A stretch of 64,000 nucleotides of DNA, from NCBI GenBank assembly GCA_045657485.1, contig JAZOTE010000063.1, positions 34,006-98,005 on the forward strand, written 5' to 3'. A program made the translations under genes and the position numbers. This DNA is from Eubacteriales bacterium. GTDB taxonomy: Bacteria > Bacillota > Clostridia > Oscillospirales > CAG-272. The notes under the pieces were generated by a model, which was given only the letters and a program-made list of their open reading frames with translations, was not told the DNA's origin and did not search any database. The stretch's first letter is position 1; the number at the start of each line of letters is the position of its first letter. This document shows positions 1 through 64,000 of the stretch, in pieces.

Positions 1-1232
1 GAAAATCCTCCCACGCCTCCGCCGGATTTCGTATATGGCGCCGTATATTGCACGTGGCCGGATATTCTGTCCTGACAATCGGAGATGTCGTCAATCCACT
101 TTGTATAGAATTTCTTCGCGTCTAAGGACTTCATAGCCGCGGTGCAGGTAAGATGTCCGTCGCCAAGGTAACCTCTGCGCTCTATGTGGGGACAGTCAGA
201 GGGGACTCCCTGGTGCATATTGGAAAGCTGTGTGAGAAGATAGGCGTTGTAAAGCCAGTTGAGCGTTTCGTCATCGCACTCAAAGTGAGAGCTTATATTA
301 ACGTCGCAGTTTATTCTGTTGACGGATAAGCATTTTGCATTTCCGCGCACCTTGAAGTATCTGAAGCCAAACCAGGTGAAGAGCGGCTCAAGCAGACGCT
401 TTTCTCCGTGCACCTCGTAGAGCATTTTTTGCTTATGCGTGTTTCTCTGATTTAGATCGCCGCTTTCGCAGAGAGCCTCGGAGAACGTTACCTCGATCAG
501 CCCCGAATATCCGTCCGTAGCGAGCACCGGAAAACCGGTAAGATTTTTTCCCGCATCGTATATTACAGCGCCGTCCTTCTCCCCGATAACCGTGGGAGTA
601 ATTATCTCTACCGTTCTATCAGGGGGACAGTCGGTGTACATATACGTGGTATCGGGAGCTTTCGCCACAACCGCTCGCTTCCATTCGGAGTCGTCGTATT
701 CAGGCAAAAATAAGTCGGAGGAGAAACCAAGATAATTATGGCTCTCACCTAAATTCAAGTCGCACTGCTTTACGTATGACTCAGTGTATACAGCATCGGT
801 ATCGGAGTATATGTAATAGGTGTTTTCACTTGTTTCGATGGTTATTTTGAAGCAGAGCTTCTTTTCTCCGTACGGAACTTCCTTGTATATACCGGTCGCT
901 CCGGTATACCATCCGTCACCGAGCATTACGGCAAGGGTGTTTTTTCCTTCCTTTAAAAGCTCTGTAATATCGTATTTCGCAACGTAGCAACGATGATTGG
1001 TTACCTCGTCTGTGGGGCTGCCTCTGTGCTCATAATCAGTAGCCAGCGGCATAAAGTAATCGTCGCTTCCGCGTACGCCGTTAACGTAAAAAACGAAGGA
1101 TGCAAATCCGAGAATATCTATGGTAGCGCTCCGAAATCCGTACGCGTCAAAGCTCTTTCTGATTATAGGGTTAATAGCTGTATCGGCGGCAGCGATCCAT
1201 TTTGCTTCGCCAAATATTTCCTTGAAATACAT
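1..1232 (-). CDS. GH78-like alpha-L-rhamnosidase, N-terminal ~410 aa only (gene runs off the window start)
   Basis: Absent from the ORF track because there is no stop in the window. The minus strand reads ATG at 1232-1230 (RBS AGGAG 7 nt upstream), then MYFKEIFGEAKWIAAADTAINP... I spot-checked the frame at 1232, ~650 and ~130-240 and it reads sensibly in all three places. It contains GVPSDCPHIERRGYLGDGHL, resembling the DCPxRE(R)xGxxGD segment I recall from GH78 enzymes. Confidence 0.55.
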   Translation of the reverse strand, partial: MYFKEIFGEAKWIAAADTAINPIIRKSFDAYGFRSATIDILGFASFVFYVNGVRGSDDYFMPLATDYEHRGSPTDEVTNHRCYVAKYDITELLKEGKNTLAVMLGDGWYTGATGIYKEVPYGEKKLCFKITIETSENTYYIYSDTDAVYTESYVKQCDLNLGESHNYLGFSSDLFLPEYDDSEWKRAVVAKAPDTTYMYTDCPPDRTVEIITPTVIGEKDGAVIYDAGKNLTGFPVLATDGYSGLIEVTFSEALCESGDLNQRNTHKQKMLYEVHGEKRLLEPLFTWFGFRYFKVRGNAKCLSVNRINCDVNISSHFECDDETLNWLYNAYLLTQLSNMHQGVPSDCPHIERRGYLGDGHLTCTAAMKSLDAKKFYTKWIDDISDCQDRISGHVQYTAPYTKSGGGVGGF

Positions 1233-1252
1233 TTTTTTCTCCTGTTACGTTT

Positions 1253-1984
1253 TTATATCTTTCTGATAACCTGAGGTACGAACTGCAGATAATCGGCTGA
1301 AACTATATTCATCTCTATGCCCCTGTGATCAAATCTTGGCGCCACGGTATAATTACCGTGAATATGTCCGTAATAAACCCGTTTGATCTTGTATTCTAAA
1401 AGCAGCTCTATCAGACTGTCGGACGCCTTTCCGTTCCAAAAAGGAGGGAAATGTGTAAAAACCAATATTTCCTTTTCGGGAGATTTTTCCTTCAGCTTGA
1501 GGGCTTCATCCAGGCTCGTTTTCAGTCTGCCACGCTCACGGGCGGTCAGCTTTTCAAAATTAACGTCGCTTGGGGCGTTCGTTGAATCCTCGTCGTTGTA
1601 CCAGCCTCTTGTACCGGCTATAATGCAATCTTCGCACTCGTGGGCGTTGTTAAAGAGAAACGATATACTTTCGATTCCGTGCTTTTCAAAAAAAGCAGCG
1701 TGCTTTTTCATAGTGCACCACCAAAAATCGTGATTACCCTTGCCAAGTATCTTTTTGCCGGGCAGAGAGTCTATGAACTTCAGATCCGAAAGCGCTTCAT
1801 CGAGTGACAGAGCCCAGGAAATATCGCCGGGTATGATCACGGTATCAGAGTCGGTGACCAAACGTCGCCAGTTGCTCTCTATGCGCTTCATATAGTCTGC
1901 CCATCTGCTGCCGAAGACCTCCATGGATTTGTTAGTTTCTCCATAGGTCGAAAGGTGCAGATCTGCAATAGTATACAGCGACAT
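1253..1984 (-). CDS. metallophosphoesterase (calcineurin-like phosphoesterase family)
   Basis: 243 aa. Motifs IADLHLS, GDISW, GNHDFWW and GHIHGN are typical metallophosphoesterase metal-ligand motifs. It lies 20 nt upstream of the GH78-like gene on the same strand. Confidence 0.8.
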   Translation of the reverse strand: MSLYTIADLHLSTYGETNKSMEVFGSRWADYMKRIESNWRRLVTDSDTVIIPGDISWALSLDEALSDLKFIDSLPGKKILGKGNHDFWWCTMKKHAAFFEKHGIESISFLFNNAHECEDCIIAGTRGWYNDEDSTNAPSDVNFEKLTARERGRLKTSLDEALKLKEKSPEKEILVFTHFPPFWNGKASDSLIELLLEYKIKRVYYGHIHGNYTVAPRFDHRGIEMNIVSADYLQFVPQVIRKI

Positions 1985-2012
1985 TTCGGACGCTCCTTTC
2001 TTGTCTTGAAAA

Positions 2013-2043
2013 TGAATAGAAATTCTGTCTTAGGTCAATACTA
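2013..2043 (+). promoter_or_regulatory. candidate forespore-type (sigmaF/G-like) promoter for the DUF1540 gene
   Basis: TGAATA-17 nt-CAATACTA lies 42 nt upstream of the ATG at 2085. It resembles my recollection of the sigmaG consensus (GnATA-N17/18-CATnnTA). Weak, motif-only call. Confidence 0.25.
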
Positions 2044-2084
2044 CGAATGCGCAATAGCGCAAAACAGGAAAAGAGGGTAGAGAA

Positions 2085-2279
2085 ATGAACGAAAGAAAGA
2101 ATTCAGATTGTAAATGCGATAGCACAAAGTGCATCAAGGGCGTTGTCTGCGATGTAAAAAATTGCGCTTATCATTCCGGCGATTGCCACTGCTACGCGGG
2201 AACGATATCCGTTGGTCCGCGAGAGGCAAGCTGCTCGGCAAATACCAATTGCGCAACCTTCAAGCCCAAGGAGTGCTGA
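2085..2279 (+). CDS. DUF1540-like small cysteine-rich protein
   Basis: 64 aa with 10 Cys and repeated V.C.V..C.YH / C.A..I.V pattern. RBS GAGGG upstream. Confidence 0.7.
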   Translation: MNERKNSDCKCDSTKCIKGVVCDVKNCAYHSGDCHCYAGTISVGPREASCSANTNCATFKPKEC

Positions 2280-2328
2280 TAAGGCTCTGAGCGAATACCT
2301 CTCCGGATATTCATTCAGACCTTTAAAA

Positions 2329-3816
2329 TCAGCCGCGAATAGCAAATTTTTCCACAGCCGACATCATTTCGCTTCGCTCTATAACGTCTGTATGACGTGG
2401 AGGCATTGATAGAACCTTAGCCAGAGGCGCAGGCATATTTATACCCGTCAGCTTCTCAAGCATCAACGGAGCCTCCAGATCCTCCGAGGGCTTCACTCCG
2501 GTCAGAGAAGCGTATACGTCGCCTGCAAATTTGTAGGGAGAGGCAGTGGATACTACCAGCATCGCGCCCGTCGTCTTAGCGTCACGCATATATCTTTCTG
2601 CGGCATTGACCGCTACCGAGGTATGAGTGTCGATAAGATGATGGGCATCCTTGTATATACGCGCCACCGTTTCCATACACTCGCTCTCGTCCGTGGAATA
2701 TCCGACGAAGGCTTCCTTTATCATCGCAAGTTCCTCGCCTGTCAGGGTGTATTCTCCGTCTGCTCCGAGTTTTCTCATATATTCTGCACATTTTTCACTA
2801 CCGAGAGTGATGAACAGCAGTCTTTCGAGATTGGATGAAATAAGTATATCCATAGAGGGTGACATAGTCGTGTGGAACACTCTCTTTTTATTATATCTTC
2901 CGCTCTCCATAAATTCAGTGAGGACGTCGTTTTTGTTGGATGCGCAAACCAGCTTACCGATAGGCACACCCATCCTTTTTGCGATAAATCCCGCAAAGAT
3001 ATTGCCGAAATTACCCGTTGGAACACATACGTCCAACAGATCGCCGTATCTGATAGCTCCCAATTTCATAAGGTCGCAGTACGCGGAAACGTAGTAGACT
3101 ATCTGCGGTACGAGTCTGCCCCAGTTGATAGAGTTGGCGCTTGAGAGAAATACGCCGGAGGAGTTCAGTCTGTCCCTGCAGTCACTGTCGGAAAAGATGT
3201 TTTTCACACCGGTCTGGGCATCGTCGAAATTGCCTACGATACCAACGACGGACACGTTATCTCCGTCCTGTGATTGCATCTGGCGCTTCTGTACCGAGCT
3301 GACGCCGTCGATAGGGTAGAACACCTTTATTTTCGTTCCGGAAACGTTTTTGTAACCCTCCAGCGCCGCCTTGCCCGTATCGCCTGATGTCGCTACGAGT
3401 ATCAGAGCCTCTCTGCTTTCTCCGCATTTTTTCAGAGCTCTGACGAACAGTCTGGGCATTATCTGCAGAGCCATATCCTTGAATGCCGAGGTGGGACCGT
3501 GCCACAGCTCAAGCATGTATTTATTCTCTCCGAGCTTGGATATGGGTGCTGCCGACGGTACGAATTTGTCATCCGAATACGCCGCGTTCGCATCGGCGAG
3601 AAGCTCATCATAGCTGTAATCGGTCAGAAAGAGCGAGAGTATTTTCGCGCATCTTTCGGGGTAGGTGAGAGCAGCCAGCTGGCGAATAAAATCCTCGTCG
3701 ACCGTAGGGATATATTCGGGCATATACAGACCGCCGTCGGATGCAAGTCCTCTCTTTATTGCTTCGCTGGAATTGACGCCATTTGAATCGGCGCCTCTGG
3801 TGCTTATATATTTCAT
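2329..3816 (-). CDS. thrC: threonine synthase
   Basis: 495 aa. N-terminus MKYISTRG..., PLP-lysine context SAFKDMALQ, and full-length match to the long-form ThrC pattern. Confidence 0.93.
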   Translation of the reverse strand: MKYISTRGADSNGVNSSEAIKRGLASDGGLYMPEYIPTVDEDFIRQLAALTYPERCAKILSLFLTDYSYDELLADANAAYSDDKFVPSAAPISKLGENKYMLELWHGPTSAFKDMALQIMPRLFVRALKKCGESREALILVATSGDTGKAALEGYKNVSGTKIKVFYPIDGVSSVQKRQMQSQDGDNVSVVGIVGNFDDAQTGVKNIFSDSDCRDRLNSSGVFLSSANSINWGRLVPQIVYYVSAYCDLMKLGAIRYGDLLDVCVPTGNFGNIFAGFIAKRMGVPIGKLVCASNKNDVLTEFMESGRYNKKRVFHTTMSPSMDILISSNLERLLFITLGSEKCAEYMRKLGADGEYTLTGEELAMIKEAFVGYSTDESECMETVARIYKDAHHLIDTHTSVAVNAAERYMRDAKTTGAMLVVSTASPYKFAGDVYASLTGVKPSEDLEAPLMLEKLTGINMPAPLAKVLSMPPRHTDVIERSEMMSAVEKFAIRG

Positions 3817-3882
3817 ATCAGTCCTCTTTTGCCCGTTATATCGGGCTTTTCCTTTGCCTGCTAGCAGGCGTTCGTTTTTTTG

Positions 3883-4314
3883 TTATATTCTGTATACTTT
3901 ATAGGAGCTTCTGTCATACGCCCCTATCATATGGTTTATTTTCTTTACCTTTTGCTTTGACCCGCGGCTCTCTACGTACACCTCGATAATGTCCATACGC
4001 ATTTTCTTGTTCGAGGGGTGGTATGCCTTATAGTAGCTTGCCGCGTTTATGATCTTACGTTGCTTTTCGGGTGTTACCGCAGATGCCGGACGCGGCTCTT
4101 TCGGGTTTTCCGTCCCGATACTTCTCGTCTTTACCTCAACGAAAATTACGTGCTGACGGTCGGAGGCTATAATGTCGATCTCGCTTCCCGGCGCCACGTA
4201 GTTTCGCTCCAGAATTTTGAAGCCGTGCCATCGCAGGAAGCGCGCAGCTGCCCGTTCTCCCAGATCACCTGTTCGGCGCTTTTCCGTTTTTATCTTAAGT
4301 ATTTCCATCGTCAA
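3883..4314 (-). CDS. yraN: YraN-family (UPF0102) endonuclease-like protein
   Basis: 143 aa with G.LGE..A..FL...G..IL.RNY....GEIDIIA and VFVEVKTR. Conserved position after rnhB. Confidence 0.85.
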   Translation of the reverse strand: MTMEILKIKTEKRRTGDLGERAAARFLRWHGFKILERNYVAPGSEIDIIASDRQHVIFVEVKTRSIGTENPKEPRPASAVTPEKQRKIINAASYYKAYHPSNKKMRMDIIEVYVESRGSKQKVKKINHMIGAYDRSSYKVYRI

Positions 4315-4903
4315 GGAATTTCAGGAACGACCTTCTGTGTATGGGAGAAGGGCCGTATTTTCTGACCGCGTCCATATGCTCCTTTGTGGGATATCCCTTG
4401 TGCTTTGCTATGTTGTACTGCGGATATTCAGCATCCAATTTCTTGCACTGTCGGTCACGGGTGACCTTGGCTAGAATTGACGCAGCCGCGATAGAGCAGC
4501 TTATCGAGTCGCCCTTGACAACCGTTTCCGTAGGTATAGTGAAGCCTCTGGACTGATTTCCGTCTATAAGCGCGAAATCCGCAGGCACTTTAAGGGCGTC
4601 AACGGCCCTTCGCATAGCCAGCATAGACGCGTTCAGTATGTTGATCTCGTCGATTTCAGCAGGACTTGCCTCAGCCACGGCGTAGGCGATCGCCTTTTCC
4701 GTTATTATATCAAATAGCTTCTCTCGCTTTTTTTCGGTCAGCTTTTTAGAGTCGTTCAGTCCCTCGATCTCTATATCCTTCGGAAGTATTACGGCGGCAG
4801 CTACGACAGGTCCGAGCAAAGGTCCTCTTCCTGCCTCGTCACAGCCGCACACAGCCGTGTATCCTTCGTTATACAGTCTGTTTTCATATTCAAAGCTTGG
4901 CAT
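4295..4903 (-). CDS. rnhB: ribonuclease HII
   Basis: 202 aa with GCDEAGRGPLLGPVVAAAV, DSKKLT and IAAASILAKVTRD motifs. Confidence 0.95.
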   Translation of the reverse strand: MPSFEYENRLYNEGYTAVCGCDEAGRGPLLGPVVAAAVILPKDIEIEGLNDSKKLTEKKREKLFDIITEKAIAYAVAEASPAEIDEINILNASMLAMRRAVDALKVPADFALIDGNQSRGFTIPTETVVKGDSISCSIAAASILAKVTRDRQCKKLDAEYPQYNIAKHKGYPTKEHMDAVRKYGPSPIHRRSFLKFLDDGNT

Positions 4904-4905
4904 AT

Positions 4906-5772
4906 TTACCTCTCCGGCTTCTCAAGAGTTATACGTCCGATCGTACCGCCCCTGAATTCGTCCAGCAGCACGTCGGCAGTTCTTTTTGCGTTTATCTCGC
5001 CGCCGCTCATAAGGAATCCGCGCTTTTTTCCAACCAGCATAAAGAGATCGTAGCAATCAAGTCCGTCCACCTCTTCGTCGGTAAGCTTGTATCTGGCTTT
5101 AAACTTTTCAGGCGCGACCTCCATAAGTCTGCCGCAAAGTATCATAGCAATTTCTTCCGTATCAAGTATCGTGTCCTTGATAGCTCCGGTCATAGCCAAA
5201 TTTTCTCCGACTCGCTCATCCTCAAATTTCGGCCACAGCACTCCCGGCATATCCAACAGATCGAAGCCGATCTCCGTAGGCACCCATTGCTTTGTCATGG
5301 TAACTCCGGGTCGATCCTCTACGCGCGCCTTCTTGGACCCTGCGATACGGTTTATCAGCGAGGATTTTCCTACGTTTGGGATACCGACTATCATAGCTTT
5401 AAGCCGTCTGCCCGACATACCCTTTGATTTGTATCTTTCGATCTTGTCAGCGAGGGCAGTACGCACGGCAAGCTCCAGAGCGTCAATGCCAACGGATGCC
5501 GTTGAGTCAATAATAACGGTAGGAGAGCCCTCATCCGTGTATTTCTTTGCCCAGGCGCGCGACAGCTCAGGATCCGCCAGAGTTGATTTTGTCAGAACCG
5601 TGATCCTTGGCTTGTCACCGATCAAATTTTTGATTTCGGGATTTTTGGAGCTGTAGGGGATCCTGGCATCCAGTATTTCCAGAACGATATCTACCTCTCC
5701 CAGACATTCCCTCATCAAACGCTTGGTTTTCGCCATATGACCGGGGAACCACTGTATAGGATTCTTTGCCAT
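4906..5772 (-). CDS. rbgA: ribosome biogenesis GTPase A (YlqF/RbgA)
   Basis: 288 aa. Starts IQWFPGHMAK and shows the circularly permuted GTPase order (LTKSTL ... GIPNVGKSSLIN ... DMPG). Confidence 0.95.
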   Translation of the reverse strand: MAKNPIQWFPGHMAKTKRLMRECLGEVDIVLEILDARIPYSSKNPEIKNLIGDKPRITVLTKSTLADPELSRAWAKKYTDEGSPTVIIDSTASVGIDALELAVRTALADKIERYKSKGMSGRRLKAMIVGIPNVGKSSLINRIAGSKKARVEDRPGVTMTKQWVPTEIGFDLLDMPGVLWPKFEDERVGENLAMTGAIKDTILDTEEIAMILCGRLMEVAPEKFKARYKLTDEEVDGLDCYDLFMLVGKKRGFLMSGGEINAKRTADVLLDEFRGGTIGRITLEKPER

Positions 5773-5790
5773 TTTAAAGTCCTTTCGTTA

Positions 5791-7689
5791 TCAGTCAACA
5801 GCTCCGAAGCTGTCAAATGGGTAAAATCTGAACAACACTCTTCCAAGTATGCTGTCAGCGTTTACGGGTCCGAAGTCCTCTGAGTCACGGGAATTATTTC
5901 TGTGATCTCCCAAAACGAAGATCTCTCCCTTGCCAACGACCCATTCTCCCTCGTTGTATGCGTGCTTGTAGCTCTCGTATACGTAGTCCTCAAGCAGTGG
6001 CTCTCCGTTTACGTATACGTTTCCCTCCCTATCTATCCTTACGGTGTCGCCCTCAATACCGATGATCCTCTTGATCAGAGCCGCATCACCGGACACCTTG
6101 TAGTCCTCAAACACGACGATATCGCCGCGCTTCGGCTCGTAAAGAAAATCGGATATGATCAGTATATCACCGTCAGAGAGCGTTTTTTCCATAGATCCGC
6201 CGTCAACTACTGAGTGACGGAAGAAAAAGCCTGTAATTACCATTACGGCGATGAACGTGAATGCGATAAGCTCCACGGTTTCAAAAACGGTGTCTATAAA
6301 TCTTGGCTTTTCGGGATTATATCCCGGCTTTTCGTCGTTTTCGGGAACTTTTTTTTGCTCCCCAAGATCCATCTGCAGCTGAGCCGCGTCCTCATACTCC
6401 TCATCGTCCGGGTAATCGTCGGCGTACTCGTAAACGTCAGCCTCAATAGGCTCTTCCTCCTCAAGCTGAGCTTCCGTATCCTCAGTATTTTCAACGTGGG
6501 AGGTGCTGTAGGACCATATATCCGCGGTGGTCAGCAGATCCACCGGCTCGACTTCACGGTCAAAGGATAGGGAAGCGCTGTCAACCTCATCCGTATCGGT
6601 AGCTTCTGCGGTGGCATCGGCTGCGAGGTCCTCTCCGCCGTCGGTCTTTTCGGTACCCGTTTCGGTATTTCCGTCTATCTCGTCCTCAGAGCCGTCAGGC
6701 TGCGTGTCGTCTTTTAGAATATTGGTGTTCACAGCCTCGTCGGTCGCCTCGGCAAGCTCCTCGTCAACCTCGTCTGAAGCTTGGCTTTCGTCAGCCTCGT
6801 CGGTCACATCGGCAAGCTCCTCGTCAACCTCGTCTGAAGCTTGGCTTTCATTAGCCTCGTCGGTCGCCTCGGTAAGCTCCTCGTCAACCTCGTCGGTCGC
6901 CTCTATAGCCTTATCGTCCTCTTTTTCCTCTCCGATACTTTCTCGTTCGGTATCCTCATCATCTTCGCAAGAGAGGAGGGAATCATCTTCTTCATCTGAC
7001 GTAGCTGCGGCGTCAGCGACCTCCCCAAGACCGTACGCCTTACCCTCAATATTCATAGCCTGCGATATGGTTTTCCATTCGTCATCGGTGACAGGCTCGT
7101 CCTCGTCGTAGATCACCTCGTCCTCATCCTCGTCTGTTATAACGAGATCGTCGATTTCCAGCTCCGGCGTCTTGGAGGTGTTTGCGCTGCCGGTGCTATT
7201 AAGAACGTCTGCCATTACAAGCTTGTAGTCGGCAAGAAACGCCTGGTATTTTGCATTTTCCTCCGCGCTTTCGTGAGTATCCTCTATATCGTCGGAATCG
7301 TATGCTATCAGCGAGGGGTCCGGATCTGCGTGGGGCAGGAAGGAAATATCGTCCTCACCCTCGTCCGAAGAACCGTCCTCTGACATTTCGAAAATAGGAG
7401 TGAGCTTGTCTATTTCATCTGCGTCGGGAACCTCGGCAAAAAGACGGCCCTCATTCTTTTTTGCCCTCGTTCTCTTTTTCTTTACCGGATTTTCGGCAGT
7501 ATTTTTTGAGCCATCATCAGAAACTTTATCTATGCTTTCGTCGCCGTAAAGCTCCTCTTTTTTTTCTTTCTCTTTGCTCTTTGTTCCGTCAATTTCAGCT
7601 TTCTTTCGGCTCTTGGCTTTCGGGGTAGCGTTTTCCTCAGCGGCTATTTCTATCGCTTTGGCATTACCTTCGTTTTTCTTCTTAGCCAT
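5791..7689 (-). CDS. lepB: signal peptidase I with ~465-aa acidic N-terminal extension
   Basis: The C-terminal ~165 aa hold a TM helix VELIAFTFIAVMVITGFFF, the catalytic Ser box GGSMEKTL, the Lys box LIKRIIGIEGD and GDHRNNSRDS. The N-terminal region is D/E/S/T-rich low complexity. Conserved position upstream of ylqF. Confidence 0.88.
   Translation of the reverse strand: MAKKKNEGNAKAIEIAAEENATPKAKSRKKAEIDGTKSKEKEKKEELYGDESIDKVSDDGSKNTAENPVKKKRTRAKKNEGRLFAEVPDADEIDKLTPIFEMSEDGSSDEGEDDISFLPHADPDPSLIAYDSDDIEDTHESAEENAKYQAFLADYKLVMADVLNSTGSANTSKTPELEIDDLVITDEDEDEVIYDEDEPVTDDEWKTISQAMNIEGKAYGLGEVADAAATSDEEDDSLLSCEDDEDTERESIGEEKEDDKAIEATDEVDEELTEATDEANESQASDEVDEELADVTDEADESQASDEVDEELAEATDEAVNTNILKDDTQPDGSEDEIDGNTETGTEKTDGGEDLAADATAEATDTDEVDSASLSFDREVEPVDLLTTADIWSYSTSHVENTEDTEAQLEEEEPIEADVYEYADDYPDDEEYEDAAQLQMDLGEQKKVPENDEKPGYNPEKPRFIDTVFETVELIAFTFIAVMVITGFFFRHSVVDGGSMEKTLSDGDILIISDFLYEPKRGDIVVFEDYKVSGDAALIKRIIGIEGDTVRIDREGNVYVNGEPLLEDYVYESYKHAYNEGEWVVGKGEIFVLGDHRNNSRDSEDFGPVNADSILGRVLFRFYPFDSFGAVD
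6733..6894. repeat. 60-bp tandem repeat (~2.7 copies) inside the lepB N-terminal extension
   Basis: Lines 6721/6781/6841 align column for column (agcctcgtcggtc.c.tcgg.aagctcctcgtcaacctcgtctgaagcttggctttc...). This encodes a repeated 20-aa unit SDEVDEELA(E/D)(A/V)TDEA(D/N)ESQA. Confidence 0.9.
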
Positions 7690-7765
7690 TTTTTTACCAC
7701 CCTTTCCACAAAACTTACGGCCATTTGCATCAAAATGCGCACTGACCCAGCATACGTTACTCTAT

Positions 7766-7794
7766 ATTTTAGCACACAAGCGCGAGAATTACAA
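7766..7794 (-). promoter_or_regulatory. sigmaA-type promoter for lepB operon
   Basis: On the minus strand: TTGTAA-17 nt-TAAAAT, with TGc directly upstream of the -10 (extended -10). It lies ~75 nt upstream of the lepB ATG. Confidence 0.6.
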
Positions 7795-7896
7795 TATATT
7801 TATAAAATAATTTTTATATCGTCCTATAAATACGGGGGTTCTCAGCCAAAACCCGTATTGAGCACAAAAAGATCGGCAGCGTCGGGCGTAACGACG

Positions 7897-7958
7897 TGAT
7901 CCCCTTATCGTAGTCTTGAAAAACCTTCGCTTTTCAAGGGGCTACCCTAAGGGGATCA
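7897..7958. repeat. nested (two-tier) perfect inverted repeat / cruciform-hairpin element
   Basis: Outer arms TGATCCCCTTA (7897-7907) and TAAGGGGATCA (7948-7958) are 11/11 complementary. Inner arms CTTGAAAA (7915-7922) and TTTTCAAG (7931-7938) are 8/8 complementary. It sits at the 5' break of the GH35 remnant. Confidence 0.8.
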
Positions 7959-8016
7959 TAAGAAAACGCGTAGCAGCTCGATTAAAAATCAGCTTGATAA
8001 AAGTACAAAGAAAATT

Positions 8017-8763
8017 TCAATTGCGGAGGGCTTGGATCTTAACGTTATTATCCGTCCCGGACCGTACATATTCTCCGAGTGGGATTTCGGCGGTCTTCCA
8101 TCGTGGCTTCTCAAATATCCGAATATTGCCGTTCGCTGCAACGATCCGATATATATGTCCAAGGTTCGTGCGTACTTAAAGGAGCTTTCAGCGAGAGTTC
8201 GCCCGCATCTTTGCACAAACGGCGGAAAAGTCATAATGCTTCAGATAGAAAATGAGTACGGTTCATACGGAAACGATAAAGAATATCTTCGTCAGCTGGT
8301 GGATATTTACCGTGATAACGGTATTGACTGTTTATTGTTTACGTCTGACGGTACGCTTGATTGGATGCTCGGCGGAGGTACGTTGCCCGAAGTGCTTGTG
8401 GTGGCAAACTTCGGAAGCAAGGTAGAGGAGCAGCTTACAGTGCTTCGAGATTTCCAAGGGTAACGTCCTCTTATGTGCGGTGAATTTTGGTGCGGTTGGT
8501 TCGATCATTGGTATGAGGAGCACAGAAAGCAGCGCGATCCGGATGAGATAGCGGCTAATCTTGATGCTTTTGCGGAAATGGATGCCTCCATAAACTTTTA
8601 CACATTTCACGGCGGTACAAATTTCGGCTTCTGGAATGGCGCGAATCATCCGGATGAAGGCTACAAGCCTACCACGACCAGCTATGAATTTACCGCTCCG
8701 CTTACCGAAGCCGGCGACCTTACTCCTCTTTACAAAAAGAGCTGTCCCAAACGTAAGGCTTGA
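8017..8763 (+). pseudogene. GH35 beta-galactosidase remnant (5'- and 3'-truncated, internal in-frame stop)
   Basis: ORFs 8032-8463 and 8473-8763 are in the same frame, separated by TAA at 8461-8463. Together they read ...VIIRPGPYIFSEWDFGGLPSWLL...IMLQIENEYGSYG...FQG*RPLMCGEFWCGWFDHW...FYTFHGGTNFGFWNGAN, which is the GH35 catalytic TIM-barrel core. The first ~75 aa and the C-terminal ~270 aa expected for the family are missing. Confidence 0.8.
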
Positions 8764-8854
8764 GGCAGCTCTGAATATTATGGTAAAGGGATATGCGGAT
8801 TTGAGAAAGGAACGCCGTAGAAAAACTCGAAGATATCCGCCCTTTGTTAAATTA

Positions 8855-11077
8855 TTATTTTTTAAGGGAAATTGTAATTTCCGTAAGTCCCGATTTCAGT
8901 ATCAGTCTGTTTCCGCGTATTTCCTTTATGAATTCTTCTCCCGCCGTAATGTCGCTTCTGGATATCATATCCTTTGCGCGCCATACAAGCTCACATTCTT
9001 TGGCAGTGGGAGCAGAGAAGCGCAGGGATACCGAGCCGTCGGCATATGAAATATCAACAGTTCCGCCTGAGTAACCGACACCCGATATTCCGAATTCGCT
9101 TTCAAACCAAGCCTTAGGCACAGCGGAGAGCAGGGTAAGCACACCGTCAGCCATTCTCTCGTAGGCAAAGCTCCAGCCCACCATAGTTGGGGTTGTCAGG
9201 AGAGAGGGAAGACAGTCTGGCATATTGTATCTTTTGTCAAGCCTTACCTGCTCGTAGTAGCAGAGTCTTTCTCTGTGACCGTGGAGCTCTGTATGCGCGT
9301 AGAGCAGCAGAAGATATTTTTCTATTCTTCCCGTTTCTATCAAAAATCTCGCGTGATGAAGCACCGGCCAGTTATCTATCCACGAGCGGAATCTTGTCAT
9401 GCCCAGCATCTCTCCGCCCAGATTTTCGCGCAGCCGCTCCGCTCCGTCCTCAAGCTCCTTCGGCAGCAGCATAGCAGACAGCATCTCCGGATAGTATCTG
9501 TAATTTGCATAGCAGTTCTCCGTATTGTCCTGTACACCCTCCTGCGGAATACTGCGCGATGCGCTGCGCTTCATATATTCCGTATAGTCTTCGTCCGTCA
9601 TGGGAGCGAACGTGTCGCGGCAATATGAAAGGGTGTGAGGTGTTGGGGAATAATCAAATCTGAATGGAGGCAGATCGCCGAATTTCGAGCCCCTTACGGA
9701 TTTCTCATTTAATAGGACGTCCACGTTCTGCTGTAAAGTTTCTGCCATTTTGACGTATTTTTCGTCATATGGTGCCTTTGATTTTTTAAGCAGGGAATCC
9801 AGCGCGCGCAGACCTCTGATGCTCCATAAATTGTTGTTAAGATATACGTAAACACGGCAGTTGGTGTCCGCCTCGGCGCACATCTTTACCAGTATCCTTC
9901 CGTCGAATTCCGGGCACGGAATACAGTGGTCTAGAATCAGCTTACCCATTCCCTCCACTCGTGATAATTGCCCCTTCGTGAAGCTTTCGATACCTAATTT
10001 ATCATAGTATCTGTCCGCGAGGAACAAAAGACAGCCGTACTCCGTTGCTGATGCTCCGTAGCCCATAGCTCTGCCTTGACGGTATACCATTTTTCCTTCG
10101 TCCGTCAGGGCGTAATTTACCATATAGTCAAATACTCTCTTCGCCCATACGTCGCGCCCCATTATACACGCCGCTTCTATAAGCCATATGTAGTTTGGTG
10201 GGAAATTATCGTGTATTTCCTTACCGTAATATCTGTGTCCGTAGTGCGGTCTGTCGGCAACGCAGGTTACTCTTGCGGCAGCCATAGCGCCTCTCGTCAC
10301 TCTCTCCAGTCTTTTTTCGGGGATGGACAGCGCCGCGCCTTCCTTAGAGAATTTCGACCAATACGCTACGGTGTCCGCGAGAGTTTCTATAACAGTTCCG
10401 CTGTCTACCTGTCCGTTTTGCTCCTCGCTTACCTCGTATATGAACTCCACAGTTTTATATCCGTAGGAGAGTGCGTTTATATTATTCGCCTCGTAGATTT
10501 TTTCCCTGATCCAGAGAATAGGGTCCCTTGAGCTGTCACCAGGCTCTACGAAATATATAAGCTCACAGATCTTTTCACCGATCCTGTAAACGTTGATCAG
10601 TATGGGTAATTCCTCTCCGAGCATTAACTGACGTGGAATAACTCCCTCTATTTCCGGTATGATTTTCCAGGGCTCATAGTCGGGTCCCGACTCGCCGCCT
10701 ATATCTCTGCCGGAGAGCTGTCGATATACCGCTCCCCGTCTGTCCACAGTAAAATCGGAATGGCTGGCAGGTCCGCCGATAAAGCAGTATGCGTTCTCGC
10801 TTACCTCCGGCAGAACTCCCACCAGATCGGAATACGATACCTCGCTTCTCGCCATCAGCTCCTCGCCGAGTATATCCTGTCCCGACGCCTGAACCTCCTC
10901 CTCGGTATGACCGAGATACAGCGGATTTTTAGTTACCTCATTTTCGTTTACTGTGTATTCGTCGTAAATCGCTGACTCTCCGCCTTCGGAGTATTCAAAC
11001 CACCACTTACCATCCTCGTAATATTCCGCGAGCATACCGCCGGTCATTCTCTTGTGTTCAAAGACCTTTATTTTCAT
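8855..11077 (-). CDS. hypothetical 740-aa cytoplasmic protein, possibly an (alpha/alpha)-toroid glycoside-hydrolase-like enzyme
   Basis: Long uninterrupted ORF. I moved the start to ATG 11077 (RBS AAAGGAA) because a consensus promoter at 11116-11144 would place the transcription start (TSS) at about 11108. No signal peptide. I recognise no diagnostic motif. Confidence 0.7.
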   Translation of the reverse strand: MKIKVFEHKRMTGGMLAEYYEDGKWWFEYSEGGESAIYDEYTVNENEVTKNPLYLGHTEEEVQASGQDILGEELMARSEVSYSDLVGVLPEVSENAYCFIGGPASHSDFTVDRRGAVYRQLSGRDIGGESGPDYEPWKIIPEIEGVIPRQLMLGEELPILINVYRIGEKICELIYFVEPGDSSRDPILWIREKIYEANNINALSYGYKTVEFIYEVSEEQNGQVDSGTVIETLADTVAYWSKFSKEGAALSIPEKRLERVTRGAMAAARVTCVADRPHYGHRYYGKEIHDNFPPNYIWLIEAACIMGRDVWAKRVFDYMVNYALTDEGKMVYRQGRAMGYGASATEYGCLLFLADRYYDKLGIESFTKGQLSRVEGMGKLILDHCIPCPEFDGRILVKMCAEADTNCRVYVYLNNNLWSIRGLRALDSLLKKSKAPYDEKYVKMAETLQQNVDVLLNEKSVRGSKFGDLPPFRFDYSPTPHTLSYCRDTFAPMTDEDYTEYMKRSASRSIPQEGVQDNTENCYANYRYYPEMLSAMLLPKELEDGAERLRENLGGEMLGMTRFRSWIDNWPVLHHARFLIETGRIEKYLLLLYAHTELHGHRERLCYYEQVRLDKRYNMPDCLPSLLTTPTMVGWSFAYERMADGVLTLLSAVPKAWFESEFGISGVGYSGGTVDISYADGSVSLRFSAPTAKECELVWRAKDMISRSDITAGEEFIKEIRGNRLILKSGLTEITISLKK

Positions 11078-11115
11078 ATCGCCATTCCTTTCGGTTCTGA
11101 GCATTCTTTGAAATA

Positions 11116-11144
11116 ATTATAAAGTACGGACGGTATTTTGTCAA
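11116..11144 (-). promoter_or_regulatory. consensus sigmaA promoter for the 740-aa gene
   Basis: On the minus strand: TTGACA-17 nt-TATAAT, perfect hexamers and spacing. Confidence 0.75.
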
Positions 11145-11210
11145 TGTAAAAATGCGCATTTTTTTGTAAAAAAATATCAGTTTGTAAAAGTCAAAATAGA
11201 AAATGCAGAA

Positions 11211-11239
11211 CGAAAAAGCGGCTGTTAGGGAACAGCCGC
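11211..11239 (-). terminator. rho-independent terminator after rsmI
   Basis: Minus strand GCGGCTGTTccctAACAGCCGC followed by TTTTTCGTT, immediately downstream of the rsmI stop. Confidence 0.8.
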
Positions 11240-11244
11240 TGATC

Positions 11245-12105
11245 TTATTTATTTACAAGCCTATAAAGCTCTGATTTCGTCATACCTCTGTCCTTTGCCG
11301 CCCTCTTGGTCGCATCCATTTTAGACAGTCCCTCGTCCATATATCTTCGTATATGCTCCTCGGCAGACAGCGCCAGCAGCGCTTCGGTTTCCTTATCGGT
11401 TACTACGCCCCTGAAGCCATCGACTACCAGCACGTATTCGCCTCTCGGCTCCTTTTCCGAGTATAATTCCACAGCTCCCCCAATAGTTGTGCGGCAGATT
11501 TCCTCATTCAGCTTCGTCAGCTCTCTGCATAGGGATATTTTTCTGTCAGCGCCGAAAATCTCCGACATATCCGAAAGCGTCGCTCTGAGCTTGTGGGGCG
11601 CCTCGTAGAATATGACGGTTCTGTCTTCGCTCGCCAGTCTTTCCAGCCTCTCTCTACGCTCGTTTTTCATAGGAGAGAGAAATCCCTCGAACACGAACCT
11701 TCCCGTATCAAGTCCGGAAAGAGCTAACGCCGAGATAGCCGCGCACGCGCCGGGAACGACCGTTACGGTGATTTCCGCATCTGCGCAGAGCTTCACGATA
11801 TCTTCACCCGGATCGCTTATCGCGGGCATTCCCGCATCGGTTATCAGAGCACAGGATTCGCCGCTACGCAGTCTTTCAAGTATTCTTTCGCCGCTTGCCT
11901 TTCTGTTATGCTCGTGATAGCTTACGAGCTCCGAGCGTATGTTCAGCGCGCAGAGCAGCTTCATTGAGTTTCTCGTATCCTCAGCGGCAATGAAGTCCAC
12001 CTCGGACAGCACCTTGATAGCCCGTTCCGAGATGTCCGAAAGATTGCCGATCGGAGTTCCCACGAGATATAAGGTAGATGGCTGAATTTTGTTTTTTTCT
12101 TCCAT
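11245..12105 (-). CDS. rsmI: 16S rRNA (cytidine1402-2'-O)-methyltransferase
   Basis: 286 aa with LYLVGTPIGNLSDIS, AEDTR, ITDAGMPAISDPG and the tetrapyrrole-methylase-like fold pattern of RsmI/YabC. Confidence 0.92.
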   Translation of the reverse strand: MEEKNKIQPSTLYLVGTPIGNLSDISERAIKVLSEVDFIAAEDTRNSMKLLCALNIRSELVSYHEHNRKASGERILERLRSGESCALITDAGMPAISDPGEDIVKLCADAEITVTVVPGACAAISALALSGLDTGRFVFEGFLSPMKNERRERLERLASEDRTVIFYEAPHKLRATLSDMSEIFGADRKISLCRELTKLNEEICRTTIGGAVELYSEKEPRGEYVLVVDGFRGVVTDKETEALLALSAEEHIRRYMDEGLSKMDATKRAAKDRGMTKSELYRLVNK

Positions 12106-12187
12106 AGTATATCCTATCCGCCGCTTATTTCAGCGCCGGTTTTTTGTTTTTTAGCTTTTTATCGGTTTGAATGACGTTTATATCCGT

Positions 12188-12931
12188 CTATCTTTTTAAA
12201 TACGCTGCAGGGAAGCAGCCGTTGTCCATTATATATTGCATTTCGGAGGTGTACTCACGGTTAGAGTTATCCTTGTATATGATCAAAGGAGGTGTGAGGT
12301 ATGCTCCGCTTTTTCCGCCGTATCTGGCTTTAATTAGCACCATTGAGGATTCCGCGCTCGCATTTGCGTGCACGAAGGTTATTCTTTTTGCCTCCAGCCT
12401 TGCGTCACGCATAGCGCATATCAGATCGCTAAGTCTGTCGGGTCTGTAAACGGCATAGAAATCTCCGCCAAATCTCATATTTTTCATAGCACACGTACAG
12501 AAATCGCCGATATCGCCGTTGACCTCGTGCCGTGCAATGTTTTTTTCGTCAAATACACACCGCTTTCCGCTGTCCGTCCGCATATACGGGGGATTTGTGA
12601 AAACCGCATCGTATAACTCGTCGGAGAGATATCTGTAGCTTCTTACGTCATCGCATACGGCATAAAGCCTGTCCCCAAATCCGTTCAGCTCCGCGTTTCT
12701 CCGACACAGCTCCGCGTAATCATTCTGTATTTCCAAGGCAGTGACCTTCTCGGTCTTACCTCGCGAGAGCGCGAGCATTGATATTATGCCGCTCCCGGCT
12801 CCCAGCTCCAGTGCGCGTTTGTATTTTGAATCTATGTATCCTGCGAGAAGAAGAGCGTCCGTGCCGAAGGTCAGTCCCTCGCTCCTCTGTATCAGCTTCA
12901 GATTGTCGTTGACGGTGGTTATTTTCTCCAT
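12188..12931 (-). CDS. SAM-dependent methyltransferase, YabB/TrmN6-like (tRNA m6A37-type)
   Basis: 247 aa with LELGAGSGIIS (SAM motif I) and FTNPPYM (the NPPY motif of N6-adenine methyltransferases). Conserved position next to rsmI. Confidence 0.75.
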   Translation of the reverse strand: MEKITTVNDNLKLIQRSEGLTFGTDALLLAGYIDSKYKRALELGAGSGIISMLALSRGKTEKVTALEIQNDYAELCRRNAELNGFGDRLYAVCDDVRSYRYLSDELYDAVFTNPPYMRTDSGKRCVFDEKNIARHEVNGDIGDFCTCAMKNMRFGGDFYAVYRPDRLSDLICAMRDARLEAKRITFVHANASAESSMVLIKARYGGKSGAYLTPPLIIYKDNSNREYTSEMQYIMDNGCFPAAYLKR

Positions 12932-12995
12932 ATACAGCTCCTATGCGCCTTGAGTCAAAGCTATGACGTTGCGCTGATATCTGCTTTTTGCTAAA

Positions 12996-13031
12996 TTTTA
13001 GGAGTGCGCGAAAACTCACACACTCCTAAAA
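12996..13031. terminator. hairpin terminator after ferredoxin gene (possibly bidirectional)
   Basis: An 11-bp perfect stem TTTTAGGAGTG / CACTCCTAAAA with a 14-nt loop, and T/A runs on both sides. Confidence 0.6.
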
Positions 13032-13050
13032 TTCTATGTTTGCAAAGGAA

Positions 13051-13221
13051 TTATTCCTCAGCAGGTGCTCCTACGGGGCAAGCGTCTGCACAGTTACCGC
13101 AGCTGATGCACTCATCAGCGTTGATAACGTACTTGCCATCGCCTTCGGAAATGCAAGAAGTGGGGCAACCGTCTGCGCAAGCGCCGCAGCTGATGCACTC
13201 ATCGGAAATCTTGTATGCCAT
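13051..13221 (-). CDS. fdx: 2x[4Fe-4S] clostridial-type ferredoxin
   Basis: 56 aa from ATG 13221 (GGAGG 7 nt upstream). Two CxxCxxCxxxCP motifs: CISCGACADGCP and CISCGNCADACP. Confidence 0.92.
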   Translation of the reverse strand: MAYKISDECISCGACADGCPTSCISEGDGKYVINADECISCGNCADACPVGAPAEE

Positions 13222-13348
13222 TTGTGAATCCTCCATTTAATTTTTGTGCTACTATTATTTTATCATAATAATTGCAAAAATCAAGACAATTTGAGAAAAA
13301 AGTGAAAAAAGTGTAACTAAGGTCAAAAATAGGAATGAAAAATCAGGG

Positions 13349-14251
13349 TCACTTGTCCTCGAAAATTACGTCGTCCTCTTTAGGCTCAGGCGCGCGCTTT
13401 CTGGATATTACCTTGACGTCCGCCACGGAGAAGGACTTTATAACGTCCTTATCCTTATCGGTGAGCTTTACCTTTATCATTTCATAAAGAGGCATAGTTT
13501 CAACCACCGTACCCTGACCGTCCTTGGTTTCTACGATAGATCCGGTGGGCGGTGTACGCTTCAGAGCCTCCTCGTATGTTTCGTGCTCGTATCTCAGGCA
13601 GCACATAAGTCTGCCGCAGGCGCCGGATACCTTCGCGGAGTTCAGTGAGAAGTTCTGCTCCTTTGCCATCTTGATGGAAACCTGAACGAAATCCGAGAGA
13701 AAGCTTGCGCAACAGAATTTTCTTCCGCAAACGCCGAGACCGCCGAGCATTTTAGCTTCATCTCTGATACCTATCTGACGCAGCTCTATTCTGGTGCGGA
13801 ACGTTGATGCCAGATCCTTTACCAGCTCTCTGAAATCAACTCTTGATTCACAGGTGAAATAGAATATAAGCTTGGAATTATCGAAGGTGTATTCCACCCC
13901 GGTGAGATTCATACCCAAGCCGTGTGCCTCGATCTTCTTTCTGCAGATGACCGCAGCCTCCTCCTCAGCTATCCTGTTTTTCTCGTTTTTCGCAACGTCC
14001 TCGGCAGTAGCCTTGCGTATAATAGGCTTCAGAGGAGAAACGATCTCAGCTCCGCTGACCTCCTTGTTGCCGAGCTTTACGGTTCCAAACTCCACGCCTC
14101 GTGCGGTTTCAACTATTACGTTATCACCGATGGAGTAACTCTTGTCAGCAGGGTCAAAGTAATATACCTTGCCCGCCTCACGAAAGCTGACGCCGACTAC
14201 GGTTACCTTTTCGACCTCAGAGGACTCATTGTTGTTTATATTTTCTGCCAT
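13349..14251 (-). CDS. ricT: PSP1-domain protein (YaaT/RicT, stage 0 sporulation protein)
   Basis: 300 aa with the Cys-rich GGLGVCGRKFCCASFL...CGRLMCCLRYE motif characteristic of YaaT. Located directly downstream of holB as in Bacillus. Confidence 0.9.
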   Translation of the reverse strand: MAENINNNESSEVEKVTVVGVSFREAGKVYYFDPADKSYSIGDNVIVETARGVEFGTVKLGNKEVSGAEIVSPLKPIIRKATAEDVAKNEKNRIAEEEAAVICRKKIEAHGLGMNLTGVEYTFDNSKLIFYFTCESRVDFRELVKDLASTFRTRIELRQIGIRDEAKMLGGLGVCGRKFCCASFLSDFVQVSIKMAKEQNFSLNSAKVSGACGRLMCCLRYEHETYEEALKRTPPTGSIVETKDGQGTVVETMPLYEMIKVKLTDKDKDVIKSFSVADVKVISRKRAPEPKEDDVIFEDK

Positions 14252-14343
14252 ATATTATATATACCTTTCTGACGATTGTTGCATTTTATATACATAAGCT
14301 TCGTTTGCTTTCGCAGCAGCCGTGCTATGCCGGTGATGGATCT

Positions 14344-15375
14344 TTACGCGGTGTACAGCTTTGCAGCGAGGGATGAGAGCACGTTCGACACGTTAGCGTT
14401 TCTCGCACAGTATTCCCTTGCTTCCAGCAGAGCGTCGGAAATTTCGAAAAGCCGCTTGACACCGATCTCCTCTCCCAGCCTTGCGCATTCATCGGATGAA
14501 GTGAAAAATACGGTTCTCACTTTACCCACGGACTTGATCGCTATCATATCGCGTACAGCGCTCACAGCCAGCTCCAGCAATTCGCCGAGCTCGTTTCTTT
14601 TTTGGGGCAGGGCGGTTATTGCGGAATAAAGTGCCGAGTAGCCAACGCCCTTTCTTGAGGCGGAGAGCAGCCGCAGAATATCTTCTCTTTCGGCACTCAG
14701 ATCTTCTGTGTGCTTTTTGTTCAGAAGCCTTTCGGCAAATCCGAGTCTTCCGTCAGCGCTCATAACGATAGCCTTAAACCTTTCGGGGTCGGATCTCTGA
14801 AGCTCACGGGCGTCAGCGCTTCGCTTCAGCAGATTTTCGCTTAGCTGTTCGGGCGTAAATCTGTGCATTGCGACGGTTTGCGCTCGGCTTCGTATGGTGG
14901 TCAGCATTTTATCCGCTTCGGTTGCCAGCAGAAGTATCACTACGTTTGCCGGTGGCTCCTCCAGCACCTTCAGCAGCGCGTTTTGCGCCTCCGGAGTCAT
15001 TGACTCCGCATCGCAGATGACGTATACCTTGTGGTCGGATTCCGTTGAGGAGAGAAACATATCCTCACGCAGAAGCTTGATGGGCTCAACACCTAGCGTA
15101 GCTCTGTCCTTTGGCTTTTCCAGAATCTTCATATCCGTGAAGTTGTTCTCGCGGATTCTTCTGCAGGTGTTGCATTTTCCGCAAGGCAGAGAACCGCCGT
15201 CCCCTCGGCTTTCGCAATTGAGCGCCGCGGCGATCTCCTTTGCCAGCGTCCTTTTTCCCGAACCGGAGGGGCCGGTTATAAGAAAGGCGTGAGGCATATA
15301 TCCGCCATCTATCGAAGAACCGATTCTGTTACGTATATCGGAGTTTCCCAGTACAACGGGGAAGTAATCTCTCAT
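14344..15375 (-). CDS. holB: DNA polymerase III delta' subunit
   Basis: Contains HAFLITGPSGSGKRTLA (Walker A-like), the zinc module CGKCNTCRRI and SRAQTV. Start moved to ATG 15375 (RBS GAGGCGG). Confidence 0.88.
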   Translation of the reverse strand: MRDYFPVVLGNSDIRNRIGSSIDGGYMPHAFLITGPSGSGKRTLAKEIAAALNCESRGDGGSLPCGKCNTCRRIRENNFTDMKILEKPKDRATLGVEPIKLLREDMFLSSTESDHKVYVICDAESMTPEAQNALLKVLEEPPANVVILLLATEADKMLTTIRSRAQTVAMHRFTPEQLSENLLKRSADARELQRSDPERFKAIVMSADGRLGFAERLLNKKHTEDLSAEREDILRLLSASRKGVGYSALYSAITALPQKRNELGELLELAVSAVRDMIAIKSVGKVRTVFFTSSDECARLGEEIGVKRLFEISDALLEAREYCARNANVSNVLSSLAAKLYTA

Positions 15376-15568
15376 AGTTCTACCGCCTCTCAATAATAAT
15401 CCAATATATATTTTAACACCGCGAATATGAAAAGTCAAGGATTGCGACAAAAACTCCTTTTATCAAAAGAAGAATTTTAAGTTTGCTCGCTTTTTTTCGC
15501 TTTTTCACCCGTCAGAACCGCGTAGCGCAAATAAACGCATCGAGTCAGAGTAAATTTTTCAAAATCTC

Positions 15569-15597
15569 TTGTATTAAGCATTTATTTGTGCTAAAAT
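15569..15597 (+). promoter_or_regulatory. sigmaA promoter for metG
   Basis: TTGTAT-17 nt-TAAAAT with TGc upstream of the -10 (extended -10). This leaves only a ~50-nt leader before ATG 15649. Confidence 0.65.
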
Positions 15598-15648
15598 ATT
15601 AAAATAGAAAATTATGCGAGTTCCATTAGCTCGCAGAAATTAAGGAGA

Positions 15649-17598
15649 ATGGATATGGAAAAGTTTTATCTCACCACAGCGATAGCCTATGCGTCGCGTA
15701 AGCCTCATTTCGGAAACACCTACGAGATCATAATGTCCGACGCGTATGCCCGCTTCCAGCGCAGTATGGGTAAGGACGTTTTCTTCTGCACCGGAACGGA
15801 CGAGCACGGTCAGAAGATAGAGAATCTGGCAAACGAGTCGGGAGTTACTCCCCAGGCGTACGTAGACGGTGTGGCAGGAGAGATAAGGAGGATCTGGGAC
15901 CTTATGGGAACGTCCTACGATCACTTTATACGCACCACCGACGGCTACCATACTGACGCTGTCAAGAAAATATTCAAAAAATTTTACGATAAGGGCGACA
16001 TATATAAGGGCTTCTACGAGGGATGGTATTGCACTCCCTGCGAATCTTTCTTTACCGCGACCCAGGCGGCAGACGGAAAATGTCCCGACTGCGGCAGGGA
16101 GGTATCGCAAGCTCGTGAGGAGGCGTATTTCTTCAGAATGTCCAAATACGCTGACCGTCTTATCAAGTATATAGAGGATCATCCTGAATTTATCGAGCCT
16201 GAGAGTCGCAAGAAGGAGATGGTCAACAATTTCCTTAAGGCAGGACTTCAGGATCTTTGCGTATCCCGTACCTCTTTCAAGTGGGGTATTCCCGTAGAGT
16301 TTGACCCGAAGCACGTGGTTTACGTATGGCTCGACGCCCTTACCAATTATATCACCGCTCTGGGATACGATCCGGATAAGTCGTTTGAGGAGCAGAGCGA
16401 GAAGTTCCGTAAGTATTGGCCCGCAGACGTTCATATTATAGGTAAGGATATCCTTCGTTTCCATACTATCTATTGGCCTATATTCCTGATGGCTCTTGAG
16501 CTTCCTTTGCCGAAGAAGGTGTTCGGTCACCCTTGGTTTAACTTCGGAAATGATAAAATGTCCAAGTCAAAGGGTAACGTTGTGTTTGCTGACGAGCTCG
16601 CCGAAACCTTCGGTGTAGATGCCGTTCGTTACTACGCGCTTTCCGAGATGCCATACGGCTCCGACGGCTCCATAACCTACGAGAGCGTTATTTCCAGATA
16701 CAATAACGATCTGGCTAACAATCTCGGAAATCTTGTCAGCCGAACCCACGCGATGACTAAGAAATATTTTGGCGGCATCGTGCCTGCGCCTACCGCTCCC
16801 GCTCCCTTGGACGACGAGCTTCGCGCCGCAGTAAAGCACGCGACGGAGGAGTCTGTCAGACTTATGAGCGAGTATCACGTTTCCGATTCTCTGGATGAGA
16901 TATTCACTATGCTTCGCCGCGCAAACAAATATATTGACGAAACGACCCCCTGGATACTCGCAAAAAATGAGGACGATGAGTCCCGTCTTGCCACCGTTAT
17001 CTACAATCTTCTCGAAACTATCAGAGTAGCCGCCGTGCTTCTCACCCCTTATATTCCCACTACCGCAGAGAATATATTCAAACAGCTCGGCACCGACCTT
17101 CGCGACTATTCTACGGTTGCTTTTGGCGGTCTTGAGTCGGGTAAGCCTCTCGGTGAGGCGTTCACCCTCTTTGCGAGAATTGACGAGAAGAAGTTCCTTG
17201 AGGATATGGAGAAGGCAAGGCTGGAGGCGGAGCGCGCTCTTGAGGCTCAGAAGCCTATGGAGGAGCCTGAGCACGAGGCGGAGATCGGAATAGACGCCTT
17301 TGCGGCTGTTGAGCTTCGCGTGGCTGAGATATTGGAGTGCGAGCCTGTCCCGAAAGCAAAGAAGCTTTTGAAGCTTCAGGTAGACCTTGGCTATGAGAAA
17401 CGGCAGGTAGTATCCGGCATAGCGAAGTACTATACCCCCGACCAGCTGGTTGGCAAGAAGGTAGCTCTCGTTACCAATCTGAAGCCTGCCAAGCTTTGCG
17501 GTGTTGATAGCTTCGGTATGATACTCGCGTCCGGCGAGGAGGACGTTAAGGTACTGTTCATCGATCCCTCCGCAAAGAACGGAGAGCGTATACACTGA
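15649..17598 (+). CDS. metG: methionine--tRNA ligase (with C-terminal tRNA-binding/EMAP-like domain)
   Basis: 649 aa with class I signatures ASRKPHFGNTYE (HIGH-like) and KMSKSKGN (KMSKS), Cys knuckles CTPCE...CPDCG, and a C-terminal VELRVAEI...VVSGI OB-fold. Confidence 0.96.
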   Translation: MDMEKFYLTTAIAYASRKPHFGNTYEIIMSDAYARFQRSMGKDVFFCTGTDEHGQKIENLANESGVTPQAYVDGVAGEIRRIWDLMGTSYDHFIRTTDGYHTDAVKKIFKKFYDKGDIYKGFYEGWYCTPCESFFTATQAADGKCPDCGREVSQAREEAYFFRMSKYADRLIKYIEDHPEFIEPESRKKEMVNNFLKAGLQDLCVSRTSFKWGIPVEFDPKHVVYVWLDALTNYITALGYDPDKSFEEQSEKFRKYWPADVHIIGKDILRFHTIYWPIFLMALELPLPKKVFGHPWFNFGNDKMSKSKGNVVFADELAETFGVDAVRYYALSEMPYGSDGSITYESVISRYNNDLANNLGNLVSRTHAMTKKYFGGIVPAPTAPAPLDDELRAAVKHATEESVRLMSEYHVSDSLDEIFTMLRRANKYIDETTPWILAKNEDDESRLATVIYNLLETIRVAAVLLTPYIPTTAENIFKQLGTDLRDYSTVAFGGLESGKPLGEAFTLFARIDEKKFLEDMEKARLEAERALEAQKPMEEPEHEAEIGIDAFAAVELRVAEILECEPVPKAKKLLKLQVDLGYEKRQVVSGIAKYYTPDQLVGKKVALVTNLKPAKLCGVDSFGMILASGEEDVKVLFIDPSAKNGERIH

Positions 17599-18386
17599 TG
17601 AAGTATTTTGACTCTCACGCCCACTATTACGACGAGAGATTTTTGGAGGAATGCGAGGAGGGCGTCGATAAACTTATCGACACCCTTCTTGATACTTCTG
17701 TTTCATATATAGTGAACGTAGGCACGTCGCCCGAAACGTCGAGAGAGGCGATCGAGCAGGCTAAAAGGCACAAAAATATGTATACCGCTATCGGTATTCA
17801 TCCGTCAGATACCCGTTTTCTCTCCGATATAGACTTTGAGCTGAGCGAGATAGAGAAGCTTATACTAGCTCCGGAGAGCAAGTGCGTTCTCCTCGGTGAG
17901 ATAGGTCTTGATTATCACTATCCGGAAACGGACAAGGATAAGCAAATGCTGTATTTTGAGAGGCAAATGCTTCTTGCCGATAAGCTTAATATTCCTATCT
18001 GTATTCACGATAGGGAGGCGCACGGGGACGTTATGGACGTGATCAGACGTCATCCATCGGTTCGCGGTATTCTCCATAGCTTTTCCGGCTCACCCGAAAT
18101 GGCTGAGGAGCTGATACGGCTAGGATATATGATATCCTTCTCCGGAACTCTTACATTCACCAACGCCCGTAAGCCGCGCGAGGTTGCGGCTGCGATACCA
18201 AAGGAATCGGTTCTTGTGGAAACTGACTGCCCATACCTTGCGCCTCATCCTCTGCGAGGTACTCTTAACCATTCGGGTAACCTTGAGTATACCGTGAAGA
18301 CTCTCGCTGAAATATGGGACGTGACCGCTGAGGAATGTGCGCGAATGACAGAGGAGAACGCAAAGCGTTTCTTGAATATCCCCTGA
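17598..18386 (+). CDS. tatD: TatD-family metal-dependent hydrolase/deoxyribonuclease
   Basis: 262 aa with DSHAHY, GEIGLDYHY, ICIHDREAHGD, ILHSFSG and ETDCPYLAP. Its start overlaps the metG stop (TGATG). Confidence 0.92.
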   Translation: MKYFDSHAHYYDERFLEECEEGVDKLIDTLLDTSVSYIVNVGTSPETSREAIEQAKRHKNMYTAIGIHPSDTRFLSDIDFELSEIEKLILAPESKCVLLGEIGLDYHYPETDKDKQMLYFERQMLLADKLNIPICIHDREAHGDVMDVIRRHPSVRGILHSFSGSPEMAEELIRLGYMISFSGTLTFTNARKPREVAAAIPKESVLVETDCPYLAPHPLRGTLNHSGNLEYTVKTLAEIWDVTAEECARMTEENAKRFLNIP

Positions 18387-18413
18387 CGGCTCAGAATCGC
18401 CTGTATACGCCGA

Positions 18414-18494
18414 TGCTTTCGCACAGCAGAGAACTGGGCATCCGCTTTAGCTTAGAGAGAGCGCGTCAAAGGTTGCTTTCGCACAGCAGAGAAC
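18414..18494 (+). repeat. two copies of a 21-nt motif TGCTTTCGCACAGCAGAGAAC spaced exactly 60 bp apart
   Basis: Copy 1 is at 18414-18434 and copy 2 at 18474-18494, and they are identical. Copy 2 runs into AGCAG...CTGCT + TTTTTT (18506-18512), a weak terminator after tatD. Confidence 0.85.
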
Positions 18495-18575
18495 GGAGCA
18501 CCTGCTTTTTTTGAATTAAAAAACATATTAAAAACAACAAAACGAGAAATATCAAAGATAAAAACGAGGTAGAAT

Positions 18576-19421
18576 ATGAAAATTACTATTTTAGGTTCAG
18601 GAGGCGGCGAGGGTTTTCCCGCGGCGTTCTGCTCTTGCGATCACTGTAATATGGTGCGTCGCGCGGGTGGAAAAAGCTTGCGTACTCTTTCTCAGACTCT
18701 TATAAACGACGATCTTATGATAGATCTTCCTCCGGACAGCGCTTGGCATTCCGTCCGTTTCGGTGTGAATTTTGGCGACATAGCCGATTTTCTGATCACC
18801 CATACTCACTCAGATCATTTTGATACCTATCTTCTTCGCCATCATGGGATATGGTACGCTCATAATATGAAATATCCGAATATAAACGTATACGGCTCAT
18901 CCGACGTACGTTTCGTATTCGATAAGGTCGCTGAGGCATACGGTGGAGTAAATTCCGCGATTGCCGAATCCGTACATATAAAGGAAATATCGGCGTATGA
19001 AACACGCGCTGTCGGTAAATACAGCGTAACAGCGCTGCCGGCTAAGCACGCGCCAAAGCTCGTGGCTCTGAACTACGTAATCAAGGAAAACGGCAAGGTG
19101 CTCGTTTATTTACACGATACCGGTTTTCCGGGACAAGAAATACTTGATTTCATTAAGAAAAACTTTGGCAGAGTTGACTGCGTTATGATGGATGCGACTA
19201 TGGGTACCGCCAACACACCGGATACGGCTAACCATATGTGCTTTGACCAGGATAAGCGTCTGGGAGTCCTTCTTCGCGAGATGGGCATAGCGGACGAAAA
19301 GACCGTTCTGGTGGTCAATCACTTCACTCATAACAACGCGGAAACTCACGATAGGATAGAGGAGATTTTTGCCGGCACGGGAATAATTCCCACATACGAC
19401 GGAATGGTTATTGAGATATGA
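18576..19421 (+). CDS. MBL-fold metallo-hydrolase, PhnP-like
   Basis: 281 aa with the HxHxDH motif ITHTHSDHF and an N-terminal Cys cluster CSCDHC, as in PhnP/PqqB-type beta-lactamase-fold phosphodiesterases. Confidence 0.75.
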   Translation: MKITILGSGGGEGFPAAFCSCDHCNMVRRAGGKSLRTLSQTLINDDLMIDLPPDSAWHSVRFGVNFGDIADFLITHTHSDHFDTYLLRHHGIWYAHNMKYPNINVYGSSDVRFVFDKVAEAYGGVNSAIAESVHIKEISAYETRAVGKYSVTALPAKHAPKLVALNYVIKENGKVLVYLHDTGFPGQEILDFIKKNFGRVDCVMMDATMGTANTPDTANHMCFDQDKRLGVLLREMGIADEKTVLVVNHFTHNNAETHDRIEEIFAGTGIIPTYDGMVIEI

Positions 19422-20044
19422 CCAAATCAATGTGCATTACTTATTTCGTAGAGGACAGCCTTTACGTCAATATTACTAACCGTTGCTCTAACAGATGCGA
19501 TTTCTGTATTCGCAACAACGGCGACGGCGCCTACGGCTCTGAGAGTCTTTGGCTTTTACGTGAGCCGACTTCCGACGAGGTGCTCGATTCGATTTTTTCA
19601 CGTGATCTTACCGCGATAAAGGAGCTCGTTTTTTGTGGCTACGGCGAACCGTCGTATCGGTTGTATGACGCCAGAAAAATCGCCTTGGCTGTAAAAGAAC
19701 GGTATCCGGAACTCAGAATACGTATAAATACCAACGGTCAGTCGGATCTTATTCTCGGCTGTAGCACGGCGCATCTTTACGAGGGAGCCTTCGATACCGT
19801 TTCGATAAGCCTTAACAGTCCGCACCCCGACGAATATGACAGAATATGTCACAGCAAATACGGAGTCTTGGCATTTCCTTCTATTCTTTCGTTTGCTTCC
19901 GAGGTAAAAAAATACGTTCCCGATACCCGTTTTTCCGTTGTCAGCGAGTTTATTTCTTCGGAGGATATTCTTGAGTGTCGCAGAATAGCCGATGAACTTG
20001 GTGTCACTCTCCGCGTTCGCGACTACATCCCTCCCGCGCCCTGA
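19418..20044 (+). CDS. small radical SAM protein (TatD-associated family, as I recall TIGR04038)
   Basis: 208 aa with the CxxxCxxC motif CSNRCDFC and GYGEP. Its start overlaps the MBL stop (ATGA). Confidence 0.75.
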   Translation: MTKSMCITYFVEDSLYVNITNRCSNRCDFCIRNNGDGAYGSESLWLLREPTSDEVLDSIFSRDLTAIKELVFCGYGEPSYRLYDARKIALAVKERYPELRIRINTNGQSDLILGCSTAHLYEGAFDTVSISLNSPHPDEYDRICHSKYGVLAFPSILSFASEVKKYVPDTRFSVVSEFISSEDILECRRIADELGVTLRVRDYIPPAP

Positions 20045-21158
20045 CGCTTGTGTAGGTTGACGTGCCGTAGCATGAATTGTACATCATCAGATAAGAGATC
20101 GGAACCCTCATAATATCAAAGCTTATTCCCATAAAGCCATACTCGTGCACAGTATCGAGTGTGGCTTTTATTATTTTCAGAGATGGTAGAGATACGGTTC
20201 CGTTCTTTTTATCCGAAAATTCTAAATTTCCGCTGTCCTCTTTGTAGCCGAGTGGGCATCCGTGCTGTCGTGCTCTTTTAACAGCCTCGTCAACCGTAAT
20301 GTATTTGTCGTCGGTGGCTGCAAAGCAGGGAAGCTCAACGAAGGTTCTGGAGCTTTCCTTGGTGGCGGCGTATTGTTTGTATGCGTCTATCAGATAACCG
20401 CAGCTACAGCCGTTCGCCCCTATCAGAATGCTTCCGTCGGCGTATTCGCTCATATACGCCGGACTGTTTTCCGTGACTTCGGTTATGAGTATCAGGTCGC
20501 AGCCGATCATTTTCTTTCTCATATCGACCAGCAGCTCCACCGGAGGAATAAAGCCGCCGAGTGTTACACCCTTGTAGCTTCCTATTATCGCTTGATTTAT
20601 TATATCGTCAATAAGAGCCTGACTTTCTTTCGCGCTTATATCACGGCTTGGTGTTTTATTATATACACGCATCAGGGGAATTTTATCCGCGCTTCTCGCT
20701 ATCCCTACGGCGTCGCGCCCGTCAAACAGACGGTTCAAACGCCCATCCTCTGCGGTGCGGCAGCTTACCGTAACGTAAGTAAGGTAGGATAGCTTTTTAG
20801 TCAGCTCATCAGGAGAGCATCCGACGTGATAATAACCGTTGGCTGCTGCCATTCCGTAGCTTCTCTGATCATACTTCAGAGCGAGTATTCTCCCCGGAAT
20901 AAGCCCTTCATCTTCTATTCTTGGGTTCATAGCTATAATATCCCGTCTTCTTAACCCGAATCTGAGAGCAAGCCTTTCCGCTGTGTCGCCTCGCCGTACG
21001 GTATAGGTTCTGGTAGGCGTGAGCACGAGCAGCTCCTCACCCTCAGCGCATTCGCCTGTGTCAATACCGTTGTTCATTCTCAGCACGTCCTCGTCTACGC
21101 CGTATTCCTTTGCAATATCCTTTATTTTTTCATTTTGTTTAACAGTATGTATTCGCAT
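20004..21158 (-). CDS. 2xLysM + GH18-like domain protein (YaaH/SleL-like spore cortex protein, catalytic motif apparently degenerate)
   Basis: 384 aa. Two N-terminal LysM repeats (HTVKQNEKIKDIAKEYGV...; YTVRRGDTAERLALRFGL...). The remainder resembles a GH18 barrel, but where DxDxE/DFE is expected I read GVTLGGF. Confidence 0.6.
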   Translation of the reverse strand: MRIHTVKQNEKIKDIAKEYGVDEDVLRMNNGIDTGECAEGEELLVLTPTRTYTVRRGDTAERLALRFGLRRRDIIAMNPRIEDEGLIPGRILALKYDQRSYGMAAANGYYHVGCSPDELTKKLSYLTYVTVSCRTAEDGRLNRLFDGRDAVGIARSADKIPLMRVYNKTPSRDISAKESQALIDDIINQAIIGSYKGVTLGGFIPPVELLVDMRKKMIGCDLILITEVTENSPAYMSEYADGSILIGANGCSCGYLIDAYKQYAATKESSRTFVELPCFAATDDKYITVDEAVKRARQHGCPLGYKEDSGNLEFSDKKNGTVSLPSLKIIKATLDTVHEYGFMGISFDIMRVPISYLMMYNSCYGTSTYTSVRAREGCSRERGE

Positions 21159-21339
21159 ATAATTACTCCGTTTTTTTATTCATTATATGTATCATACCAT
21201 TATTTGACCGGCAACAAGGGTCGAACTTTGCGGATGCGTTAAATATTTTGTTTTTAAAAAATACTATTGAAAAAGGAACGGTAATGTGATAAAATAAATC
21301 GGAAATATATTTTTATCAGACATCTCAAGGAGAGCACAT

Positions 21340-22668
21340 ATGTTTTTCAAACCTTTTCCTGTTCCTAAAGCTCCGGCTATTCCCGACAGATCGGTCAGTA
21401 TTCTTGATTTCGGAGCAAAACCCGGAGAGAAAATAACCTTGGCGGTATCAGCCGCGATTTCATCGCTGTCCGCGCTTGGCGGAGGCAGGGTTGTCGTGCC
21501 GGAGGGCGAGTGGATTTGCGGAGCTATCCATCTTCGCAGCAATATAGAGCTGCATTTCAGCGAGGGAGCACGCGTTATCTTCTCCGACGAACCGGAGGAT
21601 TATCTTCCTATCGTTTACACGGTTTACGAGGGTATCAGATGCTATAACTATTCACCGCTGATCTACGGTCGCGATCTTACCGATGTAGCTATAACCGGTA
21701 AGGGCGTGCTCGACGGAAACGGAGAATTTTGGTGGAAATGGGCGAAGAACCTTACCGCCCGCAATATTCTTTACGGCGGTGAGTTAAAGGTTGAGGATCG
21801 CAGATTCGGTACTAAGGAGTACGGCTTGCGTCCGATGTTCCTTCAGCTTCTATCTTGCAGAAACGTGCTTATTGAGGGCATAACTCTCAACAATTCACCC
21901 TGCTGGACGGTTCACCCGGTGTGGTGTGAAGACGTGATTGTACGCGATGTAACCGTGGAGAATCCAACCATATCTCCCAATACCGACGGTATAAATATCG
22001 AGTCCTGCAACCGCGTAATAGTAGAGGATTGCACCGTTGTAACGACCGGTGACGATATGTACTGCTTGAAGGCGGGACGCAACGAGGACGCCTGGGAGGT
22101 TGGCATTCCCTGCGAGAACGTTATCATTCGCCGTTGCCGTTCTCTTGGACCGTCTATGAGCGGCGGAGTAGTCGTAGGCAGCGAGATGTCAGCCTCGGTC
22201 AGAAATATTCTGGCGGAGGACTGCGATTTCGGTCACAACTACAACTGCATACGCATAAAGTCAAAGGATGGCAGAGGCGGTGTGGTTGAGAATATCGATT
22301 ACCGTAATATCCATATGAGTCAGGGTATGAGAGGCATAAATATATCGTATCGCTACAGCTGCGAGGCGTGTGACGAGGCAAAGGAGCCTGGTAAGTATAT
22401 GCCGATAGTTCGTAATATCAGCTTTGACAACATCGTTTGCGACAGCTTGAATTCGGGCATTACTATGGAGAATCTGCAGGGCGGAGTTATGGACAATCTT
22501 TATTTCAGCAATATAAATATGCGCGCGAAAACCTGTATAAGCGCGGATTCCGTAAGCGCTCTTCACTTTGACAACGTTAATATAACCGAGGATAAGTCTG
22601 CCGGAGCAGATCCCTCGAAGAGCGAAAAGGCGAGAATCTTCGTTATTCCGGACTATATAGCCGAATAA
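21340..22668 (+). CDS. glycoside hydrolase family 28 (polygalacturonase-like)
   Basis: 442 aa with the GH28 signature blocks NSPCWTVHP, NTDGINIESC, TGDDMYCLKAG and CIRIKS. Confidence 0.88.
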   Translation: MFFKPFPVPKAPAIPDRSVSILDFGAKPGEKITLAVSAAISSLSALGGGRVVVPEGEWICGAIHLRSNIELHFSEGARVIFSDEPEDYLPIVYTVYEGIRCYNYSPLIYGRDLTDVAITGKGVLDGNGEFWWKWAKNLTARNILYGGELKVEDRRFGTKEYGLRPMFLQLLSCRNVLIEGITLNNSPCWTVHPVWCEDVIVRDVTVENPTISPNTDGINIESCNRVIVEDCTVVTTGDDMYCLKAGRNEDAWEVGIPCENVIIRRCRSLGPSMSGGVVVGSEMSASVRNILAEDCDFGHNYNCIRIKSKDGRGGVVENIDYRNIHMSQGMRGINISYRYSCEACDEAKEPGKYMPIVRNISFDNIVCDSLNSGITMENLQGGVMDNLYFSNINMRAKTCISADSVSALHFDNVNITEDKSAGADPSKSEKARIFVIPDYIAE

Positions 22669-22692
22669 AAGCAGATCGCATAATATAATAAT

Positions 22693-22731
22693 AAAGCAGT
22701 CCCTGATCATCATCGGTCAACGGACTGCTTT
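22693..22731. terminator. hairpin terminator between convergent GH28 and histidine-kinase genes
   Basis: AAAGCAGTCC-19 nt-GGACTGCTTT, flanked by T/A-rich runs on both sides. Confidence 0.6.
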
Positions 22732-22818
22732 ATTTGCGTTTATTAACTCGGAACCCCGGCGCTGACCGTCCGTTCGGGACGTCACGCTGATACCTAATGT
22801 ATTTTCTTTTCGACCGCA

Positions 22819-24033
22819 TTAAACGGCGTGAATAGGAAGATAAACCTTTATTTTAAAGTGATGCGTTCCTCCGCTTACGGCAAATATCTTTCCACCATGG
22901 GAGCTAACTATAGCCTCCGCTATAGATAAACCGATACCGTGACCTCCGCTTTTTGAATTTCTTGACGGATCGGCGCGGTAAAATCTGTCGAAAATACGTG
23001 GCAGCATTTCTCTTTCTATTACGTACTCCGTACTGTTTTCCACAGTCAGCAGAGCCGCTTTGCCGTATTTTGAGAGAGTAACGTTTATCTCGCTGTTTTT
23101 CGGGGAGTACTTAACGGCGTTATCCATAAGTATAGATACAAGGTGGGATATGGATCTCATATCGCCGTTCATCGAAAAAAGCGGCGCTATAACCTTATTT
23201 ATAACCTTTCCGTCGGCTTTCGCGGGAACGTCAAACAGCTCGCACGCTTCCTTGACGACCTCAGACAGCGGGAAATCCACCTTTATTTCGTTTCTTATCT
23301 CCTCACCCATTTTAGACAGCATTATCAGGTCGTTTGTCAGAGTGGTAAGTCTGGCGGTCTGCTGCTTTATATCGACGAGTGCCTCGTTGTCCTCCATATC
23401 CATCATCAGCAAGTCAACGTTTGCGTTGATTACCGACAGAGGCGTTTTTATCTCGTGACCCGCATCGGTTATAAATCGTTTTTGCTTTTCGTAGCTTTCC
23501 GATATCGGTCGCAATATCCTTTTTGCAAGTACGGATATCAACGTCAGAGCCAGAGAAAAGGTTGACGCGGCTATTATGGTGCTCGTTAATATGAACGTAG
23601 CGACTATCGCGTGTATCTGACTGCAGTCCAGCATTATTACGAGCTTGCCCTCAGAAAGCTCGGTTACCGAATATCTGAAATCCGATAGAAAACCGTTTTT
23701 TGTTTTATTGGAGATTTCCTCAGCCATCCGCAAACCGTCGTTGTCGCTGATCGAGGGAAGCCTGGAGGTGTCTATTTCCTTCACCTGACCGTCGTGTCCG
23801 ATCATAACGAAGAAATACCTATAACCAAAGCTGTCGTACTCTGTATTCTGCGGAGGTGGAATTGTGTTATTTGGAGATATGTATTCGTGCAGCGCAAATT
23901 CCAGCGTTTTGTCCGCATCCCTAATAAGCGAGCGGTAAGCGAATATATTAACGCCTATTACCGTCAGCGTCAGCAGTATCAGCAGAGCGATACCGGACAG
24001 CAGGATCATTTTGACCTTGAGCTTCCGTATCAT
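22819..24033 (-). CDS. two-component sensor histidine kinase
   Basis: 404 aa with two TM segments, H-box FITDAGHEIKTPLS, N-box MDNAVKYSP and G-boxes GGHGIGLSIA. Confidence 0.9.
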   Translation of the reverse strand: MIRKLKVKMILLSGIALLILLTLTVIGVNIFAYRSLIRDADKTLEFALHEYISPNNTIPPPQNTEYDSFGYRYFFVMIGHDGQVKEIDTSRLPSISDNDGLRMAEEISNKTKNGFLSDFRYSVTELSEGKLVIMLDCSQIHAIVATFILTSTIIAASTFSLALTLISVLAKRILRPISESYEKQKRFITDAGHEIKTPLSVINANVDLLMMDMEDNEALVDIKQQTARLTTLTNDLIMLSKMGEEIRNEIKVDFPLSEVVKEACELFDVPAKADGKVINKVIAPLFSMNGDMRSISHLVSILMDNAVKYSPKNSEINVTLSKYGKAALLTVENSTEYVIEREMLPRIFDRFYRADPSRNSKSGGHGIGLSIAEAIVSSHGGKIFAVSGGTHHFKIKVYLPIHAV

Positions 24034-24701
24034 TACTTTTCCTCCAGAGAATAGCCTGCGTTTCGCATAGATTTGATCTCTACGTTAGCGGACAGCATCG
24101 AGAGCTTCTTTCTTAAGTAAGAAATATAAACCCATACCACACTTATTTCCGATTCGCTGTCATAGCCCCAGATTTTTTCCATAAACTTTTCGGTGGAGAT
24201 CAGCTGCTTTGGATTTATCATAAGCATTTCCATCATTTGATATTCCTTGTTTGCCAGCCTGAATTCTCCGCTAGGCGTCATAAGCTGATAGGTAGCTCTG
24301 TCCAGTACGACGTTTCCATAGCTTATTCTGGAATCCGCAGCGTCCTTGCCTCTGGTGATCGCTCTCAGCGCGGCGAGCAGCTCTCTCGAATCAAAGGGCT
24401 TTGTAAGGTAGTAATTTGCGCCCGCGTCCAGTCCTGCAACCTTATCCTCTATTTCGGATTTCGCGGTAAGTATTATCACGGGTATATTGTTTTTGGCTCC
24501 GCGAATCCTACGCAGAACCTCCAATCCATCTAATTTTGGCATCATAATATCAAGAACGGCGACGTCATAATCCCCAACATGCAGGTAGTTGAGCGCGTCC
24601 TCGCCGTTATAAACCGCATCGGCTGAGTAATTGCTCTTTTCAAATATTTTTACTATTGCTTTTGCCAGCGGTATTTCGTCCTCTGCAACGAGTATTCTCA
24701 T
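24033..24701 (-). CDS. OmpR-family response regulator
   Basis: 222 aa with a receiver domain (DVAVLDIMMPKLDG, LTAK) and a winged-helix C-terminus (LRKKL...IKSMRNAGYSL). Its stop overlaps the kinase start (TAATG). Confidence 0.92.
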   Translation of the reverse strand: MRILVAEDEIPLAKAIVKIFEKSNYSADAVYNGEDALNYLHVGDYDVAVLDIMMPKLDGLEVLRRIRGAKNNIPVIILTAKSEIEDKVAGLDAGANYYLTKPFDSRELLAALRAITRGKDAADSRISYGNVVLDRATYQLMTPSGEFRLANKEYQMMEMLMINPKQLISTEKFMEKIWGYDSESEISVVWVYISYLRKKLSMLSANVEIKSMRNAGYSLEEK

Positions 24702-24849
24702 TTTGTATCTCCCGTCTGATAGAGTTATATATAAATTTTATCATATAAGCTGAAAAAAATCAAGAAGCGCCGCTCAATTGCCGAATTAAGCAGCGTTTAA
24801 TAGGGTGTGCGTCCGATTTCCTATTTTACGTAATAAAGCTTAAATATAC

Positions 24850-24880
24850 GTAAAAAGCCCGACTGAATCTCTCAGTCGGG
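24850..24880 (-). terminator. rho-independent terminator after queT
   Basis: Minus strand CCCGACTGAgagatTCAGTCGGG followed by CTTTTTAC. Confidence 0.8.
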
Positions 24881-24911
24881 CAGAGCGTTTAATAAACGTA
24901 AATGCTCACTG

Positions 24912-25415
24912 TCAGCGGTCGGTTTTTTGATAAACTCCCGATCTTATCATCAGATAATAAAGGGCAGTGCCTCCGATTCCCGCGCAGACTGCCTCTCCGA
25001 TTCCGACGGTAAGCGCGATAAACCAATACGCCTCCACTGAGCCGTATGCGAGTATGATCACTCCCGGTACGATAAGCGTATTTGCAAGGACGGTGGGCAG
25101 AGTTGCTAAAAAGATAAGCTTGTTGGGAAGCCGCCGCATCATTCTCGCGCCTAAAGCGCCGATCAACGTGGCTATACTGCCGAATATAACGTCCCAGATG
25201 TTTCCGCCGGCGATGAGATTTGAGAGTATACATCCGATGAACAGACCCGGCGTCGCCTCCGGTATAAATACCGGCAGTATGCACATCGCCTCGGATACCC
25301 GCAACTGTATCGCTCCGCTTGAAAGACCTATAACCGAGCACAGCCAGGTCAACGCAACGTACATAGAGCCTATCATAGCTCCGCGAGTCGTGTAGAGAAG
25401 TGCGTTTCTTTTCAT
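24912..25415 (-). CDS. queT: queuosine-precursor transporter QueT (ECF S-component-like)
   Basis: 167 aa, five or six TM helices, N-terminus TTRGAMIGSMYVALTW...IQLRVSEA typical of the QueT/COG4708 family. Confidence 0.8.
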   Translation of the reverse strand: MKRNALLYTTRGAMIGSMYVALTWLCSVIGLSSGAIQLRVSEAMCILPVFIPEATPGLFIGCILSNLIAGGNIWDVIFGSIATLIGALGARMMRRLPNKLIFLATLPTVLANTLIVPGVIILAYGSVEAYWFIALTVGIGEAVCAGIGGTALYYLMIRSGVYQKTDR

Positions 25416-25419
25416 ATTA

Positions 25420-25484
25420 AATTCTCCTTTAGTTTTGTTTTTTCACTCAAAAGAGCTTGGTGAGGAAGGTTTCGAACTCACCGA
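25420..25484 (-). ncRNA. candidate preQ1-type riboswitch leader of queT
   Basis: Leader RNA: GGUGAG-UUCGAAACCUUC-CUCACC-AAGCUCUUUUGAGUG-AAAAAACAAAACUAAAGGAG-N8-AUG. It has a 6-bp P1 with a 12-nt loop starting UUC, and an A-rich tail ending CUAAAGGAG, as in my memory of preQ1-I. Loop CCUU can pair with AAGG of the SD. A ~15-nt mini-hairpin insertion is atypical. Confidence 0.45.
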
Positions 25485-25489
25485 CGAAC

Positions 25490-25518
25490 ATTATATCATA
25501 CGGATAGAAGAAAATCAA
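25490..25518 (-). promoter_or_regulatory. sigmaA promoter for queT
   Basis: Minus strand TTGATT-17 nt-TATAAT. Confidence 0.7.
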
Positions 25519-25673
25519 TACCGTTTTTAGATTATCCGTATGCTTTACCCGTTTTTGAGTTGCGTATTACATCGTGGATTTTTGTAGCGTTAATGCTACG
25601 CTCGCAGTATAATGAAATAAAACGAAACAGAGTGGAGATCGTATTGGAAGTTTTACTTGTAGGTGAACATAAG

Positions 25674-26237
25674 ATGAAGATAGTGCTGAACGAGAGGGAC
25701 GTGAAGGAACTCGGAATAGATATAACCTCGCCTATCCGTGACACTCCAGAATCCAGACGCAGTATGTGGCGAGTGCTGGAGCAGGCAGGGAAGCTATCCG
25801 GCTTTGATCATACCGCGGACAGAATGCTTATACAGATTTATCCGGATAGGAGTAAGGGCTGCGAGCTTTTCGTCACGAGGCTCGGACTTCTTTCAAAGGA
25901 GAGCGCCGGACTCGTATCCTCATCTAAAACCGTAACCGTTTTGTCCAAAGCTACGGTGTGCTACCGCTTCTCGTCAGAAAATAATATGATAGAGGCAATT
26001 CGCGCAATAAAAAAACACCCCTCCGGATTGCTCCCGAAGGGTGACGTTTATTTTGATGGATTGGGCAGCTATTATTTGCTCATAGAGGAAATAGGTAAGT
26101 GCGATAATACACCGGAGCTGCCGCTGGTGCTGGAGTACGGCGACCGTCTGCACCGTGATGCGCCGATTTTTGTAGCCGAGCATTTCACGAAGCTCACGGA
26201 CGGTGATATTATGAAGTACCGCAGTCCTAACGTGTAG
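25674..26237 (+). CDS. MecA-like adaptor protein (putative)
   Basis: 187 aa from ATG 25674 (RBS AGGTGA). The N-terminus MKIVLNERDVKELGIDI...SRRSMWRVLEQA and the C-terminus YYLLIEE...VLEYGDRL...FVAEHFTKL follow the MecA adaptor pattern as I recall it. Confidence 0.5.
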   Translation: MKIVLNERDVKELGIDITSPIRDTPESRRSMWRVLEQAGKLSGFDHTADRMLIQIYPDRSKGCELFVTRLGLLSKESAGLVSSSKTVTVLSKATVCYRFSSENNMIEAIRAIKKHPSGLLPKGDVYFDGLGSYYLLIEEIGKCDNTPELPLVLEYGDRLHRDAPIFVAEHFTKLTDGDIMKYRSPNV

Positions 26238-26303
26238 AGATATTCTCGTTCTGATGCGCAAGAGGATAGATAGTCGCCCCTTGCGCTGTGCTTTTCGTAT
26301 AGC

Positions 26304-26753
26304 TTACTTTTTATCCAGCGCGTTTATCATTCCTACGCGAATAGCGTGGCGACCGCCCTCGAACTCGCCGCCGAGGAATGAGTCAACTATATCGAGAGCC
26401 AGGTGAGTTCCTGTAACTCTCGCGCCTATGCAGAGAACGTTCGCGTCGTTGTGCGCGCGGGTTATTCTCGCGGAGAAGGTATCTCCGCATAGCGCCGCTC
26501 TTATTCCTGCGTGTTTGTTGGCTGTCATAGACATACCTATACCGGTACCGCATATTAGTATTCCAAACGAACCGTCGAGGTCCTTTTGTACTGCCCGACT
26601 TACGATCGAAGCAAATTCCGGATAATGACAGGACGCGGTGGAATTACATCCGTGATCCGTCACAGTGTATCCCAATTCTGTGAGATGTCCCTTTATCAAT
26701 TCCTTGAGTTCAAATCCGGCGCTGTCTGCGCCGATGTGGATCGTTCTTTTCAT
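26304..26753 (-). CDS. rpiB: ribose-5-phosphate isomerase B
   Basis: 149 aa with GADSAGFELK, GILICGTGIGMSMTANK and RAHNDANVLC. Confidence 0.93.
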   Translation of the reverse strand: MKRTIHIGADSAGFELKELIKGHLTELGYTVTDHGCNSTASCHYPEFASIVSRAVQKDLDGSFGILICGTGIGMSMTANKHAGIRAALCGDTFSARITRAHNDANVLCIGARVTGTHLALDIVDSFLGGEFEGGRHAIRVGMINALDKK

Positions 26754-26757
26754 ATTA

Positions 26758-27474
26758 TTACACCTGCTTAATATTATTTTCTTTTTCCAGTCTTTCTCTT
26801 TCGGCTTGGGGGAGTCTTAAATACGTTGGAGTAAGATTTGAATCCGATATGGCTTCGCCCCGCTCAAAGTATCTTTTTCCCACCCTTGCAACAGAGGCGG
26901 CATTCTCTCCAATCAGTATTTCAGGAGTCTTTTCGCATTTTATTCCTCCGGCAGTAAGGGCGGCAGTAGCTACTTCATACCCATCTCCGCATACGTAAAT
27001 ACGTCTGTCTGAGTATTTTTTTAATTCCTCGCACAGCTGAGAGAGGGAAATAGCTCTGTCGGGAGTCAGACGTCTGACGTCGCTTCCGTTACCGTCAAAA
27101 ATTGCGTTATAAACCTGATTTCGCCTCGCGTCCATACAGGGTACGATTATAGCGTCCATAGGACTCAGGTTCTCGGCAAGAGCCTCCAGAGTCGATACGG
27201 CAACGCAGGGAATGTTCTTTCCGAAAGCGAGTCCCTTCACCAGAGCAACGCCTATTCTCACACCTGTAAACGAACCCGGACCGACGGAAACGGCGTATAA
27301 TCCTATATCGTTAAAGGAAAGCTTCAGCGCATTCAGCATATCCTCAGCCATAGGAAGCAGCAGCTCGCTTTGAGTCAGACCGTTATCAACCGTATACAAG
27401 GAAAGGATACGGGCGTCATCAAGTACGGCAACGGACGCGATACGCGCAGTGCCGTCAAATGCCAGAATTTTCAT
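26758..27474 (-). CDS. tsaB: tRNA t6A37 biosynthesis protein TsaB
   Basis: 238 aa with MKILAFDGT, VGPGSFTGVRIGVA and LKGLAFG. Confidence 0.9.
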   Translation of the reverse strand: MKILAFDGTARIASVAVLDDARILSLYTVDNGLTQSELLLPMAEDMLNALKLSFNDIGLYAVSVGPGSFTGVRIGVALVKGLAFGKNIPCVAVSTLEALAENLSPMDAIIVPCMDARRNQVYNAIFDGNGSDVRRLTPDRAISLSQLCEELKKYSDRRIYVCGDGYEVATAALTAGGIKCEKTPEILIGENAASVARVGKRYFERGEAISDSNLTPTYLRLPQAERERLEKENNIKQV

Positions 27475-27892
27475 AATCTATCACGATCTCCCTTCCGTTT
27501 TCTCCGTCTGTACGGTTTATAGTAACGGTTATTGCATCAGGCGGCAGAAAATCGGCAATGTTTTCCGACCACTCAGCGATACAGTATCCGTCGCTCTCCA
27601 CGTAATCGTCGTATCCGATGGAGTAGAGATCATCCTCGCCGCAGATTCTGTACATATCGAAATGAAATATTTTGCTTTTGCCCCGATACTCGTTGACAAC
27701 GGTATACGTGGGACTTCTTACGCCGGTTATTTCAAAATACGACGCAAAGCCTCTCGTGAACGCGGTTTTGCCTACGCCCATCTCGCCCCTCATAGCAATA
27801 AACGCGCGCTGAACACCGTCGTCCGATAACGTTTTTGCAAGGCAAAATCCGGCGTTCTCCGTTTCTGCCTCGCTTTTACTTACAAAAACCAT
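27455..27892 (-). CDS. tsaE: tRNA t6A37 biosynthesis ATPase TsaE
   Basis: 145 aa with the Walker A GEMGVGKTAFTRG, SPTYTVVNEY and HFDMYR. Confidence 0.9.
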   Translation of the reverse strand: MVFVSKSEAETENAGFCLAKTLSDDGVQRAFIAMRGEMGVGKTAFTRGFASYFEITGVRSPTYTVVNEYRGKSKIFHFDMYRICGEDDLYSIGYDDYVESDGYCIAEWSENIADFLPPDAITVTINRTDGENGREIVIDYENSGI

Positions 27893-29082
27893 TATAATAT
27901 ATCCTTTAAGTATTCGTCCGCACCGTCACCTAACACGAATTTGAGCGCGGCGCGATATTCCGCATCTGCCGCAATAAGCTTCTCGCTTGTTAAGCCGTCG
28001 TTTTTTATAGCGCGGATAAGAGTGTTTTTCGGAGTGTTTTCGGGATCGGTCAGCTCCAGGGCGGATACGGAATATCCGTTTGCTCGCAGCTTAAGTACAC
28101 GCAGCGAATCGGTCAGAGCCTCGCACATTTTCACGGAAATGTGAGGATTGTCCGTAACGAATTTCAATTCATTTGCTGCAACCTTGCCGTAAAGATATCT
28201 GTGGCAGCAGGGAGTTGAGAGTATGATTTGGGCGTTCAGTCTGATCGCTGTATCGAGAACGATGTCGGTCGCAACGTCACAGGCGTGAAGCGATATGACC
28301 ATATCGGGATTTGCGTCAAGCTCCAGAGAGGAAATGTTCCCAACAATGAATTTCATACCGAAGTAATTAAGCTCGCGCGCAAGTCCCTCGCACCACAGTA
28401 TTACGTCCCTTTTGAGATCGGCGCCGATCATTGAAACCTGACGCCCCTTGATCTCCGTCAGATAGTAGTAGACCGCGAAGCTTAGATAGCTCTTTCCACA
28501 ACATAGATCGTACACGGTAATATCCGTGTCCTGCGGAAGTTTATTGTAAATTCCCTCTATGTGTTCGAGAAATCTGTTGATCTGCCTGAATTTACCTTGC
28601 TTTTTATCGTGTATTCTTCCGTTTTCTGACGATATACCCAGCTTTTTGAGAAACGGTTCGTTTCCTGTTAGAATGTAATTCTTTTTACGGTCAAGCTCCT
28701 CCAGCGCCCGCTCTGTACTAAGGCTTCCGCACTGTAGCTTTTGCTTAAGAGAGTCACCGCCGAGCACTACCGCATCTCCCTTTTTGGAAACCCGTCTTTC
28801 CGCCTCTCCTACGGTCGTTATCAAATTTATCTGTCTGTATATTCCTACGAGATCACCGAGGTTCGATGCTATTTCCCCCTCCGGTATGTTTTTTTGCGAA
28901 ACCGTATTTCCGGGCAAGGAATATTCCAAAGCCAGAAGCCGTTTGCCTCTGTGTGCCACCAGTCTTGCTGTGATCTTAGCTATTTCTCCGGATATCGGTC
29001 GGGAAAAAACAAGCTTTTTTAAAGCTTCCTTTTCTACCGCGAGAGCAATGAGAGAAATTATATCCGTGTTATTCTTCTTCAT
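27892..29082 (-). CDS. class I SAM-dependent methyltransferase (Methyltransf_32-like)
   Basis: 396 aa with VYDLCCGKSYLSF (motif I-like) and LHACDVATD. Confidence 0.65.
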   Translation of the reverse strand: MKKNNTDIISLIALAVEKEALKKLVFSRPISGEIAKITARLVAHRGKRLLALEYSLPGNTVSQKNIPEGEIASNLGDLVGIYRQINLITTVGEAERRVSKKGDAVVLGGDSLKQKLQCGSLSTERALEELDRKKNYILTGNEPFLKKLGISSENGRIHDKKQGKFRQINRFLEHIEGIYNKLPQDTDITVYDLCCGKSYLSFAVYYYLTEIKGRQVSMIGADLKRDVILWCEGLARELNYFGMKFIVGNISSLELDANPDMVISLHACDVATDIVLDTAIRLNAQIILSTPCCHRYLYGKVAANELKFVTDNPHISVKMCEALTDSLRVLKLRANGYSVSALELTDPENTPKNTLIRAIKNDGLTSEKLIAADAEYRAALKFVLGDGADEYLKDIL

Positions 29083-29842
29083 TATCTCCGTCGTCCTTTT
29101 TCACAAGCTCGACCTCAGGCTTCTTTTTAAACGAAAACTTTCTCTCCGTCCTATCTCCGATGCGCCTCAGATTTTCTCTGTGACACCAGACTATCAGTAT
29201 AGCTATCAGAATAGTGGAGAGTGAACGGATACCCTCCATGGGCATTTCAAATATTCCGAAGTAGAATTGAATTACGACGGGATAGAGAACGGCTGTGCTG
29301 ACAGAGCCGAGAGATATATATTTCGACATCCACACGATAGCGATAAACAGCAGAAGCAATATAGCGAACGGAATAGGAGTGAGTATAAGAGCCGCGATAG
29401 CTGTTACAAGTACGCCCTTTCCGCCCTTGAAGCCGTAGTAGATTGGGAAGATATGACCCAGCACCACGAACAGCGCTGACATATAGCAGTATCCGATATA
29501 CGCGCTCACTGCGTGAGTATAGTAGAAGCCGAGCAGCACGCCGGTTATGAATATAGCCAAAGCGGTTTTCAGCATATCACCGAGCAGCGTAAGACCTGCC
29601 GCCTTCAATCCGAAGGTTCTGTGCATATTGGTAAGTCCGCCGTTTCCGCTTCCGTGATTTCTGATATCGTCACGGTAGAGAACTTTGGAGATCAGTACTG
29701 CCGAATTGATGCTTCCGAGAAAGTAAGAAACCGCAATGCTTATAATTACAAATACTATAAGTACCGCGTTCACCTGCCACTCTGCCGTGAAAGCGCCTCT
29801 TCTCAGCAGATAGTCCAAAAGACCCGTATTTAAGTTAAACAT
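29069..29842 (-). CDS. plsY: glycerol-3-phosphate acyltransferase PlsY
   Basis: 257 aa with HGSGNGGLTN, VLGHIFPIYYGFKGGKG and multiple TM helices. It carries an N-terminal extension and a charged C-terminal tail. Confidence 0.88.
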   Translation of the reverse strand: MFNLNTGLLDYLLRRGAFTAEWQVNAVLIVFVIISIAVSYFLGSINSAVLISKVLYRDDIRNHGSGNGGLTNMHRTFGLKAAGLTLLGDMLKTALAIFITGVLLGFYYTHAVSAYIGYCYMSALFVVLGHIFPIYYGFKGGKGVLVTAIAALILTPIPFAILLLLFIAIVWMSKYISLGSVSTAVLYPVVIQFYFGIFEMPMEGIRSLSTILIAILIVWCHRENLRRIGDRTERKFSFKKKPEVELVKKDDGDNEEE

Positions 29843-29984
29843 ATAGTCCTCCCGTAAATCTTTTTATGGAGAGCGCAGGTCCTGCGCTAAACCCAATTAT
29901 ACCACCTCCGGGGCGTAAAGTCAAGAAATATCTTGCAATTTGACGCGCACAGGTGTATAATATTAGTTAAAAGGAGGAGCGGAT

Positions 29985-30821
29985 ATGAGTATAGAACTGT
30001 CAGAGCTGTTTCGCGGTATGAATATAGAATATTACGCGGTATTGCCGTATAGCGACTGTATTGAAATAGCGCCTCGCATTAGGGAGCGGACAGGCTTCGA
30101 GCCGAGAACGGTTATAGTGTATCTTCTGCCGTATTACAGCGGTGAAACCGTAAATATATCCAGATACGCCGCCTCGCTTGATTACCATATAGCGCTTCGT
30201 GAGGTAGGGGACCATATAATATCGTACCTGAGAGGGAAATATTCAAGCTCAGGATTTGCATCCTACGGCGACCACAGTCCGATAGACGAGCGTCACGCCG
30301 CCCTTATAGGAGGTCTGGGAATATCCGGAGATAACGGACTGCTCATAAACGAAAAATACGGCTCCTACGTCTTTATCGGTGACGTTCTTACCGATATTGA
30401 TCCGAGAGAGCTGGGTATCACGCAGACCGTAGCTCCGGGGGAATGCGAGCATTGCGGAGCGTGTCGCAGAGCGTGTCCGACCGGGATTCTTCGCCGAGAG
30501 GGTAACGACTGTCTGTCCGCTATTACTCAGAGAAAGGGAGAGCTTTCCGCCGAAGAGAAAAGTCTTATGCGTTCTTATAATACCGCGTGGGGATGCGATA
30601 TATGTCAAAGCTTTTGTCCCCATAACCGTACGCCGATGCTCACACCGATCGAATTTTTCCATAGGGACAGAATAGAGCGTTTGACCCGTGAGAAGCTTGA
30701 CTCGATGGATAAGGAAACCTTTTCCGCACGCGCATTTTCCTGGCGCGGCAGAGCAGTGCCTGAGAGAAATCTGGATATCCTCCGTGGAGAAGAAGCCGGA
30801 GCGGAAGATAATAAGCGGTAG
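29985..30821 (+). CDS. epoxyqueuosine reductase QueG-like Fe-S protein (short form)
   Basis: 278 aa with LDYH, GLGISGDNGLLINEKYGSYVFIGDVLTD, and the Fe-S motifs CEHCGACRRACPTG and WGCDICQSFCPHN, which follow the QueG/DUF1730 pattern. Confidence 0.6.
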   Translation: MSIELSELFRGMNIEYYAVLPYSDCIEIAPRIRERTGFEPRTVIVYLLPYYSGETVNISRYAASLDYHIALREVGDHIISYLRGKYSSSGFASYGDHSPIDERHAALIGGLGISGDNGLLINEKYGSYVFIGDVLTDIDPRELGITQTVAPGECEHCGACRRACPTGILRREGNDCLSAITQRKGELSAEEKSLMRSYNTAWGCDICQSFCPHNRTPMLTPIEFFHRDRIERLTREKLDSMDKETFSARAFSWRGRAVPERNLDILRGEEAGAEDNKR

Positions 30822-30905
30822 AAATACCGTATCGTTTGATAAGGAGAGGGATCTTCTAAAATACGGTAGTTTAAAAGAGGTATCATCTCGGATGCTGTAG
30901 ATTTA

Positions 30906-30934
30906 TTGACACGCTTTTACGCGTATGTTATAAT
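30906..30934 (+). promoter_or_regulatory. perfect consensus sigmaA promoter for ABC-transporter operon
   Basis: TTGACA-17 nt-TATAAT, 42 nt upstream of ATG 30976. Confidence 0.8.
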
Positions 30935-30975
30935 AAACGCAATTACGAAAAATAAAAAACAAAAGGAGCGTTGCA

Positions 30976-31695
30976 ATGCTCAGAATAAATGGCTTAACTA
31001 AAAGATACGGCGAAAAGTGCGCCGTAGACAATCTGACACTTGAAATACCCGCCGGAGTGATATGCGGCTTCATCGGGCATAACGGAGCTGGTAAAACCAC
31101 CACGCTGAAGGCTTGTATGGGTATAATATCCGCTGACGAGGGAAACATTTATATCGATGGAAAATCGGTTTTCGACAATCCGATGGCGACTAAATCCGTT
31201 TCCGCTTATATACCCGACAATCCCGATCTTTACGAGTTCCTTTCGGGTATCAAATATCTTAATTTCGTTGCTGATATATACGGCGTATCCGCCGATGTGC
31301 GCAACGAGCGAATCGCGTCGCTTGCGGATAAATTTAATCTGACTGCAGACCTTGCTCAGCCTATTTCCGCGTATTCTCACGGAATGAAGCAGAAGCTGGC
31401 GATCATATCCGCCTGGCTTCACGATCCCAAACTTATAATTATGGATGAGCCTTTCGTGGGACTTGATCCTAAGGCGGCGTATATTCTCAAGGAAATGATG
31501 CGCGAGCATTGCGAGCGAGGAGGCTCTATATTCTTCTCCACCCATGTTCTTGACGTAGCGGAAAAGCTCTGTGACAAGGTCGCTATCATAAAAGACGGCA
31601 GGCTGGTAATAGAGGGCAAAATGGAGGAGGTTTTGGGTGAAGAATCACTTGAGTCCGTGTTCCTTGAGCTTGAAGGCGGTGCGGACAATGATTAG
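30976..31695 (+). CDS. ABC transporter ATP-binding protein
   Basis: 239 aa with Walker A GHNGAGKTT, the signature YSHGMKQKL and Walker B LIIMDEP. Confidence 0.93.
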   Translation: MLRINGLTKRYGEKCAVDNLTLEIPAGVICGFIGHNGAGKTTTLKACMGIISADEGNIYIDGKSVFDNPMATKSVSAYIPDNPDLYEFLSGIKYLNFVADIYGVSADVRNERIASLADKFNLTADLAQPISAYSHGMKQKLAIISAWLHDPKLIIMDEPFVGLDPKAAYILKEMMREHCERGGSIFFSTHVLDVAEKLCDKVAIIKDGRLVIEGKMEEVLGEESLESVFLELEGGADND

Positions 31696-33271
31696 AACTC
31701 TCCTGTCTATCAGACTTCGCTCTACCTTTGCCTCTTTTATGGGTAAGAGCAAGGACGGCAAGCCCGCAAAGCTTTCCGTAGGTAAGATCGTCCTTATCTC
31801 CGTCCTGATGCTTTATATCGGTGTAACCTTTATAGGACTGTTTACTATGATGGCTTTGTCTATGGGACAGTTTTATATTCCGTCCGGCGATCACGGTATG
31901 TACTTCGGCTTGTTTATGCTTATTGGTTTTTCGATGGTATTTATTTTCAGTATTTTCGAAACGAAATCCGAGCTTTTCGAATGTAAGGATAACGAGCTTC
32001 TCCTGGCTATGCCGATAAAACCTGACAATATAGTCGTCAGCCGTATCGCTACGGTGATGGTCTATAACTATATCGAGATGGCTTTGGTTATGCTTCCCGC
32101 AATTGTGGTTTACGCCATAATGGGAGGCTCCGTATTCGGTATTATCGGAGGTATCCTTTCGTTTTTACTTCTGCCTCTTTTGGCAACCGCCATTGCGTCT
32201 GCGTTAGGCTACGCGATAGCGGTCATAGTCAAGCGCATTAAGTATAAAACCCTTATAACCACGATGACCTCCGTTATCTTCCTCTCTTTGTATTTCGTCT
32301 TTTATTTCGGAATGATAGAAAACGTAGGTATGGAGGAAGAGGGGCTTGTTACCTCATATCCGCATATTCCCGTGATAGCATTCATAGGCAGAGCGGCAAC
32401 GCTTGAACCTCTTTGCATTCTCGCCCTTTCCGCGCTGTGTATAGGCGCGGCAGTCGTTGCGTACAAAATTATCTCTCGGAGCTACTTCTCCGTTTTAACT
32501 AATATGGGTTCAGCGGCGCGTAGGGAATATAAACGCTCAAGGCTTGAACGCCGCAGCGTACTATATGCCTTGACCGTAAAGGAGCTTCGCAGATTCTTCT
32601 CCTCGTCCGTGTATATGCTTAACAGCTCTATGGGAGCAATATTCGGAATAGTTATGGCGGTCCTAACCGCTATAAAGCTTGAGGAGGTTGCGCCTGTCCT
32701 GACAGAGCTTGGCTTCTCACAGGAGGCGTTGTATCCCATCCTTACGGCAGGAATTTGCATTTGCGCCTCATTCAATATGCCCTCGGTGGCATCGGTTTCT
32801 TTGGAAGGAAAGAGCTTCTGGATAGCTAAAAGTATGCCCGTTACCGCGAGACATATACTGTTGTCTAAGCTTATGGCGCATCTGATAGTCACCTCAGTTC
32901 CTATCCTTGTAGCGTCTGCGATAATGATAGTAAGCACCGGAGCGTACGGCGCGGAGCTTCCGTTTATGATAATTCTCCCGGTGGCAACCGCTCTTCTTTT
33001 CGGAATTATCGGACTTATATTAAATACCGCGTTTCCAAAGCTTGAATATCAGAACGAGGCTCAGCCTATCAAGCAATCCCTACCTGTTTTCCTCATTATG
33101 ATCGCCTCTGCCGTATGGGACGTGGTTTTGATCGGTATTGCCATCATCTCCGCCATTTTTAATATGGCTTTGCTGGGATACGTCCTATGTCTGATTCTTC
33201 ATATCGGATTGATTGCGGCATTTACCGCAATACTTCTCGGACCAACGTCTAAAAAATTAGAGAAAATATAA
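31688..33271 (+). CDS. multi-pass membrane protein, putative ABC exporter permease (ABC_export-like)
   Basis: 527 aa from ATG 31688, overlapping the ATPase stop (ATGATTAG). About 12 hydrophobic helices. Confidence 0.7.
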   Translation: MIRTLLSIRLRSTFASFMGKSKDGKPAKLSVGKIVLISVLMLYIGVTFIGLFTMMALSMGQFYIPSGDHGMYFGLFMLIGFSMVFIFSIFETKSELFECKDNELLLAMPIKPDNIVVSRIATVMVYNYIEMALVMLPAIVVYAIMGGSVFGIIGGILSFLLLPLLATAIASALGYAIAVIVKRIKYKTLITTMTSVIFLSLYFVFYFGMIENVGMEEEGLVTSYPHIPVIAFIGRAATLEPLCILALSALCIGAAVVAYKIISRSYFSVLTNMGSAARREYKRSRLERRSVLYALTVKELRRFFSSSVYMLNSSMGAIFGIVMAVLTAIKLEEVAPVLTELGFSQEALYPILTAGICICASFNMPSVASVSLEGKSFWIAKSMPVTARHILLSKLMAHLIVTSVPILVASAIMIVSTGAYGAELPFMIILPVATALLFGIIGLILNTAFPKLEYQNEAQPIKQSLPVFLIMIASAVWDVVLIGIAIISAIFNMALLGYVLCLILHIGLIAAFTAILLGPTSKKLEKI

Positions 33272-33298
33272 TTATCCTATTTAAAACAAGGCAGAGCA

Positions 33299-34393
33299 AT
33301 GTATAAAAATAAAAGAAAACGAAATATATCAATTTTTCACATATTGTCGCTTGCGATATTTTCATTAGTGCTTTTACTTCTGTTTGCGTCTTGCTCGTCA
33401 TACGAAGCCGCCGATTTTTTGAACGGCAGTATATCCTCCGCGTATAGACGGATGATGGCGGGCTTCGGTGATCTGTTCCTGTTTTCGCTATTTGAAATAC
33501 TCGTCGTTTCCATACCTGTGATAGTGCTTTTGATGGTGATCTGTGCTGTACGCAGCTTCCGTCGCGGAAAGGGAGTCAGATTTATCGCGACTCTCGTGTC
33601 CCTAATACTTCTTATATATTCAGGTCACACGGTTGCTCTCGGCTTCGGATATCACACCACACCGCTTATGAAGCGCATGGGACTTACGAAAACCGAAATA
33701 ACGGAGGAGCGGCTCGTCAATATTATGACCGCTCTTCGCGACGAGGTTAACGAGCTGTCTGAATATATCGAACGGGATGAGAGAGGCGTTGCGGTCACGG
33801 AATACACTCTTGACGATATCAGCCGGCTGATATGCGATTCCTTCGACGGTATGTCATCGGAGTACGCCTTTTTGGATTCCTTTGATTCGCGTGCGAAGGG
33901 AGTCGGCTTTACCAATATTTTATCCCATCTGACCTTGACGGGTATTTATACCTATTATACGGGAGAGGCTAACGTAAATACCGCTTACCCCTCATACGAC
34001 GTGGTTTATACAGCCGCTCACGAGCTTTCGCATCAGAGAGGCATTCTCAGGGAGAACGAGGCTAACTTTACCGCGTATCTCGCCTGTATAAATTCTCCTG
34101 ATACTTTTCTCAGATACAGCGGAGCGCTCAATATGTACAGCTACGTTGCGTCAGCACTTTACCGCACCAACAAAGATGAATACAACAGAATAGTAGAGGG
34201 ACTTTCTGACGGACCCCGCTCGGACATTCAGGCATCTAACGCGGTATACAGAGAATATTCTGATACCTTATTTGCCGATATATCCGATTTTGTCAATGAT
34301 ATTTTTCTGCGAAGCAACGGCACTCCCGGCGTTGTGAGCTACGGAATGGTTGTGGAGCTTATAGTTGCGTATTACGAGGAGATGGGCAAGTAA
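33299..34393 (+). CDS. DUF3810-like membrane-anchored zinc metalloprotease-like protein
   Basis: 364 aa with N-terminal TM helices and an HExxH motif (AAHELSHQRG) followed by ENEANF. Confidence 0.6.
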   Translation: MYKNKRKRNISIFHILSLAIFSLVLLLLFASCSSYEAADFLNGSISSAYRRMMAGFGDLFLFSLFEILVVSIPVIVLLMVICAVRSFRRGKGVRFIATLVSLILLIYSGHTVALGFGYHTTPLMKRMGLTKTEITEERLVNIMTALRDEVNELSEYIERDERGVAVTEYTLDDISRLICDSFDGMSSEYAFLDSFDSRAKGVGFTNILSHLTLTGIYTYYTGEANVNTAYPSYDVVYTAAHELSHQRGILRENEANFTAYLACINSPDTFLRYSGALNMYSYVASALYRTNKDEYNRIVEGLSDGPRSDIQASNAVYREYSDTLFADISDFVNDIFLRSNGTPGVVSYGMVVELIVAYYEEMGK

Positions 34394-34446
34394 CGTTTTT
34401 TAACAGGCTGAATATTATGATATCAATTCATAATATCGGAGCTTGT

Positions 34447-35670
34447 ATGAGAACTATCAAGATAAGAGGCGGCAGCAGCCTCTCAGGCGCAGTGCGTGCT
34501 TCCGGCTCTAAGAATGCCGCCCTGCCTATACTCTTTGCAACGGTAATAACGCGGGGAATAAGCGTAATCAGAAACGTTCCCGACATTAGCGATACTCGCG
34601 TGACGGTATCGATCCTGGAGTCGTTGGGCGCAACCGTCAGCCGACTCGGAGATGCGTTGACGGTTGATACGAGAAGTCTTCAATATTGCGATCCTCCGTC
34701 GCATCTTGTTTCGTCTATCAGAGCCTCGACCTATTTACTTGGAGCATCTCTTTCCAGATTCGGCGTGTGTCGCATATGCGGCGTGGGCGGATGCGGCTTT
34801 TCTTACCGACCGATAGATATGCACGTTTATGCTTGTTGTGCTCTCGGTGGGGTTGTTGACGGAGAATATATTCGCGCTCCGAGCCTTTCGGGAGGCGAGA
34901 TTTGCTTTTCGAAAAAATCGGTTGGCGCCACCGTTAACTCGATTATTTTGGCTGCCGCAGCTAATGGAAAGACGGTTATAAGAGGTCACGCTCTTGAGCC
35001 GCATATAAAGGCTTTGGCGGACTATCTGATATCCGCGGGCGCATCCATCAGTATATCAGATGACGAAATAACGGTAGAGGGCAGAGAGCTTCACGGCGGA
35101 GCCGTTACGGTAATCGGCGATATGATCGAGGCAGGCAGTTATCTTGCGGCAGGGCTTATCACCGGAGGAGAGGTAACGGTTACGGGTTGTGACCCGTCCC
35201 ATCTGTACTCATTTAATCGGGCTCTGGCTCTTCTGGGGGCGACTGTAATCTCCGATCAAGCCTCGGTTACGGTTCGCGGCAACGGAGCTTTTCTGAGAAC
35301 CGCTGTTACAGCTGCTCCATATCCGGATTTCCCGACGGATCTACAGCCTATTATCGCTCCGCTTATGGCGTACGGAGCGGGAGGTGAGATTCGAGATACC
35401 GTATGGACCACAAGATACGGATATCTTGCATCACTGCTTCCGTTCGGATTTGTCTATCAAATGCGCGGGGATACCGCTGTTATTGCAGGAGTGCATCTTC
35501 ATTCAGGGGAAACCGAGGCAACCGATCTTCGCGGAGGTATGTCGGCAGTTTTATGCGCTCTAAGCGCGAGCGGAGAGAGCGCAATACACGGCGCTGAGCA
35601 CATTATGCGAGGATACGAGCGGCTTGACTGCAAGCTGAACTCTCTCGGTGCGTCGGTTATCATTGAATAA
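34447..35670 (+). CDS. murA: UDP-N-acetylglucosamine 1-carboxyvinyltransferase
   Basis: Start at ATG 34447 (GGAG upstream). Reads IRGGSSLSGAVRASGSKNAALPILFA... and PYPDFPTDLQP, an enolpyruvyl-transferase pattern. The usual active-site Cys/Asp loop region is not obvious to me, so this may be a MurA paralog. Confidence 0.85.
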   Translation: MRTIKIRGGSSLSGAVRASGSKNAALPILFATVITRGISVIRNVPDISDTRVTVSILESLGATVSRLGDALTVDTRSLQYCDPPSHLVSSIRASTYLLGASLSRFGVCRICGVGGCGFSYRPIDMHVYACCALGGVVDGEYIRAPSLSGGEICFSKKSVGATVNSIILAAAANGKTVIRGHALEPHIKALADYLISAGASISISDDEITVEGRELHGGAVTVIGDMIEAGSYLAAGLITGGEVTVTGCDPSHLYSFNRALALLGATVISDQASVTVRGNGAFLRTAVTAAPYPDFPTDLQPIIAPLMAYGAGGEIRDTVWTTRYGYLASLLPFGFVYQMRGDTAVIAGVHLHSGETEATDLRGGMSAVLCALSASGESAIHGAEHIMRGYERLDCKLNSLGASVIIE

Positions 35671-35838
35671 ATCGTTTGACTATATAATATTAGGCAGAAA
35701 AAGCAAAGTAACAGGCTCGTGTCCTCGGTTGAATGCAGCTGTTTCACAAATTTAAAGATAATATAAGTGCGAAAAACACTTTTACAACCCAAGCGAAAAC
35801 GAACTGAGTAAAATCCATAATAAGTGCCACATACATAT

Positions 35839-35879
35839 AAAAAGAGATAACATTTGCCCAAATGTTATCTCTTTTTATT
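35839..35879. terminator. bidirectional rho-independent terminator
   Basis: A 17-bp perfect stem AAAAAGAGATAACATTT-gccc-AAATGTTATCTCTTTTT, so A/T tracts are built into both arms. Confidence 0.85.
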
Positions 35880-35998
35880 CAAGAAAATCGCGGATATACC
35901 ACGATAAAATCCTCGCGTTGCTCAGATGAATTTAAAGCTAAGCTTTTGATTGATGTTCTTCGCAGACAGTAGCTTATAAACGGTTTCAACCATCGTTT

Positions 35999-36409
35999 TT
36001 ATCTGTGCTTTCTCCCTCTTCTTTTGCCGGGCTTCAGTAGCATCGCAGAGAGCAAAAATATTCCCGTATAGCAGAGATAATTCATCAGCATTGATAGGCT
36101 TGGCGAAGCGCCGGATATTACCGATATCAGAAGCATTATCAATACTACCGTGAACGGACAAAGCAAGGTTATCCTCAGACGCCCCTCGTTACCGCAAATT
36201 CTTGCACTTATACCGCCGGACAAGCCGGCAGACAGTATCAGCGCGGCAAAGGAGAATATTCCAAGCTGGCTTGCGCGGTAGCTGCCCATAGCAGCTACGA
36301 GAGCGGCGAGTGCTACCAATGCGATAAGAATTACAACCGATACGATTAAGCAGGGAAGAAAACCGCTAAGTCCTATCCTCTTTACCGAAAGCCTTTTGTG
36401 TTTCGACAT
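35999..36409 (-). CDS. small integral membrane protein (possibly TIGR04086-type)
   Basis: 136 aa with 4 predicted TM helices. Located directly downstream of yajC. The family name is from memory only. Confidence 0.55.
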   Translation of the reverse strand: MSKHKRLSVKRIGLSGFLPCLIVSVVILIALVALAALVAAMGSYRASQLGIFSFAALILSAGLSGGISARICGNEGRLRITLLCPFTVVLIMLLISVISGASPSLSMLMNYLCYTGIFLLSAMLLKPGKRRGRKHR

Positions 36410-36438
36410 ATCTTTACCCCCAGGTTTGCCGGGGAAAC

Positions 36439-36484
36439 AAAGCGCCCCCGAATAAGTCTAAACAATCTTATTCGGGAGCGCTTT
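36439..36484 (-). terminator. hairpin (attenuating terminator?) between yajC and the membrane-protein gene
   Basis: Minus strand AAAGCGCTCCCGAATAAG-10 nt-CTTATTCGGGGGCGCTTT followed by GTTTCC. Long stem, poor U-tract. Confidence 0.5.
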
Positions 36485-36497
36485 AATTTATGACAGA

Positions 36498-36872
36498 TTA
36501 TTTATTTTCCTCTGCTTCATCCTCTGCGGGAGCATTCTTTGCCTCCATTACAGCCGCCGCAAGATCAGCCGCTTTAACGTCAACTGTTCTTACCGCGCCC
36601 TTAAGGAAACGTATCTTCGTCTTATCCTTTGTGGTTTCAAGCACGAAGGTTTCGCCCTTGATGGACACTACCTTGCCGATGATACCGCCTATAGTAGTAA
36701 CCTCATCGCCTACCGCGAGAGAGTCGCGCATTTCCGCGTCCTTCTTTTCCTGCTTCTTCTGCGGACGGATCATAAAGAAATAGAGGAATACGAACATAAT
36801 AGCAACCATTGCTATCGTTCCCCAGATTCCGCCGCCTTCTCCACCTGTGAACAAAAAGTTAAAATCAAACAT
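36498..36872 (-). CDS. yajC: preprotein translocase subunit YajC
   Basis: Start moved to ATG 36872 (GGAG 7 nt upstream). Contains a TM helix followed by FFMIRPQKKQEKK and LAVGDEVTTIGGIIGKVVSI. Confidence 0.9.
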   Translation of the reverse strand: MFDFNFLFTGGEGGGIWGTIAMVAIMFVFLYFFMIRPQKKQEKKDAEMRDSLAVGDEVTTIGGIIGKVVSIKGETFVLETTKDKTKIRFLKGAVRTVDVKAADLAAAVMEAKNAPAEDEAEENK

Positions 36873-36959
36873 AATTATCTCCATTCATTTTTTATTATAA
36901 GTAAATTATACACCGGTATTTTGAAAAAATCAACAAGCGGTGCGCTTTAATTGTAAAAT

Positions 36960-39900
36960 TTATCCCTTAGACTTGTTTTTTTCAGCGAGATTAGCTATGG
37001 TTTTAACCACGCGTGTAGGTGAGAGCCACCAGTCGCGGCACCATACGCGGATTATAGTCCAGCCTCTCGCCTCCAGGAATCTAGGCTTGTATACGTCGCG
37101 CTCCATAGATGATGCGGATGAAGCGAAGGCGTCCTTGTCAAGCTCTACACCGACGAGGTATTTGTCCGTTTCCTCATCGTAGACTGCCAGAGAAATACGG
37201 TTGTTCCTGTTTCCGAGTCCCGTGTGTACCTTGTATCCCTGCTTCTCCAGTCTTTCCTTGATCTGATCTTCGACGTCGGCGACCGTAGTAATCAGACTTT
37301 CAGCCTTCTTCTCAGCCGGGTCGAGATTTGCCAGCACAGCCTTTACGTGATCGGTGTCATTTTCGGATACCGCCCTTACGTATGTCAGATACTCACGCAG
37401 AAGCTTCGGACCTAAGTGCTTTGAGGTGTCAACCTTCAGTTCCTCAGGCTCAATACTCGTCACCACGATGATCTTTGACTTAGCTCTCGTGATAGCAACG
37501 TTCAGACGGTTTTCGCCGCCCTCGGTAGAAAGTGCGCCGAAGTTGGTATACAGCTTGCCGGCTTCGTTTGGAGCGTATCCGATAGAGAATATTATTATAT
37601 CTCTTTCATCGCCCTGTACGTTTTCCAGGTTCTTGATGAATAGGCTCGTGTCCTCTCCGTTATCCATTCTGTATTTTTCCTTGGTGACAATGGAGCGGAA
37701 CTCCGCATCGCGACGCGCCTCTCTATCAATAGCATCCGCGATACAGGATTGCTGATCGCTGTTGAAAGTGATTATACCGATGCTCTCGTTGTTTTTGCGA
37801 GTGATGAAAATATGTCTGAGAAGCTGAACGATTTTTTCGGCTTCTCCCGGATTCGTACGGTCGATCCATTTACCCTTTACCTTGAAGCGCTCGATAGGAC
37901 GGTTGAACTTGTTCGTCGAAATATTTGGAGCTATCTGCAGGTTGGAAGAGTAGAATGCGCTGTTTGAGAAGTCTATCAGCTCTTGATGTCGGCTTCTGTA
38001 GTGGTATGTAAGGTTTGCGCTGTCATATCTCGCAACCGCAAGATCCAGAAGGCTCTCAACCTCCAGCGCCGCCTGGACAGAGTAGTCGTCCTGGGTGTCG
38101 GGATCGGCGCCCATATATCGCTTCATAAACGTTGCGGAGGGGCGCAACTGCTTGGAGTCACCGGCAACCACGATATTCTTTCCGCGGTATATGGTTGGTA
38201 TCGTGCTTTCGATAAATACCTGAGACGCCTCGTCGAAGATAACCACGTCAAACATATTCTTCTTTAGCGGAAGAATAGATGAAACGTTCTCCGGCGAGAG
38301 AAGCCAGCAGGGGAACAGGGCGAGAATGAAGTCGCCGTATACGTCCATCGTCTGTCTGATAGGCCAGAATTTCTGTTCCTTTGATATCTGATAGAGGAAG
38401 TCCTTACCGTTGCTTGCGGCTTCGAACATATTGCGGTATTCACGGCTGTTTTTGTGAGCGCAGAGCTTATAGGCGATAGACAGCTGAGATTCCTTCAGCT
38501 TGTAGATTCTCGACGTGATGTTTACGAAATCCACAGTCTTTGCCAAATCGTCCTTGCATTCTTCCTCATAGCGTATTACCTCGTGATAAATACGCAGAAC
38601 GGGCGTTTTTGTAATAATATCCAGATAGTTCTGATAATTTCTGCTCGACATATATGCGAAATTCAGAACGGAGAGCATATTCTTATCGAGAGAGTAGATG
38701 AGCTTGCTCACATCGCGGAGGGTTATGTAATTATCAAGTGCTTCGTATACCAGCTTGATATAGGAAGTGTTTCCGCGGAGAATATTATCTATTACCGAGA
38801 TATAACCGTCACGGGTCATAACTCTGTTAAGGCAGTCGTATTCCTTAACGAATTCCTCAATGGCGTTTATGGTTTCTACGAATTTCTCGTGCATCTCCTT
38901 CTTGGACTTACCGCCGAAAGCGGAGGGATGTTCCATTTTGAAGGACATATTTACGACCGCGTTAAGTGATTTTTTGCTATCCATTTGAGAATAGTAAGCC
39001 AGCACCTGACGCGTGTACGGATATTTTGATATGTTGAAGAATCCCTTACGCGACTTCTGTATTTCCTCCAGAAGACCCTTTACCTCGCTGAGAGTTCTGA
39101 TATCGAGATCGGGCTTCATCGTGTCTATCAGCGGATTTTTTTCCTTTGCCTGAAGGAAAGCGTAGTACATCTCGTCGAGGTTCTTCGCCTTTATGGTGAA
39201 CAGCGCGTCGGAAAGTGCTTTATAATCCATAGACATAATATCCGGCTGCTCCACCATCTTCAGATATATGCTGTATTCGGAGGAGTTCTTGGATAGCATA
39301 TAGGACGACGAGTACATCTCCGAGAGCGAAAGTCCGAACGGGCGCTTATCGTTAAGCGTGTGATAGATTGTGTCCAGAGTAGCCTCTTCCAATGCTATGC
39401 GCTTTTCGATTTCGTCGTACTCATTCTGCAGAGCGGCTATATCCTCCAGACTGTCTACCTCATCCTTCTGATGAGCGGCAAAGCAACGCTCGTAGAACGT
39501 CTTTTTCTCCTTCGCCTCGTCGGTGACGTACATCGCCTTCTCGTTCAGCACGCCAAGACGCGAATAAACAACGTCCAGCGCAGCCTTCTTCTGCGATACC
39601 ACGAGAACACGCTTATCCTTTGCAATTGCGTCTGTGATAATATTAACTATGGTCTGAGATTTTCCAGTACCGGGAGGACCGTATATGACCATATTACCGC
39701 ATTTGTCGACCTTCTTGACGACCTCGGACTGCGCGTAGTCTAGCATTTTTACGATATAGCTGTGGCTGAGTCCTGTGCGCTTTGCCCTTTTGAGCGCTTT
39801 TGCACGATTTTTGAGCTTAGCCTTCTCAAGCGCCTGGATTTTCTTCGCGCCCCGTTTGCCACCGGTTCTCAGCAGCTCGTTTATTGCGTCGTTGGTAAGA

Positions 39901-40769
39901 TTTTTCTTCTCAAGCAAAGTATAGTCGTTATATATTGAGTTTGAGAGAGGGAAGCGTGCCATGACCGCGGCATACCGGACAGAGAGCTCTCCCTTTGCGT
40001 CCGGCTCCTTAAATCTTCCGTAATTGTATATATGCTTTGAGGTCGTGCACTCGATTTTTATCTTCGCGCGATTGAGATAGTCAACTACCTGCTTTACGTT
40101 TTTAAATGAAGATAAGTTTTCAAATTCAAGCTCCAGATTCTCAATATTAAGCTTCTTTGCCTGGGCGTATGCGAAAATGAACGCGCGATTGAGCTGGATA
40201 TTCTCCGACTCGTTCAGTCTGATTTCAACTGTGCTTTCGTCCGGTATCTCTATTTTTACGGGGAAGAGCAGAAGGGGCGCCTTGATCATGGTTTTGTTGA
40301 TTCCCTGATTTATAGCGCCAAATACGAAGGGATATCCTATGTACAGCTCGTATCTTCCGGTTTCTTTTTCTATTTCTTCGATCTCACGCTTTAATTCTTT
40401 GATCCTTGCGATTTCTGTTTCTACTACCTTTGCGCTGTCCTGAGCGGTGTGTTTCAAGTGCTTTTCGGTAGCGCGAGCAGCCTCGTCTGCCGACATTCCG
40501 CTAACGTCGGGAGCATTCTTCGAGCGTGCGGGAAGTCCTAGATTTTTAACTATTTCTTTACTTTCGTCTTCTGATATGAGAGTGAGGGGATACTTACTGC
40601 GTGACCAGAGAAAATCTATCATCTCCGCCACTTTATCGTCACGTCCCTCGAAGAGCCTGCCTATGTCGTAAGCGCCCTTTCTGACGATGTTCTTGAGATA
40701 AAGGCATCGGTTATTTCCGCCTATTTCTATCAGGCGTTCTTTGTAGTAGGTATAAATACCTTTTCCCAT
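36960..40769 (-). CDS. DUF4011-like / Upf1-DNA2-type SF1B helicase fused to C-terminal Vsr/DUF559-like (REase_MTES_1575-type) nuclease domain
   Basis: 1,269 aa from ATG 40769 (RBS AGGAG). Helicase motifs: IYGPPGTGKSQT, VIFDEASQV, VVAGDSKQLRP, YHYRSRHQELI, VQGDERDIIIFS and LNVAITRAKSKIIVV. C-terminus: ISLAVYDEETDKYLVGVELDKDAF...RDVYKPRFLEARGWTIIRVWCRDWW. Confidence 0.85.
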   Translation of the reverse strand: MGKGIYTYYKERLIEIGGNNRCLYLKNIVRKGAYDIGRLFEGRDDKVAEMIDFLWSRSKYPLTLISEDESKEIVKNLGLPARSKNAPDVSGMSADEAARATEKHLKHTAQDSAKVVETEIARIKELKREIEEIEKETGRYELYIGYPFVFGAINQGINKTMIKAPLLLFPVKIEIPDESTVEIRLNESENIQLNRAFIFAYAQAKKLNIENLELEFENLSSFKNVKQVVDYLNRAKIKIECTTSKHIYNYGRFKEPDAKGELSVRYAAVMARFPLSNSIYNDYTLLEKKNLTNDAINELLRTGGKRGAKKIQALEKAKLKNRAKALKRAKRTGLSHSYIVKMLDYAQSEVVKKVDKCGNMVIYGPPGTGKSQTIVNIITDAIAKDKRVLVVSQKKAALDVVYSRLGVLNEKAMYVTDEAKEKKTFYERCFAAHQKDEVDSLEDIAALQNEYDEIEKRIALEEATLDTIYHTLNDKRPFGLSLSEMYSSSYMLSKNSSEYSIYLKMVEQPDIMSMDYKALSDALFTIKAKNLDEMYYAFLQAKEKNPLIDTMKPDLDIRTLSEVKGLLEEIQKSRKGFFNISKYPYTRQVLAYYSQMDSKKSLNAVVNMSFKMEHPSAFGGKSKKEMHEKFVETINAIEEFVKEYDCLNRVMTRDGYISVIDNILRGNTSYIKLVYEALDNYITLRDVSKLIYSLDKNMLSVLNFAYMSSRNYQNYLDIITKTPVLRIYHEVIRYEEECKDDLAKTVDFVNITSRIYKLKESQLSIAYKLCAHKNSREYRNMFEAASNGKDFLYQISKEQKFWPIRQTMDVYGDFILALFPCWLLSPENVSSILPLKKNMFDVVIFDEASQVFIESTIPTIYRGKNIVVAGDSKQLRPSATFMKRYMGADPDTQDDYSVQAALEVESLLDLAVARYDSANLTYHYRSRHQELIDFSNSAFYSSNLQIAPNISTNKFNRPIERFKVKGKWIDRTNPGEAEKIVQLLRHIFITRKNNESIGIITFNSDQQSCIADAIDREARRDAEFRSIVTKEKYRMDNGEDTSLFIKNLENVQGDERDIIIFSIGYAPNEAGKLYTNFGALSTEGGENRLNVAITRAKSKIIVVTSIEPEELKVDTSKHLGPKLLREYLTYVRAVSENDTDHVKAVLANLDPAEKKAESLITTVADVEDQIKERLEKQGYKVHTGLGNRNNRISLAVYDEETDKYLVGVELDKDAFASSASSMERDVYKPRFLEARGWTIIRVWCRDWWLSPTRVVKTIANLAEKNKSKG

Positions 40770-40921
40770 TTTTTTCTCCTGTTCTATGTGATCCGCCGTG
40801 GGCGGTGTCAAATTTTATATCAAAGCTTTGCGATCGTAGCCGGTCGCCTATATTTGCCTGAAATGTACACTTAAGTATACTTAAATAAAGAAATAAAACA
40901 AAATATTTTATCACAACTTCA

Positions 40922-40950
40922 ATTATAACATACCCGTGTTAAAAAATCAA
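40922..40950 (-). promoter_or_regulatory. sigmaA promoter for the helicase-nuclease gene
   Basis: Minus strand TTGATT-17 nt-TATAAT in a very AT-rich spacer. It implies a ~145-nt leader containing the hairpin CCGCCcacGGCGG just before the RBS. Confidence 0.55.
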
Positions 40951-40991
40951 CATTAAAAACCAATTATTTTCAAAAAAATTGGCGAAACCTA

Positions 40992-41020
40992 TTGTAAAAA
41001 AATCGCCCATATGATACAAT
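40992..41020 (+). promoter_or_regulatory. sigmaA promoter for serine acetyltransferase gene
   Basis: TTGTAA-17 nt-TACAAT, 32 nt upstream of ATG 41052. Confidence 0.6.
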
Positions 41021-41051
41021 AACTTAATCCCTCACCGAGAAAGGAGAAAAA

Positions 41052-41897
41052 ATGCTGTCACATTCGGAAATACTTGATAGATTTCTTTGTAATTTAGACG
41101 CGACACGCGAGTGTGAATACGACTATTTTAACAAGCACTCCGTTACGTTTCCATCGCGTAATGAGATCATTACGATAATCAAAAAAATACAGTGTCTTAT
41201 GTTTCCCGACTACTTCAGATTGCAGTCGGACTTAGGTAAGAAGCGCGAAATTCTTGCTGATGAGCTTTTTATTTCTCTAAAGCGGCAGATAACCTCCGCC
41301 TACGCCTTTTTTGACGAGGATACCACTGTTGATACCGAAACACTTGCGTATTCGGTGATGGACAGCATACCAACGGTTAAGGCAAAGCTTATGAAGGATG
41401 TCATTGCGATTTACGAGGGCGACCCCGCGGCTCGCTCTCCGGAGGAGATTATTTTGTCCTATCCGGGCTTTTACGCGATATCAATATATAGGTTGGCTCA
41501 CGAGTTTTATCTTAGAAATATTCCGTACATCTCCCGTATTATGACCGAATACGCTCACGAGAAGACCGGTATTGATATCCACGCCGGAGCAACTATCGGA
41601 GAGTATTTCTTCATAGACCACGGCACCGGTATAGTTATAGGCGAAACCACGACTATAGGTGACAGAGTGAAAATATACCAGGGTGTAACTCTGGGAGCAA
41701 AGAGCTTCGAGCTCGACAGCGCGGGCAATCCGGTAAAGGGCATCAAACGTCATCCCGACATCGGAAACGGATGTGTGATATATGCCAACGCTACCATTCT
41801 CGGCGGCAATACCAGGATAGGCGACGGCTGCGTTATCGGAGGTAACGTTTGGCTTACTCACTCTGTGCCGGCAGGCGAAAAGGTATATTACAAGTAA
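41052..41897 (+). CDS. serine O-acetyltransferase (EpsC/CysE-like, long N-terminal helical domain)
   Basis: 281 aa with DPAARSPEEIILSYPGF, GIDIHAGATIGEYFFIDHGTGIVIGETTTIGDRVKIYQGVTLG and hexapeptide repeats. Confidence 0.85.
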   Translation: MLSHSEILDRFLCNLDATRECEYDYFNKHSVTFPSRNEIITIIKKIQCLMFPDYFRLQSDLGKKREILADELFISLKRQITSAYAFFDEDTTVDTETLAYSVMDSIPTVKAKLMKDVIAIYEGDPAARSPEEIILSYPGFYAISIYRLAHEFYLRNIPYISRIMTEYAHEKTGIDIHAGATIGEYFFIDHGTGIVIGETTTIGDRVKIYQGVTLGAKSFELDSAGNPVKGIKRHPDIGNGCVIYANATILGGNTRIGDGCVIGGNVWLTHSVPAGEKVYYK

Positions 41898-42010
41898 TTT
41901 TGAGAGCGGTCGTTTTCATAGCGATGTTTTTTTACCCTCTCTTCCGTATTCGAACAGAGCCGTACCGTACCAACGCTATCGAAAATACGGATAATTCATT
42001 TTATACAGGC

Positions 42011-42046
42011 AGAGGCTGGCGCAAAAGTACGCCAGCCTCTTTTTAT
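42011..42046 (+). terminator. rho-independent terminator after serine acetyltransferase gene
   Basis: AGAGGCTGGCG-caaaagta-CGCCAGCCTCT followed by TTTTAT. Confidence 0.85.
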
Positions 42047-42060
42047 ACCTATCGAAGAGC

Positions 42061-43068
42061 CTAAATAACCGACTCGTCCTTGATACCCCTCGTCATTAGC
42101 TCGCGTATCACGGGGTAGGGCGATCTGCCGTTTTTAATAACGTCATATACGGCGTGCGTTATAGGCATTTCCACACCGTATTTTTCGGATAGCGATATTG
42201 CCGCCTCAAGCGCGTGGTATCCCTCCACCACCATTCCGATTTCCTTTTGCGCCTCTTCGTAGCTCAGTCCCTTACCGATAAGCTCGCCGCAACGGTTATT
42301 ACGGCTGTGCCTTGACGTGCAGGTAACGATAAGATCTCCTATTCCCGACAGACCGTAAAACGTAGCTTTGTCACATCCCATAGCCACTCCGAGTCTTGTT
42401 ATTTCCGTCATTCCTCTTGTCATCAGCATTGCTTTCGCGTTATCGCCGAACTCTATGCCGCGACATATTCCGGCGGCGATAGCGATTATGTTTTTCAGCG
42501 CTCCGCATAGCTCAACTCCGCGAACGTCGGTGTTCGTATACGCTCTTAGACAGGAGTTTGAGAAGAAGGAAGCCACTGTCAGCGCTGTTTGCTCATCCTC
42601 CGAAGCCGCGACTATAGACGTTGGAAGCCCCATCGCAACCTCCTCTGCGTGTGTGGGACCTGAGAGGGCAACCGCACGCGGCAAGTCGCCTCCTGCGCGC
42701 TTTATCTCGTCGGATATTATCTCCGTCATAGTCATCAGCGTTTCTTTTTCTATACCCTTAGCGGCACTTGCGACTATTTGATCTTGCCGTATGTATTTGG
42801 CTGCTTTTGCGGCAGTTGCGCGAATAAATTCGGACGGAGTGACGAAAATTACCAGCGATGCGTCGCAGAGTGAGCTTTCTATGTCTGAGGTGTATTCTAT
42901 TCCTATAGGCAATAACACCTCCGGAAGATTTTTGTGTCTTCCCGTGTTTTTCAAATATTCCGTTTCTTCGGGCAGGGCAGACCACAGTGATACGGAATGT
43001 CCGTTCTTCGCGAGCAACGCCGCGAGAGCCGTACCCCAGGTGCCTGCTCCAAGTATGCAGATTTTCAT
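42061..43068 (-). CDS. gpsA: NAD(P)H-dependent glycerol-3-phosphate dehydrogenase
   Basis: Start at ATG 43068 (GGAG upstream). Contains ILGAGTWGTALA, GPTHAEEV and ALKNIIAIAAG. Confidence 0.93.
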   Translation of the reverse strand: MKICILGAGTWGTALAALLAKNGHSVSLWSALPEETEYLKNTGRHKNLPEVLLPIGIEYTSDIESSLCDASLVIFVTPSEFIRATAAKAAKYIRQDQIVASAAKGIEKETLMTMTEIISDEIKRAGGDLPRAVALSGPTHAEEVAMGLPTSIVAASEDEQTALTVASFFSNSCLRAYTNTDVRGVELCGALKNIIAIAAGICRGIEFGDNAKAMLMTRGMTEITRLGVAMGCDKATFYGLSGIGDLIVTCTSRHSRNNRCGELIGKGLSYEEAQKEIGMVVEGYHALEAAISLSEKYGVEMPITHAVYDVIKNGRSPYPVIRELMTRGIKDESVI

Positions 43069-43200
43069 ATCAATTCTCCTTTGCACTCAATATTTTATCA
43101 CATTTTGAAAGAGTTTGCAAGTATGAGTTAACAGAAGGAGAACATTTCGAGTTAGTATAGCAAAATATTCAGTGCTTTGCGGGGCAGCTGAAGAAAGCTG

Positions 43201-43232
43201 TAAAAAGGCACGCCTTAAAGCAAAGCGCGCCT
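43201..43232 (-). terminator. rho-independent terminator after the 97-aa gene
   Basis: Minus strand AGGCGCGCC-10 nt-GGCGTGCCT (one mismatch) followed by TTTTTAC. Confidence 0.65.
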
Positions 43233-43255
43233 CACGTTTCCCTGAAATAACCGGC

Positions 43256-43549
43256 TTACATTTCGTCCTCGATTATGTACGCCAGATCGATAGGCGTAGC
43301 CAGACCATTTACCACTTTGTCGAAAAAGATAATTGCCCGTCCGGGATCGGCAAACGCCTCCTTAACAGCGCCTTTTCTGACCTGTCCAAGCCTGTCCGTC
43401 ATTTCTACGCCGATGGAGTAGAGAGGAATCCTGAAGCTTGATACGTTCTGACCCTCACTGACGGTCAGCTCGTAGGTGTATTTGTAGGACTCGTCCTCTC
43501 TGACCTCCCGTCTTATAACCGTATTTACCGTCTTTTCCTTATGCGCCAT
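43256..43549 (-). CDS. hypothetical 97-aa protein
   Basis: Good RBS (GGAGGG 6 nt upstream) and its own terminator. No motif I recognise. Confidence 0.6.
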   Translation of the reverse strand: MAHKEKTVNTVIRREVREDESYKYTYELTVSEGQNVSSFRIPLYSIGVEMTDRLGQVRKGAVKEAFADPGRAIIFFDKVVNGLATPIDLAYIIEDEM

Positions 43550-43726
43550 AGCCGCCCTCCGTTTTTATTTTAATTCTACCACTTTTTTCAAAGGTCGGTC
43601 GCTCGAAAACCGCCGGCGACTTTTGTCGCATAATCAAGGCTATAGTGCATTGTTGTAAAAGTTGCCCTTTTAGGACGGATTTTAGCTGATAATAAAAGAA
43701 TAGTACTTTTTCAGAAAAAATATTTT

Positions 43727-43773
43727 CATAAAATCAAAATTAGTCCTGCAAGAAAGTGCATTTCCTACAGGAC
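43727..43773 (-). terminator. probable terminator after acyl-ACP thioesterase gene
   Basis: Minus strand GTCCTG-19 nt-CAGGAC followed by TAATTTTGATTTTAT. Confidence 0.45.
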
Positions 43774-43847
43774 GAAAACTTTAAAAATGACGGAAATTAT
43801 CTCTTTTTGTGGATATATGACAGCTCGAAGTCAATTATTGCAATTAT

Positions 43848-44558
43848 TTAGAGATCTCCAAGCTCGATTTCAGCCTCGGAGTTGACCTTGCCGTCACCTC
43901 TTATCGTTCTGAAATAATACACGCCGTCCTTCTCGGCTCGCAGAACTCTCAGCTTATCTCCCAACCCGGCCTCGTTCATATAATTTACGGTTATAGTTTT
44001 TATCATCTTATCCTTAAGCGGCAGAAAATTCGAGTACATATCCGGATATCTTGTATTGTTCATATGGATATTTTGATCCACGTCGCCGTAATGTACGCCG
44101 TATCCCCCGACGTCCGTCAAAATATCCGGAAGTCTGAAGCGGTTAAGAGTGAGATCGATAGGCGGCAGAGTAGTAAGTCCAAGTTCGAAATCGTTTACCC
44201 GTACGAGCTCTCTCGTGTCAGTGTCTATCAGCGCCCACATAGACGCCGCCTTTGCCACAACCTCTCCGTCACGCTCCAGAGCGTAGCACCTGAGGAAGCT
44301 GTATCCGCGGCTCTCGCAGGGAAACGTAATTGCCGTGAGGGGCGTATCCGCGCGCAGAGGAACGGATATTTCCATACGGATTCTTGATAAAATGAATGCC
44401 CTTTTTCTTGAGAACAACTCACCGTATGACATTCCGTTTTCCGTCAGCTGCGACTGGGCGGCGCTCTGCATATATTTCAGCAGGGAGGAGGCTCTCGCTA
44501 TTCCGTTATAGTCAACGTCGTGGACGTCCACGGCGGTTTTTATTCTGTATCCGTTCAT
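43848..44558 (-). CDS. acyl-[acyl-carrier-protein] thioesterase
   Basis: 236 aa with a double hot-dog pattern: VDVHDVDYNGIARASSLLKYMQ...RIRME and VHYGDVDQNIHMNNTRY. Confidence 0.8.
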   Translation of the reverse strand: MNGYRIKTAVDVHDVDYNGIARASSLLKYMQSAAQSQLTENGMSYGELFSRKRAFILSRIRMEISVPLRADTPLTAITFPCESRGYSFLRCYALERDGEVVAKAASMWALIDTDTRELVRVNDFELGLTTLPPIDLTLNRFRLPDILTDVGGYGVHYGDVDQNIHMNNTRYPDMYSNFLPLKDKMIKTITVNYMNEAGLGDKLRVLRAEKDGVYYFRTIRGDGKVNSEAEIELGDL

Positions 44559-44667
44559 ATATCTCCAATCTGCCCTTACGGGCGGTGTATTCTACGATAA
44601 TATCATACATTTTTTTCTCCGTTTTGTCAAATCATTAACTGCTTATTATTTTTTTGCTCTGTTTTTG

Positions 44668-44697
44668 TTGACATTACGCATAGTTTTATGCTAAAAT
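44668..44697 (+). promoter_or_regulatory. sigmaA promoter for trx/FTR-like pair
   Basis: TTGACA-18 nt-TAAAAT. Confidence 0.65.
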
Positions 44698-44732
44698 GCA
44701 ATTACTAAACATATAATGAAAGGAAAATTGAA

Positions 44733-45044
44733 ATGATAAAGTTAACCGGATCGAATTTTAAATCCGAGGTAGAGGCATGCTCCACACTCGTGGTTATTGA
44801 TATTTACGCTGATTGGTGCGGACCATGTAAAATGCTCGCTCCCACGATCGAGGAGCTTGAGGTGGAAAATCCCGACGTTAAGTTCGCGAAAATAAACGTT
44901 GACGAGGAACGCGAGCTCGCTATGCAGTTTAAGGTACAGAGCATACCTATGATCGCGTTCGTTAAGGACAACACTCTTCTCGACGTATCGGTCGGCTACG
45001 TTCCAAAGGAAAAGCTCAGCCGTATGATAGGTGAGTACAAATGA
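44733..45044 (+). CDS. trxA: thioredoxin
   Basis: 103 aa with the WCGPC active site (DIYADWCGPCKMLAP). Confidence 0.95.
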   Translation: MIKLTGSNFKSEVEACSTLVVIDIYADWCGPCKMLAPTIEELEVENPDVKFAKINVDEERELAMQFKVQSIPMIAFVKDNTLLDVSVGYVPKEKLSRMIGEYK

Positions 45045-45238
45045 AGGTAAGATTCAACGAAAATAAGGAGATCGTAGAGTCGATAAAAGAGGGACTTCGC
45101 CGTACGGGCGGATACTGTCCTTGCCGTCTTGAGCGAACCGAGGATAACAAATGTATGTGTCGGGAGTTTAAGGATCAGATAGCCGATGAGAGCTTTGAGG
45201 GCTATTGCCACTGTATGCTCTATTATAAGGAGAAGTAA
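45041..45238 (+). CDS. ferredoxin:thioredoxin-reductase catalytic-subunit-like mini-protein
   Basis: 65 aa with three CxC pairs (CPC-x9-CMC-x15-CHC), reminiscent of the FTR catalytic chain. Its ATG overlaps the trx stop (ATGA). Confidence 0.65.
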   Translation: MKVRFNENKEIVESIKEGLRRTGGYCPCRLERTEDNKCMCREFKDQIADESFEGYCHCMLYYKEK

Positions 45239-45329
45239 TTTCCGTGCTCCCGGCGTATATCCAGGTATTTTATATGCTGACAATGGCGCGCAGAGCTGCC
45301 GCGCTTATACAACCCTACATTTATAAAGA

Positions 45330-45378
45330 AACGATGTCTGTGATTCCCTAGAGGACGGTAAGACATCGTTTTTTGTTT
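45330..45378 (+). terminator. rho-independent terminator after trx/FTR-like pair
   Basis: AACGATGTCT-21 nt-AGACATCGTT followed by TTTTTTG. Confidence 0.7.
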
Positions 45379-45403
45379 TGAAGAAATTTTTGTTTTGAAG
45401 AAA
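45370..45403 (+). repeat. perfect 17-bp tandem duplication (TTTTTGTTTTGAAGAAA x2)
   Basis: 45370-45386 and 45387-45403 are identical. The first copy overlaps the terminator U-tract. Confidence 0.9.
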
Positions 45404-45537
45404 TATATTGTACAACTATCTTCCGTTTCTATTGCGATTGCCCGCGTTTTTTGTAAAATTATCTTGCTTTTAGGGAAGTAATAACGAACCGTACGCAATA
45501 ATGGCGTTACTTGCAGAAATCTTAACGCGTATCAGTA

Positions 45538-45566
45538 TTGAACTGAATTGCGGTAAATGGTATAAT
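45538..45566 (+). promoter_or_regulatory. sigmaA promoter (extended -10) for the giant surface-protein gene
   Basis: TTGAAC-17 nt-TATAAT with TGg immediately upstream of the -10. Confidence 0.65.
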
Positions 45567-45600
45567 TTACCAAGAAAAAGAATATACAAGCGAGGTTTTT

Positions 45601-48600
45601 ATGAAAAAGGCAATTATCGTATCGGCGTTTCTTATAATTTTAGGAACACTTTTTTGCGTCAGACCGTTGGCAGCTGACGGTGGCGAGTACATAATCAGCG
45701 GAGATGGCGACGCATGCACGCTTTATATCTATGCCGACGGTGTACCGGAAGCTGTATGTACCGGTCCGCTCGGAGAGCTGATTGGTAAAACGTCGGGAAA
45801 GAGGGTAACGCTCGACGGCGTGGTATCACGGGGCAGAGTAGATATTCCGGACGGAAGCTATACCGTCAGCGGTACTCTGACGAGCTACGGAGATATAACG
45901 GTGCCTGAGGGGGTTCAGCTTAATCTCATAAAAGCTTCGATCGTTTTCGCCGATGAATGCGGTATGCTGGTAAGGGGCGGAGAGGTATATTCGGATGCTT
46001 CGGAGATCAGCTCGGAGATGGGTGTTGCGATAACGCTTGATTATTCTACATTCTCACGCTTCGTTATGACTGACAGTACCGTTTGCTCCTCAAACGGCAG
46101 CGCGGCGCTGTGCGTGAAGAGCGGAGAGGCGAAGCTTCTCAACGGAGAGATAACGAACGGAGGAGGCCCGGCAATTTACACGGACTCCTATATTACTCTC
46201 GGAGCTAAGCTTTCTGGAGTGGGAGCTGATATAAGGACGAACAAGCCTATCCGTCTTCTACCAGACTATACTCCTGATTCAACGGTCAGAATAGCCTATA
46301 ACAGTAAATTTGAGAACGGTAGACTTACGGAGATCGTATACGGCGCTACAGGTTCAAGTATTAGCGGATTTACACTTACGGATGCGGATGGAAGGGCGGA
46401 GGAGCTAACTTATTTCAGCTCCCATAGCTCAACGTCCTCAGAAGATTTCCTTGCAGTATATAAGCCGTACAAGGTCAGAACGCATATAGGCGGCGTTATC
46501 AGCGAATCGGAGTATCTCTTTGGAGAGGCTTTATTACCTCCTTTTGCGCAGGCGCCGACGGGCTATAAACTGGCAGGATGGTATACCGACAGGGAATATA
46601 ACACCTCGCTTGCAGGCGATGCGCGCGTAACGGATAATATGGATATTTACGCGAAATTTACTTTGCTGCCGCCAAACTTTACCGCATCCACCTTGGAGTT
46701 CGTATACGACGGAGTGGAAAGACGGTTGGGGATAGAGAATCTATCCCATATTCTTGACGGTTCGGGAGGAATGTATAGCTTTGAGTGGGAGCTAAACGGA
46801 GAAACTGTAGGAAGAGGAAGCTTTATATCGGTCGGAAAGGTTAGGGACAGCGGAATTTACACTTGTAAAATAACCTACAGACACGGAATATCGGAGGTTA
46901 CGGTCACAGTTAACGATATTACGGTGTCGGTTCAGCCCGCGACTGTCACGATACCTACCTTGGATGAGCTTGAATATACGGGCAGTGATATTGTACCGTT
47001 TCTTCCTACCTCACCTCTTTACGAGGCTGAAATAACGTCGGCCGTTTCTGCAGGAACATACCCTGTGAGGCTCAGACTTACAGATCCTGAAAATTACAAT
47101 TTTTACGGTACGGAAGATGATGAGATAAACGTATATTACAGGGTAAAAAAAGGCGAAAATACTTGGCAGAAAGAGCTTTCTGTATATAATGTATACGAGG
47201 AAGTCGTACCGAATTTTGAAGCAATTTCAAAATTCGGAGAGGTAAAATACTTATATTCATCGGCTTGTGACGGAGCATATTCCGAAGTTATACCGACCGC
47301 CGCCGGAACGTATTACGTCATAGCGATCGTTGAGGAAACGAACGATTTTACGTCGCTCAGGTCTTCGCCACAGGAGTTCCGGATTCTTCCGGACGGCGTA
47401 GATCATATTCTTATATCCTCGATGCCGAATGTTACGGAATATCGTGCGTTCGATACCTTTATTCCCGACGGATTGAGCGTGATAGCATATTATCTGAGCG
47501 GCAGAAGCGAAACCGTAACCGCCGAAAGACTGTCGGTTTCTTATCAGCAGGGAGGCTCGTTTCTTTATGGAGATAACGCGGTATTCATTTCATATTTGGG
47601 CGCGCGTACGACTTGCAAAGTAGAGGTCGGACGAGCCGTGTATGACTTATCATCAATAAAGTTTGACTCCCGCGTTACTACCTATTCTTCCTCTTACCAG
47701 AGTATATCTCCTTCTCCCGATTATTTGGTTGGCTTGGATGGAATACCGCTTTATTTTAATTTATCCGGCGGAGGAATGAACGTTGGGGAATACGAAATAA
47801 CTTTGTCGTTTACTACGGACAGTCAGAATTATATCATTCCAAATTCTTTAACCGCAAAATTAACGATTGTGCCGTATACAGCAAAAATAACGTGGCAGAA
47901 TACAAATTTTGTGTATAACGGTAATATTCAATCCCCTCTGGCTTTATACGTGGACGTGCACGGAGCGATCCGTTACGCTATCGTCAGCGGCGGCGCAGTT
48001 GACGCAGGAGATAATTATACTGCGACAGCGGCTTCACCCGATCCGAATTATACTCTGACTGAATCCCAATGCGGCTTTTCTATAGCCAAAGCGGACTACG
48101 ACGTAAGCGGCGCTGTATGGAGCGATACAGAGCTTTCCTATACGGGCTCCCCTTTGTCCGTTTCGTTATCCGGACTTCCAAGCGGACTTTCGGTTATTGG
48201 TTACGTCGATGCGATAGGTACTGATTGCGGAGAATACATCGCGCGCGCAATTCTCTCCTATGACGAAACAAACTACAATTCGCCCCCAACGCTTACGCAT
48301 AAATGGCGCATTGCTCCTATTGAGTATGACGTAGGAGGGTACAGCTTTGATAACTCTCAATTTGTATATGATGGTAAGATTCATTATCCCGCTTTTTTCG
48401 GAGAGATGCCTGTCGGTATAGACGGTTACCCTCTTGGTTATAGCTTCTCCGGAGGCGCTACTCACGTTAGCGAAGGCAGGGTAGAGGTTACCGTAACGTT
48501 TAGTACGGAAAGTAAAAATTACGTCCTGCCTCTGCCGATAACTCTGTACGTTGAAATACTTCCTCTCGGTATAAACGTAAGCTGGATCGGAGATGAGTTC

Positions 48601-50664
48601 GTTTATTCGGGCTCACCGATTTCTCCTACAGCCTATTCTCCGTTTACCGAAATTGCAGTGTGGGGAGAAGCAGTAAACGCCGGAGAGCATCTCGCACTTT
48701 GCCGCTCCTTGAATACTGATTACTTCGTCCTAAACGCTGAGCATCCGTTTAAGGTAAAAAAAGCAAGCAATCGCTGGCTCGTTACACCGGGTATCACGGA
48801 TGTTTACGAGGGGCGGTTGCCGTTGCCCGTCGGCGAAGCCCTTTACGGTGCTCCGGAATATTCGTATTATTCCGATCCCGACTGCGCAAATCGGGTCGAA
48901 TCGTTCTCACCCGGCGTTTATTACGCGATAGCCTCCGTCGGAGAAAGCGAGAATTATCTCCCCCTTCTTTCAAAGCCTATCAGCTTTCAGGTAATTGAGG
49001 TCGTTCCCGTAAAGCTCGTTGCCGTCTTGCTTGCAGAACGTCTTACCGCGTTTTCCTGCGTAGAGGATTCGGATATCAGCCTTAGCTTGCGTTATAACGA
49101 CGGTTCAAGCTACGGTATTCCGCTAAGTGAAGCTACGGTTTCTTATCAGTCGGCAGATAGCTTGCGCCGCTTCGATACCGGGGTGAGCTTTTCTTACGGC
49201 GGATTTTCCGTGGAGCTTCCTCTCACCGTTGAATACGCGCAGTACGATCTGTCCGCTGCACGCTGGTCGCAGGATGTTTTCATATACGATTCTCTTCCAA
49301 AGCTTCCCGAACTTTCAGGCTTACCTGTCGGAGTCAGCGTTAAGGGATATTCCATATCACCGGTTACTAATGCGGGAGTATATTCGGTTAAAGCCTATCT
49401 TTCCTATGACAGCGAGAATTATCTCGAACCGCAGCTGCCGGCGTATAGCTTTAAGGTATTACCGTGCAGCGTTCCGATTCCGAAAATAGATGGCAGGGAA
49501 TACGACGGAAACTATTACATTCCGCAGTCACCGTCCTATCTTTACACCTACAGTGAGATAGTACCGGAAAGATTTGTCGGGGAATACTATCTTCTCGCCG
49601 GTCTATGCGATCCCGTTAACTACGTTTTCGAGGACGGTACGGTGGCGCAGTCGGTTTGCTACAGCATAACGCCACGCACCCTATACTTCACAGTATCGGA
49701 TTTTGATCTGTATTTATGGGAAACGGAGATAAAGCCTCAATTCATAATGTCGGGCGGCGAGGTGATAGAGGGCGATGACCTTATGCTGAGCGCGCAGGTG
49801 CTTGACGGAGTGATAACGCTAAGGACGGAAAACCCAAACTATAGGCTGTCAGTTAGCGAGGGCAGGGTGAACAGTCTTGGGTATCCATCTCCGGAAGTAA
49901 CCGCGATAATCATTATAACGGTGCTTTTGCTTCTCGCGTTTACACTTTTTGCTATCGTACTGTATTCGGAACGGGAGCGCATACTTGATTTCATTGCCAT
50001 TGTTCGTTACAGATGCTCCGGTAAAAAGCGTTTATCGGAGGTTCGCGTGGGAGATGCCTGCATCGGAAAATCTCTTGGCAATGTATCAGTCTGCGAGGAG
50101 GATTCAGAACCTGCGGATACGGAATATTGCCCTGAAGCTCCTCTTTACGACGACTCAACGGATGACTCGGAGTGCGTAGATACAGAAAATGATACAAATA
50201 ACAGTGAACGGAAAAATGATGGATATGAGGATGACCGAAAAGAAGAGTGTTCGCTTATCGACGGCAGTATCCTGGAGGAAATAGAATCGGTCGATTCCGA
50301 ACGGGCGGACGTTCTTATTACCGACTCTCTGGCAAAAAATCTCCTGAAGCGAAGGAGAGAGATCGTCTTTACTGACGGTGACGGTAGATCGGTAATAAAC
50401 GTCGATACCCTGAGCCGCAATTTCAGTCGGGGCGACAGAGTAGACGTTAACGTATTAAAAGAAAGATGTCTTATACCCTACGACACTGCCTATCTTAAAG
50501 TTCTCGCCAGAGGCGCTCTGGATAAAGCTCTCTCCGTATACGCCAACGATTTCAGCCTATCCGCAGTAAAGATGATAGCTCTGACCGGAGGGGAGTCCGT
50601 GCGCGTAATTACGCGCAAACCGAAAGCAAATGACGAAAAAGTTAAAAATACGCATAAAAATTAG
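45601..50664 (+). CDS. 1,687-aa type-I membrane surface protein: signal peptide, beta-helix-like region, Listeria-Bacteroides-type repeat, at least 8 MBG/Ig-like repeats, one TM helix, acidic cytoplasmic linker, uL15-like C-terminal domain
   Basis: Signal peptide MKKAIIVSAFLIILGTLFCVRPLAA. GYKLAGWYTDREYNTSL...DIYAKF. Recurrent modules (F/Y)xY(D/N/T/S)G...P...(A/V)G.Y...NY. TM helix VTAIIIITVLLLLAFTLFAIVLY (49897-49965). The tail VINVDTLSRNFSRGDRVDVNVLKERCLIPYDTAYLKVLARGALDKALSVYANDFSLSAVKMIALTGG aligns by eye to the bacterial uL15 C-terminal half. Confidence 0.85.
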   Translation: MKKAIIVSAFLIILGTLFCVRPLAADGGEYIISGDGDACTLYIYADGVPEAVCTGPLGELIGKTSGKRVTLDGVVSRGRVDIPDGSYTVSGTLTSYGDITVPEGVQLNLIKASIVFADECGMLVRGGEVYSDASEISSEMGVAITLDYSTFSRFVMTDSTVCSSNGSAALCVKSGEAKLLNGEITNGGGPAIYTDSYITLGAKLSGVGADIRTNKPIRLLPDYTPDSTVRIAYNSKFENGRLTEIVYGATGSSISGFTLTDADGRAEELTYFSSHSSTSSEDFLAVYKPYKVRTHIGGVISESEYLFGEALLPPFAQAPTGYKLAGWYTDREYNTSLAGDARVTDNMDIYAKFTLLPPNFTASTLEFVYDGVERRLGIENLSHILDGSGGMYSFEWELNGETVGRGSFISVGKVRDSGIYTCKITYRHGISEVTVTVNDITVSVQPATVTIPTLDELEYTGSDIVPFLPTSPLYEAEITSAVSAGTYPVRLRLTDPENYNFYGTEDDEINVYYRVKKGENTWQKELSVYNVYEEVVPNFEAISKFGEVKYLYSSACDGAYSEVIPTAAGTYYVIAIVEETNDFTSLRSSPQEFRILPDGVDHILISSMPNVTEYRAFDTFIPDGLSVIAYYLSGRSETVTAERLSVSYQQGGSFLYGDNAVFISYLGARTTCKVEVGRAVYDLSSIKFDSRVTTYSSSYQSISPSPDYLVGLDGIPLYFNLSGGGMNVGEYEITLSFTTDSQNYIIPNSLTAKLTIVPYTAKITWQNTNFVYNGNIQSPLALYVDVHGAIRYAIVSGGAVDAGDNYTATAASPDPNYTLTESQCGFSIAKADYDVSGAVWSDTELSYTGSPLSVSLSGLPSGLSVIGYVDAIGTDCGEYIARAILSYDETNYNSPPTLTHKWRIAPIEYDVGGYSFDNSQFVYDGKIHYPAFFGEMPVGIDGYPLGYSFSGGATHVSEGRVEVTVTFSTESKNYVLPLPITLYVEILPLGINVSWIGDEFVYSGSPISPTAYSPFTEIAVWGEAVNAGEHLALCRSLNTDYFVLNAEHPFKVKKASNRWLVTPGITDVYEGRLPLPVGEALYGAPEYSYYSDPDCANRVESFSPGVYYAIASVGESENYLPLLSKPISFQVIEVVPVKLVAVLLAERLTAFSCVEDSDISLSLRYNDGSSYGIPLSEATVSYQSADSLRRFDTGVSFSYGGFSVELPLTVEYAQYDLSAARWSQDVFIYDSLPKLPELSGLPVGVSVKGYSISPVTNAGVYSVKAYLSYDSENYLEPQLPAYSFKVLPCSVPIPKIDGREYDGNYYIPQSPSYLYTYSEIVPERFVGEYYLLAGLCDPVNYVFEDGTVAQSVCYSITPRTLYFTVSDFDLYLWETEIKPQFIMSGGEVIEGDDLMLSAQVLDGVITLRTENPNYRLSVSEGRVNSLGYPSPEVTAIIIITVLLLLAFTLFAIVLYSERERILDFIAIVRYRCSGKKRLSEVRVGDACIGKSLGNVSVCEEDSEPADTEYCPEAPLYDDSTDDSECVDTENDTNNSERKNDGYEDDRKEECSLIDGSILEEIESVDSERADVLITDSLAKNLLKRRREIVFTDGDGRSVINVDTLSRNFSRGDRVDVNVLKERCLIPYDTAYLKVLARGALDKALSVYANDFSLSAVKMIALTGGESVRVITRKPKANDEKVKNTHKN

Positions 50665-50674
50665 CAGATAAACC

Positions 50675-50703
50675 TTGAAAAAAACAAAGTAATGTGCTAC
50701 AAT
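50675..50703 (+). promoter_or_regulatory. sigmaA promoter for ECF S-component gene
   Basis: TTGAAA-17 nt-TACAAT, with TGc directly upstream of the -10 (extended -10). Confidence 0.7.
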
Positions 50704-50754
50704 AGGGATGAATAGCAATTTATTTGTGATTAATATTTTTCCAGAGGTCTTACA

Positions 50755-51297
50755 ATGAGAAACAGCTCGATTAAAAGCGTTAATGTTGAAAAGCTTGTAT
50801 ACGCAGCGGTGCTCACCGCATTGGTGGTTGTTCTGCAGTTCATTCCTATTAGATTCGGTACCTTCGAGCTCGCTTTGTCTGTTCCGATCATTGTTGTAGG
50901 AGCGGCGATATGCGGAGCTACGGTCGGCGCTTGGCTTGGCTTTGTATTCGGTTTCGTTGTTTTGTTTCTTCCCGGCACGGCGTTATATATGGGCATCGAC
51001 GTGTTTGGTACTATCGTCACGGTTCTCGCTAAGGGCGTTCTCGCCGGTCTTCTTTCGGGACTTGCCTACAGGGTAGCAGTCGGCACTAACAGATACGTGG
51101 CGTGTTTTATAGCCGCTATAATCGCAACAGTCGTTAATACCGCGGTATTCATCTTAGGCTCGTATATATTCTTTGATCAAAACATCTTCGAGCTTTTAAA
51201 ATATTTGATTAGCATCAATTTCGCTATTGAGCTTGTTGCTAACGTCGTGCTCGTCCCCACAATTTACCGTATAATTAGCATTAAGAGGAAAATTTGA
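50755..51297 (+). CDS. ECF-transporter substrate-specific (S) component-like membrane protein, substrate unknown
   Basis: 180 aa, ~6 TM helices, N-terminal pattern KLVYAAVLTALVVVLQF typical of ECF S components. No EcfA/T genes nearby. Confidence 0.65.
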   Translation: MRNSSIKSVNVEKLVYAAVLTALVVVLQFIPIRFGTFELALSVPIIVVGAAICGATVGAWLGFVFGFVVLFLPGTALYMGIDVFGTIVTVLAKGVLAGLLSGLAYRVAVGTNRYVACFIAAIIATVVNTAVFILGSYIFFDQNIFELLKYLISINFAIELVANVVLVPTIYRIISIKRKI

Positions 51298-51350
51298 ATG
51301 ATAGGGCTACTCTTCAAGGTAGCCCTTCGTCTTTAGTGACGGTGTGAAAA

Positions 51351-52025
51351 ATGTTGGAAATAGTATACAAATCTAAAAACGCAGTGGTCATCAATAAACC
51401 CGTGGGAATATCCTCTCAACCGGACCGTAGCGGAGCAAAGGATGCTATGACCGCTCTTTCGGAGCTCCTTTTTTCTATCGGTGAGAACGGTACTCTTTAT
51501 CCCGTGCACCGCCTTGACAACGTTGTTGGCGGTCTTATCCTATACGCCAGAAACAGAAGCGCGGCGGCAGAGCTGTCATCTCTCGTTAAAGAGCTTGGAA
51601 TAGGCAAGGAGTATTACGCCGTAATAGAAGGTAGTCTTCAGGACGGTGATTATACCGATCATCTGGTAAAGGACGCTGCAGGGAACAGGGCGAGAGTGTC
51701 CGACCCATTGGACAAAAGCGCCAAGCTTGCATCCCTCACGCTTGTGTCGCTGTCCACCGTAGAAACGAAAAGAGGCGTTCGCTCTCTCGTGAAAATAAAA
51801 CTCCATACAGGCAGATTTCATCAGATCAGAGCGCAGATGTCATCACGCGGCGCTGCAATTTGCGGCGACTCGAAATACGGAAGCCGCGATTTTTTGACCA
51901 GAACTCCCGCATTGTTTTCCTGCTCCTTATCAGCAGAGGCATTGGGTGAAAAAATATCCCTGAGGGCATATCCGGATATTACGAAATATCCTTGGAATTT
52001 ATTTTCTGCCGAGAATTATATATAG
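51351..52025 (+). CDS. RluA-family pseudouridine synthase (no S4 domain)
   Basis: 224 aa with the catalytic HRLD motif (LYPVHRLDNVVGGLIL) and HTGRFHQIRAQM. Confidence 0.88.
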   Translation: MLEIVYKSKNAVVINKPVGISSQPDRSGAKDAMTALSELLFSIGENGTLYPVHRLDNVVGGLILYARNRSAAAELSSLVKELGIGKEYYAVIEGSLQDGDYTDHLVKDAAGNRARVSDPLDKSAKLASLTLVSLSTVETKRGVRSLVKIKLHTGRFHQIRAQMSSRGAAICGDSKYGSRDFLTRTPALFSCSLSAEALGEKISLRAYPDITKYPWNLFSAENYI

Positions 52026-52046
52026 AATTTACCGAAAGGCGACGAA

Positions 52047-53186
52047 ATGACCGAGAAACTTTATTATCAGGATCAATATATCAGTGAGTTTTCCGCAACC
52101 GTTATATCCTCTGTGAGCTGCGAGGGCGGATACGACACCGTCCTTGACCGTACCGCGTTCTTTCCGGAGGAGGGAGGACAGAGCTCGGATACGGGATACA
52201 TAGCTGGAGCCCGCGTTTTCTACGTTTACGAAAAGGACGGGGAAATACATCATGTAACTGACGCCGCTCTTTCGGGCGAGGTGTTATGTAAGCTTGATTT
52301 CGCTTCAAGATTTGATAAAATGCAGTGCCACACCGCCGAGCATATTCTGTGCGGAATTATCCATTCTCTCTTTGGACTTGATAACGTCGGCTTCCATCTC
52401 GGCGACGACGAGGTGACCTTTGACATAAGCGCGCCCCTTGAACGAGAGGAGCTTAACAGAGTGGAGCGCCTTGCTAACGAGGCAGTATTCCGCAACGTTT
52501 CGGTCAAGGCTTATTTCCCATCCTCCGATGAGCTTTCTTCGATCAAATACAGATCAAAGCTCGATCTTACCGACGGCGTGCGCCTCGTGGAAATAGACGG
52601 AGTAGACGTCTGCGCCTGCTGCGCGCCTCACGTTTCCCGAACGGGTGAGATAGGACTTATAAAAATACTCGAATCGATGAAGCACAGAGGCGGTATGCGC
52701 ATATGGATCGTCGCCGGCTCTCGCGCTCTTGCTGATTACAACGAAAAGTATAGAAATATTCGTGAGATATCCGCGGCTCTTTCCGCTCCGCAGCACGAAA
52801 CCGCCGATGCGCTCACTGCTTATATGCAGGACGCGGAGCAGGTCAAATACCGTTTAAAGCTTGCGCGCCGTCAGCTTGCGGAGGCAATGGCTGATGCTAT
52901 CCCGTCAACCGACGGAAACGCGCTGTACTTCTTTGACGGCTTTTCCATCGACGATCTACGCTCCTTCGCAAACGCCGCTACGGCCAAGGTCGGCGGTTCG
53001 TTGATATCTCTCGGCGGTACCGAGGGAGATTATAAGTACGTCATAACCTCAAACAGCTCTGATCTTTCTTTGGAGATAAAGTCTGCAAACGCGGCTCTCG
53101 GAGGTAAGGGTGGAGGTAAACCGAACGCGGTTCAAGGTTCTTTCTCGGCTTCTCTTGATGCTATAAAAGCATATTTCCACCTGTAA
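52047..53186 (+). CDS. alaX: alanyl-tRNA editing protein (AlaX-L type: editing domain + DHHA1)
   Basis: 379 aa with HTAEHIL, the CCAPHV zinc motifs, and C-terminal GGKGGGKPNAVQG typical of the AlaRS C-terminal/DHHA1 domain. Confidence 0.82.
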   Translation: MTEKLYYQDQYISEFSATVISSVSCEGGYDTVLDRTAFFPEEGGQSSDTGYIAGARVFYVYEKDGEIHHVTDAALSGEVLCKLDFASRFDKMQCHTAEHILCGIIHSLFGLDNVGFHLGDDEVTFDISAPLEREELNRVERLANEAVFRNVSVKAYFPSSDELSSIKYRSKLDLTDGVRLVEIDGVDVCACCAPHVSRTGEIGLIKILESMKHRGGMRIWIVAGSRALADYNEKYRNIREISAALSAPQHETADALTAYMQDAEQVKYRLKLARRQLAEAMADAIPSTDGNALYFFDGFSIDDLRSFANAATAKVGGSLISLGGTEGDYKYVITSNSSDLSLEIKSANAALGGKGGGKPNAVQGSFSASLDAIKAYFHL

Positions 53187-53211
53187 AAGCTAGATTAACA
53201 AAGCTTCAATC

Positions 53212-53256
53212 ATCGGATGCTGCTTGCCGCGAGGCTCGGAGCATTCGATTTTTTTG
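53212..53256 (+). terminator. rho-independent terminator after alaX
   Basis: ATCGGATGCT-18 nt-AGCATTCGAT (one G-U pair) followed by TTTTTTTG. Confidence 0.8.
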
Positions 53257-53414
53257 TATTATTACTTCTTGTCGAGAGTCCGCACGGCTCCATTTTTAAG
53301 CATTAAGAGCGAGCTCGGAAATCGGCTGAGAGGCAAATTAAATAAAATCGCAATAAAAATTTAGCAAATTTATCTAAATATATCCAAAAATATTTACATT
53401 TTTTTGCTTTTCGC

Positions 53415-53444
53415 TTGACAATGCTTGGAAAGAAGTGCTATTAT
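53415..53444 (+). promoter_or_regulatory. sigmaA promoter for malic-enzyme gene (and possibly the downstream operon)
   Basis: TTGACA-18 nt-TATTAT, preceded by an A/T-rich UP-like tract. Confidence 0.65.
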
Positions 53445-53509
53445 ATTATTCGGGTAAATTTTTACTAAAATTATTTTATTTTAGATCGTTACGATTTAAG
53501 GAGGAAAAT

Positions 53510-54679
53510 ATGGATATCAAACAGGAAGCCTTGAAAAAGCATAAGGAGTGGGGAGGAAAAATTGAAGTTATTTCCAGAGCCCCCCTCGCAAACTCGCAGG
53601 ATTTGTCCCTTGCGTACACTCCCGGTGTCGCAGAGCCTTGCCTTGAGATACAGAAGGATATATCGAAGTCCTTTGAGCTTACAAGACGTCATAATCTCGT
53701 TGCTGTAATAACAGACGGATCGGCTGTTTTGGGACTTGGTGATATAGGTCCGGAGGCAGGTATGCCCGTTATGGAGGGAAAGTGCGCGCTCTTCAAGTCG
53801 TTCGCTGACGTTGACGCCTTTCCGCTTTGTATAAAAACTCAGGACGTTGATGAGTTCGTCAGAACCGTTTATCTTCTTTCCGGCAGCTTCGGCGGAATCA
53901 ACCTTGAGGATATTGCCGCTCCCAGATGCTTCGAGATAGAAACCAGGTTAAGACAGCTTTGCGATATACCAGTATTCCACGATGACCAGTACGGAACGGC
54001 TATAGTCGTTGCCGCGGCAATGCTGAATGCGCTTAAGGTCGTTAAAAAGGATATTTCGAAGATAAAGGTTGTTATTAACGGCGCGGGCAGCGCCGGAACC
54101 GCGATCGGCAATCATATTATGAAGCTCGGTGTTAAAAATCTCGTTATGGTTGACCGATTTGGTATTATTTGCGAGGGAATGGATCTCAGTCCCGCCCACG
54201 CAGAGCTTGCGAAGAAAACTAATCCGGAGCATCTGATGGGTACTCTTGCCGACGCTATGAAGGGCGCGGACGTGCTTATCGGTGTTTCCGCTCCTAAGAT
54301 CGTTTCTAAGGAAATGGTCAGCACGATGGCAAAGGATGCTATCGTATTCGCAATGGCAAATCCCGTTCCCGAAATATTCCCCGACGAAGCTAAGGAGGGC
54401 GGCGCTGTAGTCGTTGGCACGGGACGTTCCGACTATCCTAACCAGATAAACAACGTTCTCGCTTTCCCTGGAATCTTCAGAGGAGCTCTTGACGTTCGCG
54501 CAAGCGATATAAATGATGAGATGAAGATGGCTGCGTCTTACGCTATAGCCGGACTCGTTTCGGATGATGAGCTTAATGCGAATTACATTATGCCCACCGC
54601 TTTTGATAAGAGAGTCGGTCCCGCGGTTGCAAGCGCAGTTGCGGAGGCAGCGAGAAAAAGCGGCGTTGCGAGAAAGTAA
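53510..54679 (+). CDS. NAD(P)-dependent malic enzyme (short, YtsJ/MaeA-like)
   Basis: 389 aa from ATG 53510 (AAGGAGGA RBS) with LAYTPGVAEPC, TDGSAVLGLGDIG, FGGINLEDI, GAGSAGTAI and NNVLAFPGIFRGALD. Confidence 0.92.
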   Translation: MDIKQEALKKHKEWGGKIEVISRAPLANSQDLSLAYTPGVAEPCLEIQKDISKSFELTRRHNLVAVITDGSAVLGLGDIGPEAGMPVMEGKCALFKSFADVDAFPLCIKTQDVDEFVRTVYLLSGSFGGINLEDIAAPRCFEIETRLRQLCDIPVFHDDQYGTAIVVAAAMLNALKVVKKDISKIKVVINGAGSAGTAIGNHIMKLGVKNLVMVDRFGIICEGMDLSPAHAELAKKTNPEHLMGTLADAMKGADVLIGVSAPKIVSKEMVSTMAKDAIVFAMANPVPEIFPDEAKEGGAVVVGTGRSDYPNQINNVLAFPGIFRGALDVRASDINDEMKMAASYAIAGLVSDDELNANYIMPTAFDKRVGPAVASAVAEAARKSGVARK

Positions 54680-54758
54680 TCTATTTTAGCTGACAAATCT
54701 GTGTTCAAGCAGGTTTTTGGACACAACATACTCAAAATTTGATTTTAGGAGAACAGAT

Positions 54759-55517
54759 ATGATAAGCAAGAAGGTAGTAAAATTACCGGTAAAGATATTC
54801 GATAACCGCGCAGACATGGGTGTAGAGGCGGCAAAAGACGCTGCGAAAATTATCAATGACACTATAGCGAAAAACGGTGTTGCAAACGTTGTTTTTGCGG
54901 CTGCTCCATCTCAGAACGATTTGCTTGAGAATTTGCTGAAGGAGGATATAGACTGGACTAAGGTCAGAGGCTTCCACCAGGATGAGTATATCGGAATCGA
55001 TGCGAGCGAGCCTGCCGGATTCGGTAATTTCCTTAACAGAGCTATTTTTGAAAAGGTTAAATTCAAGGAGCTCCACTATCTTCTTTGCAAGGCTGATGAG
55101 GCAGAGGAGAAGTGCGCCGAATACACAGACCTTCTGAAAAATTATCCTATCGATCTGATTTTCCTTGGCATAGGCGAAAACGGTCATCTTGCCTTTAACG
55201 ATCCTGCCGTTGCGGACTTTAACGATCCGAAGACGGTCAAGATCGTGGAGCTTGATGACGTTTGCCGTCAGCAGCAGGTTAACGACGGATGCTTTGCAAC
55301 GCTTAACGACGTTCCCAAGCAGGCTATGAGCCTTACTATGTCTTACATTATGTCGGTTCCTCACGCGATCTGCGTAGTACCCACGGTTCGTAAGGCGAAC
55401 GCTGTTTACAACGCTCTTACGGGACCTGTTACGACTGCTTGTCCCGCCAGCATTCTGAGAGAGCATAACGATGCTGTTTTGTATCTCGACAAAGACAGTG
55501 CGTCAAAAATAATTTAA
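54759..55517 (+). CDS. glucosamine-6-phosphate deaminase / 6-phosphogluconolactonase-family protein (NagB-like)
   Basis: 252 aa from ATG 54759, with FHQDEY and LGIGENGHLAFNDP (NagB GxGxNGHxAFNEP-like). Confidence 0.8.
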   Translation: MISKKVVKLPVKIFDNRADMGVEAAKDAAKIINDTIAKNGVANVVFAAAPSQNDLLENLLKEDIDWTKVRGFHQDEYIGIDASEPAGFGNFLNRAIFEKVKFKELHYLLCKADEAEEKCAEYTDLLKNYPIDLIFLGIGENGHLAFNDPAVADFNDPKTVKIVELDDVCRQQQVNDGCFATLNDVPKQAMSLTMSYIMSVPHAICVVPTVRKANAVYNALTGPVTTACPASILREHNDAVLYLDKDSASKII

Positions 55518-55527
55518 GAGGTAGTCT

Positions 55528-56259
55528 ATGGAAACATTCAAAATGACCGCAGATGAAATTTGCGCGTTAGATCCGGAGCTTGCTATAATACCTGTTGGTT
55601 CATTAGAGCAGCACGGCCCGCATCTCCCTATAATGACGGATTGGGCAATCGCGACCGAGCTCGGTAGACGCGTTGCTGAGAAAATGAACGCTTTCCTTCT
55701 TCCCGCGTTTCCGGTTTCAACCTGCCGGGAGCATATGGGCAAAAAGGGATCTGTATGGATGGAATCGACGACCTTCTATCAAATGATGTACGACGTTATT
55801 ATGTCATTGAAGGAGCAGGGCTTTAAGAGAGTAGGTATAATAATCACTCACGGTGGAGTATTCATAGCCAATCCGCTCGTACGTGATCTTAACGCAAGGT
55901 TTAACCCGGAATTACAGGTTGCCTTCGTAACTCCCGATAGCATAAACGTCGAGAGCATTACCGAAACGAAGGGGTTGCACGCAGATGAAAACGAAACCTC
56001 GCAGATCCTTGCTATTGCGCCCGAAACAGTACATATGGACAGAGCGGTTGACTACGTACCGGAGGTTCCCAGACCTTATTTGAATTACGGCAGTATTTTC
56101 CGCGCTTCTCCTTACGGCGTGTGGGGATGTCCCACTAAGGCTACTGCGGAAAAGGGTGAGAAAATTCTTGAGCTTGCTACCGAAACGGTGGTAAACGAGC
56201 TTAACAAGGCGTTTGACTATATGGCAAAGAAGGAAAAAGTAGGTTATAGCGAGTTTTGA
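55528..56259 (+). CDS. creatininase-family metal-dependent amidohydrolase
   Basis: 243 aa with IIPVGSLEQHGPHLPIMTD, ITHGG and HADENETS. Confidence 0.8.
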   Translation: METFKMTADEICALDPELAIIPVGSLEQHGPHLPIMTDWAIATELGRRVAEKMNAFLLPAFPVSTCREHMGKKGSVWMESTTFYQMMYDVIMSLKEQGFKRVGIIITHGGVFIANPLVRDLNARFNPELQVAFVTPDSINVESITETKGLHADENETSQILAIAPETVHMDRAVDYVPEVPRPYLNYGSIFRASPYGVWGCPTKATAEKGEKILELATETVVNELNKAFDYMAKKEKVGYSEF

Positions 56260-56341
56260 CTCTGTCAACGGTATAGCTTGAAAAAATATTTTACCGTGAG
56301 ATAGACGTTTGTTTCGCGGTGATAACGATATTGGAGGAAAA

Positions 56342-57412
56342 ATGAGAAAATTAAAGGTATTGATCGTGGGTGCAGCTTTTTCAGCTGATCTCCATTCTGA
56401 CGGTTACAGCAGAATAATGGACAAGGTTGACATAGTTGGTATTTGCGATAAGAACGTTGCGGCGATAAAGACACTCGCTGACCGTTACGGCTTCACGGGT
56501 TACGAGGCGTATGATGATTATAATACCGCTATTGCAAACTGTGACTGCGACTTAGTGGATATTTGTATGCCAAACTTCCTGCATCACGACGTCGCTATCA
56601 AGGCGATGAACCGCGGCAGAGACGTTATTTGCGAGAAGCCTCTCGCGACTACCGTTGAGGATGCGGAGGATATGGTAAAAACAGCGGAGAAACTCGGCAA
56701 GCACATATACTACGCGGAGGATTGGCTGTTTGCTCCCGCTTTCAGAAAGGCGATCTCTCTCATTGAGAGCGGTCAGCTTGGCAAAATGCTGTACGTAAGA
56801 GCGCGCGAGTGTCACAGCGGCTCTCACAGCCCCTTTGCGCAGAGCATTAAGTATTGCGGCGGCGGCTGTATGGTACACCTCGGTGTTCACCCCGTTGCGT
56901 TTATGCTTGCTATGAAGGATAATAAATGGGCGGAGATTTCCGCTATGTCCTCCGGCGGAGCTGAAAATAATATGGTTCACAAGCAGATGGAGGGTGAGGA
57001 TTGGGCAGGAGCGTTTATGCGCTTCCAGGATGGAACCTACGCTACTCTTGAGGCAAACTACATAACCGTAGGCGGTATGGAGGATATTTTAGACGTTTAC
57101 TGTGAGAAGGGAACTATCCACGTTGATCTGTCATTCTCCGGTCCCGTTAAGGTATTCTCAATACCCGGACTCGATTACACCATCGAGAAGGCTGAGGTCA
57201 CGACCGGTTGGTCCAACGTTGCGGTAGATGAGAAGTATTCTCTCGGATACTGCGGAGAGATCAACCACTTCGTTGATTGTGCTCTGTCCGGCAAGGACGC
57301 TCAGGTCGGACTTCGGGGAATTGACGGATATGAAACTCTGAGAGTTATAAATTTGATTTACGAATCTGCTCGCAAGGGCGTGAATATCAAAAACTGCTCT
57401 GAGGAGAAGTAA
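56342..57412 (+). CDS. Gfo/Idh/MocA-family NAD(P)-dependent oxidoreductase
   Basis: 356 aa from ATG 56342 (GGAGGAAAA RBS) with LIVGAAFSA...ICDKN, VDICMPNFLHHD and VICEKPLA. Confidence 0.85.
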   Translation: MRKLKVLIVGAAFSADLHSDGYSRIMDKVDIVGICDKNVAAIKTLADRYGFTGYEAYDDYNTAIANCDCDLVDICMPNFLHHDVAIKAMNRGRDVICEKPLATTVEDAEDMVKTAEKLGKHIYYAEDWLFAPAFRKAISLIESGQLGKMLYVRARECHSGSHSPFAQSIKYCGGGCMVHLGVHPVAFMLAMKDNKWAEISAMSSGGAENNMVHKQMEGEDWAGAFMRFQDGTYATLEANYITVGGMEDILDVYCEKGTIHVDLSFSGPVKVFSIPGLDYTIEKAEVTTGWSNVAVDEKYSLGYCGEINHFVDCALSGKDAQVGLRGIDGYETLRVINLIYESARKGVNIKNCSEEK

Positions 57413-57415
57413 TAT

Positions 57416-59995
57416 ATGAGCAATAAAAAGATACGTGATATAAATATTCCCGTGACGATAGGCGGAGTCACGTTTAAGAACCCCTTTTTCGTTGCGTCGG
57501 GACCTACTACGAAAAGCGTAAAGCAGCTTGTCAGAATTGAAGAAACGGGTTGGGCTGCGGCTTCGATCAAGCTTAGCATTGACCCCGCTCCGTACATAAA
57601 CCGCAAGCCTCGTTACTCGCTCTTCAAGGACAGAGATGCTCTCGCTTTTACAGCTGAGAAAAGGCTCACCTTCGAGGAGGGCTTGAAGCTGATAAGAGAT
57701 GCTAAACCAAAGCTTCACGATCTTAAGCTTATGGCAAATATCACCTACGCAGGTGATTCGGGTGTTGACGGCTGGGTCAATATGGCGAAGAAGTTCGAGG
57801 AGGCAGGCGCAGATATCATTGAGCTTAATATGTGTTGCCCAAATATGAGCTATAACCTTGAGATGACAAGCGGCGGAAGCCAATCTGCGAATAAGCAGAC
57901 GGGCGCAAGTATGGGACAGCAGGCAGAGGTTGCCGCAGAGATTGCCAGAGCGGTTAAGGCGGCTATATCGATACCTCTTTTCGTTAAGCTTACTCCGGAG
58001 GGCGGACAGATTGCGAAGGTTGCGAAGGCTCTCTACGATGCAGGTGCTGATGCTGTCGGCGGAACAGGAAACCGCCTTGGTATGCCACCTATTGATATTG
58101 ACGAGCCGGGCAGGGCATTCTATCATCTTCAAAAAGAGATATCAATGGGCTGTCATTGCGGAAAGTGGCTGAAGCCGCTGGCGCAGCGCGATACCTACGA
58201 AATTCGCAAGGTCTGCGGTATGGACGCTCCCATTATGGCAGCGGGCGGCATAACGAATTGGCGCGACGCTGTAGAAATGATTTTGTGCGGCGGAACACTT
58301 CTCGGAGTTTGCGCAGAAACGCTGATATCCGGATATGACATTTGCAGACCTATGATCGAGGGGCTTGACAAATATATGCAGGAGCACGGATACTCCGATC
58401 TTTCCGAGATGCGCGGATTGGTTGTTCCGGAGGTTAGAACGGCTAACGACGTAACGATTTTTGCGGGCTACGCAAAAATCAAAGAGCCAAATCTTTCCGC
58501 TCCCTGTAAGAGTGCTTGTCCGCACCACGTTCCAACTCAGGCTTATATACAGAAAATCGCTAAAGGTGAATATAAGGAAGCTTTCGACCTTATTACAGCA
58601 AAAAATCCTCTGCAGAACATCTGTTCTTTCGTATGCAACCATCCCTGTGAGGATGCTTGTATCAGAGGTGATTACGATGCTCCTCTCAAGATCCGTAAGC
58701 TCAAGAGATTCGTTCTCGAATACGGCAAGGCGCAGGGCTGGACACCTGCTTTCGCTAAGGCTGATCTGAACGGACATAAGGTTGCCGTTATCGGTGCCGG
58801 TCCCGCGGGACTTTCCTGCGCTTCCGAGCTTCGTAAGGGTGGCTATGAGGTTACTGTTTTTGAAAAAGAAAATACCGCGGGCGGATTGGTTAGATTCGGC
58901 ATACCGGATTACGTGCTGAATAAGAACATAATTGACGACGAGGTCAAATTCCTTTCTGAAAACGGAGTGAAGTTTGAGTTTGGAAAAGAATTTGGTAAGG
59001 ACGTCACGGTGGATACTCTGAAGAACGCCGGCTTTGAGGCTACGTTCGTTGCCATCGGCGCCGGTAAAAAGCAGACGAGCGACATCGTTGGAGCTGAAAA
59101 GACTCAGGATGCAGTAGAATTTTTGAAGGCTCTGTCCCTCGGCAAGACCGTTTTGGTTAAAGACAATGTGGTCGTTATCGGTCGTGGATTTGCTGCTATG
59201 GATGCGGCTCGTAGCGCTTTGAGGGTTGGAGCAAAGCAGGTTACTCTCGTTTATACTTCAAAGTACGGAAAGGGTACCTACGATACCGAAACTCTGGCTC
59301 TTGCGGAGCAAGAGGGCGTAACTCTCCTCGATAACGCAACGGTTAAGGAAATCGGTGACGGTTCCGTCACGCTCGTTCGCGGCGGAGCAACTATGTCATT
59401 ACCTTACGGTGACGTTATTCTTGCGAACGGATACGTTGCGGATATAGAAGCGATAGGCGATGTCGAAGAGAAGAACGGCTTCGTTAAAATAATCAATGCC
59501 CGTACCAATATTCCCGGAGTTTACGCAGGCGGTAACGCAGTTCGCTCCGCCAACGTTATAACCGCTATTTCCGCAGGCAAGAACGCGGCGGCTGTTATTG
59601 ATAACGATATTATGGGAGATAAGGCTACTCTGGACGGCGTTGTGGCTGTTAAGACGGTCAATACCGAAATCGTCAGAGAGCGTACGGGTTATCTGAAAAA
59701 GGATATGAATAACGTTTCCTTGGACAAGGATGCCGACTCACGTAAGGACAGCTTTGACGTTTACGAACGAGTTATGACTGAGGAGGAAGCTATCAAGGAG
59801 GCGTCGCGCTGCTTAAATTGCGGTTGCGGCGAGGGCTGTCAGCTTTGCAAAACGATCTGCACTGATTTTGCTCCGGAAATTTCGGACATAGATACGATGC
59901 ACATCAGAAAAGAAGAGTGTGTTGCTTGCGGTATGTGCTTCAATCGCTGTCCTAACGGCAATATAGAAATGGTAAATCTAAATTACACAGTATAA
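57416..59995 (+). CDS. fusion oxidoreductase: DHOD/dihydropyrimidine-dehydrogenase (PreA-like FMN) domain + GltD/PreT-like FAD-NAD(P)H domain + C-terminal 2x[4Fe-4S]
   Basis: 859 aa. N-terminus FKNPFFVASGP...IELNMCCPNM...AAGGI. Middle CPHHVPTQAYI...NPLQNICSFVCNHPCEDACIRG and KVAVIGAGPAGLSCA...GGLVRFGIPDY. C-terminus CLNCGCGEGCQLCKTIC...CVACGMCFNRCP. Confidence 0.85.
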   Translation: MSNKKIRDINIPVTIGGVTFKNPFFVASGPTTKSVKQLVRIEETGWAAASIKLSIDPAPYINRKPRYSLFKDRDALAFTAEKRLTFEEGLKLIRDAKPKLHDLKLMANITYAGDSGVDGWVNMAKKFEEAGADIIELNMCCPNMSYNLEMTSGGSQSANKQTGASMGQQAEVAAEIARAVKAAISIPLFVKLTPEGGQIAKVAKALYDAGADAVGGTGNRLGMPPIDIDEPGRAFYHLQKEISMGCHCGKWLKPLAQRDTYEIRKVCGMDAPIMAAGGITNWRDAVEMILCGGTLLGVCAETLISGYDICRPMIEGLDKYMQEHGYSDLSEMRGLVVPEVRTANDVTIFAGYAKIKEPNLSAPCKSACPHHVPTQAYIQKIAKGEYKEAFDLITAKNPLQNICSFVCNHPCEDACIRGDYDAPLKIRKLKRFVLEYGKAQGWTPAFAKADLNGHKVAVIGAGPAGLSCASELRKGGYEVTVFEKENTAGGLVRFGIPDYVLNKNIIDDEVKFLSENGVKFEFGKEFGKDVTVDTLKNAGFEATFVAIGAGKKQTSDIVGAEKTQDAVEFLKALSLGKTVLVKDNVVVIGRGFAAMDAARSALRVGAKQVTLVYTSKYGKGTYDTETLALAEQEGVTLLDNATVKEIGDGSVTLVRGGATMSLPYGDVILANGYVADIEAIGDVEEKNGFVKIINARTNIPGVYAGGNAVRSANVITAISAGKNAAAVIDNDIMGDKATLDGVVAVKTVNTEIVRERTGYLKKDMNNVSLDKDADSRKDSFDVYERVMTEEEAIKEASRCLNCGCGEGCQLCKTICTDFAPEISDIDTMHIRKEECVACGMCFNRCPNGNIEMVNLNYTV

Positions 59996-60010
59996 TTTTG
60001 GAGGATTAAA

Positions 60011-60829
60011 ATGTATTCGGTAAATTTTGATATTTCGGGTCAGGTGGCTGCTATCACCGGCGCGGGCGGAGTGATCTGCGGTACTGTAGCAAAGGAAATG
60101 GCAAAAAAAGGAGTAAAGGTCGCTCTTCTCGATCTCTTCCTTGAGAGTGCTCAGAAAATTGCGGACGAAATCGTTGCGGATGGCGGTGACGCTATTGCTA
60201 TCAAGACGGACGTGCTTGACCGTGAGAGCCTTGAGGCTGCTCGTGACAAGGTTGTTGAAAAGTACGGCAAGATCGATATTCTTATCAACGGTGCAGGAGG
60301 CAACAAGCCTCAGGCTACGATTTCTAAGGATATAGATTTCTTCCATCTCGATCTTAATGCGTTCAAGTGGGTATTCGATCTCAACGTTACCGGCGCCGTT
60401 CTTACGACTATGGTATTCGGTGAAATTTTGGCAAAGCAGGGCTACGGCAACGTTATAAACATTGCTTCTATGTCCAGCTACCATCCTCTTACAAATACCG
60501 TAGCATACTGTGGCGCAAAGGCAGCGGTTGCCAACTTCACGGAGTGGATGGCTACTCACTTCAATCAGAACTACAGCAACAGCATAAGAGTAAACGCGAT
60601 AGCTCCCGGTTTCCTTCTTACTAATCAGAATAGATTCCTTTTGACAAAGGAAGACGGATCTGCGACGGATAGAGGACAGCGCGTTCTCGCCAAAACTCCT
60701 ATGGGACGTTACGGCGAACCCGTTGAAATGGTTGGACCAATCATCTTCCTTTGCTCAGAGGCTGCATCGTTCGTAAACGGCGCGGTTCTTCCTGTCGATG
60801 GCGGATTCTCATCATATTGGGGCGTTTAA
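60011..60829 (+). CDS. SDR-family oxidoreductase (UxuB/YjmF-type sugar-acid reductase-like)
   Basis: 272 aa with ITGAGGVICG, INGAGGNKPQA, the catalytic YCGAKAA and PGFLLT. Confidence 0.85.
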   Translation: MYSVNFDISGQVAAITGAGGVICGTVAKEMAKKGVKVALLDLFLESAQKIADEIVADGGDAIAIKTDVLDRESLEAARDKVVEKYGKIDILINGAGGNKPQATISKDIDFFHLDLNAFKWVFDLNVTGAVLTTMVFGEILAKQGYGNVINIASMSSYHPLTNTVAYCGAKAAVANFTEWMATHFNQNYSNSIRVNAIAPGFLLTNQNRFLLTKEDGSATDRGQRVLAKTPMGRYGEPVEMVGPIIFLCSEAASFVNGAVLPVDGGFSSYWGV

Positions 60830-60853
60830 TTATTATTGAAAAGAGGAAAGAAA

Positions 60854-61945
60854 ATGCAGTACCATCATATTGATTATAATAAAATTGAGAAGTTTTGTAT
60901 AGAAGCGTTCAAGGGATACGGATTTAACGAGGAGGAGAGCAAGCAGATCACTGCCGTTCTTCTCGAGGCAGACCTGAGCGGAATCGAATCTCACGGTGTT
61001 CAGCGTATGATCCGCTATCATAAGGAGATCACGGGCGGAATGGTTAAAATCGACGCTAAGCCTGAGATCGTTTTCGAAACACCTCTTTCCGCGGTTATCG
61101 AGGGAAATGACGCGATGGGACAGACACTCGGTGTTAAGGCAATGAAAATCGCCATCGAAAAGGCGAAGAAATCCGGCTTCGGTATGGTAACCGTCCGCAA
61201 TTCCAATCATTACGGAGTTGCAGGCTACTACTCCAGAATGGCAGCGAACGAGGGTCTTATCGGTATGTCAATGACCAATACCGAGGCAATAATGGTTCCC
61301 ACCTTCGGTAAGCAGGCTATGCTCGGTACAAACCCCATCGCCTTTGCGATGCCCGCAGATCCCGTCAACTTCTCCTTCGATGCGGCAACTACGGTTGTTC
61401 CGAGAGGTAAGCTTGAGGTTTACGTTAAGAGAGGAAACGGTCTTCCTCTCGGTTGGGCGCTCGACGAGAACGGACACGACAGCAACGAGCCCGACAGAGT
61501 TCTTTCAAATATTATAAACAAGACAGGCGGAGGAATTTTGCCCCTCGGCGGTTCGGGCGATCTGACCTCAGGATACAAGGGCTATGGCTTTGCTATGCTT
61601 TGCGAGATCGCAACGGCGATTCTCTCCGGCGGTACTACCTCCAACTATATTTATAAAACACCCGGCAGATCCAATATCGCTCAGTGCTTCATAGCTATCG
61701 ATTACGGTATGTTCGGTGACAAAAAGGCTATTGAGGCTTCTCTTTCCAAGTATCTTGACGAGGTACGTAACTCCGCAAAGGCAGACGGACAGGACCGTAT
61801 CTTTATTCACGGTGAGAAGGAAGCAGAGGCGAGAGATCGCGTACTCAAGGAGGGCGTATATCTCAACGATAAGACGTATGATGAAATGAAGATGATCGCT
61901 GAGTATACCGGCTCTAAGGAATATCTCCCTGAGTATCTTGATTGA
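60854..61945 (+). CDS. Ldh_2 (malate/L-lactate dehydrogenase type 2) family oxidoreductase
   Basis: 363 aa from ATG 60854 with GIESHGVQRM, RNSNHYGVAGYY and LGTNPIAFAMP. Confidence 0.85.
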   Translation: MQYHHIDYNKIEKFCIEAFKGYGFNEEESKQITAVLLEADLSGIESHGVQRMIRYHKEITGGMVKIDAKPEIVFETPLSAVIEGNDAMGQTLGVKAMKIAIEKAKKSGFGMVTVRNSNHYGVAGYYSRMAANEGLIGMSMTNTEAIMVPTFGKQAMLGTNPIAFAMPADPVNFSFDAATTVVPRGKLEVYVKRGNGLPLGWALDENGHDSNEPDRVLSNIINKTGGGILPLGGSGDLTSGYKGYGFAMLCEIATAILSGGTTSNYIYKTPGRSNIAQCFIAIDYGMFGDKKAIEASLSKYLDEVRNSAKADGQDRIFIHGEKEAEARDRVLKEGVYLNDKTYDEMKMIAEYTGSKEYLPEYLD

Positions 61946-61972
61946 TTTATTTACTGTCAAAAATTCCTTTTT

Positions 61973-62011
61973 AAAAGTGCTTGTGAATTTCACAAGCACT
62001 TTTGTTTTTTT
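61973..62011. terminator. bidirectional rho-independent terminator between the operon and fbp
   Basis: AAAAGTGCTTGTGA-att-TCACAAGCACTTTT followed by GTTTTTTT. A-run and T-run flank both sides. Confidence 0.85.
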
Positions 62012-63998
62012 ACTTTCTTTTAGCTCTGCTGCGGCCTTCCTTTATTTCGCCGTTTTTGTAGGCCTCCGTCAGTAGCATCAGATCTCCGATTCTGTCGCGT
62101 ATATCAGCGCCCTCGTCTGTATCTCTGATTAGTATTTTATTTTTTCTTTCTTCGAAAACAGCGGTTTGTGATAGAATATCCTCGTTGTTTTTCACAGCAT
62201 TTTCCTTACTTGAAAAGGGTTGATGAGCTGAAATCTTCATTCCGTCAGCATTATATATTAAGGTATAACCGGCTATTCCGGTCTTGTTATGATACGCTCT
62301 GCAAAATCCGCCGTCTATAACGATTAGCTTTCCGTTCGCTTTGATCGGATTTTCACCCTTGTTGACCGGAATATGACCGTTGATTATATGCGCTTTCTCT
62401 CCGTAAATTGAGAATTCGTTCAGTAGCATTGACACTATCCCTTCGTCGTTCCAAGATCGATAATAAGCGTTGGATGGCTCGCTGTGTGCGCATTTATCAT
62501 TGATAAGAAGCCTTTCAAAAGTTGTTATTTTCTTTCTTGAGCAAAGTGGAGAATCTTTTCCGCACCACAGAAACCAGCACAGATCCTTTGCTTTTTCTCT
62601 CGCGGGATCTCCATCCTTTTTTATATATCCGACCCGTATTGCCTGATCAAAATAATCCATCATAGCTTTGCCATGCTTTCCGTCCGCGGCGTCCAGAGCC
62701 ATCATTCCGCCGTTTTCATCTAAGGGGATACATCCGTGAAATAGCAAATTCCCGTTATACACCGTGTACATCTCGCCTTTTTGTAACAGAAATTTTACGT
62801 GCCTTTGCAGTCGTTCCGAACGCATAAATCCGTTTTTCAGATAATTCATCACGTCAAGCTCCGCTTCTGTGAGCTTGTACGGATCTTCGGGGGCTACGGT
62901 AGGGAAGAAGGTGTCACTAAGCTTATAGGTCTTATCATCTATAATAATTTCTCCTCGAACGAGCTCCATTTTGTGTAGTAATAGCCTATCATCCATATGA
63001 AATTCGGGATGCCGCATTATCAGCTGTCCTTCTAATTTGAACTGTATTACGCTTATTGCCTTGCGCATACGCGCGAGAATATCCAAGTTATCTCTCGTCG
63101 GTATATCATCCTGAAAATCGTCGCGAGGCATATATTCGCTAACGTTTGCGCTTTTATAAATCTCTAAGGCGAATAAAGCTAACGGTCTAAGTGATATTCC
63201 GTATCCGATTTCGATAACGTCCGGATTTCTATAGGTTACCGAGTTGTTTACCGCTGTTGCAATACAGGCAAGCGAGCCTGCGGCAGCTCCTATCCATAGC
63301 GCGTCGTGATTTCCCCACTGTATATCAATGTTTTTGACGCTCATAAGCTCGTCCATCACAATATCTGCTCTTGCCCCTCTGTCAAATATATCTCCAACTA
63401 TATGAAGTCTGTCAACGACTAGAGCATTTACCGTATTTGCGAGAGATGTTATCAATCCGTCTATAGCGCCCGTTCTTATCATCGTCTTAATAATACTCTC
63501 GATATAGTCGTTTCGCTTTTCTCTATCCGTATATAGGCTCATTAGCTCAGATATAATTGAGCAGAATGCTGTTCCGTTTAAACAAATCTGTTCATCGACC
63601 TTCTCCAGCGTGTACTTTTCGCTGACAAGCCGACAGATCTTTACGAGTCTTTTTACAGTCACCAAATACCATTCATACGTGATTTTTCCGGACTGTCGTA
63701 TATCGTTTAGCTTTTCTTCCGGATAATATATGAGCGTGGCGAGCTCGCTTCTTTCGAGCTTTGTCATTGAATGCGAGAAGAGCAGATCTACCTTTTTTCT
63801 GATAACTCCCGATGCGCATCGTCTGATGTGTGTAAACGCCTCCTGCTCACCGTGTAGATCGCTCATAAAATGCTCAGTACCCTTGGGCAAATTCAGCTTT
63901 GCGCTGAGAGCGGTTATCTCGCACGCGGTACTACGCATATCGGGGAACTGCTTTGCCAGCTCTAAAAGAAATCGTTTTTCTTCCGTTTTTATTTCCAT
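62010..63998 (-). CDS. fbp: fructose-1,6-bisphosphatase class 3
   Basis: 662 aa with the N-terminus LLELAKQFP....A..EI..L.A.LNLPKGTEHF.SDLHGE and GDIFDRG...QWGNHD typical of Firmicutes Fbp class 3. Confidence 0.93.
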   Translation of the reverse strand: MEIKTEEKRFLLELAKQFPDMRSTACEITALSAKLNLPKGTEHFMSDLHGEQEAFTHIRRCASGVIRKKVDLLFSHSMTKLERSELATLIYYPEEKLNDIRQSGKITYEWYLVTVKRLVKICRLVSEKYTLEKVDEQICLNGTAFCSIISELMSLYTDREKRNDYIESIIKTMIRTGAIDGLITSLANTVNALVVDRLHIVGDIFDRGARADIVMDELMSVKNIDIQWGNHDALWIGAAAGSLACIATAVNNSVTYRNPDVIEIGYGISLRPLALFALEIYKSANVSEYMPRDDFQDDIPTRDNLDILARMRKAISVIQFKLEGQLIMRHPEFHMDDRLLLHKMELVRGEIIIDDKTYKLSDTFFPTVAPEDPYKLTEAELDVMNYLKNGFMRSERLQRHVKFLLQKGEMYTVYNGNLLFHGCIPLDENGGMMALDAADGKHGKAMMDYFDQAIRVGYIKKDGDPAREKAKDLCWFLWCGKDSPLCSRKKITTFERLLINDKCAHSEPSNAYYRSWNDEGIVSMLLNEFSIYGEKAHIINGHIPVNKGENPIKANGKLIVIDGGFCRAYHNKTGIAGYTLIYNADGMKISAHQPFSSKENAVKNNEDILSQTAVFEERKNKILIRDTDEGADIRDRIGDLMLLTEAYKNGEIKEGRSRAKRK

Positions 63999-64000
63999 TT

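Follow-up and report, generated by a model that had tools for sequence, protein, structure and literature searches.

A giant envelope protein of uncultured Clostridia ends in a domain that it shares with a ribosomal protein. Judging by profile matches and a predicted structure, the stretch of ~70-105 aa at its C-terminus is genuinely homologous to the globular C-terminal domain of bacterial uL15. It belongs to a module that marks a large family in the Firmicutes, for which we found no description in the literature searched. The conserved unit of this family is a cytoplasmic, usually membrane-tethered uL15-like "hook", rather than an adhesin-ribosome coupler as such.

Gene, orthologues and membrane topology

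The window, by which we mean the whole stretch of DNA that was analysed, comprises 64,000 nt from a Eubacteriales bacterium (CAG-272; assembly GCA_045657485.1, contig JAZOTE010000063.1, positions 34,006-98,005 of the forward strand). The gene, its presumptive signals and the parts of its product are the following (positions are those of the window).

45331-45379, + strand: intrinsic-terminator-like hairpin and T-run, closing the upstream thioredoxin/FTR-like unit
45538-45566, + strand: promoter-like site TTGAAC-17 nt-TATAAT with TG extension (consensus match only)
45592-45595, + strand: Shine-Dalgarno-like GAGG, 5 nt 5' of the ATG (read from the sequence)
45601-50664, + strand: surface repeat protein with uL15-like tail (ORF listing: 1687 aa plus stop, complete)
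45601-45675, + strand: Sec-type signal peptide, ~aa 1-25 (KK n-region, hydrophobic core, PLAA/D; inspection and hydropathy)
45676-46512, + strand: N-terminal head module, ~aa 26-304 (~1600-1800 aa size class only)
46513-46656, + strand: Listeria-Bacteroides/InlB B-repeat-like domain, aa 305-352 (Flg_new, family-level matches)
46657-49896, + strand: divergent MBG/Ig-like (Big_3, Ig_2) array, aa 353-1432 (family-level Pfam matches, module HMM)
49897-49965, + strand: single transmembrane (stop-transfer) helix, aa 1433-1455 (strong Kyte-Doolittle peak)
49966-50289, + strand: acidic, probably disordered cytoplasmic linker, aa 1456-1563 (composition, poor conservation)
50290-50616, + strand: conserved cytoplasmic module, aa 1564-1672 (AlphaFold2 pLDDT >90 across the span)
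50392-50595, + strand: PF00828 (Ribosomal_L27A/uL15) match, aa 1598-1665, homologous to uL15 residues ~74-142
50617-50664, + strand: short basic low-confidence C-terminal tail (RKPKANDEKVKNTHKN) and stop (pLDDT 55-77, pI 10.6)

A first-pass annotation of the same DNA had described a monocistronic gene with its own promoter and a terminator upstream. Its coordinates and length agree exactly with the ORF listing, and both upstream signals are present. The terminator-like stem (ACGATGTCT...AGACATCGT, hairpin 45331-45369, then TTTTTTGTTTT) folds with -14.8 kcal/mol in RNAfold, and in a consensus scan the promoter-like site has 10 of 12 matches, with TG preceding the -10 element. The monocistronic part of the description is not established, as no terminator was found 3' of the stop codon. 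Thioredoxin/FTR-like genes lie on one side of the gene and ECF-S, RluA and AlaX genes on the other. An operon link with translation genes is not supported, given the gene's own upstream terminator and promoter-like site, and because rluA lies behind the ECF-S gene and a terminator-like hairpin (51303-51326). A mobile, defence or phage element was also considered and rejected: PADLOC and PHROGs gave no matches, the composition is normal, and the housekeeping synteny is conserved. The whole window had zero matches to Rfam, and it contains no second PF00828-like sequence besides the tail.

A survey of species-representative genomes returned 492 matching stretches, and collinear orthologues that include the ectodomain were found at 80 loci, in MAGs of other gut and rumen Clostridia. 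Synteny over these loci extends to an RluA-like gene (78), an AlaX-like gene (72), an acyl-ACP thioesterase (62) and a thioredoxin (57). The 69 complete orthologue ORFs range from 679 to 1916 aa, and the uL15-like domain is always at their extreme C-terminus. In contrast to variable adhesins, the protein is single-copy, syntenic and vertically inherited within an uncultured clade of Clostridia from gut and rumen.

These ORFs also bear on the suspicion that the tail is a separate gene, joined to the rest by a frameshift or chimeric assembly, or that it is extracellular, which we consider practically negligible. It is true that metagenomic gene calling has in some cases broken the gene up (for example P0049/L083 and L082), and that many database entries are fragments of only 100-220 aa. 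However, the split calls sit on short or gapped contigs, and the 69 complete, continuous ORFs come from independent assemblies with an identical order of parts, which rules out a frameshift or chimera and leaves the tail in the same gene, where the first-pass annotation had put it. As for an extracellular tail, a protein with a signal peptide and just one other hydrophobic helix can have its C-terminus only in the cytoplasm.

The N-terminus (MKKAIIVSAFLIILGTLFCVRPLAA followed by DGG) resembles a Sec signal peptide, and a hydrophobic N-terminal segment is present in 68 of the 69 complete ORFs, L002 being the exception. The head module that follows is found at 41 of the 80 loci with a median identity of 29%, and had no match among Pfam and PDB sequences. 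For the rest of the ectodomain, a Listeria/Bacteroides-type repeat and MBG/Ig-like modules had been proposed, and these assignments stand at the level of the family, but less so for the window protein. Flg_new (PF09479) reaches 23.8 bits in the window protein, just below the cutoff of 27, while it matches 17 of 28 family members (best E 6.9e-12), and a search with the family profile found the InlB B-repeat at ~aa 293-362 (E 9e-7). MBG_3, Big_3, Ig_2 and MBG_2 are found in 15, 13, 12 and 1 of the 28 members, respectively, whereas the MBG models PF18887 and PF18676 do not match the window protein itself. Self-BLAST at 1e-3 detects no internal repeats in it either, and a family-derived HMM was needed: the HMM of module 756-830 detects at least five further related modules in the window protein, with units at 708-749, 756-830, 840-892, 915-979, 986-1054 and 1220-1275. 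The MBG/Ig-like repeats are 38-40% identical across orthologues, and the ectodomain is acidic (pI 4.4).

A transmembrane helix equivalent to that of the window protein, where SERER...RYRCSGKKR follows on the C-terminal side, is present at 79 of the 80 loci and missing only in L065, whose ORF is cut at a contig edge. K and R residues flanking the helix average 4.1 on the C-side versus 2.5 on the N-side, and the C-side is the richer one at 61 of the 79 loci. The linker (aa 1456-1565) has 32 D/E versus 13 K/R, a net charge of ~-19 and a pI of 4.1; it is not conserved, since only 4 of the 80 loci align, and it varies between 37 and 219 aa across the family. Hydropathy and charge counts thus bear out the signal peptide, single transmembrane helix and D/E-rich linker of the first-pass annotation. 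By these heuristic counts, which covered the window protein and 79 relatives, the protein has the features of a type-I bitopic protein: a cleavable-type N-terminal signal, one further transmembrane helix and a K/R-richer C-side. Because a signal peptide and an extracellular-type repeat ectodomain are combined with one stop-transfer helix, the tail must, on sequence grounds, lie in the cytoplasm, as had been claimed. Soluble relatives without a signal peptide also put the uL15-like domain there.

With its signal peptide and long arrays of modules of the same types, the window protein resembles the InlB B-repeat (Flg_new)/MBG/Ig-like surface proteins of Gram-positive bacteria, but it differs from them in lacking an LPXTG, SLH or GW-type wall anchor. 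Instead, it is anchored by a stop-transfer helix, after which comes a cytoplasmic region of ~230 aa with a folded domain. As the motif [LIVS]Px[TSAG]G was found nowhere in the window protein, the transmembrane helix and the tail are the sole anchor. A sortase-anchored adhesin was rejected, since LPXTG is absent and 232 aa with a folded domain follow the helix.

The uL15-like tail

The resemblance of the last ~90 aa to uL15, originally noticed by eye, is confirmed by sequence and by structure prediction. PF00828 matches the whole protein with 39.7 bits (E 6.9e-10, model positions 1-70 of 72) and the tail alone with 45.2 bits, both well above the gathering cutoff of 21.5, and all 28 full-length relatives match it as well (best E 7.7e-13). 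Searches of the tail against the PDB, by phmmer and by profile, returned uL15 chains only; the family profile matched residues 74-142 of E. faecalis uL15 best (E 3.7e-12). AlphaFold2 models aa 1561-1687 with a pLDDT of 92.5 and a pTM of 0.83, and every one of the 50 best Foldseek matches in the PDB is a ribosomal chain of uL15/L18e (for example Listeria uL15 8uu5_N, with an RMSD of 1.7 Å over 75 columns and 33% identity). Altogether, the tail shares with the uL15 (RplO) C-domain the fold (RMSD 1.2-2 Å over ~75 residues), 30-43% identity with Firmicutes uL15, and the core motifs VNLD.L, K(V/I)L..G and FS..A...I..AGG. The tail module most likely goes back to a duplicated Firmicutes rplO whose globular half was put to a new use. 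With a median identity of 64% across orthologues, it is the best conserved of all parts of the protein, and ~30 of its positions are invariant.

The differences from uL15 are equally clear. Against TIGR01071, the rplO equivalog model, the whole protein scores 27.5 bits and the isolated tail 32 bits, far below the cutoff of 77.95, and only profile positions 74-142 align to the tail; positions 1-73, the Gly/Lys/Arg-rich arm, are absent. PDB alignments of the tail likewise begin at uL15 residue ~73, and in place of the arm stand the acidic linker and a non-uL15 helix. Several canonical lysines are replaced: the VKAxKFS of Firmicutes uL15 reads VYANDFS in the tail family, so that two conserved lysines have become Y and D, and EAIE has become KMIA. 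In the predicted model, a family-specific helix pair and a beta-hairpin (ERADVLITDSLAKNL...) appear to pack onto the uL15-C-terminal-like alpha/beta domain. Moreover, uL15 is a soluble protein of ~145 aa, encoded in the spc operon beside secY, whereas the tail ends a membrane protein of 1687 aa that is encoded outside any ribosomal operon. Given a score below the rplO equivalog cutoff and no N-terminal arm, we rejected the idea of a genuine or alternative ribosomal protein.

Could the anchored domain nevertheless bind 23S rRNA, immature 50S particles or ribosomes near the uL15 site, and thereby hold or sense them? True homology to uL15, with the fold and the core motifs N.D.L, KVL..G and FS..A...I...GG kept, speaks for this idea, as does the strong conservation of the tail across species, which would fit a binding partner that, like the ribosome, is itself highly conserved. 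However, the N-terminal arm, which in uL15 makes deep rRNA contacts, is missing, the lysine and EAIE substitutions alter canonical uL15 positions, and the added helix pair has no uL15 counterpart. In mature ribosomes, the uL15 site is also already occupied by uL15 itself. The domain core is approximately neutral (median pI 6.3-6.8 in two classes), no more basic than canonical uL15 C-domains, and at the sequence level it has no obvious basic patch that would be an electrostatic sign of RNA binding. The short C-terminal extension is basic, with a family median of +4 net charge in ~17 aa. The first-pass view of the tail as an rRNA- or ribosome-binding module is not supported by the arm, the lysines or the core, and we regard ribosome tethering as unlikely.

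The module family and its possible ligands

We define the module family by a helix A(D/E)xL(I/M)xDxxAxxL, followed by I(I/V)N(V/I)DT(L/I)S..F, KVLARG and DFS(L/I)xA(V/I)KMI..GG, all at the extreme C-terminus; the window protein reads ERADVLITDSLAKNL...VINVDTLSRNF...KVLARG...NDFSLSAVKMIALTGG. At 50% identity, the family comprises 3118 clusters with E<=1e-3, 312 of them with E<=1e-30. The module, that is the conserved helix together with the uL15-like domain, also exists without any ectodomain, in three forms. In the first, a bare N-terminal membrane anchor is followed by long Pro/Glu or Lys/Arg repeat spacers and then by the module; P0223, for example, has an N-out anchor and then SRKRENK, and PKPKRTRTKKP repeats adjoin the module in short forms. 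In the second, one or two YjbR/YdhG-like domains precede the module, in some cases behind an N-terminal membrane anchor. The third is a soluble protein, encoded beside rpsL. In L137/L142/L146-type members, borderline Flg_new matches, normally extracellular, are located on the module's side of the membrane.

The middle domain of the second form is predicted with a pLDDT of 90.5 by AlphaFold2, and its nearest folds are YdhG-like and YjbR (probability 0.96), a match that is weak by E-value (0.04-0.08). In L144, a Pfam YjbR domain (42 bits) is found together with the module. This connects the wider family with MmcQ/YjbR (PF04237) and with YdhG/DUF1801 ("double-wing"/CyaY-like) proteins, but not the window protein, which has the acidic linker in place of such a domain. 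The function of YjbR/YdhG proteins, including DNA binding by the "double-wing" domain, is itself only predicted (PMC7641849).

The soluble relatives, which form two lineages with ~70% identity to each other, have their genes immediately 5' of rpsL-rpsG-fusA-tuf in every case, and the gene for an RluA-family pseudouridine synthase and the AlaX-like gene are syntenic with the window gene at most of the 80 loci, both of which favour a ribosomal partner. However, since a strong promoter-like site and a hairpin separate the soluble relative's gene from rpsL, this adjacency is no operon, and at the window locus rluA is set apart by its hairpin and the ECF-S gene. Neighbours of the N-class (ADH-like, GntR and ABC genes) are unrelated to translation, and neighbourhoods across the family are housekeeping in nature and heterogeneous, with no consistent operon link to translation. 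Because the module occurs in N-anchored and soluble forms without ectodomain, a link from the surface to the ribosome is not the conserved core of the family, and the surface-ribosome coupling proposed in the first-pass annotation is not sustained by this distribution or by the gene neighbourhoods. The specific version, in which a copy of the ribosomal globular domain, shorn of its rRNA-threading arm and suspended from the membrane by a spacer, would be a membrane-bound receptor for ribosomes, pre-50S particles or rRNA, bringing large subunits or their assembly intermediates to the envelope and, in the window protein, linking them to the stalk, is likewise improbable in our estimate.

We lean, with a confidence a little short of even, towards a broader model in which the module is a cytoplasmic hook on a membrane spacer and its putative ligand a conserved macromolecule, most likely nucleic acid or a ribonucleoprotein. 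The spacer would hold the module off the membrane, where it could bind a conserved intracellular macromolecule, and a protein restricted to one lineage would be a less likely ligand than nucleic acid or a ribonucleoprotein. In the window protein, the module would physically couple the surface stalk to this ligand, or report the ligand's presence to it; the ectodomain would be a lineage-specific addition to the module core and not the reason for the module's existence. Several hints may point towards nucleic acid: the co-occurrence of domains that resemble YjbR/YdhG in sequence and predicted fold, the basic PKPKRTRTKKP repeats together with the basic C-terminal tail, and descent from an rRNA-binding protein. 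The neutral core, the acidic linker, the lack of a middle domain in the window protein and the heterogeneous neighbourhoods weigh against a nucleic-acid hook, as do the weak E-values of the YjbR/YdhG fold match and the Flg_new matches on the module's side of the membrane.

Some of these features would suit a protein-protein or structural role, in which the uL15 fold serves as an oligomerisation or docking domain or as a folded cytoplasmic plug that keeps the surface protein in place, and nucleic acid is not involved. The family has invariant charges unlike those of canonical uL15 (R in LARG, D in DFS and K in VKMI) and a conserved amphipathic helix A(D/E)xLIxDxLAxxL, and such a role would fit the neutral core, the varied gene contexts, and the absence of LPXTG, which leaves the helix and tail as sole anchor. 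On the other hand, a mere anchor needs neither 64% identity nor ~30 invariant residues over hundreds of species, and a plain anchor would not survive as a soluble protein or recur beside YjbR-like domains and basic repeats. We regard the protein-protein or structural role as a minority possibility. The partner might belong to the cytoskeleton or the divisome, or be a factor of secretion or sorting.

Very unlikely, in our judgment, is regulated proteolysis, in which a ligand or load on the ectodomain would trigger cleavage near the transmembrane helix and free the uL15-like module to act. The suggestion follows, by analogy only, the logic of RsgI/RseA-type systems, among them the RsgI-type anti-sigma factors of cellulolytic Clostridia, which are one-pass trans-envelope sensors. 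Like these, the window protein would combine extracellular binding modules with one transmembrane helix and a better conserved cytoplasmic part; its flexible linker, the position of its most conserved domain inside the cell, and the free, soluble versions of the module in other lineages are compatible with release. However, it is unrelated in sequence to the RsgI-type sensors, it has the opposite orientation, with the cytoplasmic domain at its C-terminus, and no sigma factor is encoded nearby. The conserved neighbourhood also contains no site-2 protease or regulator, and many family members have no ectodomain for sensing.

Novelty and biological meaning

Membrane-bound ribosome receptors or tethers include the YidC C-tail, FtsY and mitochondrial Mba1/mL45. 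They would share with the module a membrane-anchored contact to the large subunit only if the ribosome-tether reading were right, and to our knowledge none of them is homologous to a ribosomal protein's own globular domain. In the literature searched, we found nothing on an extraribosomal uL15 paralogue or reuse of its domain, and the topics of uL15 fusions, PF00828, L15-like proteins and the label "uL15 family ribosomal protein" yielded nothing relevant. A 2023 review of what bacterial ribosomal proteins do outside the ribosome refers to uL15 solely as a gene of the spc operon.

Our findings have a practical side. Annotation pipelines mislabel module proteins as "uL15 family ribosomal protein", the label that the relatives carry in databases, and PF00828 will over-count as a single-copy ribosomal marker in module-bearing genomes. 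As the domain is small and is folded with confidence in silico, it can be tested directly in vitro even though its hosts are uncultured.

Biologically, the uL15 globular domain is the best-conserved part of a giant envelope protein, and its family extends over thousands of clusters from gut Firmicutes. Binding of the module to ribosomes, rRNA or other nucleic acid would make it a new class of Gram-positive membrane tether for these macromolecules, and a clean case of exaptation of a ribosomal protein domain. Even with a protein as its partner, the module would add a new family of cytoplasmic domains to the bitopic surface proteins. Should the ribosome-receptor reading be true, the family would provide a so far unknown way to localise or sense translation at the Gram-positive cell surface.

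A uL15-like domain on the cytoplasmic tail of a surface protein

In the ORF listing, the giant gene lies exactly where the first-pass annotation had placed it. Its product begins with a signal peptide and contains exactly one further helix:

45601-50664, + strand: ORF of 1687 aa
N-terminus, + strand: Sec signal peptide, MKKAIIVSAFLIILGTLFCVRPLAA/DGG, with n-, h- and c-regions
49897-49965, + strand: single strong hydrophobic helix (aa 1433-1455), followed by SERER...RYRCSGKKR

The linker of about 110 residues behind the helix is acidic (32 D/E, 13 K/R, pI 4.1). Across the orthologue loci, the number of K and R per 15 residues averages 4.1 on the C-terminal side of the helix versus 2.5 on the N-terminal side, and is larger on the C-terminal side in 61 of 79 cases. 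Because there is a signal peptide and exactly one further helix, the tail of window-type proteins is cytoplasmic, as had been proposed from the sequence, and no alternative is left.

The proposal that this tail resembles ribosomal protein uL15 is borne out at the levels of sequence and fold. When the whole protein is compared with Pfam, PF00828 (Ribosomal_L27A, the uL15/L18e domain) matches residues 1598-1665 with 39.7 bits (E 6.9e-10), and the tail alone scores 45.2 bits, with a gathering cutoff of 21.5. PDB sequence searches with the tail return uL15 chains exclusively, those of Enterococcus, Listeria, Staphylococcus and Bacillus being the best (E-values of 6e-8 for the single sequence and 3.7e-12 for the family profile). 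An AlphaFold2 model of residues 1561-1687, built from 49 relatives, has a mean pLDDT of 92.5 and a pTM of 0.83, and its best 50 Foldseek matches in the PDB are all uL15 or L18e ribosomal chains. Typical superpositions have an RMSD of 1.2-2 Å over 70-78 columns with 30-43% identity (for Listeria 8uu5_N, 1.7 Å, 75 columns and 33%). Since neither the PF00828 search nor the structural search came back without a match, the resemblance is real homology, and the tail is a member of the PF00828 domain family.

The PDB alignments invariably start at uL15 residue ~73, and the NCBIfam rplO equivalog aligns only over positions 74-142 of 144, with 27-32 bits against a cutoff of 78. Of uL15, the tail therefore contains only the globular C-terminal half. 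The confident fold of the model begins about 35 residues before the PF00828 match, where two short helices (ERADVLITDSLAKNLL; family-specific, residues 1566-1581) and a beta-hairpin without uL15 counterpart pack on the domain. We also considered whether the tail belongs to the uL15 ribosomal protein family itself. This is ruled out by the equivalog score and by the N-terminal arm and the genomic and size context that distinguish uL15, neither of which the window tail shares.

For the ectodomain, the first-pass description of Listeria/Bacteroides-type, MBG and Ig-like repeats is essentially right, although in Pfam the window protein alone gives only a sub-threshold Flg_new match (23.8 bits at residues 305-352) together with weak matches to Big_3 and Ig_2, and self-BLAST detects no internal repeats in it. 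Among 28 full-length relatives, Flg_new is found in 17, MBG_3 in 15, Big_3 in 13 and Ig_2 in 12. The family profile matches the InlB B-repeat with an E-value of 9e-7, and an HMM built from the family alignment of module 756-830 finds related modules at 708-749, 840-892, 915-979, 986-1054 and 1220-1275. The ectodomain probably belongs with the common Gram-positive Flg_new/MBG/Ig-like repeat proteins, but the window protein is not sortase-anchored, and a search of it for an LPXTG motif found none. We class it with the Gram-positive repeat surface proteins, as one whose cytoplasmic tail was exapted from a domain of a ribosomal protein.

Conservation and gene neighbourhood

Scanning one genome for each bacterial species turned up 492 stretches that encode a relative, and host ORFs were rebuilt in the best 80. 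All 80 come from MAGs of uncultured gut or rumen Clostridia, Eubacteriales, Oscillospiraceae or "Ruminococcus". Among them are 69 complete ORFs of 679-1916 aa, in four size classes. All except that of locus L002 have a hydrophobic N-terminus. Upstream of the domain, a strong TM helix is present throughout, accompanied in a few cases by an extra weak hydrophobic peak. The linker between helix and domain measures 37-219 aa (median 76). In 67 of these ORFs the domain forms the extreme C-terminus; at the two other loci, L004 and L010, the ORF runs on into the downstream ECF-S gene. The tail of the window protein is accordingly neither a product of frameshift or misassembly nor confined to a single orphan gene.

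Conservation of window-protein regions (median identity) and of flanking genes, best 80 of 492 loci
N-terminal head (aa 26-304, putatively beta-helix-like): 29%, present in 41 of 80 loci only
Repeat region: 38-40%
Linker: essentially none
Tail: 64%
Acyl-ACP thioesterase gene: 62 of 80
Thioredoxin gene: 57 of 80, a count that excludes the 65-aa FTR-like ORF, which lies under the size cut-off of the survey
ECF S-component gene: 27 of 80
RluA-family pseudouridine synthase gene: 78 of 80
AlaX-like protein gene: 72 of 80

The orthologues are collinear with the window protein. Together with the identities of the regions and the conserved flanks, this marks a single-copy, vertically inherited core gene of its clade, in which the cytoplasmic tail is the most constrained part. 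When 1.84 billion representative proteins were searched exhaustively with a profile, 3118 clusters matched at E<=1e-3, 312 of them at E<=1e-30; most of the best matches measure 1600-1800 aa and carry the domain at their end.

Some loci deserve separate mention. L004 (5264-11014, 1916 aa, with extra TM helices) and L010 (6887-11149, 1420 aa) continue past the uL15-like domain into an ECF S-component gene that is separate in other genomes; either the stop codon was mis-sequenced or this is a genuine read-through fusion. The orthologue on L024 (CAVEOF010000051.1), labelled Coriobacteriaceae, looks much like that of the Eubacteriales MAG L022 (1759 vs 1757 aa, identical TM position 1496-1514, closely matching N-termini), and the contig is probably mis-binned.

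The extended -10 promoter and the upstream terminator of the first-pass annotation were both recovered as predicted sites, and the window gene appears to have its own start signals:

45331-45369: terminator-like hairpin and T-run (-14.8 kcal/mol), after an upstream thioredoxin/FTR-like pair
45538-45566: TG-extended -10 promoter-like site
45592-45595: GAGG
50675-50703: second promoter-like site, in the gap between the window gene and the ECF-S gene
51303-51326: terminator-like hairpin, after the ECF-S gene

From the stop codon (50664) to the ECF S-component gene (50755) no terminator was detected, and the two genes may be co-transcribed. The ECF-S gene (50755-51297, + strand) is solitary, 90 nt downstream of the giant gene, with no ECF A or T genes adjoining. 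In the upstream pair (44733-45238, + strand), the thioredoxin gene shares 4 nt (ATGA) with a Cys-rich ORF of 65 aa, in which Pfam recognises the ferredoxin:thioredoxin reductase catalytic chain (PF02943, 26 bits). Elsewhere in the window, a 1283-aa ORF (36960-40811, - strand) is ~81% conserved in the three closest loci. Over the whole 64 kb, every Rfam family stays below its gathering score.

The module in other architectures

Tracing the most divergent family matches led to three other architectures. The observation of a uL15-like tail is confirmed and more general than the first-pass annotation could know. In short forms (for example protein P0223, 359 aa, and loci L081/L082), an N-terminal TM helix, with zero positive charge before it and SRKRENK after it, is followed by an acidic Pro/Glu-rich spacer, three PKPKRTRTKKP repeats and the family-specific helix with the uL15-like domain. 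A large N-anchored class of 370-690 aa, found by a metagenome scan seeded with the divergent branch, starts with a hydrophobic anchor at the N-terminus and continues with an (EEPxx)n spacer, a middle domain of ~170 aa and the same module. In very large forms (>2775 aa), the ectodomain and TM helix are followed by a positively charged loop, then by a hydrophobic segment of 40 residues with central P..Q, KKK and the same cytoplasmic set, in one case with two middle domains. Soluble forms (190-264 aa) combine (EEKRLAEEKAK)n repeats with the module and have neither a hydrophobic segment nor an export signal. The evolutionary unit is therefore a (usual) membrane anchor, a long spacer, optional YjbR/YdhG-like domain(s) and the helix with the uL15-like domain, to which the lineage of the window protein has added its giant ectodomain.

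In the short and N-anchored forms, the flanking charges follow the positive-inside rule and put the C-terminus inside. From established work on turn-inducing residues in long hydrophobic segments, and in part by inference, we expect the 40-residue stretch of the two-segment giants, with its central Pro/Gly/Gln, to form a helical hairpin, which would again place the tail inside, next to KKK.

In L081 (8961-10342), L082 (4094-4949) and P0223, the module is preceded by tandem EEPAPEPAA and PKPKRTRTKKP(T/A)E.A repeats; because the assemblies break or frameshift inside them, gene callers give only the last 113 aa, as "ribosomal protein". In relatives of the L137, L142 and L146 type, the N-terminal ~120 aa carry a borderline Flg_new match (27.4 bits, cutoff 27) directly after a single N-terminal TM helix. 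It lies on the uL15-like domain's side of the membrane, a poor fit to the topology of the window protein, where Flg_new is extracellular; either Flg_new is used in the cytoplasm too, or these proteins have the opposite topology. Loci with soluble forms (L084-L086 and L090-L112, e.g. L084 8001-8597 and L095 8001-8318) lie on human-gut contigs of up to 578 kb.

Possible functions of the tail

The middle domain, which also occurs alone behind a membrane anchor, has no Pfam match. Its AlphaFold model (pLDDT 90.5) is closest in Foldseek to a Listeria YdhG-like protein and E. coli YjbR (probability 0.96) and to B. subtilis YdhG (0.77), but with weak E-values (0.04-0.2). Independently of this fold match, L144 has two bona fide Pfam YjbR domains (42 bits) in the same position. 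The YjbR/MmcQ fold is taken to be a "double-wing", predicted to bind DNA (PMC7641849). The cytoplasmic middle domain precedes the uL15-like module, sometimes in two copies, in L125, L132, L117, L126 and others (proteins P0227-P0239), with the rough consensus ...RY.KSF.AKLIQS...YY.ELKNE.LSYK...SR.SW...GR...KF.IRGKTL.LYLALDP.DY..TKYKVE...

The recurrent association of the module with such domains, the Lys/Arg-rich repeats of the short forms, a C-terminal tail that is short and basic, the domain's ancestry, and a design in which a globular domain ends a long spacer behind an anchor all point, tentatively, to a general membrane-tethered hook, for which nucleic acid or an RNP would be the favoured ligand. 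Of the readings considered, this is the one we prefer.

The first-pass annotation had proposed that the tail couples the surface protein to ribosomes or RNA. A putative ribosome binder would be in keeping with the true uL15 homology and retained core motifs, the very high conservation, the rluA and alaX genes syntenic with the window gene, and the soluble homologues, whose genes (X), in two lineages ~70% identical to each other, invariably lie in the order gmk-rpoZ-pepM32 (peptidase M32)-[X]-rpsL-rpsG-fusA-tuf. However, the rRNA-penetrating arm is missing from the tail, the canonical VKAxKFS...EAIE has become VYANDFS...KMIA, the core does not exceed canonical C-domains in basicity, and mature ribosomes already contain uL15 itself. 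X and rpsL are set apart by a hairpin as well as by a strong promoter-like sequence (TTGACT, 17 nt, TATAAT), the ECF-S gene and a terminator-like hairpin lie between the window gene and rluA, and the neighbourhoods of the N-anchored class have no relation to translation. Of the earlier interpretation, the uL15 homology and the cytoplasmic placement stand; the coupling to ribosomes is not the most parsimonious reading of the family architecture, and we consider it rather improbable.

A purely protein-protein or structural role, which we also consider unlikely, would agree with the charged residues that are invariant in this family alone and with the amphipathic helix; it accords less readily with the extreme conservation, the soluble forms and the associated domains. 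Release of the module by regulated proteolysis is conceivable but improbable.

In full-text searches of the literature, neither this family nor any uL15 fusion or paralogue was found described, and a 2023 review of extraribosomal functions of bacterial ribosomal proteins mentions uL15 solely as a gene of the spc operon. In databases, relatives are automatically named "uL15 family ribosomal protein" or "ribosomal protein L15/L18E"; on these membrane proteins such names are misannotations. Because public pipelines give family fragments the latter name, PF00828 used as a single-copy marker would be over-counted in genomes that carry the family. The hosts are uncultured, but the module itself is real, widespread, strongly constrained and undescribed, and easily tested in vitro.

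What the first reader, a model, noticed from the sequence alone, without database searches (positions are those of the whole stretch)
54759..61945. Compact six-gene redox/amidohydrolase operon with no recognisable pathway, transporter or regulator
Six genes are packed with 3-82 nt gaps, are all on the + strand, and are closed by a strong bidirectional terminator (61973-62011). In order they are:
- a NagB-like deaminase/isomerase (GIGENGHLAFNDP);
- a creatininase-family cyclic-amide/formamide hydrolase (VGSLEQHGPHLP);
- a Gfo/Idh/MocA dehydrogenase;
- an 859-aa dihydropyrimidine-dehydrogenase-like flavo-Fe-S fusion;
- a UxuB-like SDR;
- an Ldh_2-family dehydrogenase.

No terminator separates the cluster from the upstream malic-enzyme gene, so the TTGACA/TATTAT promoter at 53415 may drive all seven genes.

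Four different oxidoreductases together with a ring-opening amidohydrolase and a sugar-phosphate deaminase-like enzyme do not match any catabolic route I know. In particular it is not the reductive pyrimidine pathway (no dihydropyrimidinase or beta-ureidopropionase), not uronate catabolism (no isomerase, dehydratase, kinase or aldolase), and not amino-sugar catabolism (no NagA or kinase).

My working hypothesis is a route for a cyclic-amide or N-heterocyclic sugar-like compound. This is inference only.
Basis: inference. Interest (0 to 1): 0.6.

Follow-up and report, generated by a model that had tools for sequence, protein, structure and literature searches.

The report
Conserved sugar-acid operon with DPD-like reductase
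The six genes are a real operon, conserved across many uncultured gut Clostridia, that most likely breaks down an unidentified amide-bearing sugar acid using a pyrimidine-reductase-like iron-sulfur flavoenzyme, a chemistry not yet described for sugar metabolism.

Summary
Six tightly spaced + strand genes (NagB-like, creatininase-family, Gfo/Idh/MocA, an 859-aa DHODH/DPD-barrel + GltD-like + ferredoxin fusion, UxuB-type SDR, Ldh_2) follow a malic-enzyme gene and end at a strong terminator.

The adjacency is not fortuitous. In 80 related loci the dehydrogenase sits directly upstream of the fusion in 77/77 testable cases. The NagB-like gene is present in 58/70, creatininase-like in 57/70, SDR in 49/70, Ldh_2 in 43/65 and malic enzyme in 23/54.

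Relatives supply what the window lacks:
- LacI or TetR regulators and a LIV/HAAT-type ABC transporter;
- downstream, KDG-kinase-like plus KDPG/KHG aldolase genes, or a fructuronate-reductase-like, hexonate-epimerase and gluconokinase-like set.

So the route ends in hexonate/KDG metabolism. The binding protein keeps LivJ's carboxylate contacts but replaces the ammonium-binding Glu with Asn. An amidohydrolase (creatininase-like or Amidohydro_3) recurs beside the reductase, echoing YgfK-SsnA in anaerobic urate breakdown.

My best reading is catabolism of a carboxylated, amide-bearing C6 sugar acid. The substrate is unidentified and I found no paper describing the cluster. This scan had already noted the fusion family on other DNA.

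The parts
53415..53444 (+). Sigma-70-like promoter (TTGACA, 18 nt, TATTAT, with TG upstream of the -10). Likely start of a seven-gene transcript.
   Evidence: Best promoter match in 50000-64000 (11 of 12). A terminator-like hairpin plus T-run after the upstream AlaX-like gene is visible in the sequence.
53511..54679 (+). Malic enzyme, about 389 aa from ATG 53511.
   Evidence: Pfam malic + Malic_M. The NADP-malic-enzyme subfamily hit is below its cut-off. Ribosome-binding site and start codon. Attached to the cluster in 23/54 related loci, upstream or downstream.
54759..55517 (+). NagB-like deaminase/isomerase-family protein (Glucosamine_iso).
   Evidence: Pfam PF01182. nagB equivalog 118.6 bits vs cut-off 236.9. 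Against E. coli NagB: D72, H143 and K208 kept, E148 to D, the TGGTP phosphate loop replaced, R172 aligned to Q. Present in 58/70 loci.
55528..56259 (+). Creatininase-family metal hydrolase (amide or cyclic-amide hydrolase; C-C hydrolase not excluded).
   Evidence: PF02633, 186 bits. MftE 101, creatininase 95 and IolN 70 bits, all below their cut-offs. The GSLEQHGPHLP and HGG motifs are present. Present in 57/70 loci. Four loci that lack it carry an Amidohydro_3 gene instead.
56342..57412 (+). Gfo/Idh/MocA sugar/cyclitol-type dehydrogenase, the obligate upstream partner of the fusion.
   Evidence: Pfam. EKP motif. Best PDB hits, at about 66-79 bits, are sugar oxidoreductases: AAOR, DgpA, GFOR and scyllo-inositol DH. 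Directly upstream of the fusion in 77/77 testable loci and less than 200 nt away in 76/80.
57416..59995 (+). 859-aa fusion: DHODH/DPD-type FMN barrel, Fer4_20, FAD/NAD(P) GltD-like module and a C-terminal 2x[4Fe-4S] ferredoxin. Proposed C=C (enone/enamide) reductase.
   Evidence: Pfam and NCBIfam. ELNMCCPN aligns with the pig DPD N668/C671 site and TGNR with N736. The N-terminal barrel is nearly invariant among orthologs, whereas the middle module varies. More than 2000 homologs and 393 loci in the species genome set.
60011..60829 (+). SDR of the UxuB (YjmF)-type 'D-mannonate oxidoreductase' subfamily. Proposed keto-hexonate reductase.
   Evidence: NF006132, 360 bits vs cut-off 281. Two paralogs (48% and 40% identity) each sit next to UxuA elsewhere in the same genome. 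Present in 49/70 loci. In the three loci that carry a Mannitol_dh-family reductase next to the fusion, no SDR was detected.
60854..61945 (+). Ldh_2-family 2-hydroxyacid / 2-oxoacid dehydrogenase.
   Evidence: PF02615, 385 bits. Best PDB hits are archaeal type-2 malate dehydrogenase 1v9n (286 bits) and sulfolactate DH 2x06. Present in 43/65 loci. Where it is missing, a D-2-hydroxyacid dehydrogenase is often present.
61972..62004 (+). Intrinsic terminator closing the operon.
   Evidence: 15-pair stem, 3-nt loop and a T-run; the top terminator hit in the region.

Best explanation
This is a seven-gene catabolic operon (malic enzyme plus six genes) for a small, carboxylated, amide-bearing C6 sugar acid. 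Candidates include an N-acyl-hexosaminuronate, an unsaturated derivative or a lactam derivative. The exact substrate is unknown.

Proposed steps, all inferred:
1. The Gfo/Idh/MocA dehydrogenase oxidises a ring or chain hydroxyl to a ketone. This creates or completes a conjugated X-C(COO-)=CH-C(=O) system that resembles orotate.
2. The fusion enzyme takes electrons from NAD(P)H, or from a ferredoxin-type donor, through FAD and four Fe-S clusters to FMN. It then reduces that C=C using the DHODH/DPD-type Cys acid.
3. The creatininase-family hydrolase cleaves the amide (de-N-acylation or lactam opening). This may pull the reduction forward, as SsnA does for YgfK.
4. The NagB-like enzyme isomerises or deaminates the product to a 5-keto-hexonate of the fructuronate type.
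5. The UxuB-type SDR reduces that to a hexonate, which joins UxuA, KDG kinase and KDPG aldolase encoded elsewhere in this genome (and inside the cluster in relatives).
6. The Ldh_2 enzyme handles a 2-hydroxy/2-oxo acid step. Alternatively, together with the malic enzyme, it forms a malate shunt that converts NADH into NADPH.

Shown here: gene content, co-conservation, and the hexonate/KDG exit genes in relatives. Inferred: the substrate, the order of steps and every individual reaction.
For: Co-conservation:
- The gene order NagB-like, creatininase-like, dehydrogenase, fusion, SDR, Ldh_2 is kept down to about 55% fusion identity. It occurs in Oscillospiraceae, Christensenellaceae and Lachnospiraceae MAGs and in one Anaerolineaceae MAG.
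- The dehydrogenase-fusion pair is universal (77/77).

Exit of the pathway:
- Eda passes its cut-off (283 vs 241 bits). A KDG-kinase-like PfkB gene is present.
- Alternatively, loci carry a Mannitol_dh related to fructuronate/tagaturonate reductases, a nickel-dependent putative hexonate epimerase (NF052594, 632 vs 500 bits) and a gluconokinase-like FGGY kinase.
- The window's SDR passes the D-mannonate oxidoreductase subfamily cut-off. Its paralogs sit beside UxuA in the same genome.

Carboxylated, non-ammonium ligand: the cluster's LIV-type binding protein keeps the LivJ carboxylate contacts S79, T102 and Y202. It replaces E226, the alpha-ammonium ligand, with Asn in the 13 full-length orthologs; the three short variants carry Thr or Ala there.

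Amide step:
- A creatininase-family gene is present in 57/70 loci. Amidohydro_3 replaces it in four GFO-FUS-SDR loci and recurs (36% identity) beside a GFO-less paralog of the fusion.
- In the anaerobic urate pathway, reduction by the similarly built YgfK was detectable only when coupled to the amidohydrolase SsnA (10.1101/2025.05.19.654654).

Reductase chemistry: the DHODH/DPD catalytic NxxCPN site and the FMN-binding Lys are invariant. Invariant Arg and Lys residues (R83, R220, K82) occur where DPD has none.

Sugar link:
- LacI-family regulators are closest to the RbsR/GntR type.
- Small membrane proteins in the cluster show weak similarity to PQ-loop proteins, the family that holds SemiSWEET transporters.
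Against: - No substrate has been tested, and no enzyme reaches any equivalog cut-off.
- The model assigns a firm chemical role to the least understood pair (dehydrogenase plus fusion) by analogy only.
- A four-redox-enzyme route to a hexonate is uneconomical unless the substrate has a feature that ordinary dehydratases or isomerases cannot handle.
- The NagB-like and creatininase-like proteins could instead be a lactonase or isomerase and a C-C hydrolase. No nitrogen would then be needed.
- The window and its 89%-complete genome lack the ABC transporter and the LacI gene, so uptake in this organism is unexplained.
- UxuA is never inside the cluster in the 80 loci examined.
- The malic-enzyme/Ldh_2 link may point to a C4-dicarboxylate product, which the model does not explain.
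- Anoxic gut sources of N-acyl-hexosaminuronates are plausible but not documented here.
Confidence: 0.4

Rival explanations
1. Cyclitol route of the Thermotoga type. The dehydrogenase acts like IolG on an inositol-like ring. A second oxidation makes a cyclic 1,3-diketone. The creatininase-family enzyme acts like IolN, a C-C hydrolase that gives a 5-keto-hexonate. The SDR or Mannitol_dh enzymes, the kinase and Eda finish the route. The fusion would reduce an enone formed by dehydration of the inosose.
For: - IolN is a creatininase-family member and gives a 70-bit hit. myo-Inositol 2-dehydrogenase gives 110 bits. scyllo-Inositol and myo-inositol dehydrogenases are among the PDB hits.
- The downstream modules (keto-hexonate reductase, KDG kinase, Eda, LacI) are what the T. 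maritima pathway needs (pathway recalled from my own knowledge of Rodionova et al. 2013).
- Inositol from phytate is abundant in herbivore guts.
Against: - The IolN and IolG scores are far below their cut-offs (245 and 355). MftE and creatininase score higher than IolN.
- The route gives no role to the NagB-like enzyme, and no natural role to the universal fusion.
- The transporter is LIV-type with carboxylate-binding residues kept, not the ribose-type binding protein usual for inositol.
- No IolM-like or IolO-like gene recurs in the 80 loci.
Confidence: 0.12
2. Reductive ring-opening of a true N-heterocycle (pyrimidine-, hydantoin- or pyridone-like) that carries a sugar or polyol part; this is the first reader's idea. 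The fusion dearomatises the ring, the creatininase-like or Amidohydro_3 enzyme opens it, the NagB-like enzyme removes nitrogen, and the sugar part goes to hexonate/KDG.
For: - The reductase-amidohydrolase pairing recurs in three different gene contexts.
- It mirrors DPD-dihydropyrimidinase and YgfK-SsnA.
- Three of the DHODH/DPD ring-binding Asn positions (N138, N143, N219) and the catalytic Cys are invariant.
Against: - No ureidopropionase, carbamoyltransferase, carbamate kinase or other C-N salvage gene recurs in the 80 loci.
- The DPD N609 position is not conserved, and charged residues replace it.
- Everything else in the cluster is sugar-acid enzymology.
- No natural C6-sugar-fused heterocycle of sufficient abundance is known to me.
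Confidence: 0.15
3. A nitrogen-free unsaturated or lactone sugar acid, for example a delta-4,5-unsaturated uronate or its glycoside, or an ascorbate/diketogulonate-type lactone. The NagB-like protein would act as an isomerase or 6PGL-like lactonase, and the creatininase-like protein as a lactonase. The dehydrogenase plus the fusion would saturate an allylic-alcohol C=C.
For: - Oxidising the 3-OH of an unsaturated uronate gives an O-C(COO-)=CH-C(=O) ring isosteric with orotate (chemical reasoning).
- The Ldh_2 family includes 2,3-diketo-L-gulonate reductase YiaK (165-bit hit; YiaK structures appear).
- The genome is a uronate user: it has UxaC, UxuA, UxaA and GH88.
- Glucosamine_iso includes lactonases.
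Against: - The NagB-like protein keeps the deaminase residues D72 and H143, and its best hits are deaminases at 96 bits, against lactonases at 25 bits.
- Known routes for unsaturated uronates need only two enzymes.
- The hydrolase slot is filled interchangeably by two amidohydrolase-type families.
- A LIV/HAAT transporter is unusual for plain uronates.
Confidence: 0.15
4. Fortuitous adjacency of unrelated housekeeping oxidoreductases.
For: None beyond the absence of a known pathway.
Against: - The same genes occur in the same order in dozens of species-level genomes from several families and two further phyla.
- The gaps are 3-82 nt and there is a single terminator.
- The distribution is patchy: 11 of 300 sampled genomes of the class carry the fusion.
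Confidence: 0.01

Closest known systems
E. coli YgfK with SsnA (NAD(P)H-dependent 2,8-dioxopurine reductase plus ring-opening amidohydrolase of the anaerobic urate pathway; 10.1101/2025.05.19.654654 and 10.1101/2025.04.24.650524)
   Same: - One polypeptide carries an FMN site, a GltD-like FAD/NAD(P) module and Fe-S clusters.
- In one search, residues 362-846 of the fusion align with positions 445-934 of the 1012-position YgfK model, so about 440 positions precede the GltD-like part in YgfK, as the 360-residue FMN barrel does here. The same domain order is therefore likely.
- In both cases the reductase is genetically paired with an amidohydrolase.
   Different: - The score is 240 bits against a cut-off of 835, so the fusion is not a YgfK ortholog.
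- The partner is a sugar dehydrogenase and the context is sugar-acid genes. No XdhD, HyuA, YgeW, YgeX or YgeY genes were seen in the neighbourhoods.
- The hydrolase belongs to the creatininase family, not the SsnA type.
Dihydropyrimidine dehydrogenase (pig DPD; E. coli PreT/PreA)
   Same: The full cofactor set is shared. The catalytic NxxCPx loop with the Cys acid, the FMN-binding Lys and N736 are conserved.
   Different: - The domain order is permuted (barrel first).
- The barrel scores only about 82 bits.
- The N609 region is replaced by an invariant FTAEKR motif.
- There is a 12-residue insertion after the catalytic loop.
- No dihydropyrimidinase or beta-ureidopropionase is present.
Hexuronate pathway of Firmicutes (B. 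subtilis uxaC-yjmBCD-uxuA-yjmF operon type; operon content recalled from my own knowledge)
   Same: A YjmF/UxuB-type SDR passes the subfamily cut-off. An Ldh_2-family gene lies next to it, as yjmC does in B. subtilis. Relatives carry KDG kinase and Eda.
   Different: UxaC and UxuA are absent from the cluster in all 80 loci, although they occur elsewhere in this genome. The cluster adds a NagB-like protein, a creatininase-like protein, the dehydrogenase and the fusion.
Thermotoga maritima oxidative inositol pathway (IolG, IolM, IolN, IolO; recalled from my own knowledge)
   Same: A Gfo/Idh/MocA dehydrogenase together with a creatininase-family hydrolase yields a keto-hexonate that enters the Uxa/KDG route.
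   Different: The IolN and IolG models score far below their cut-offs. No IolM or IolO is present. The fusion and the NagB-like protein have no counterparts there.
NagB-like/deacetylase fusions (NCBIfam NF002557, 'glucosamine-6-phosphate deaminase-like protein', 653 positions)
   Same: A deaminase-like module scores 106 bits over model positions 19-275. Here it is paired with a separately encoded hydrolase, the creatininase-family protein.
   Different: The score is below the cut-off of 384. That the rest of the 653-position model is a deacetylase of the LmbE/PIG-L type is my recollection and was not tested here. The function of that family is itself untested.

Membership tests
Reductive pyrimidine (Pyd) pathway | DPD-type reductase that meets the PreA/PreT equivalog scores | tested here: not met
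   PreA model NF006183 scores 203 bits vs cut-off 335. GltD-type models are all below their cut-offs.
Reductive pyrimidine (Pyd) pathway | Dihydropyrimidinase and beta-ureidopropionase (or an equivalent) in the cluster | tested here: not met
   Neither is among the window genes nor among the recurrent neighbour families I annotated for the 80 loci. The accessory Amidohydro_3 protein gives no D-hydantoinase hit at E<=1e-10, and its paralog in L018 scores only 27 bits.
YgfK / 2,8-dioxopurine reductase | TIGR03315 equivalog score and a uricolytic gene context | tested here: not met
   240 bits vs cut-off 835. The context is sugar-acid genes.
Canonical Uxa/Uxu hexuronate pathway | Fructuronate reductase (UxuB type) | tested here: met
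   The SDR scores 360 bits vs cut-off 281 for NF006132, a subfamily-level model. The substrate itself was not tested.
Canonical Uxa/Uxu hexuronate pathway | UxaC isomerase and UxuA dehydratase in the same unit | tested here: not met
   Both are present elsewhere in the genome (C86, C4, C30). They are absent from the window cluster and were not seen among the recurrent families of the 80 loci.
Canonical Uxa/Uxu hexuronate pathway | KDG kinase and KDPG aldolase | tested here: inconclusive
   They are in the cluster in 10-12 of 54 relatives. In this genome they are unlinked: C134 (51% identity) and C31 (56%).
NagA/NagB amino-sugar catabolism | NagB equivalog score and phosphate-binding elements | tested here: not met
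   TIGR00502 scores 118.6 bits vs cut-off 236.9. The TGGTP loop is replaced and R172 aligns to Q. D72, H143 and K208 are kept. No NagA is present.
Creatinine amidohydrolase | TIGR04448 equivalog score | tested here: not met
   94.6 bits vs cut-off 235. PDB creatininases score only 56 bits. The sequence reads HGG where I recall creatininase has the second-metal Glu (recollection).
Thermotoga inositol pathway (IolG/IolN) | IolN and IolG equivalog scores | tested here: not met
   IolN scores 70 bits vs cut-off 245. IolG scores 110 bits vs cut-off 355.
Type-2 malate / sulfolactate dehydrogenases (Ldh_2) | Family membership and a specific equivalog | tested here: inconclusive
   Pfam Ldh_2 scores 385 bits, so family membership is met. 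Sulfolactate DH scores 252 bits vs cut-off 500, which is not met. The best PDB hit is MDH 1v9n at 286 bits.

The most novel reading that the evidence does not exclude
The Gfo/Idh/MocA dehydrogenase and the DPD-like Fe-S flavoenzyme form a previously unknown two-enzyme module. It oxidises a hydroxyl and then reduces the resulting orotate-like enone. This would bring pyrimidine-type reductive chemistry into carbohydrate catabolism. With an amide hydrolase, the module would let gut and digester anaerobes consume a class of N-acylated or lactam sugar acids for which no pathway is known, for example amino-uronic acids of bacterial or archaeal cell walls.
Probability: 0.3. Interest if true: 0.8.

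Novelty: new variant of a known kind. Interest (0 to 1): 0.62.

Why it matters
- The fusion enzyme occurs in about 4% of sampled species of this class (11 of 300), and 393 loci in the species genome set encode a relative. The 80 loci examined come mostly from ruminant, human and bird guts and from anaerobic digesters, and nearly all carry the dehydrogenase beside it. No member has an assigned substrate.
- Finding the substrate would add a new catabolic route to gut carbon and nitrogen budgets.
- It would also give the first function for a DPD/YgfK-like reductase outside nucleobase metabolism.
- It would assign roles to four large 'family-only' annotations: NagB-like, creatininase-like, Ldh_2 and Gfo/Idh/MocA.
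- The variant gene sets mapped here (binding protein, LacI/TetR regulators, alternative exits) provide direct experimental handles.

Tried and rejected
- **Complex prediction.** Tested the dehydrogenase against the FMN-barrel domain of the fusion, using alignments A3 and A4. Verdict: 'no answer' (score 0.00). This is not evidence either way.
- **Sequencing runs.** Operon structure therefore rests on sequence and synteny only.
- **Literature.** No paper in the library combines 'creatininase' with 'Gfo Idh MocA'. A search for creatininase with dihydropyrimidine dehydrogenase gave nothing relevant.
- **GlcNAc1A (oxidised chitin) idea.** The known deacetylase OngB is a D-aminoacylase-type enzyme (PMC12017989). 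The accessory Amidohydro_3 protein of the cluster is not of that type: its best PDB hit is an uncharacterised YtcJ-like hydrolase, 3icj, at 65 bits. The idea is not supported, though not excluded.
- **Free alpha-amino-acid conjugates** (fructoselysine, glucosaminate). Disfavoured because the binding protein lacks the ammonium-binding Glu.
- **Own-genome search** for the LIV-type binding protein and the LacI ortholog. Only weak hits at 24-27% identity.
- **Naive ORF calling.** It produced spurious antisense ORFs (clusters c9, c10, c14, c20, c27), so I replaced those counts with tblastn-based counts.
- **GFO-less paralog context** in L017, L018 and L024 (BNR_2, a 557-aa protein with no Pfam or NCBIfam hit, an enolase-superfamily protein, a HAD hydrolase, TetR, Amidohydro_3). 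It gave no nameable pathway.

Full report
**1. Observation**

ORF listing and Pfam/NCBIfam scans confirm seven consecutive + strand genes:
- malic enzyme;
- a Glucosamine_iso (NagB-like) protein;
- a creatininase-family protein;
- a Gfo/Idh/MocA dehydrogenase;
- an 859-aa chain with DHO_dh, Fer4_20, Pyr_redox_2 and Fer4 domains;
- an SDR that passes the PRK08277 'D-mannonate oxidoreductase' subfamily cut-off (360 vs 281 bits);
- an Ldh_2 protein.

Using the start codons that follow ribosome-binding sites (54759, 56342, 60854), the intergenic gaps are 79, 10, 82, 3, 15 and 24 nt. The hairpin at 61972-62004 is the best terminator in the region, and no comparable site lies between the malic-enzyme gene and the cluster. 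The promoter at 53415-53444 is the best match in the region. The malic-enzyme gene starts at ATG 53511, not at the GTG inside the promoter.

**2. Is the adjacency meaningful?**

The fusion has thousands of homologs. It occurs in 11 of 300 sampled genomes of its class, and 393 loci in the species-level genome collection encode a relative.

I fetched the 80 best loci and scored every window gene against them with tblastn. I counted only loci whose contig reaches far enough to test each gene:

| Gene | Present / testable loci |
|---|---|
| Dehydrogenase, directly upstream of the fusion | 77/77 |
| NagB-like | 58/70 |
| Creatininase-like | 57/70 |
| SDR | 49/70 |
| Ldh_2 | 43/65 |
| Malic enzyme | 23/54 |

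The dehydrogenase lies less than 200 nt from the fusion in 76/80 loci. The two commonest gene orders are the window's own (10 loci) and the same set with the malic enzyme at the other end (12 loci). The order holds down to about 55% fusion identity and appears in one Anaerolineaceae MAG; shorter dehydrogenase-fusion-SDR versions occur in a Brevefilum and a Prolixibacteraceae MAG. Fortuitous adjacency is excluded.

**3. What relatives add**

Neighbourhoods from precomputed Pfam tables and my own clustering and annotation show several additions.

*Upstream:*
- a LacI-family regulator, closest to the RbsR/GntR types, or a TetR regulator;
- a complete LIV/HAAT-type ABC transporter (Peripla_BP_6, two BPD_transp_2 permeases, two ATPases);
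- in some loci, a small 89-104-aa membrane protein with weak PQ-loop (SemiSWEET-family) similarity, or an AEC-family permease.

*Downstream, one of two sets:*
- an Eda aldolase (283 vs 241 bits) with a KDG-kinase-like PfkB; or
- a Mannitol_dh related to fructuronate/tagaturonate reductases, a nickel-dependent putative hexonate epimerase (632 vs 500 bits), a gluconokinase-like FGGY kinase, a D-2-hydroxyacid dehydrogenase and Eda.

*Hydrolase slot:* four loci that lack the creatininase-like gene carry a 530-aa Amidohydro_3 gene after dehydrogenase-fusion-SDR.

The pathway therefore ends in hexonate/KDG metabolism, and it always contains an amidohydrolase-type step somewhere.

**4. The window's own genome**

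The genome is 89% complete. It has no ortholog of the transporter or the LacI gene. It does have unlinked Eda-like and KdgK-like genes. It also has two UxuA genes, each next to an SDR paralog of the window's SDR (48% and 40% identity), plus UxaC, UxaA and GH88. A hexonate made by the operon could therefore be finished elsewhere in the genome.

**5. Residue-level checks**

- *NagB-like protein vs E. coli NagB.* It keeps D72, H143 and K208. E148 becomes D, the TGGTP phosphate loop is replaced, and Q aligns with R172. The deaminase/isomerase machinery looks intact, with an altered anion site. This fits a non-phosphate, for example carboxylate, substrate, but that is inference.
- *Binding protein vs LivJ.* The 13 full-length orthologs keep S79, T102 and Y202. 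All 16 sequences compared lack E226, the residue that binds the alpha-ammonium group (Asn in the 13 full-length ones, Thr or Ala in the three short variants). This argues for a carboxylate ligand with a neutral neighbouring group.
- *Fusion barrel vs pig DPD.* The NxxCPN catalytic loop (N138, C141, N143) and N219 align with the DPD and DHODH positions. The N609 region differs: it reads FTAEKR and is invariant. R220 follows N219. The barrel is almost invariant among orthologs, while the FAD/NAD(P) module is variable.
- *Ldh_2.* Its best structural relatives are type-2 malate and sulfolactate dehydrogenases.

**6. Mechanistic reading**

The universal dehydrogenase-fusion pair suggests oxidation of a hydroxyl followed by reduction of a conjugated C=C. 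A ring or chain of the form X-C(COO-)=CH-C(=O) is isosteric with orotate. Such a form could arise, for example, from 3-oxidation of an unsaturated uronate or from an N-acyl dehydro-amino sugar acid. It would also explain the conserved DHODH-type site together with the extra basic residues.

The recurrent amidohydrolase recalls YgfK-SsnA, where reduction was seen only when coupled to hydrolysis. The NagB-like enzyme and the UxuB-type SDR then fit conversion to a 5-keto-hexonate and on to a hexonate. Ldh_2 with the malic enzyme may process a 2-oxo acid, or may form a malate shunt that supplies NADPH. All of these steps are inferred and none was tested.

**7. Rivals**

- A Thermotoga-like cyclitol route explains the creatininase-like, dehydrogenase, SDR, kinase and aldolase genes. 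It leaves the fusion and the NagB-like enzyme without roles, and the IolN and IolG scores are low.
- A true N-heterocycle route fits the reductase-hydrolase logic but lacks any downstream C-N salvage genes.
- A nitrogen-free lactone or unsaturated-uronate route is possible if the two 'nitrogen' enzymes act as a lactonase or isomerase. However, the NagB-like protein resembles deaminases far more than lactonases.

**8. Comparison and novelty**

No equivalog model is met for any of the six proteins. The only cut-offs passed are family or subfamily level. I found no paper describing the cluster.

Earlier agents of this scan had already noted the same fusion family on other DNA, as an uncharacterised reductase paired with a sugar dehydrogenase. 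I confirmed that pairing independently. I also extended it to the whole operon, its transporter and regulators, its alternative exits and the binding-protein signature.

I rate this a new variant of a known kind: a sugar-acid catabolic operon built around an unprecedented reductase module. The substrate remains open.

**9. Limits**

- No expression data could be obtained.
- The complex prediction gave no answer.
- All related loci are MAGs.
- Counts come from the 80 best of 393 loci, which are related to one another and so are not independent.

Noticed in passing
window 56268-56297: A 6-bp inverted repeat, ACGGTA-N18-TACCGT, lies in the 82-nt gap between the creatininase-like gene and the dehydrogenase gene. 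It could be a small hairpin or an operator half-site pair.
   Followed up: no
window 56342-57412 (alignment A3): The dehydrogenase orthologs share an invariant His/Cys-rich stretch, RECHSGSHSPF...CGGGCMVHLGVHP. I do not recall this motif from characterised Gfo/Idh/MocA enzymes, and it might be a metal site.
   Followed up: no
window 54759-55517: The NagB-like orthologs carry a conserved VCRQQQVNDGCF motif with two Cys. E. coli NagB has its phosphate-binding R172 region at this position.
   Followed up: partly
L001:7913-8182, L003:7045-7359, L040:8586-8888: Small 89-104-aa membrane proteins lie inside the cluster in some relatives. They show weak PQ-loop (SemiSWEET-family) hits (E 0.0008-0.01) and may be an alternative transporter. 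The window has none.
   Followed up: partly
L017, L018, L024 (genome-search loci): A 52-54% paralog of the fusion occurs without the dehydrogenase. Its conserved unit holds a HAD phosphatase, TetR, a 557-aa protein with no Pfam or NCBIfam hit, a BNR_2 sialidase-like protein and an enolase-superfamily protein; an Amidohydro_3 gene was also seen in L018 and L017. In L018 a group II intron reverse transcriptase is inserted next to the fusion gene.
   Followed up: partly
G000 C86:38061-39988 and C4:116563-119835: The same genome has two canonical UxuA genes, each beside an SDR-type UxuB paralog. It also has UxaC/UxaA on C30 and GH88 on C92, so the organism is a hexuronate user.
   Followed up: partly
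window 58900-59700 (fusion residues about 500-760): The FAD/NAD(P) module is much less conserved than the FMN barrel among orthologs. The GxGxxA motif at residues 587-592 is kept, but the sequence after it reads YTSK where I recall GltD-type NADPH binders having YRR. The electron donor may therefore not be NADPH.
   Followed up: partly
L036, L089, L100, L032 upstream regions: A GltD-like protein and a protein with a DHODB Fe-S-binding domain, a pair that looks NfnAB-like or PyrK-like, lie a few genes upstream of the cluster in four relatives. They may supply electrons.
   Followed up: no
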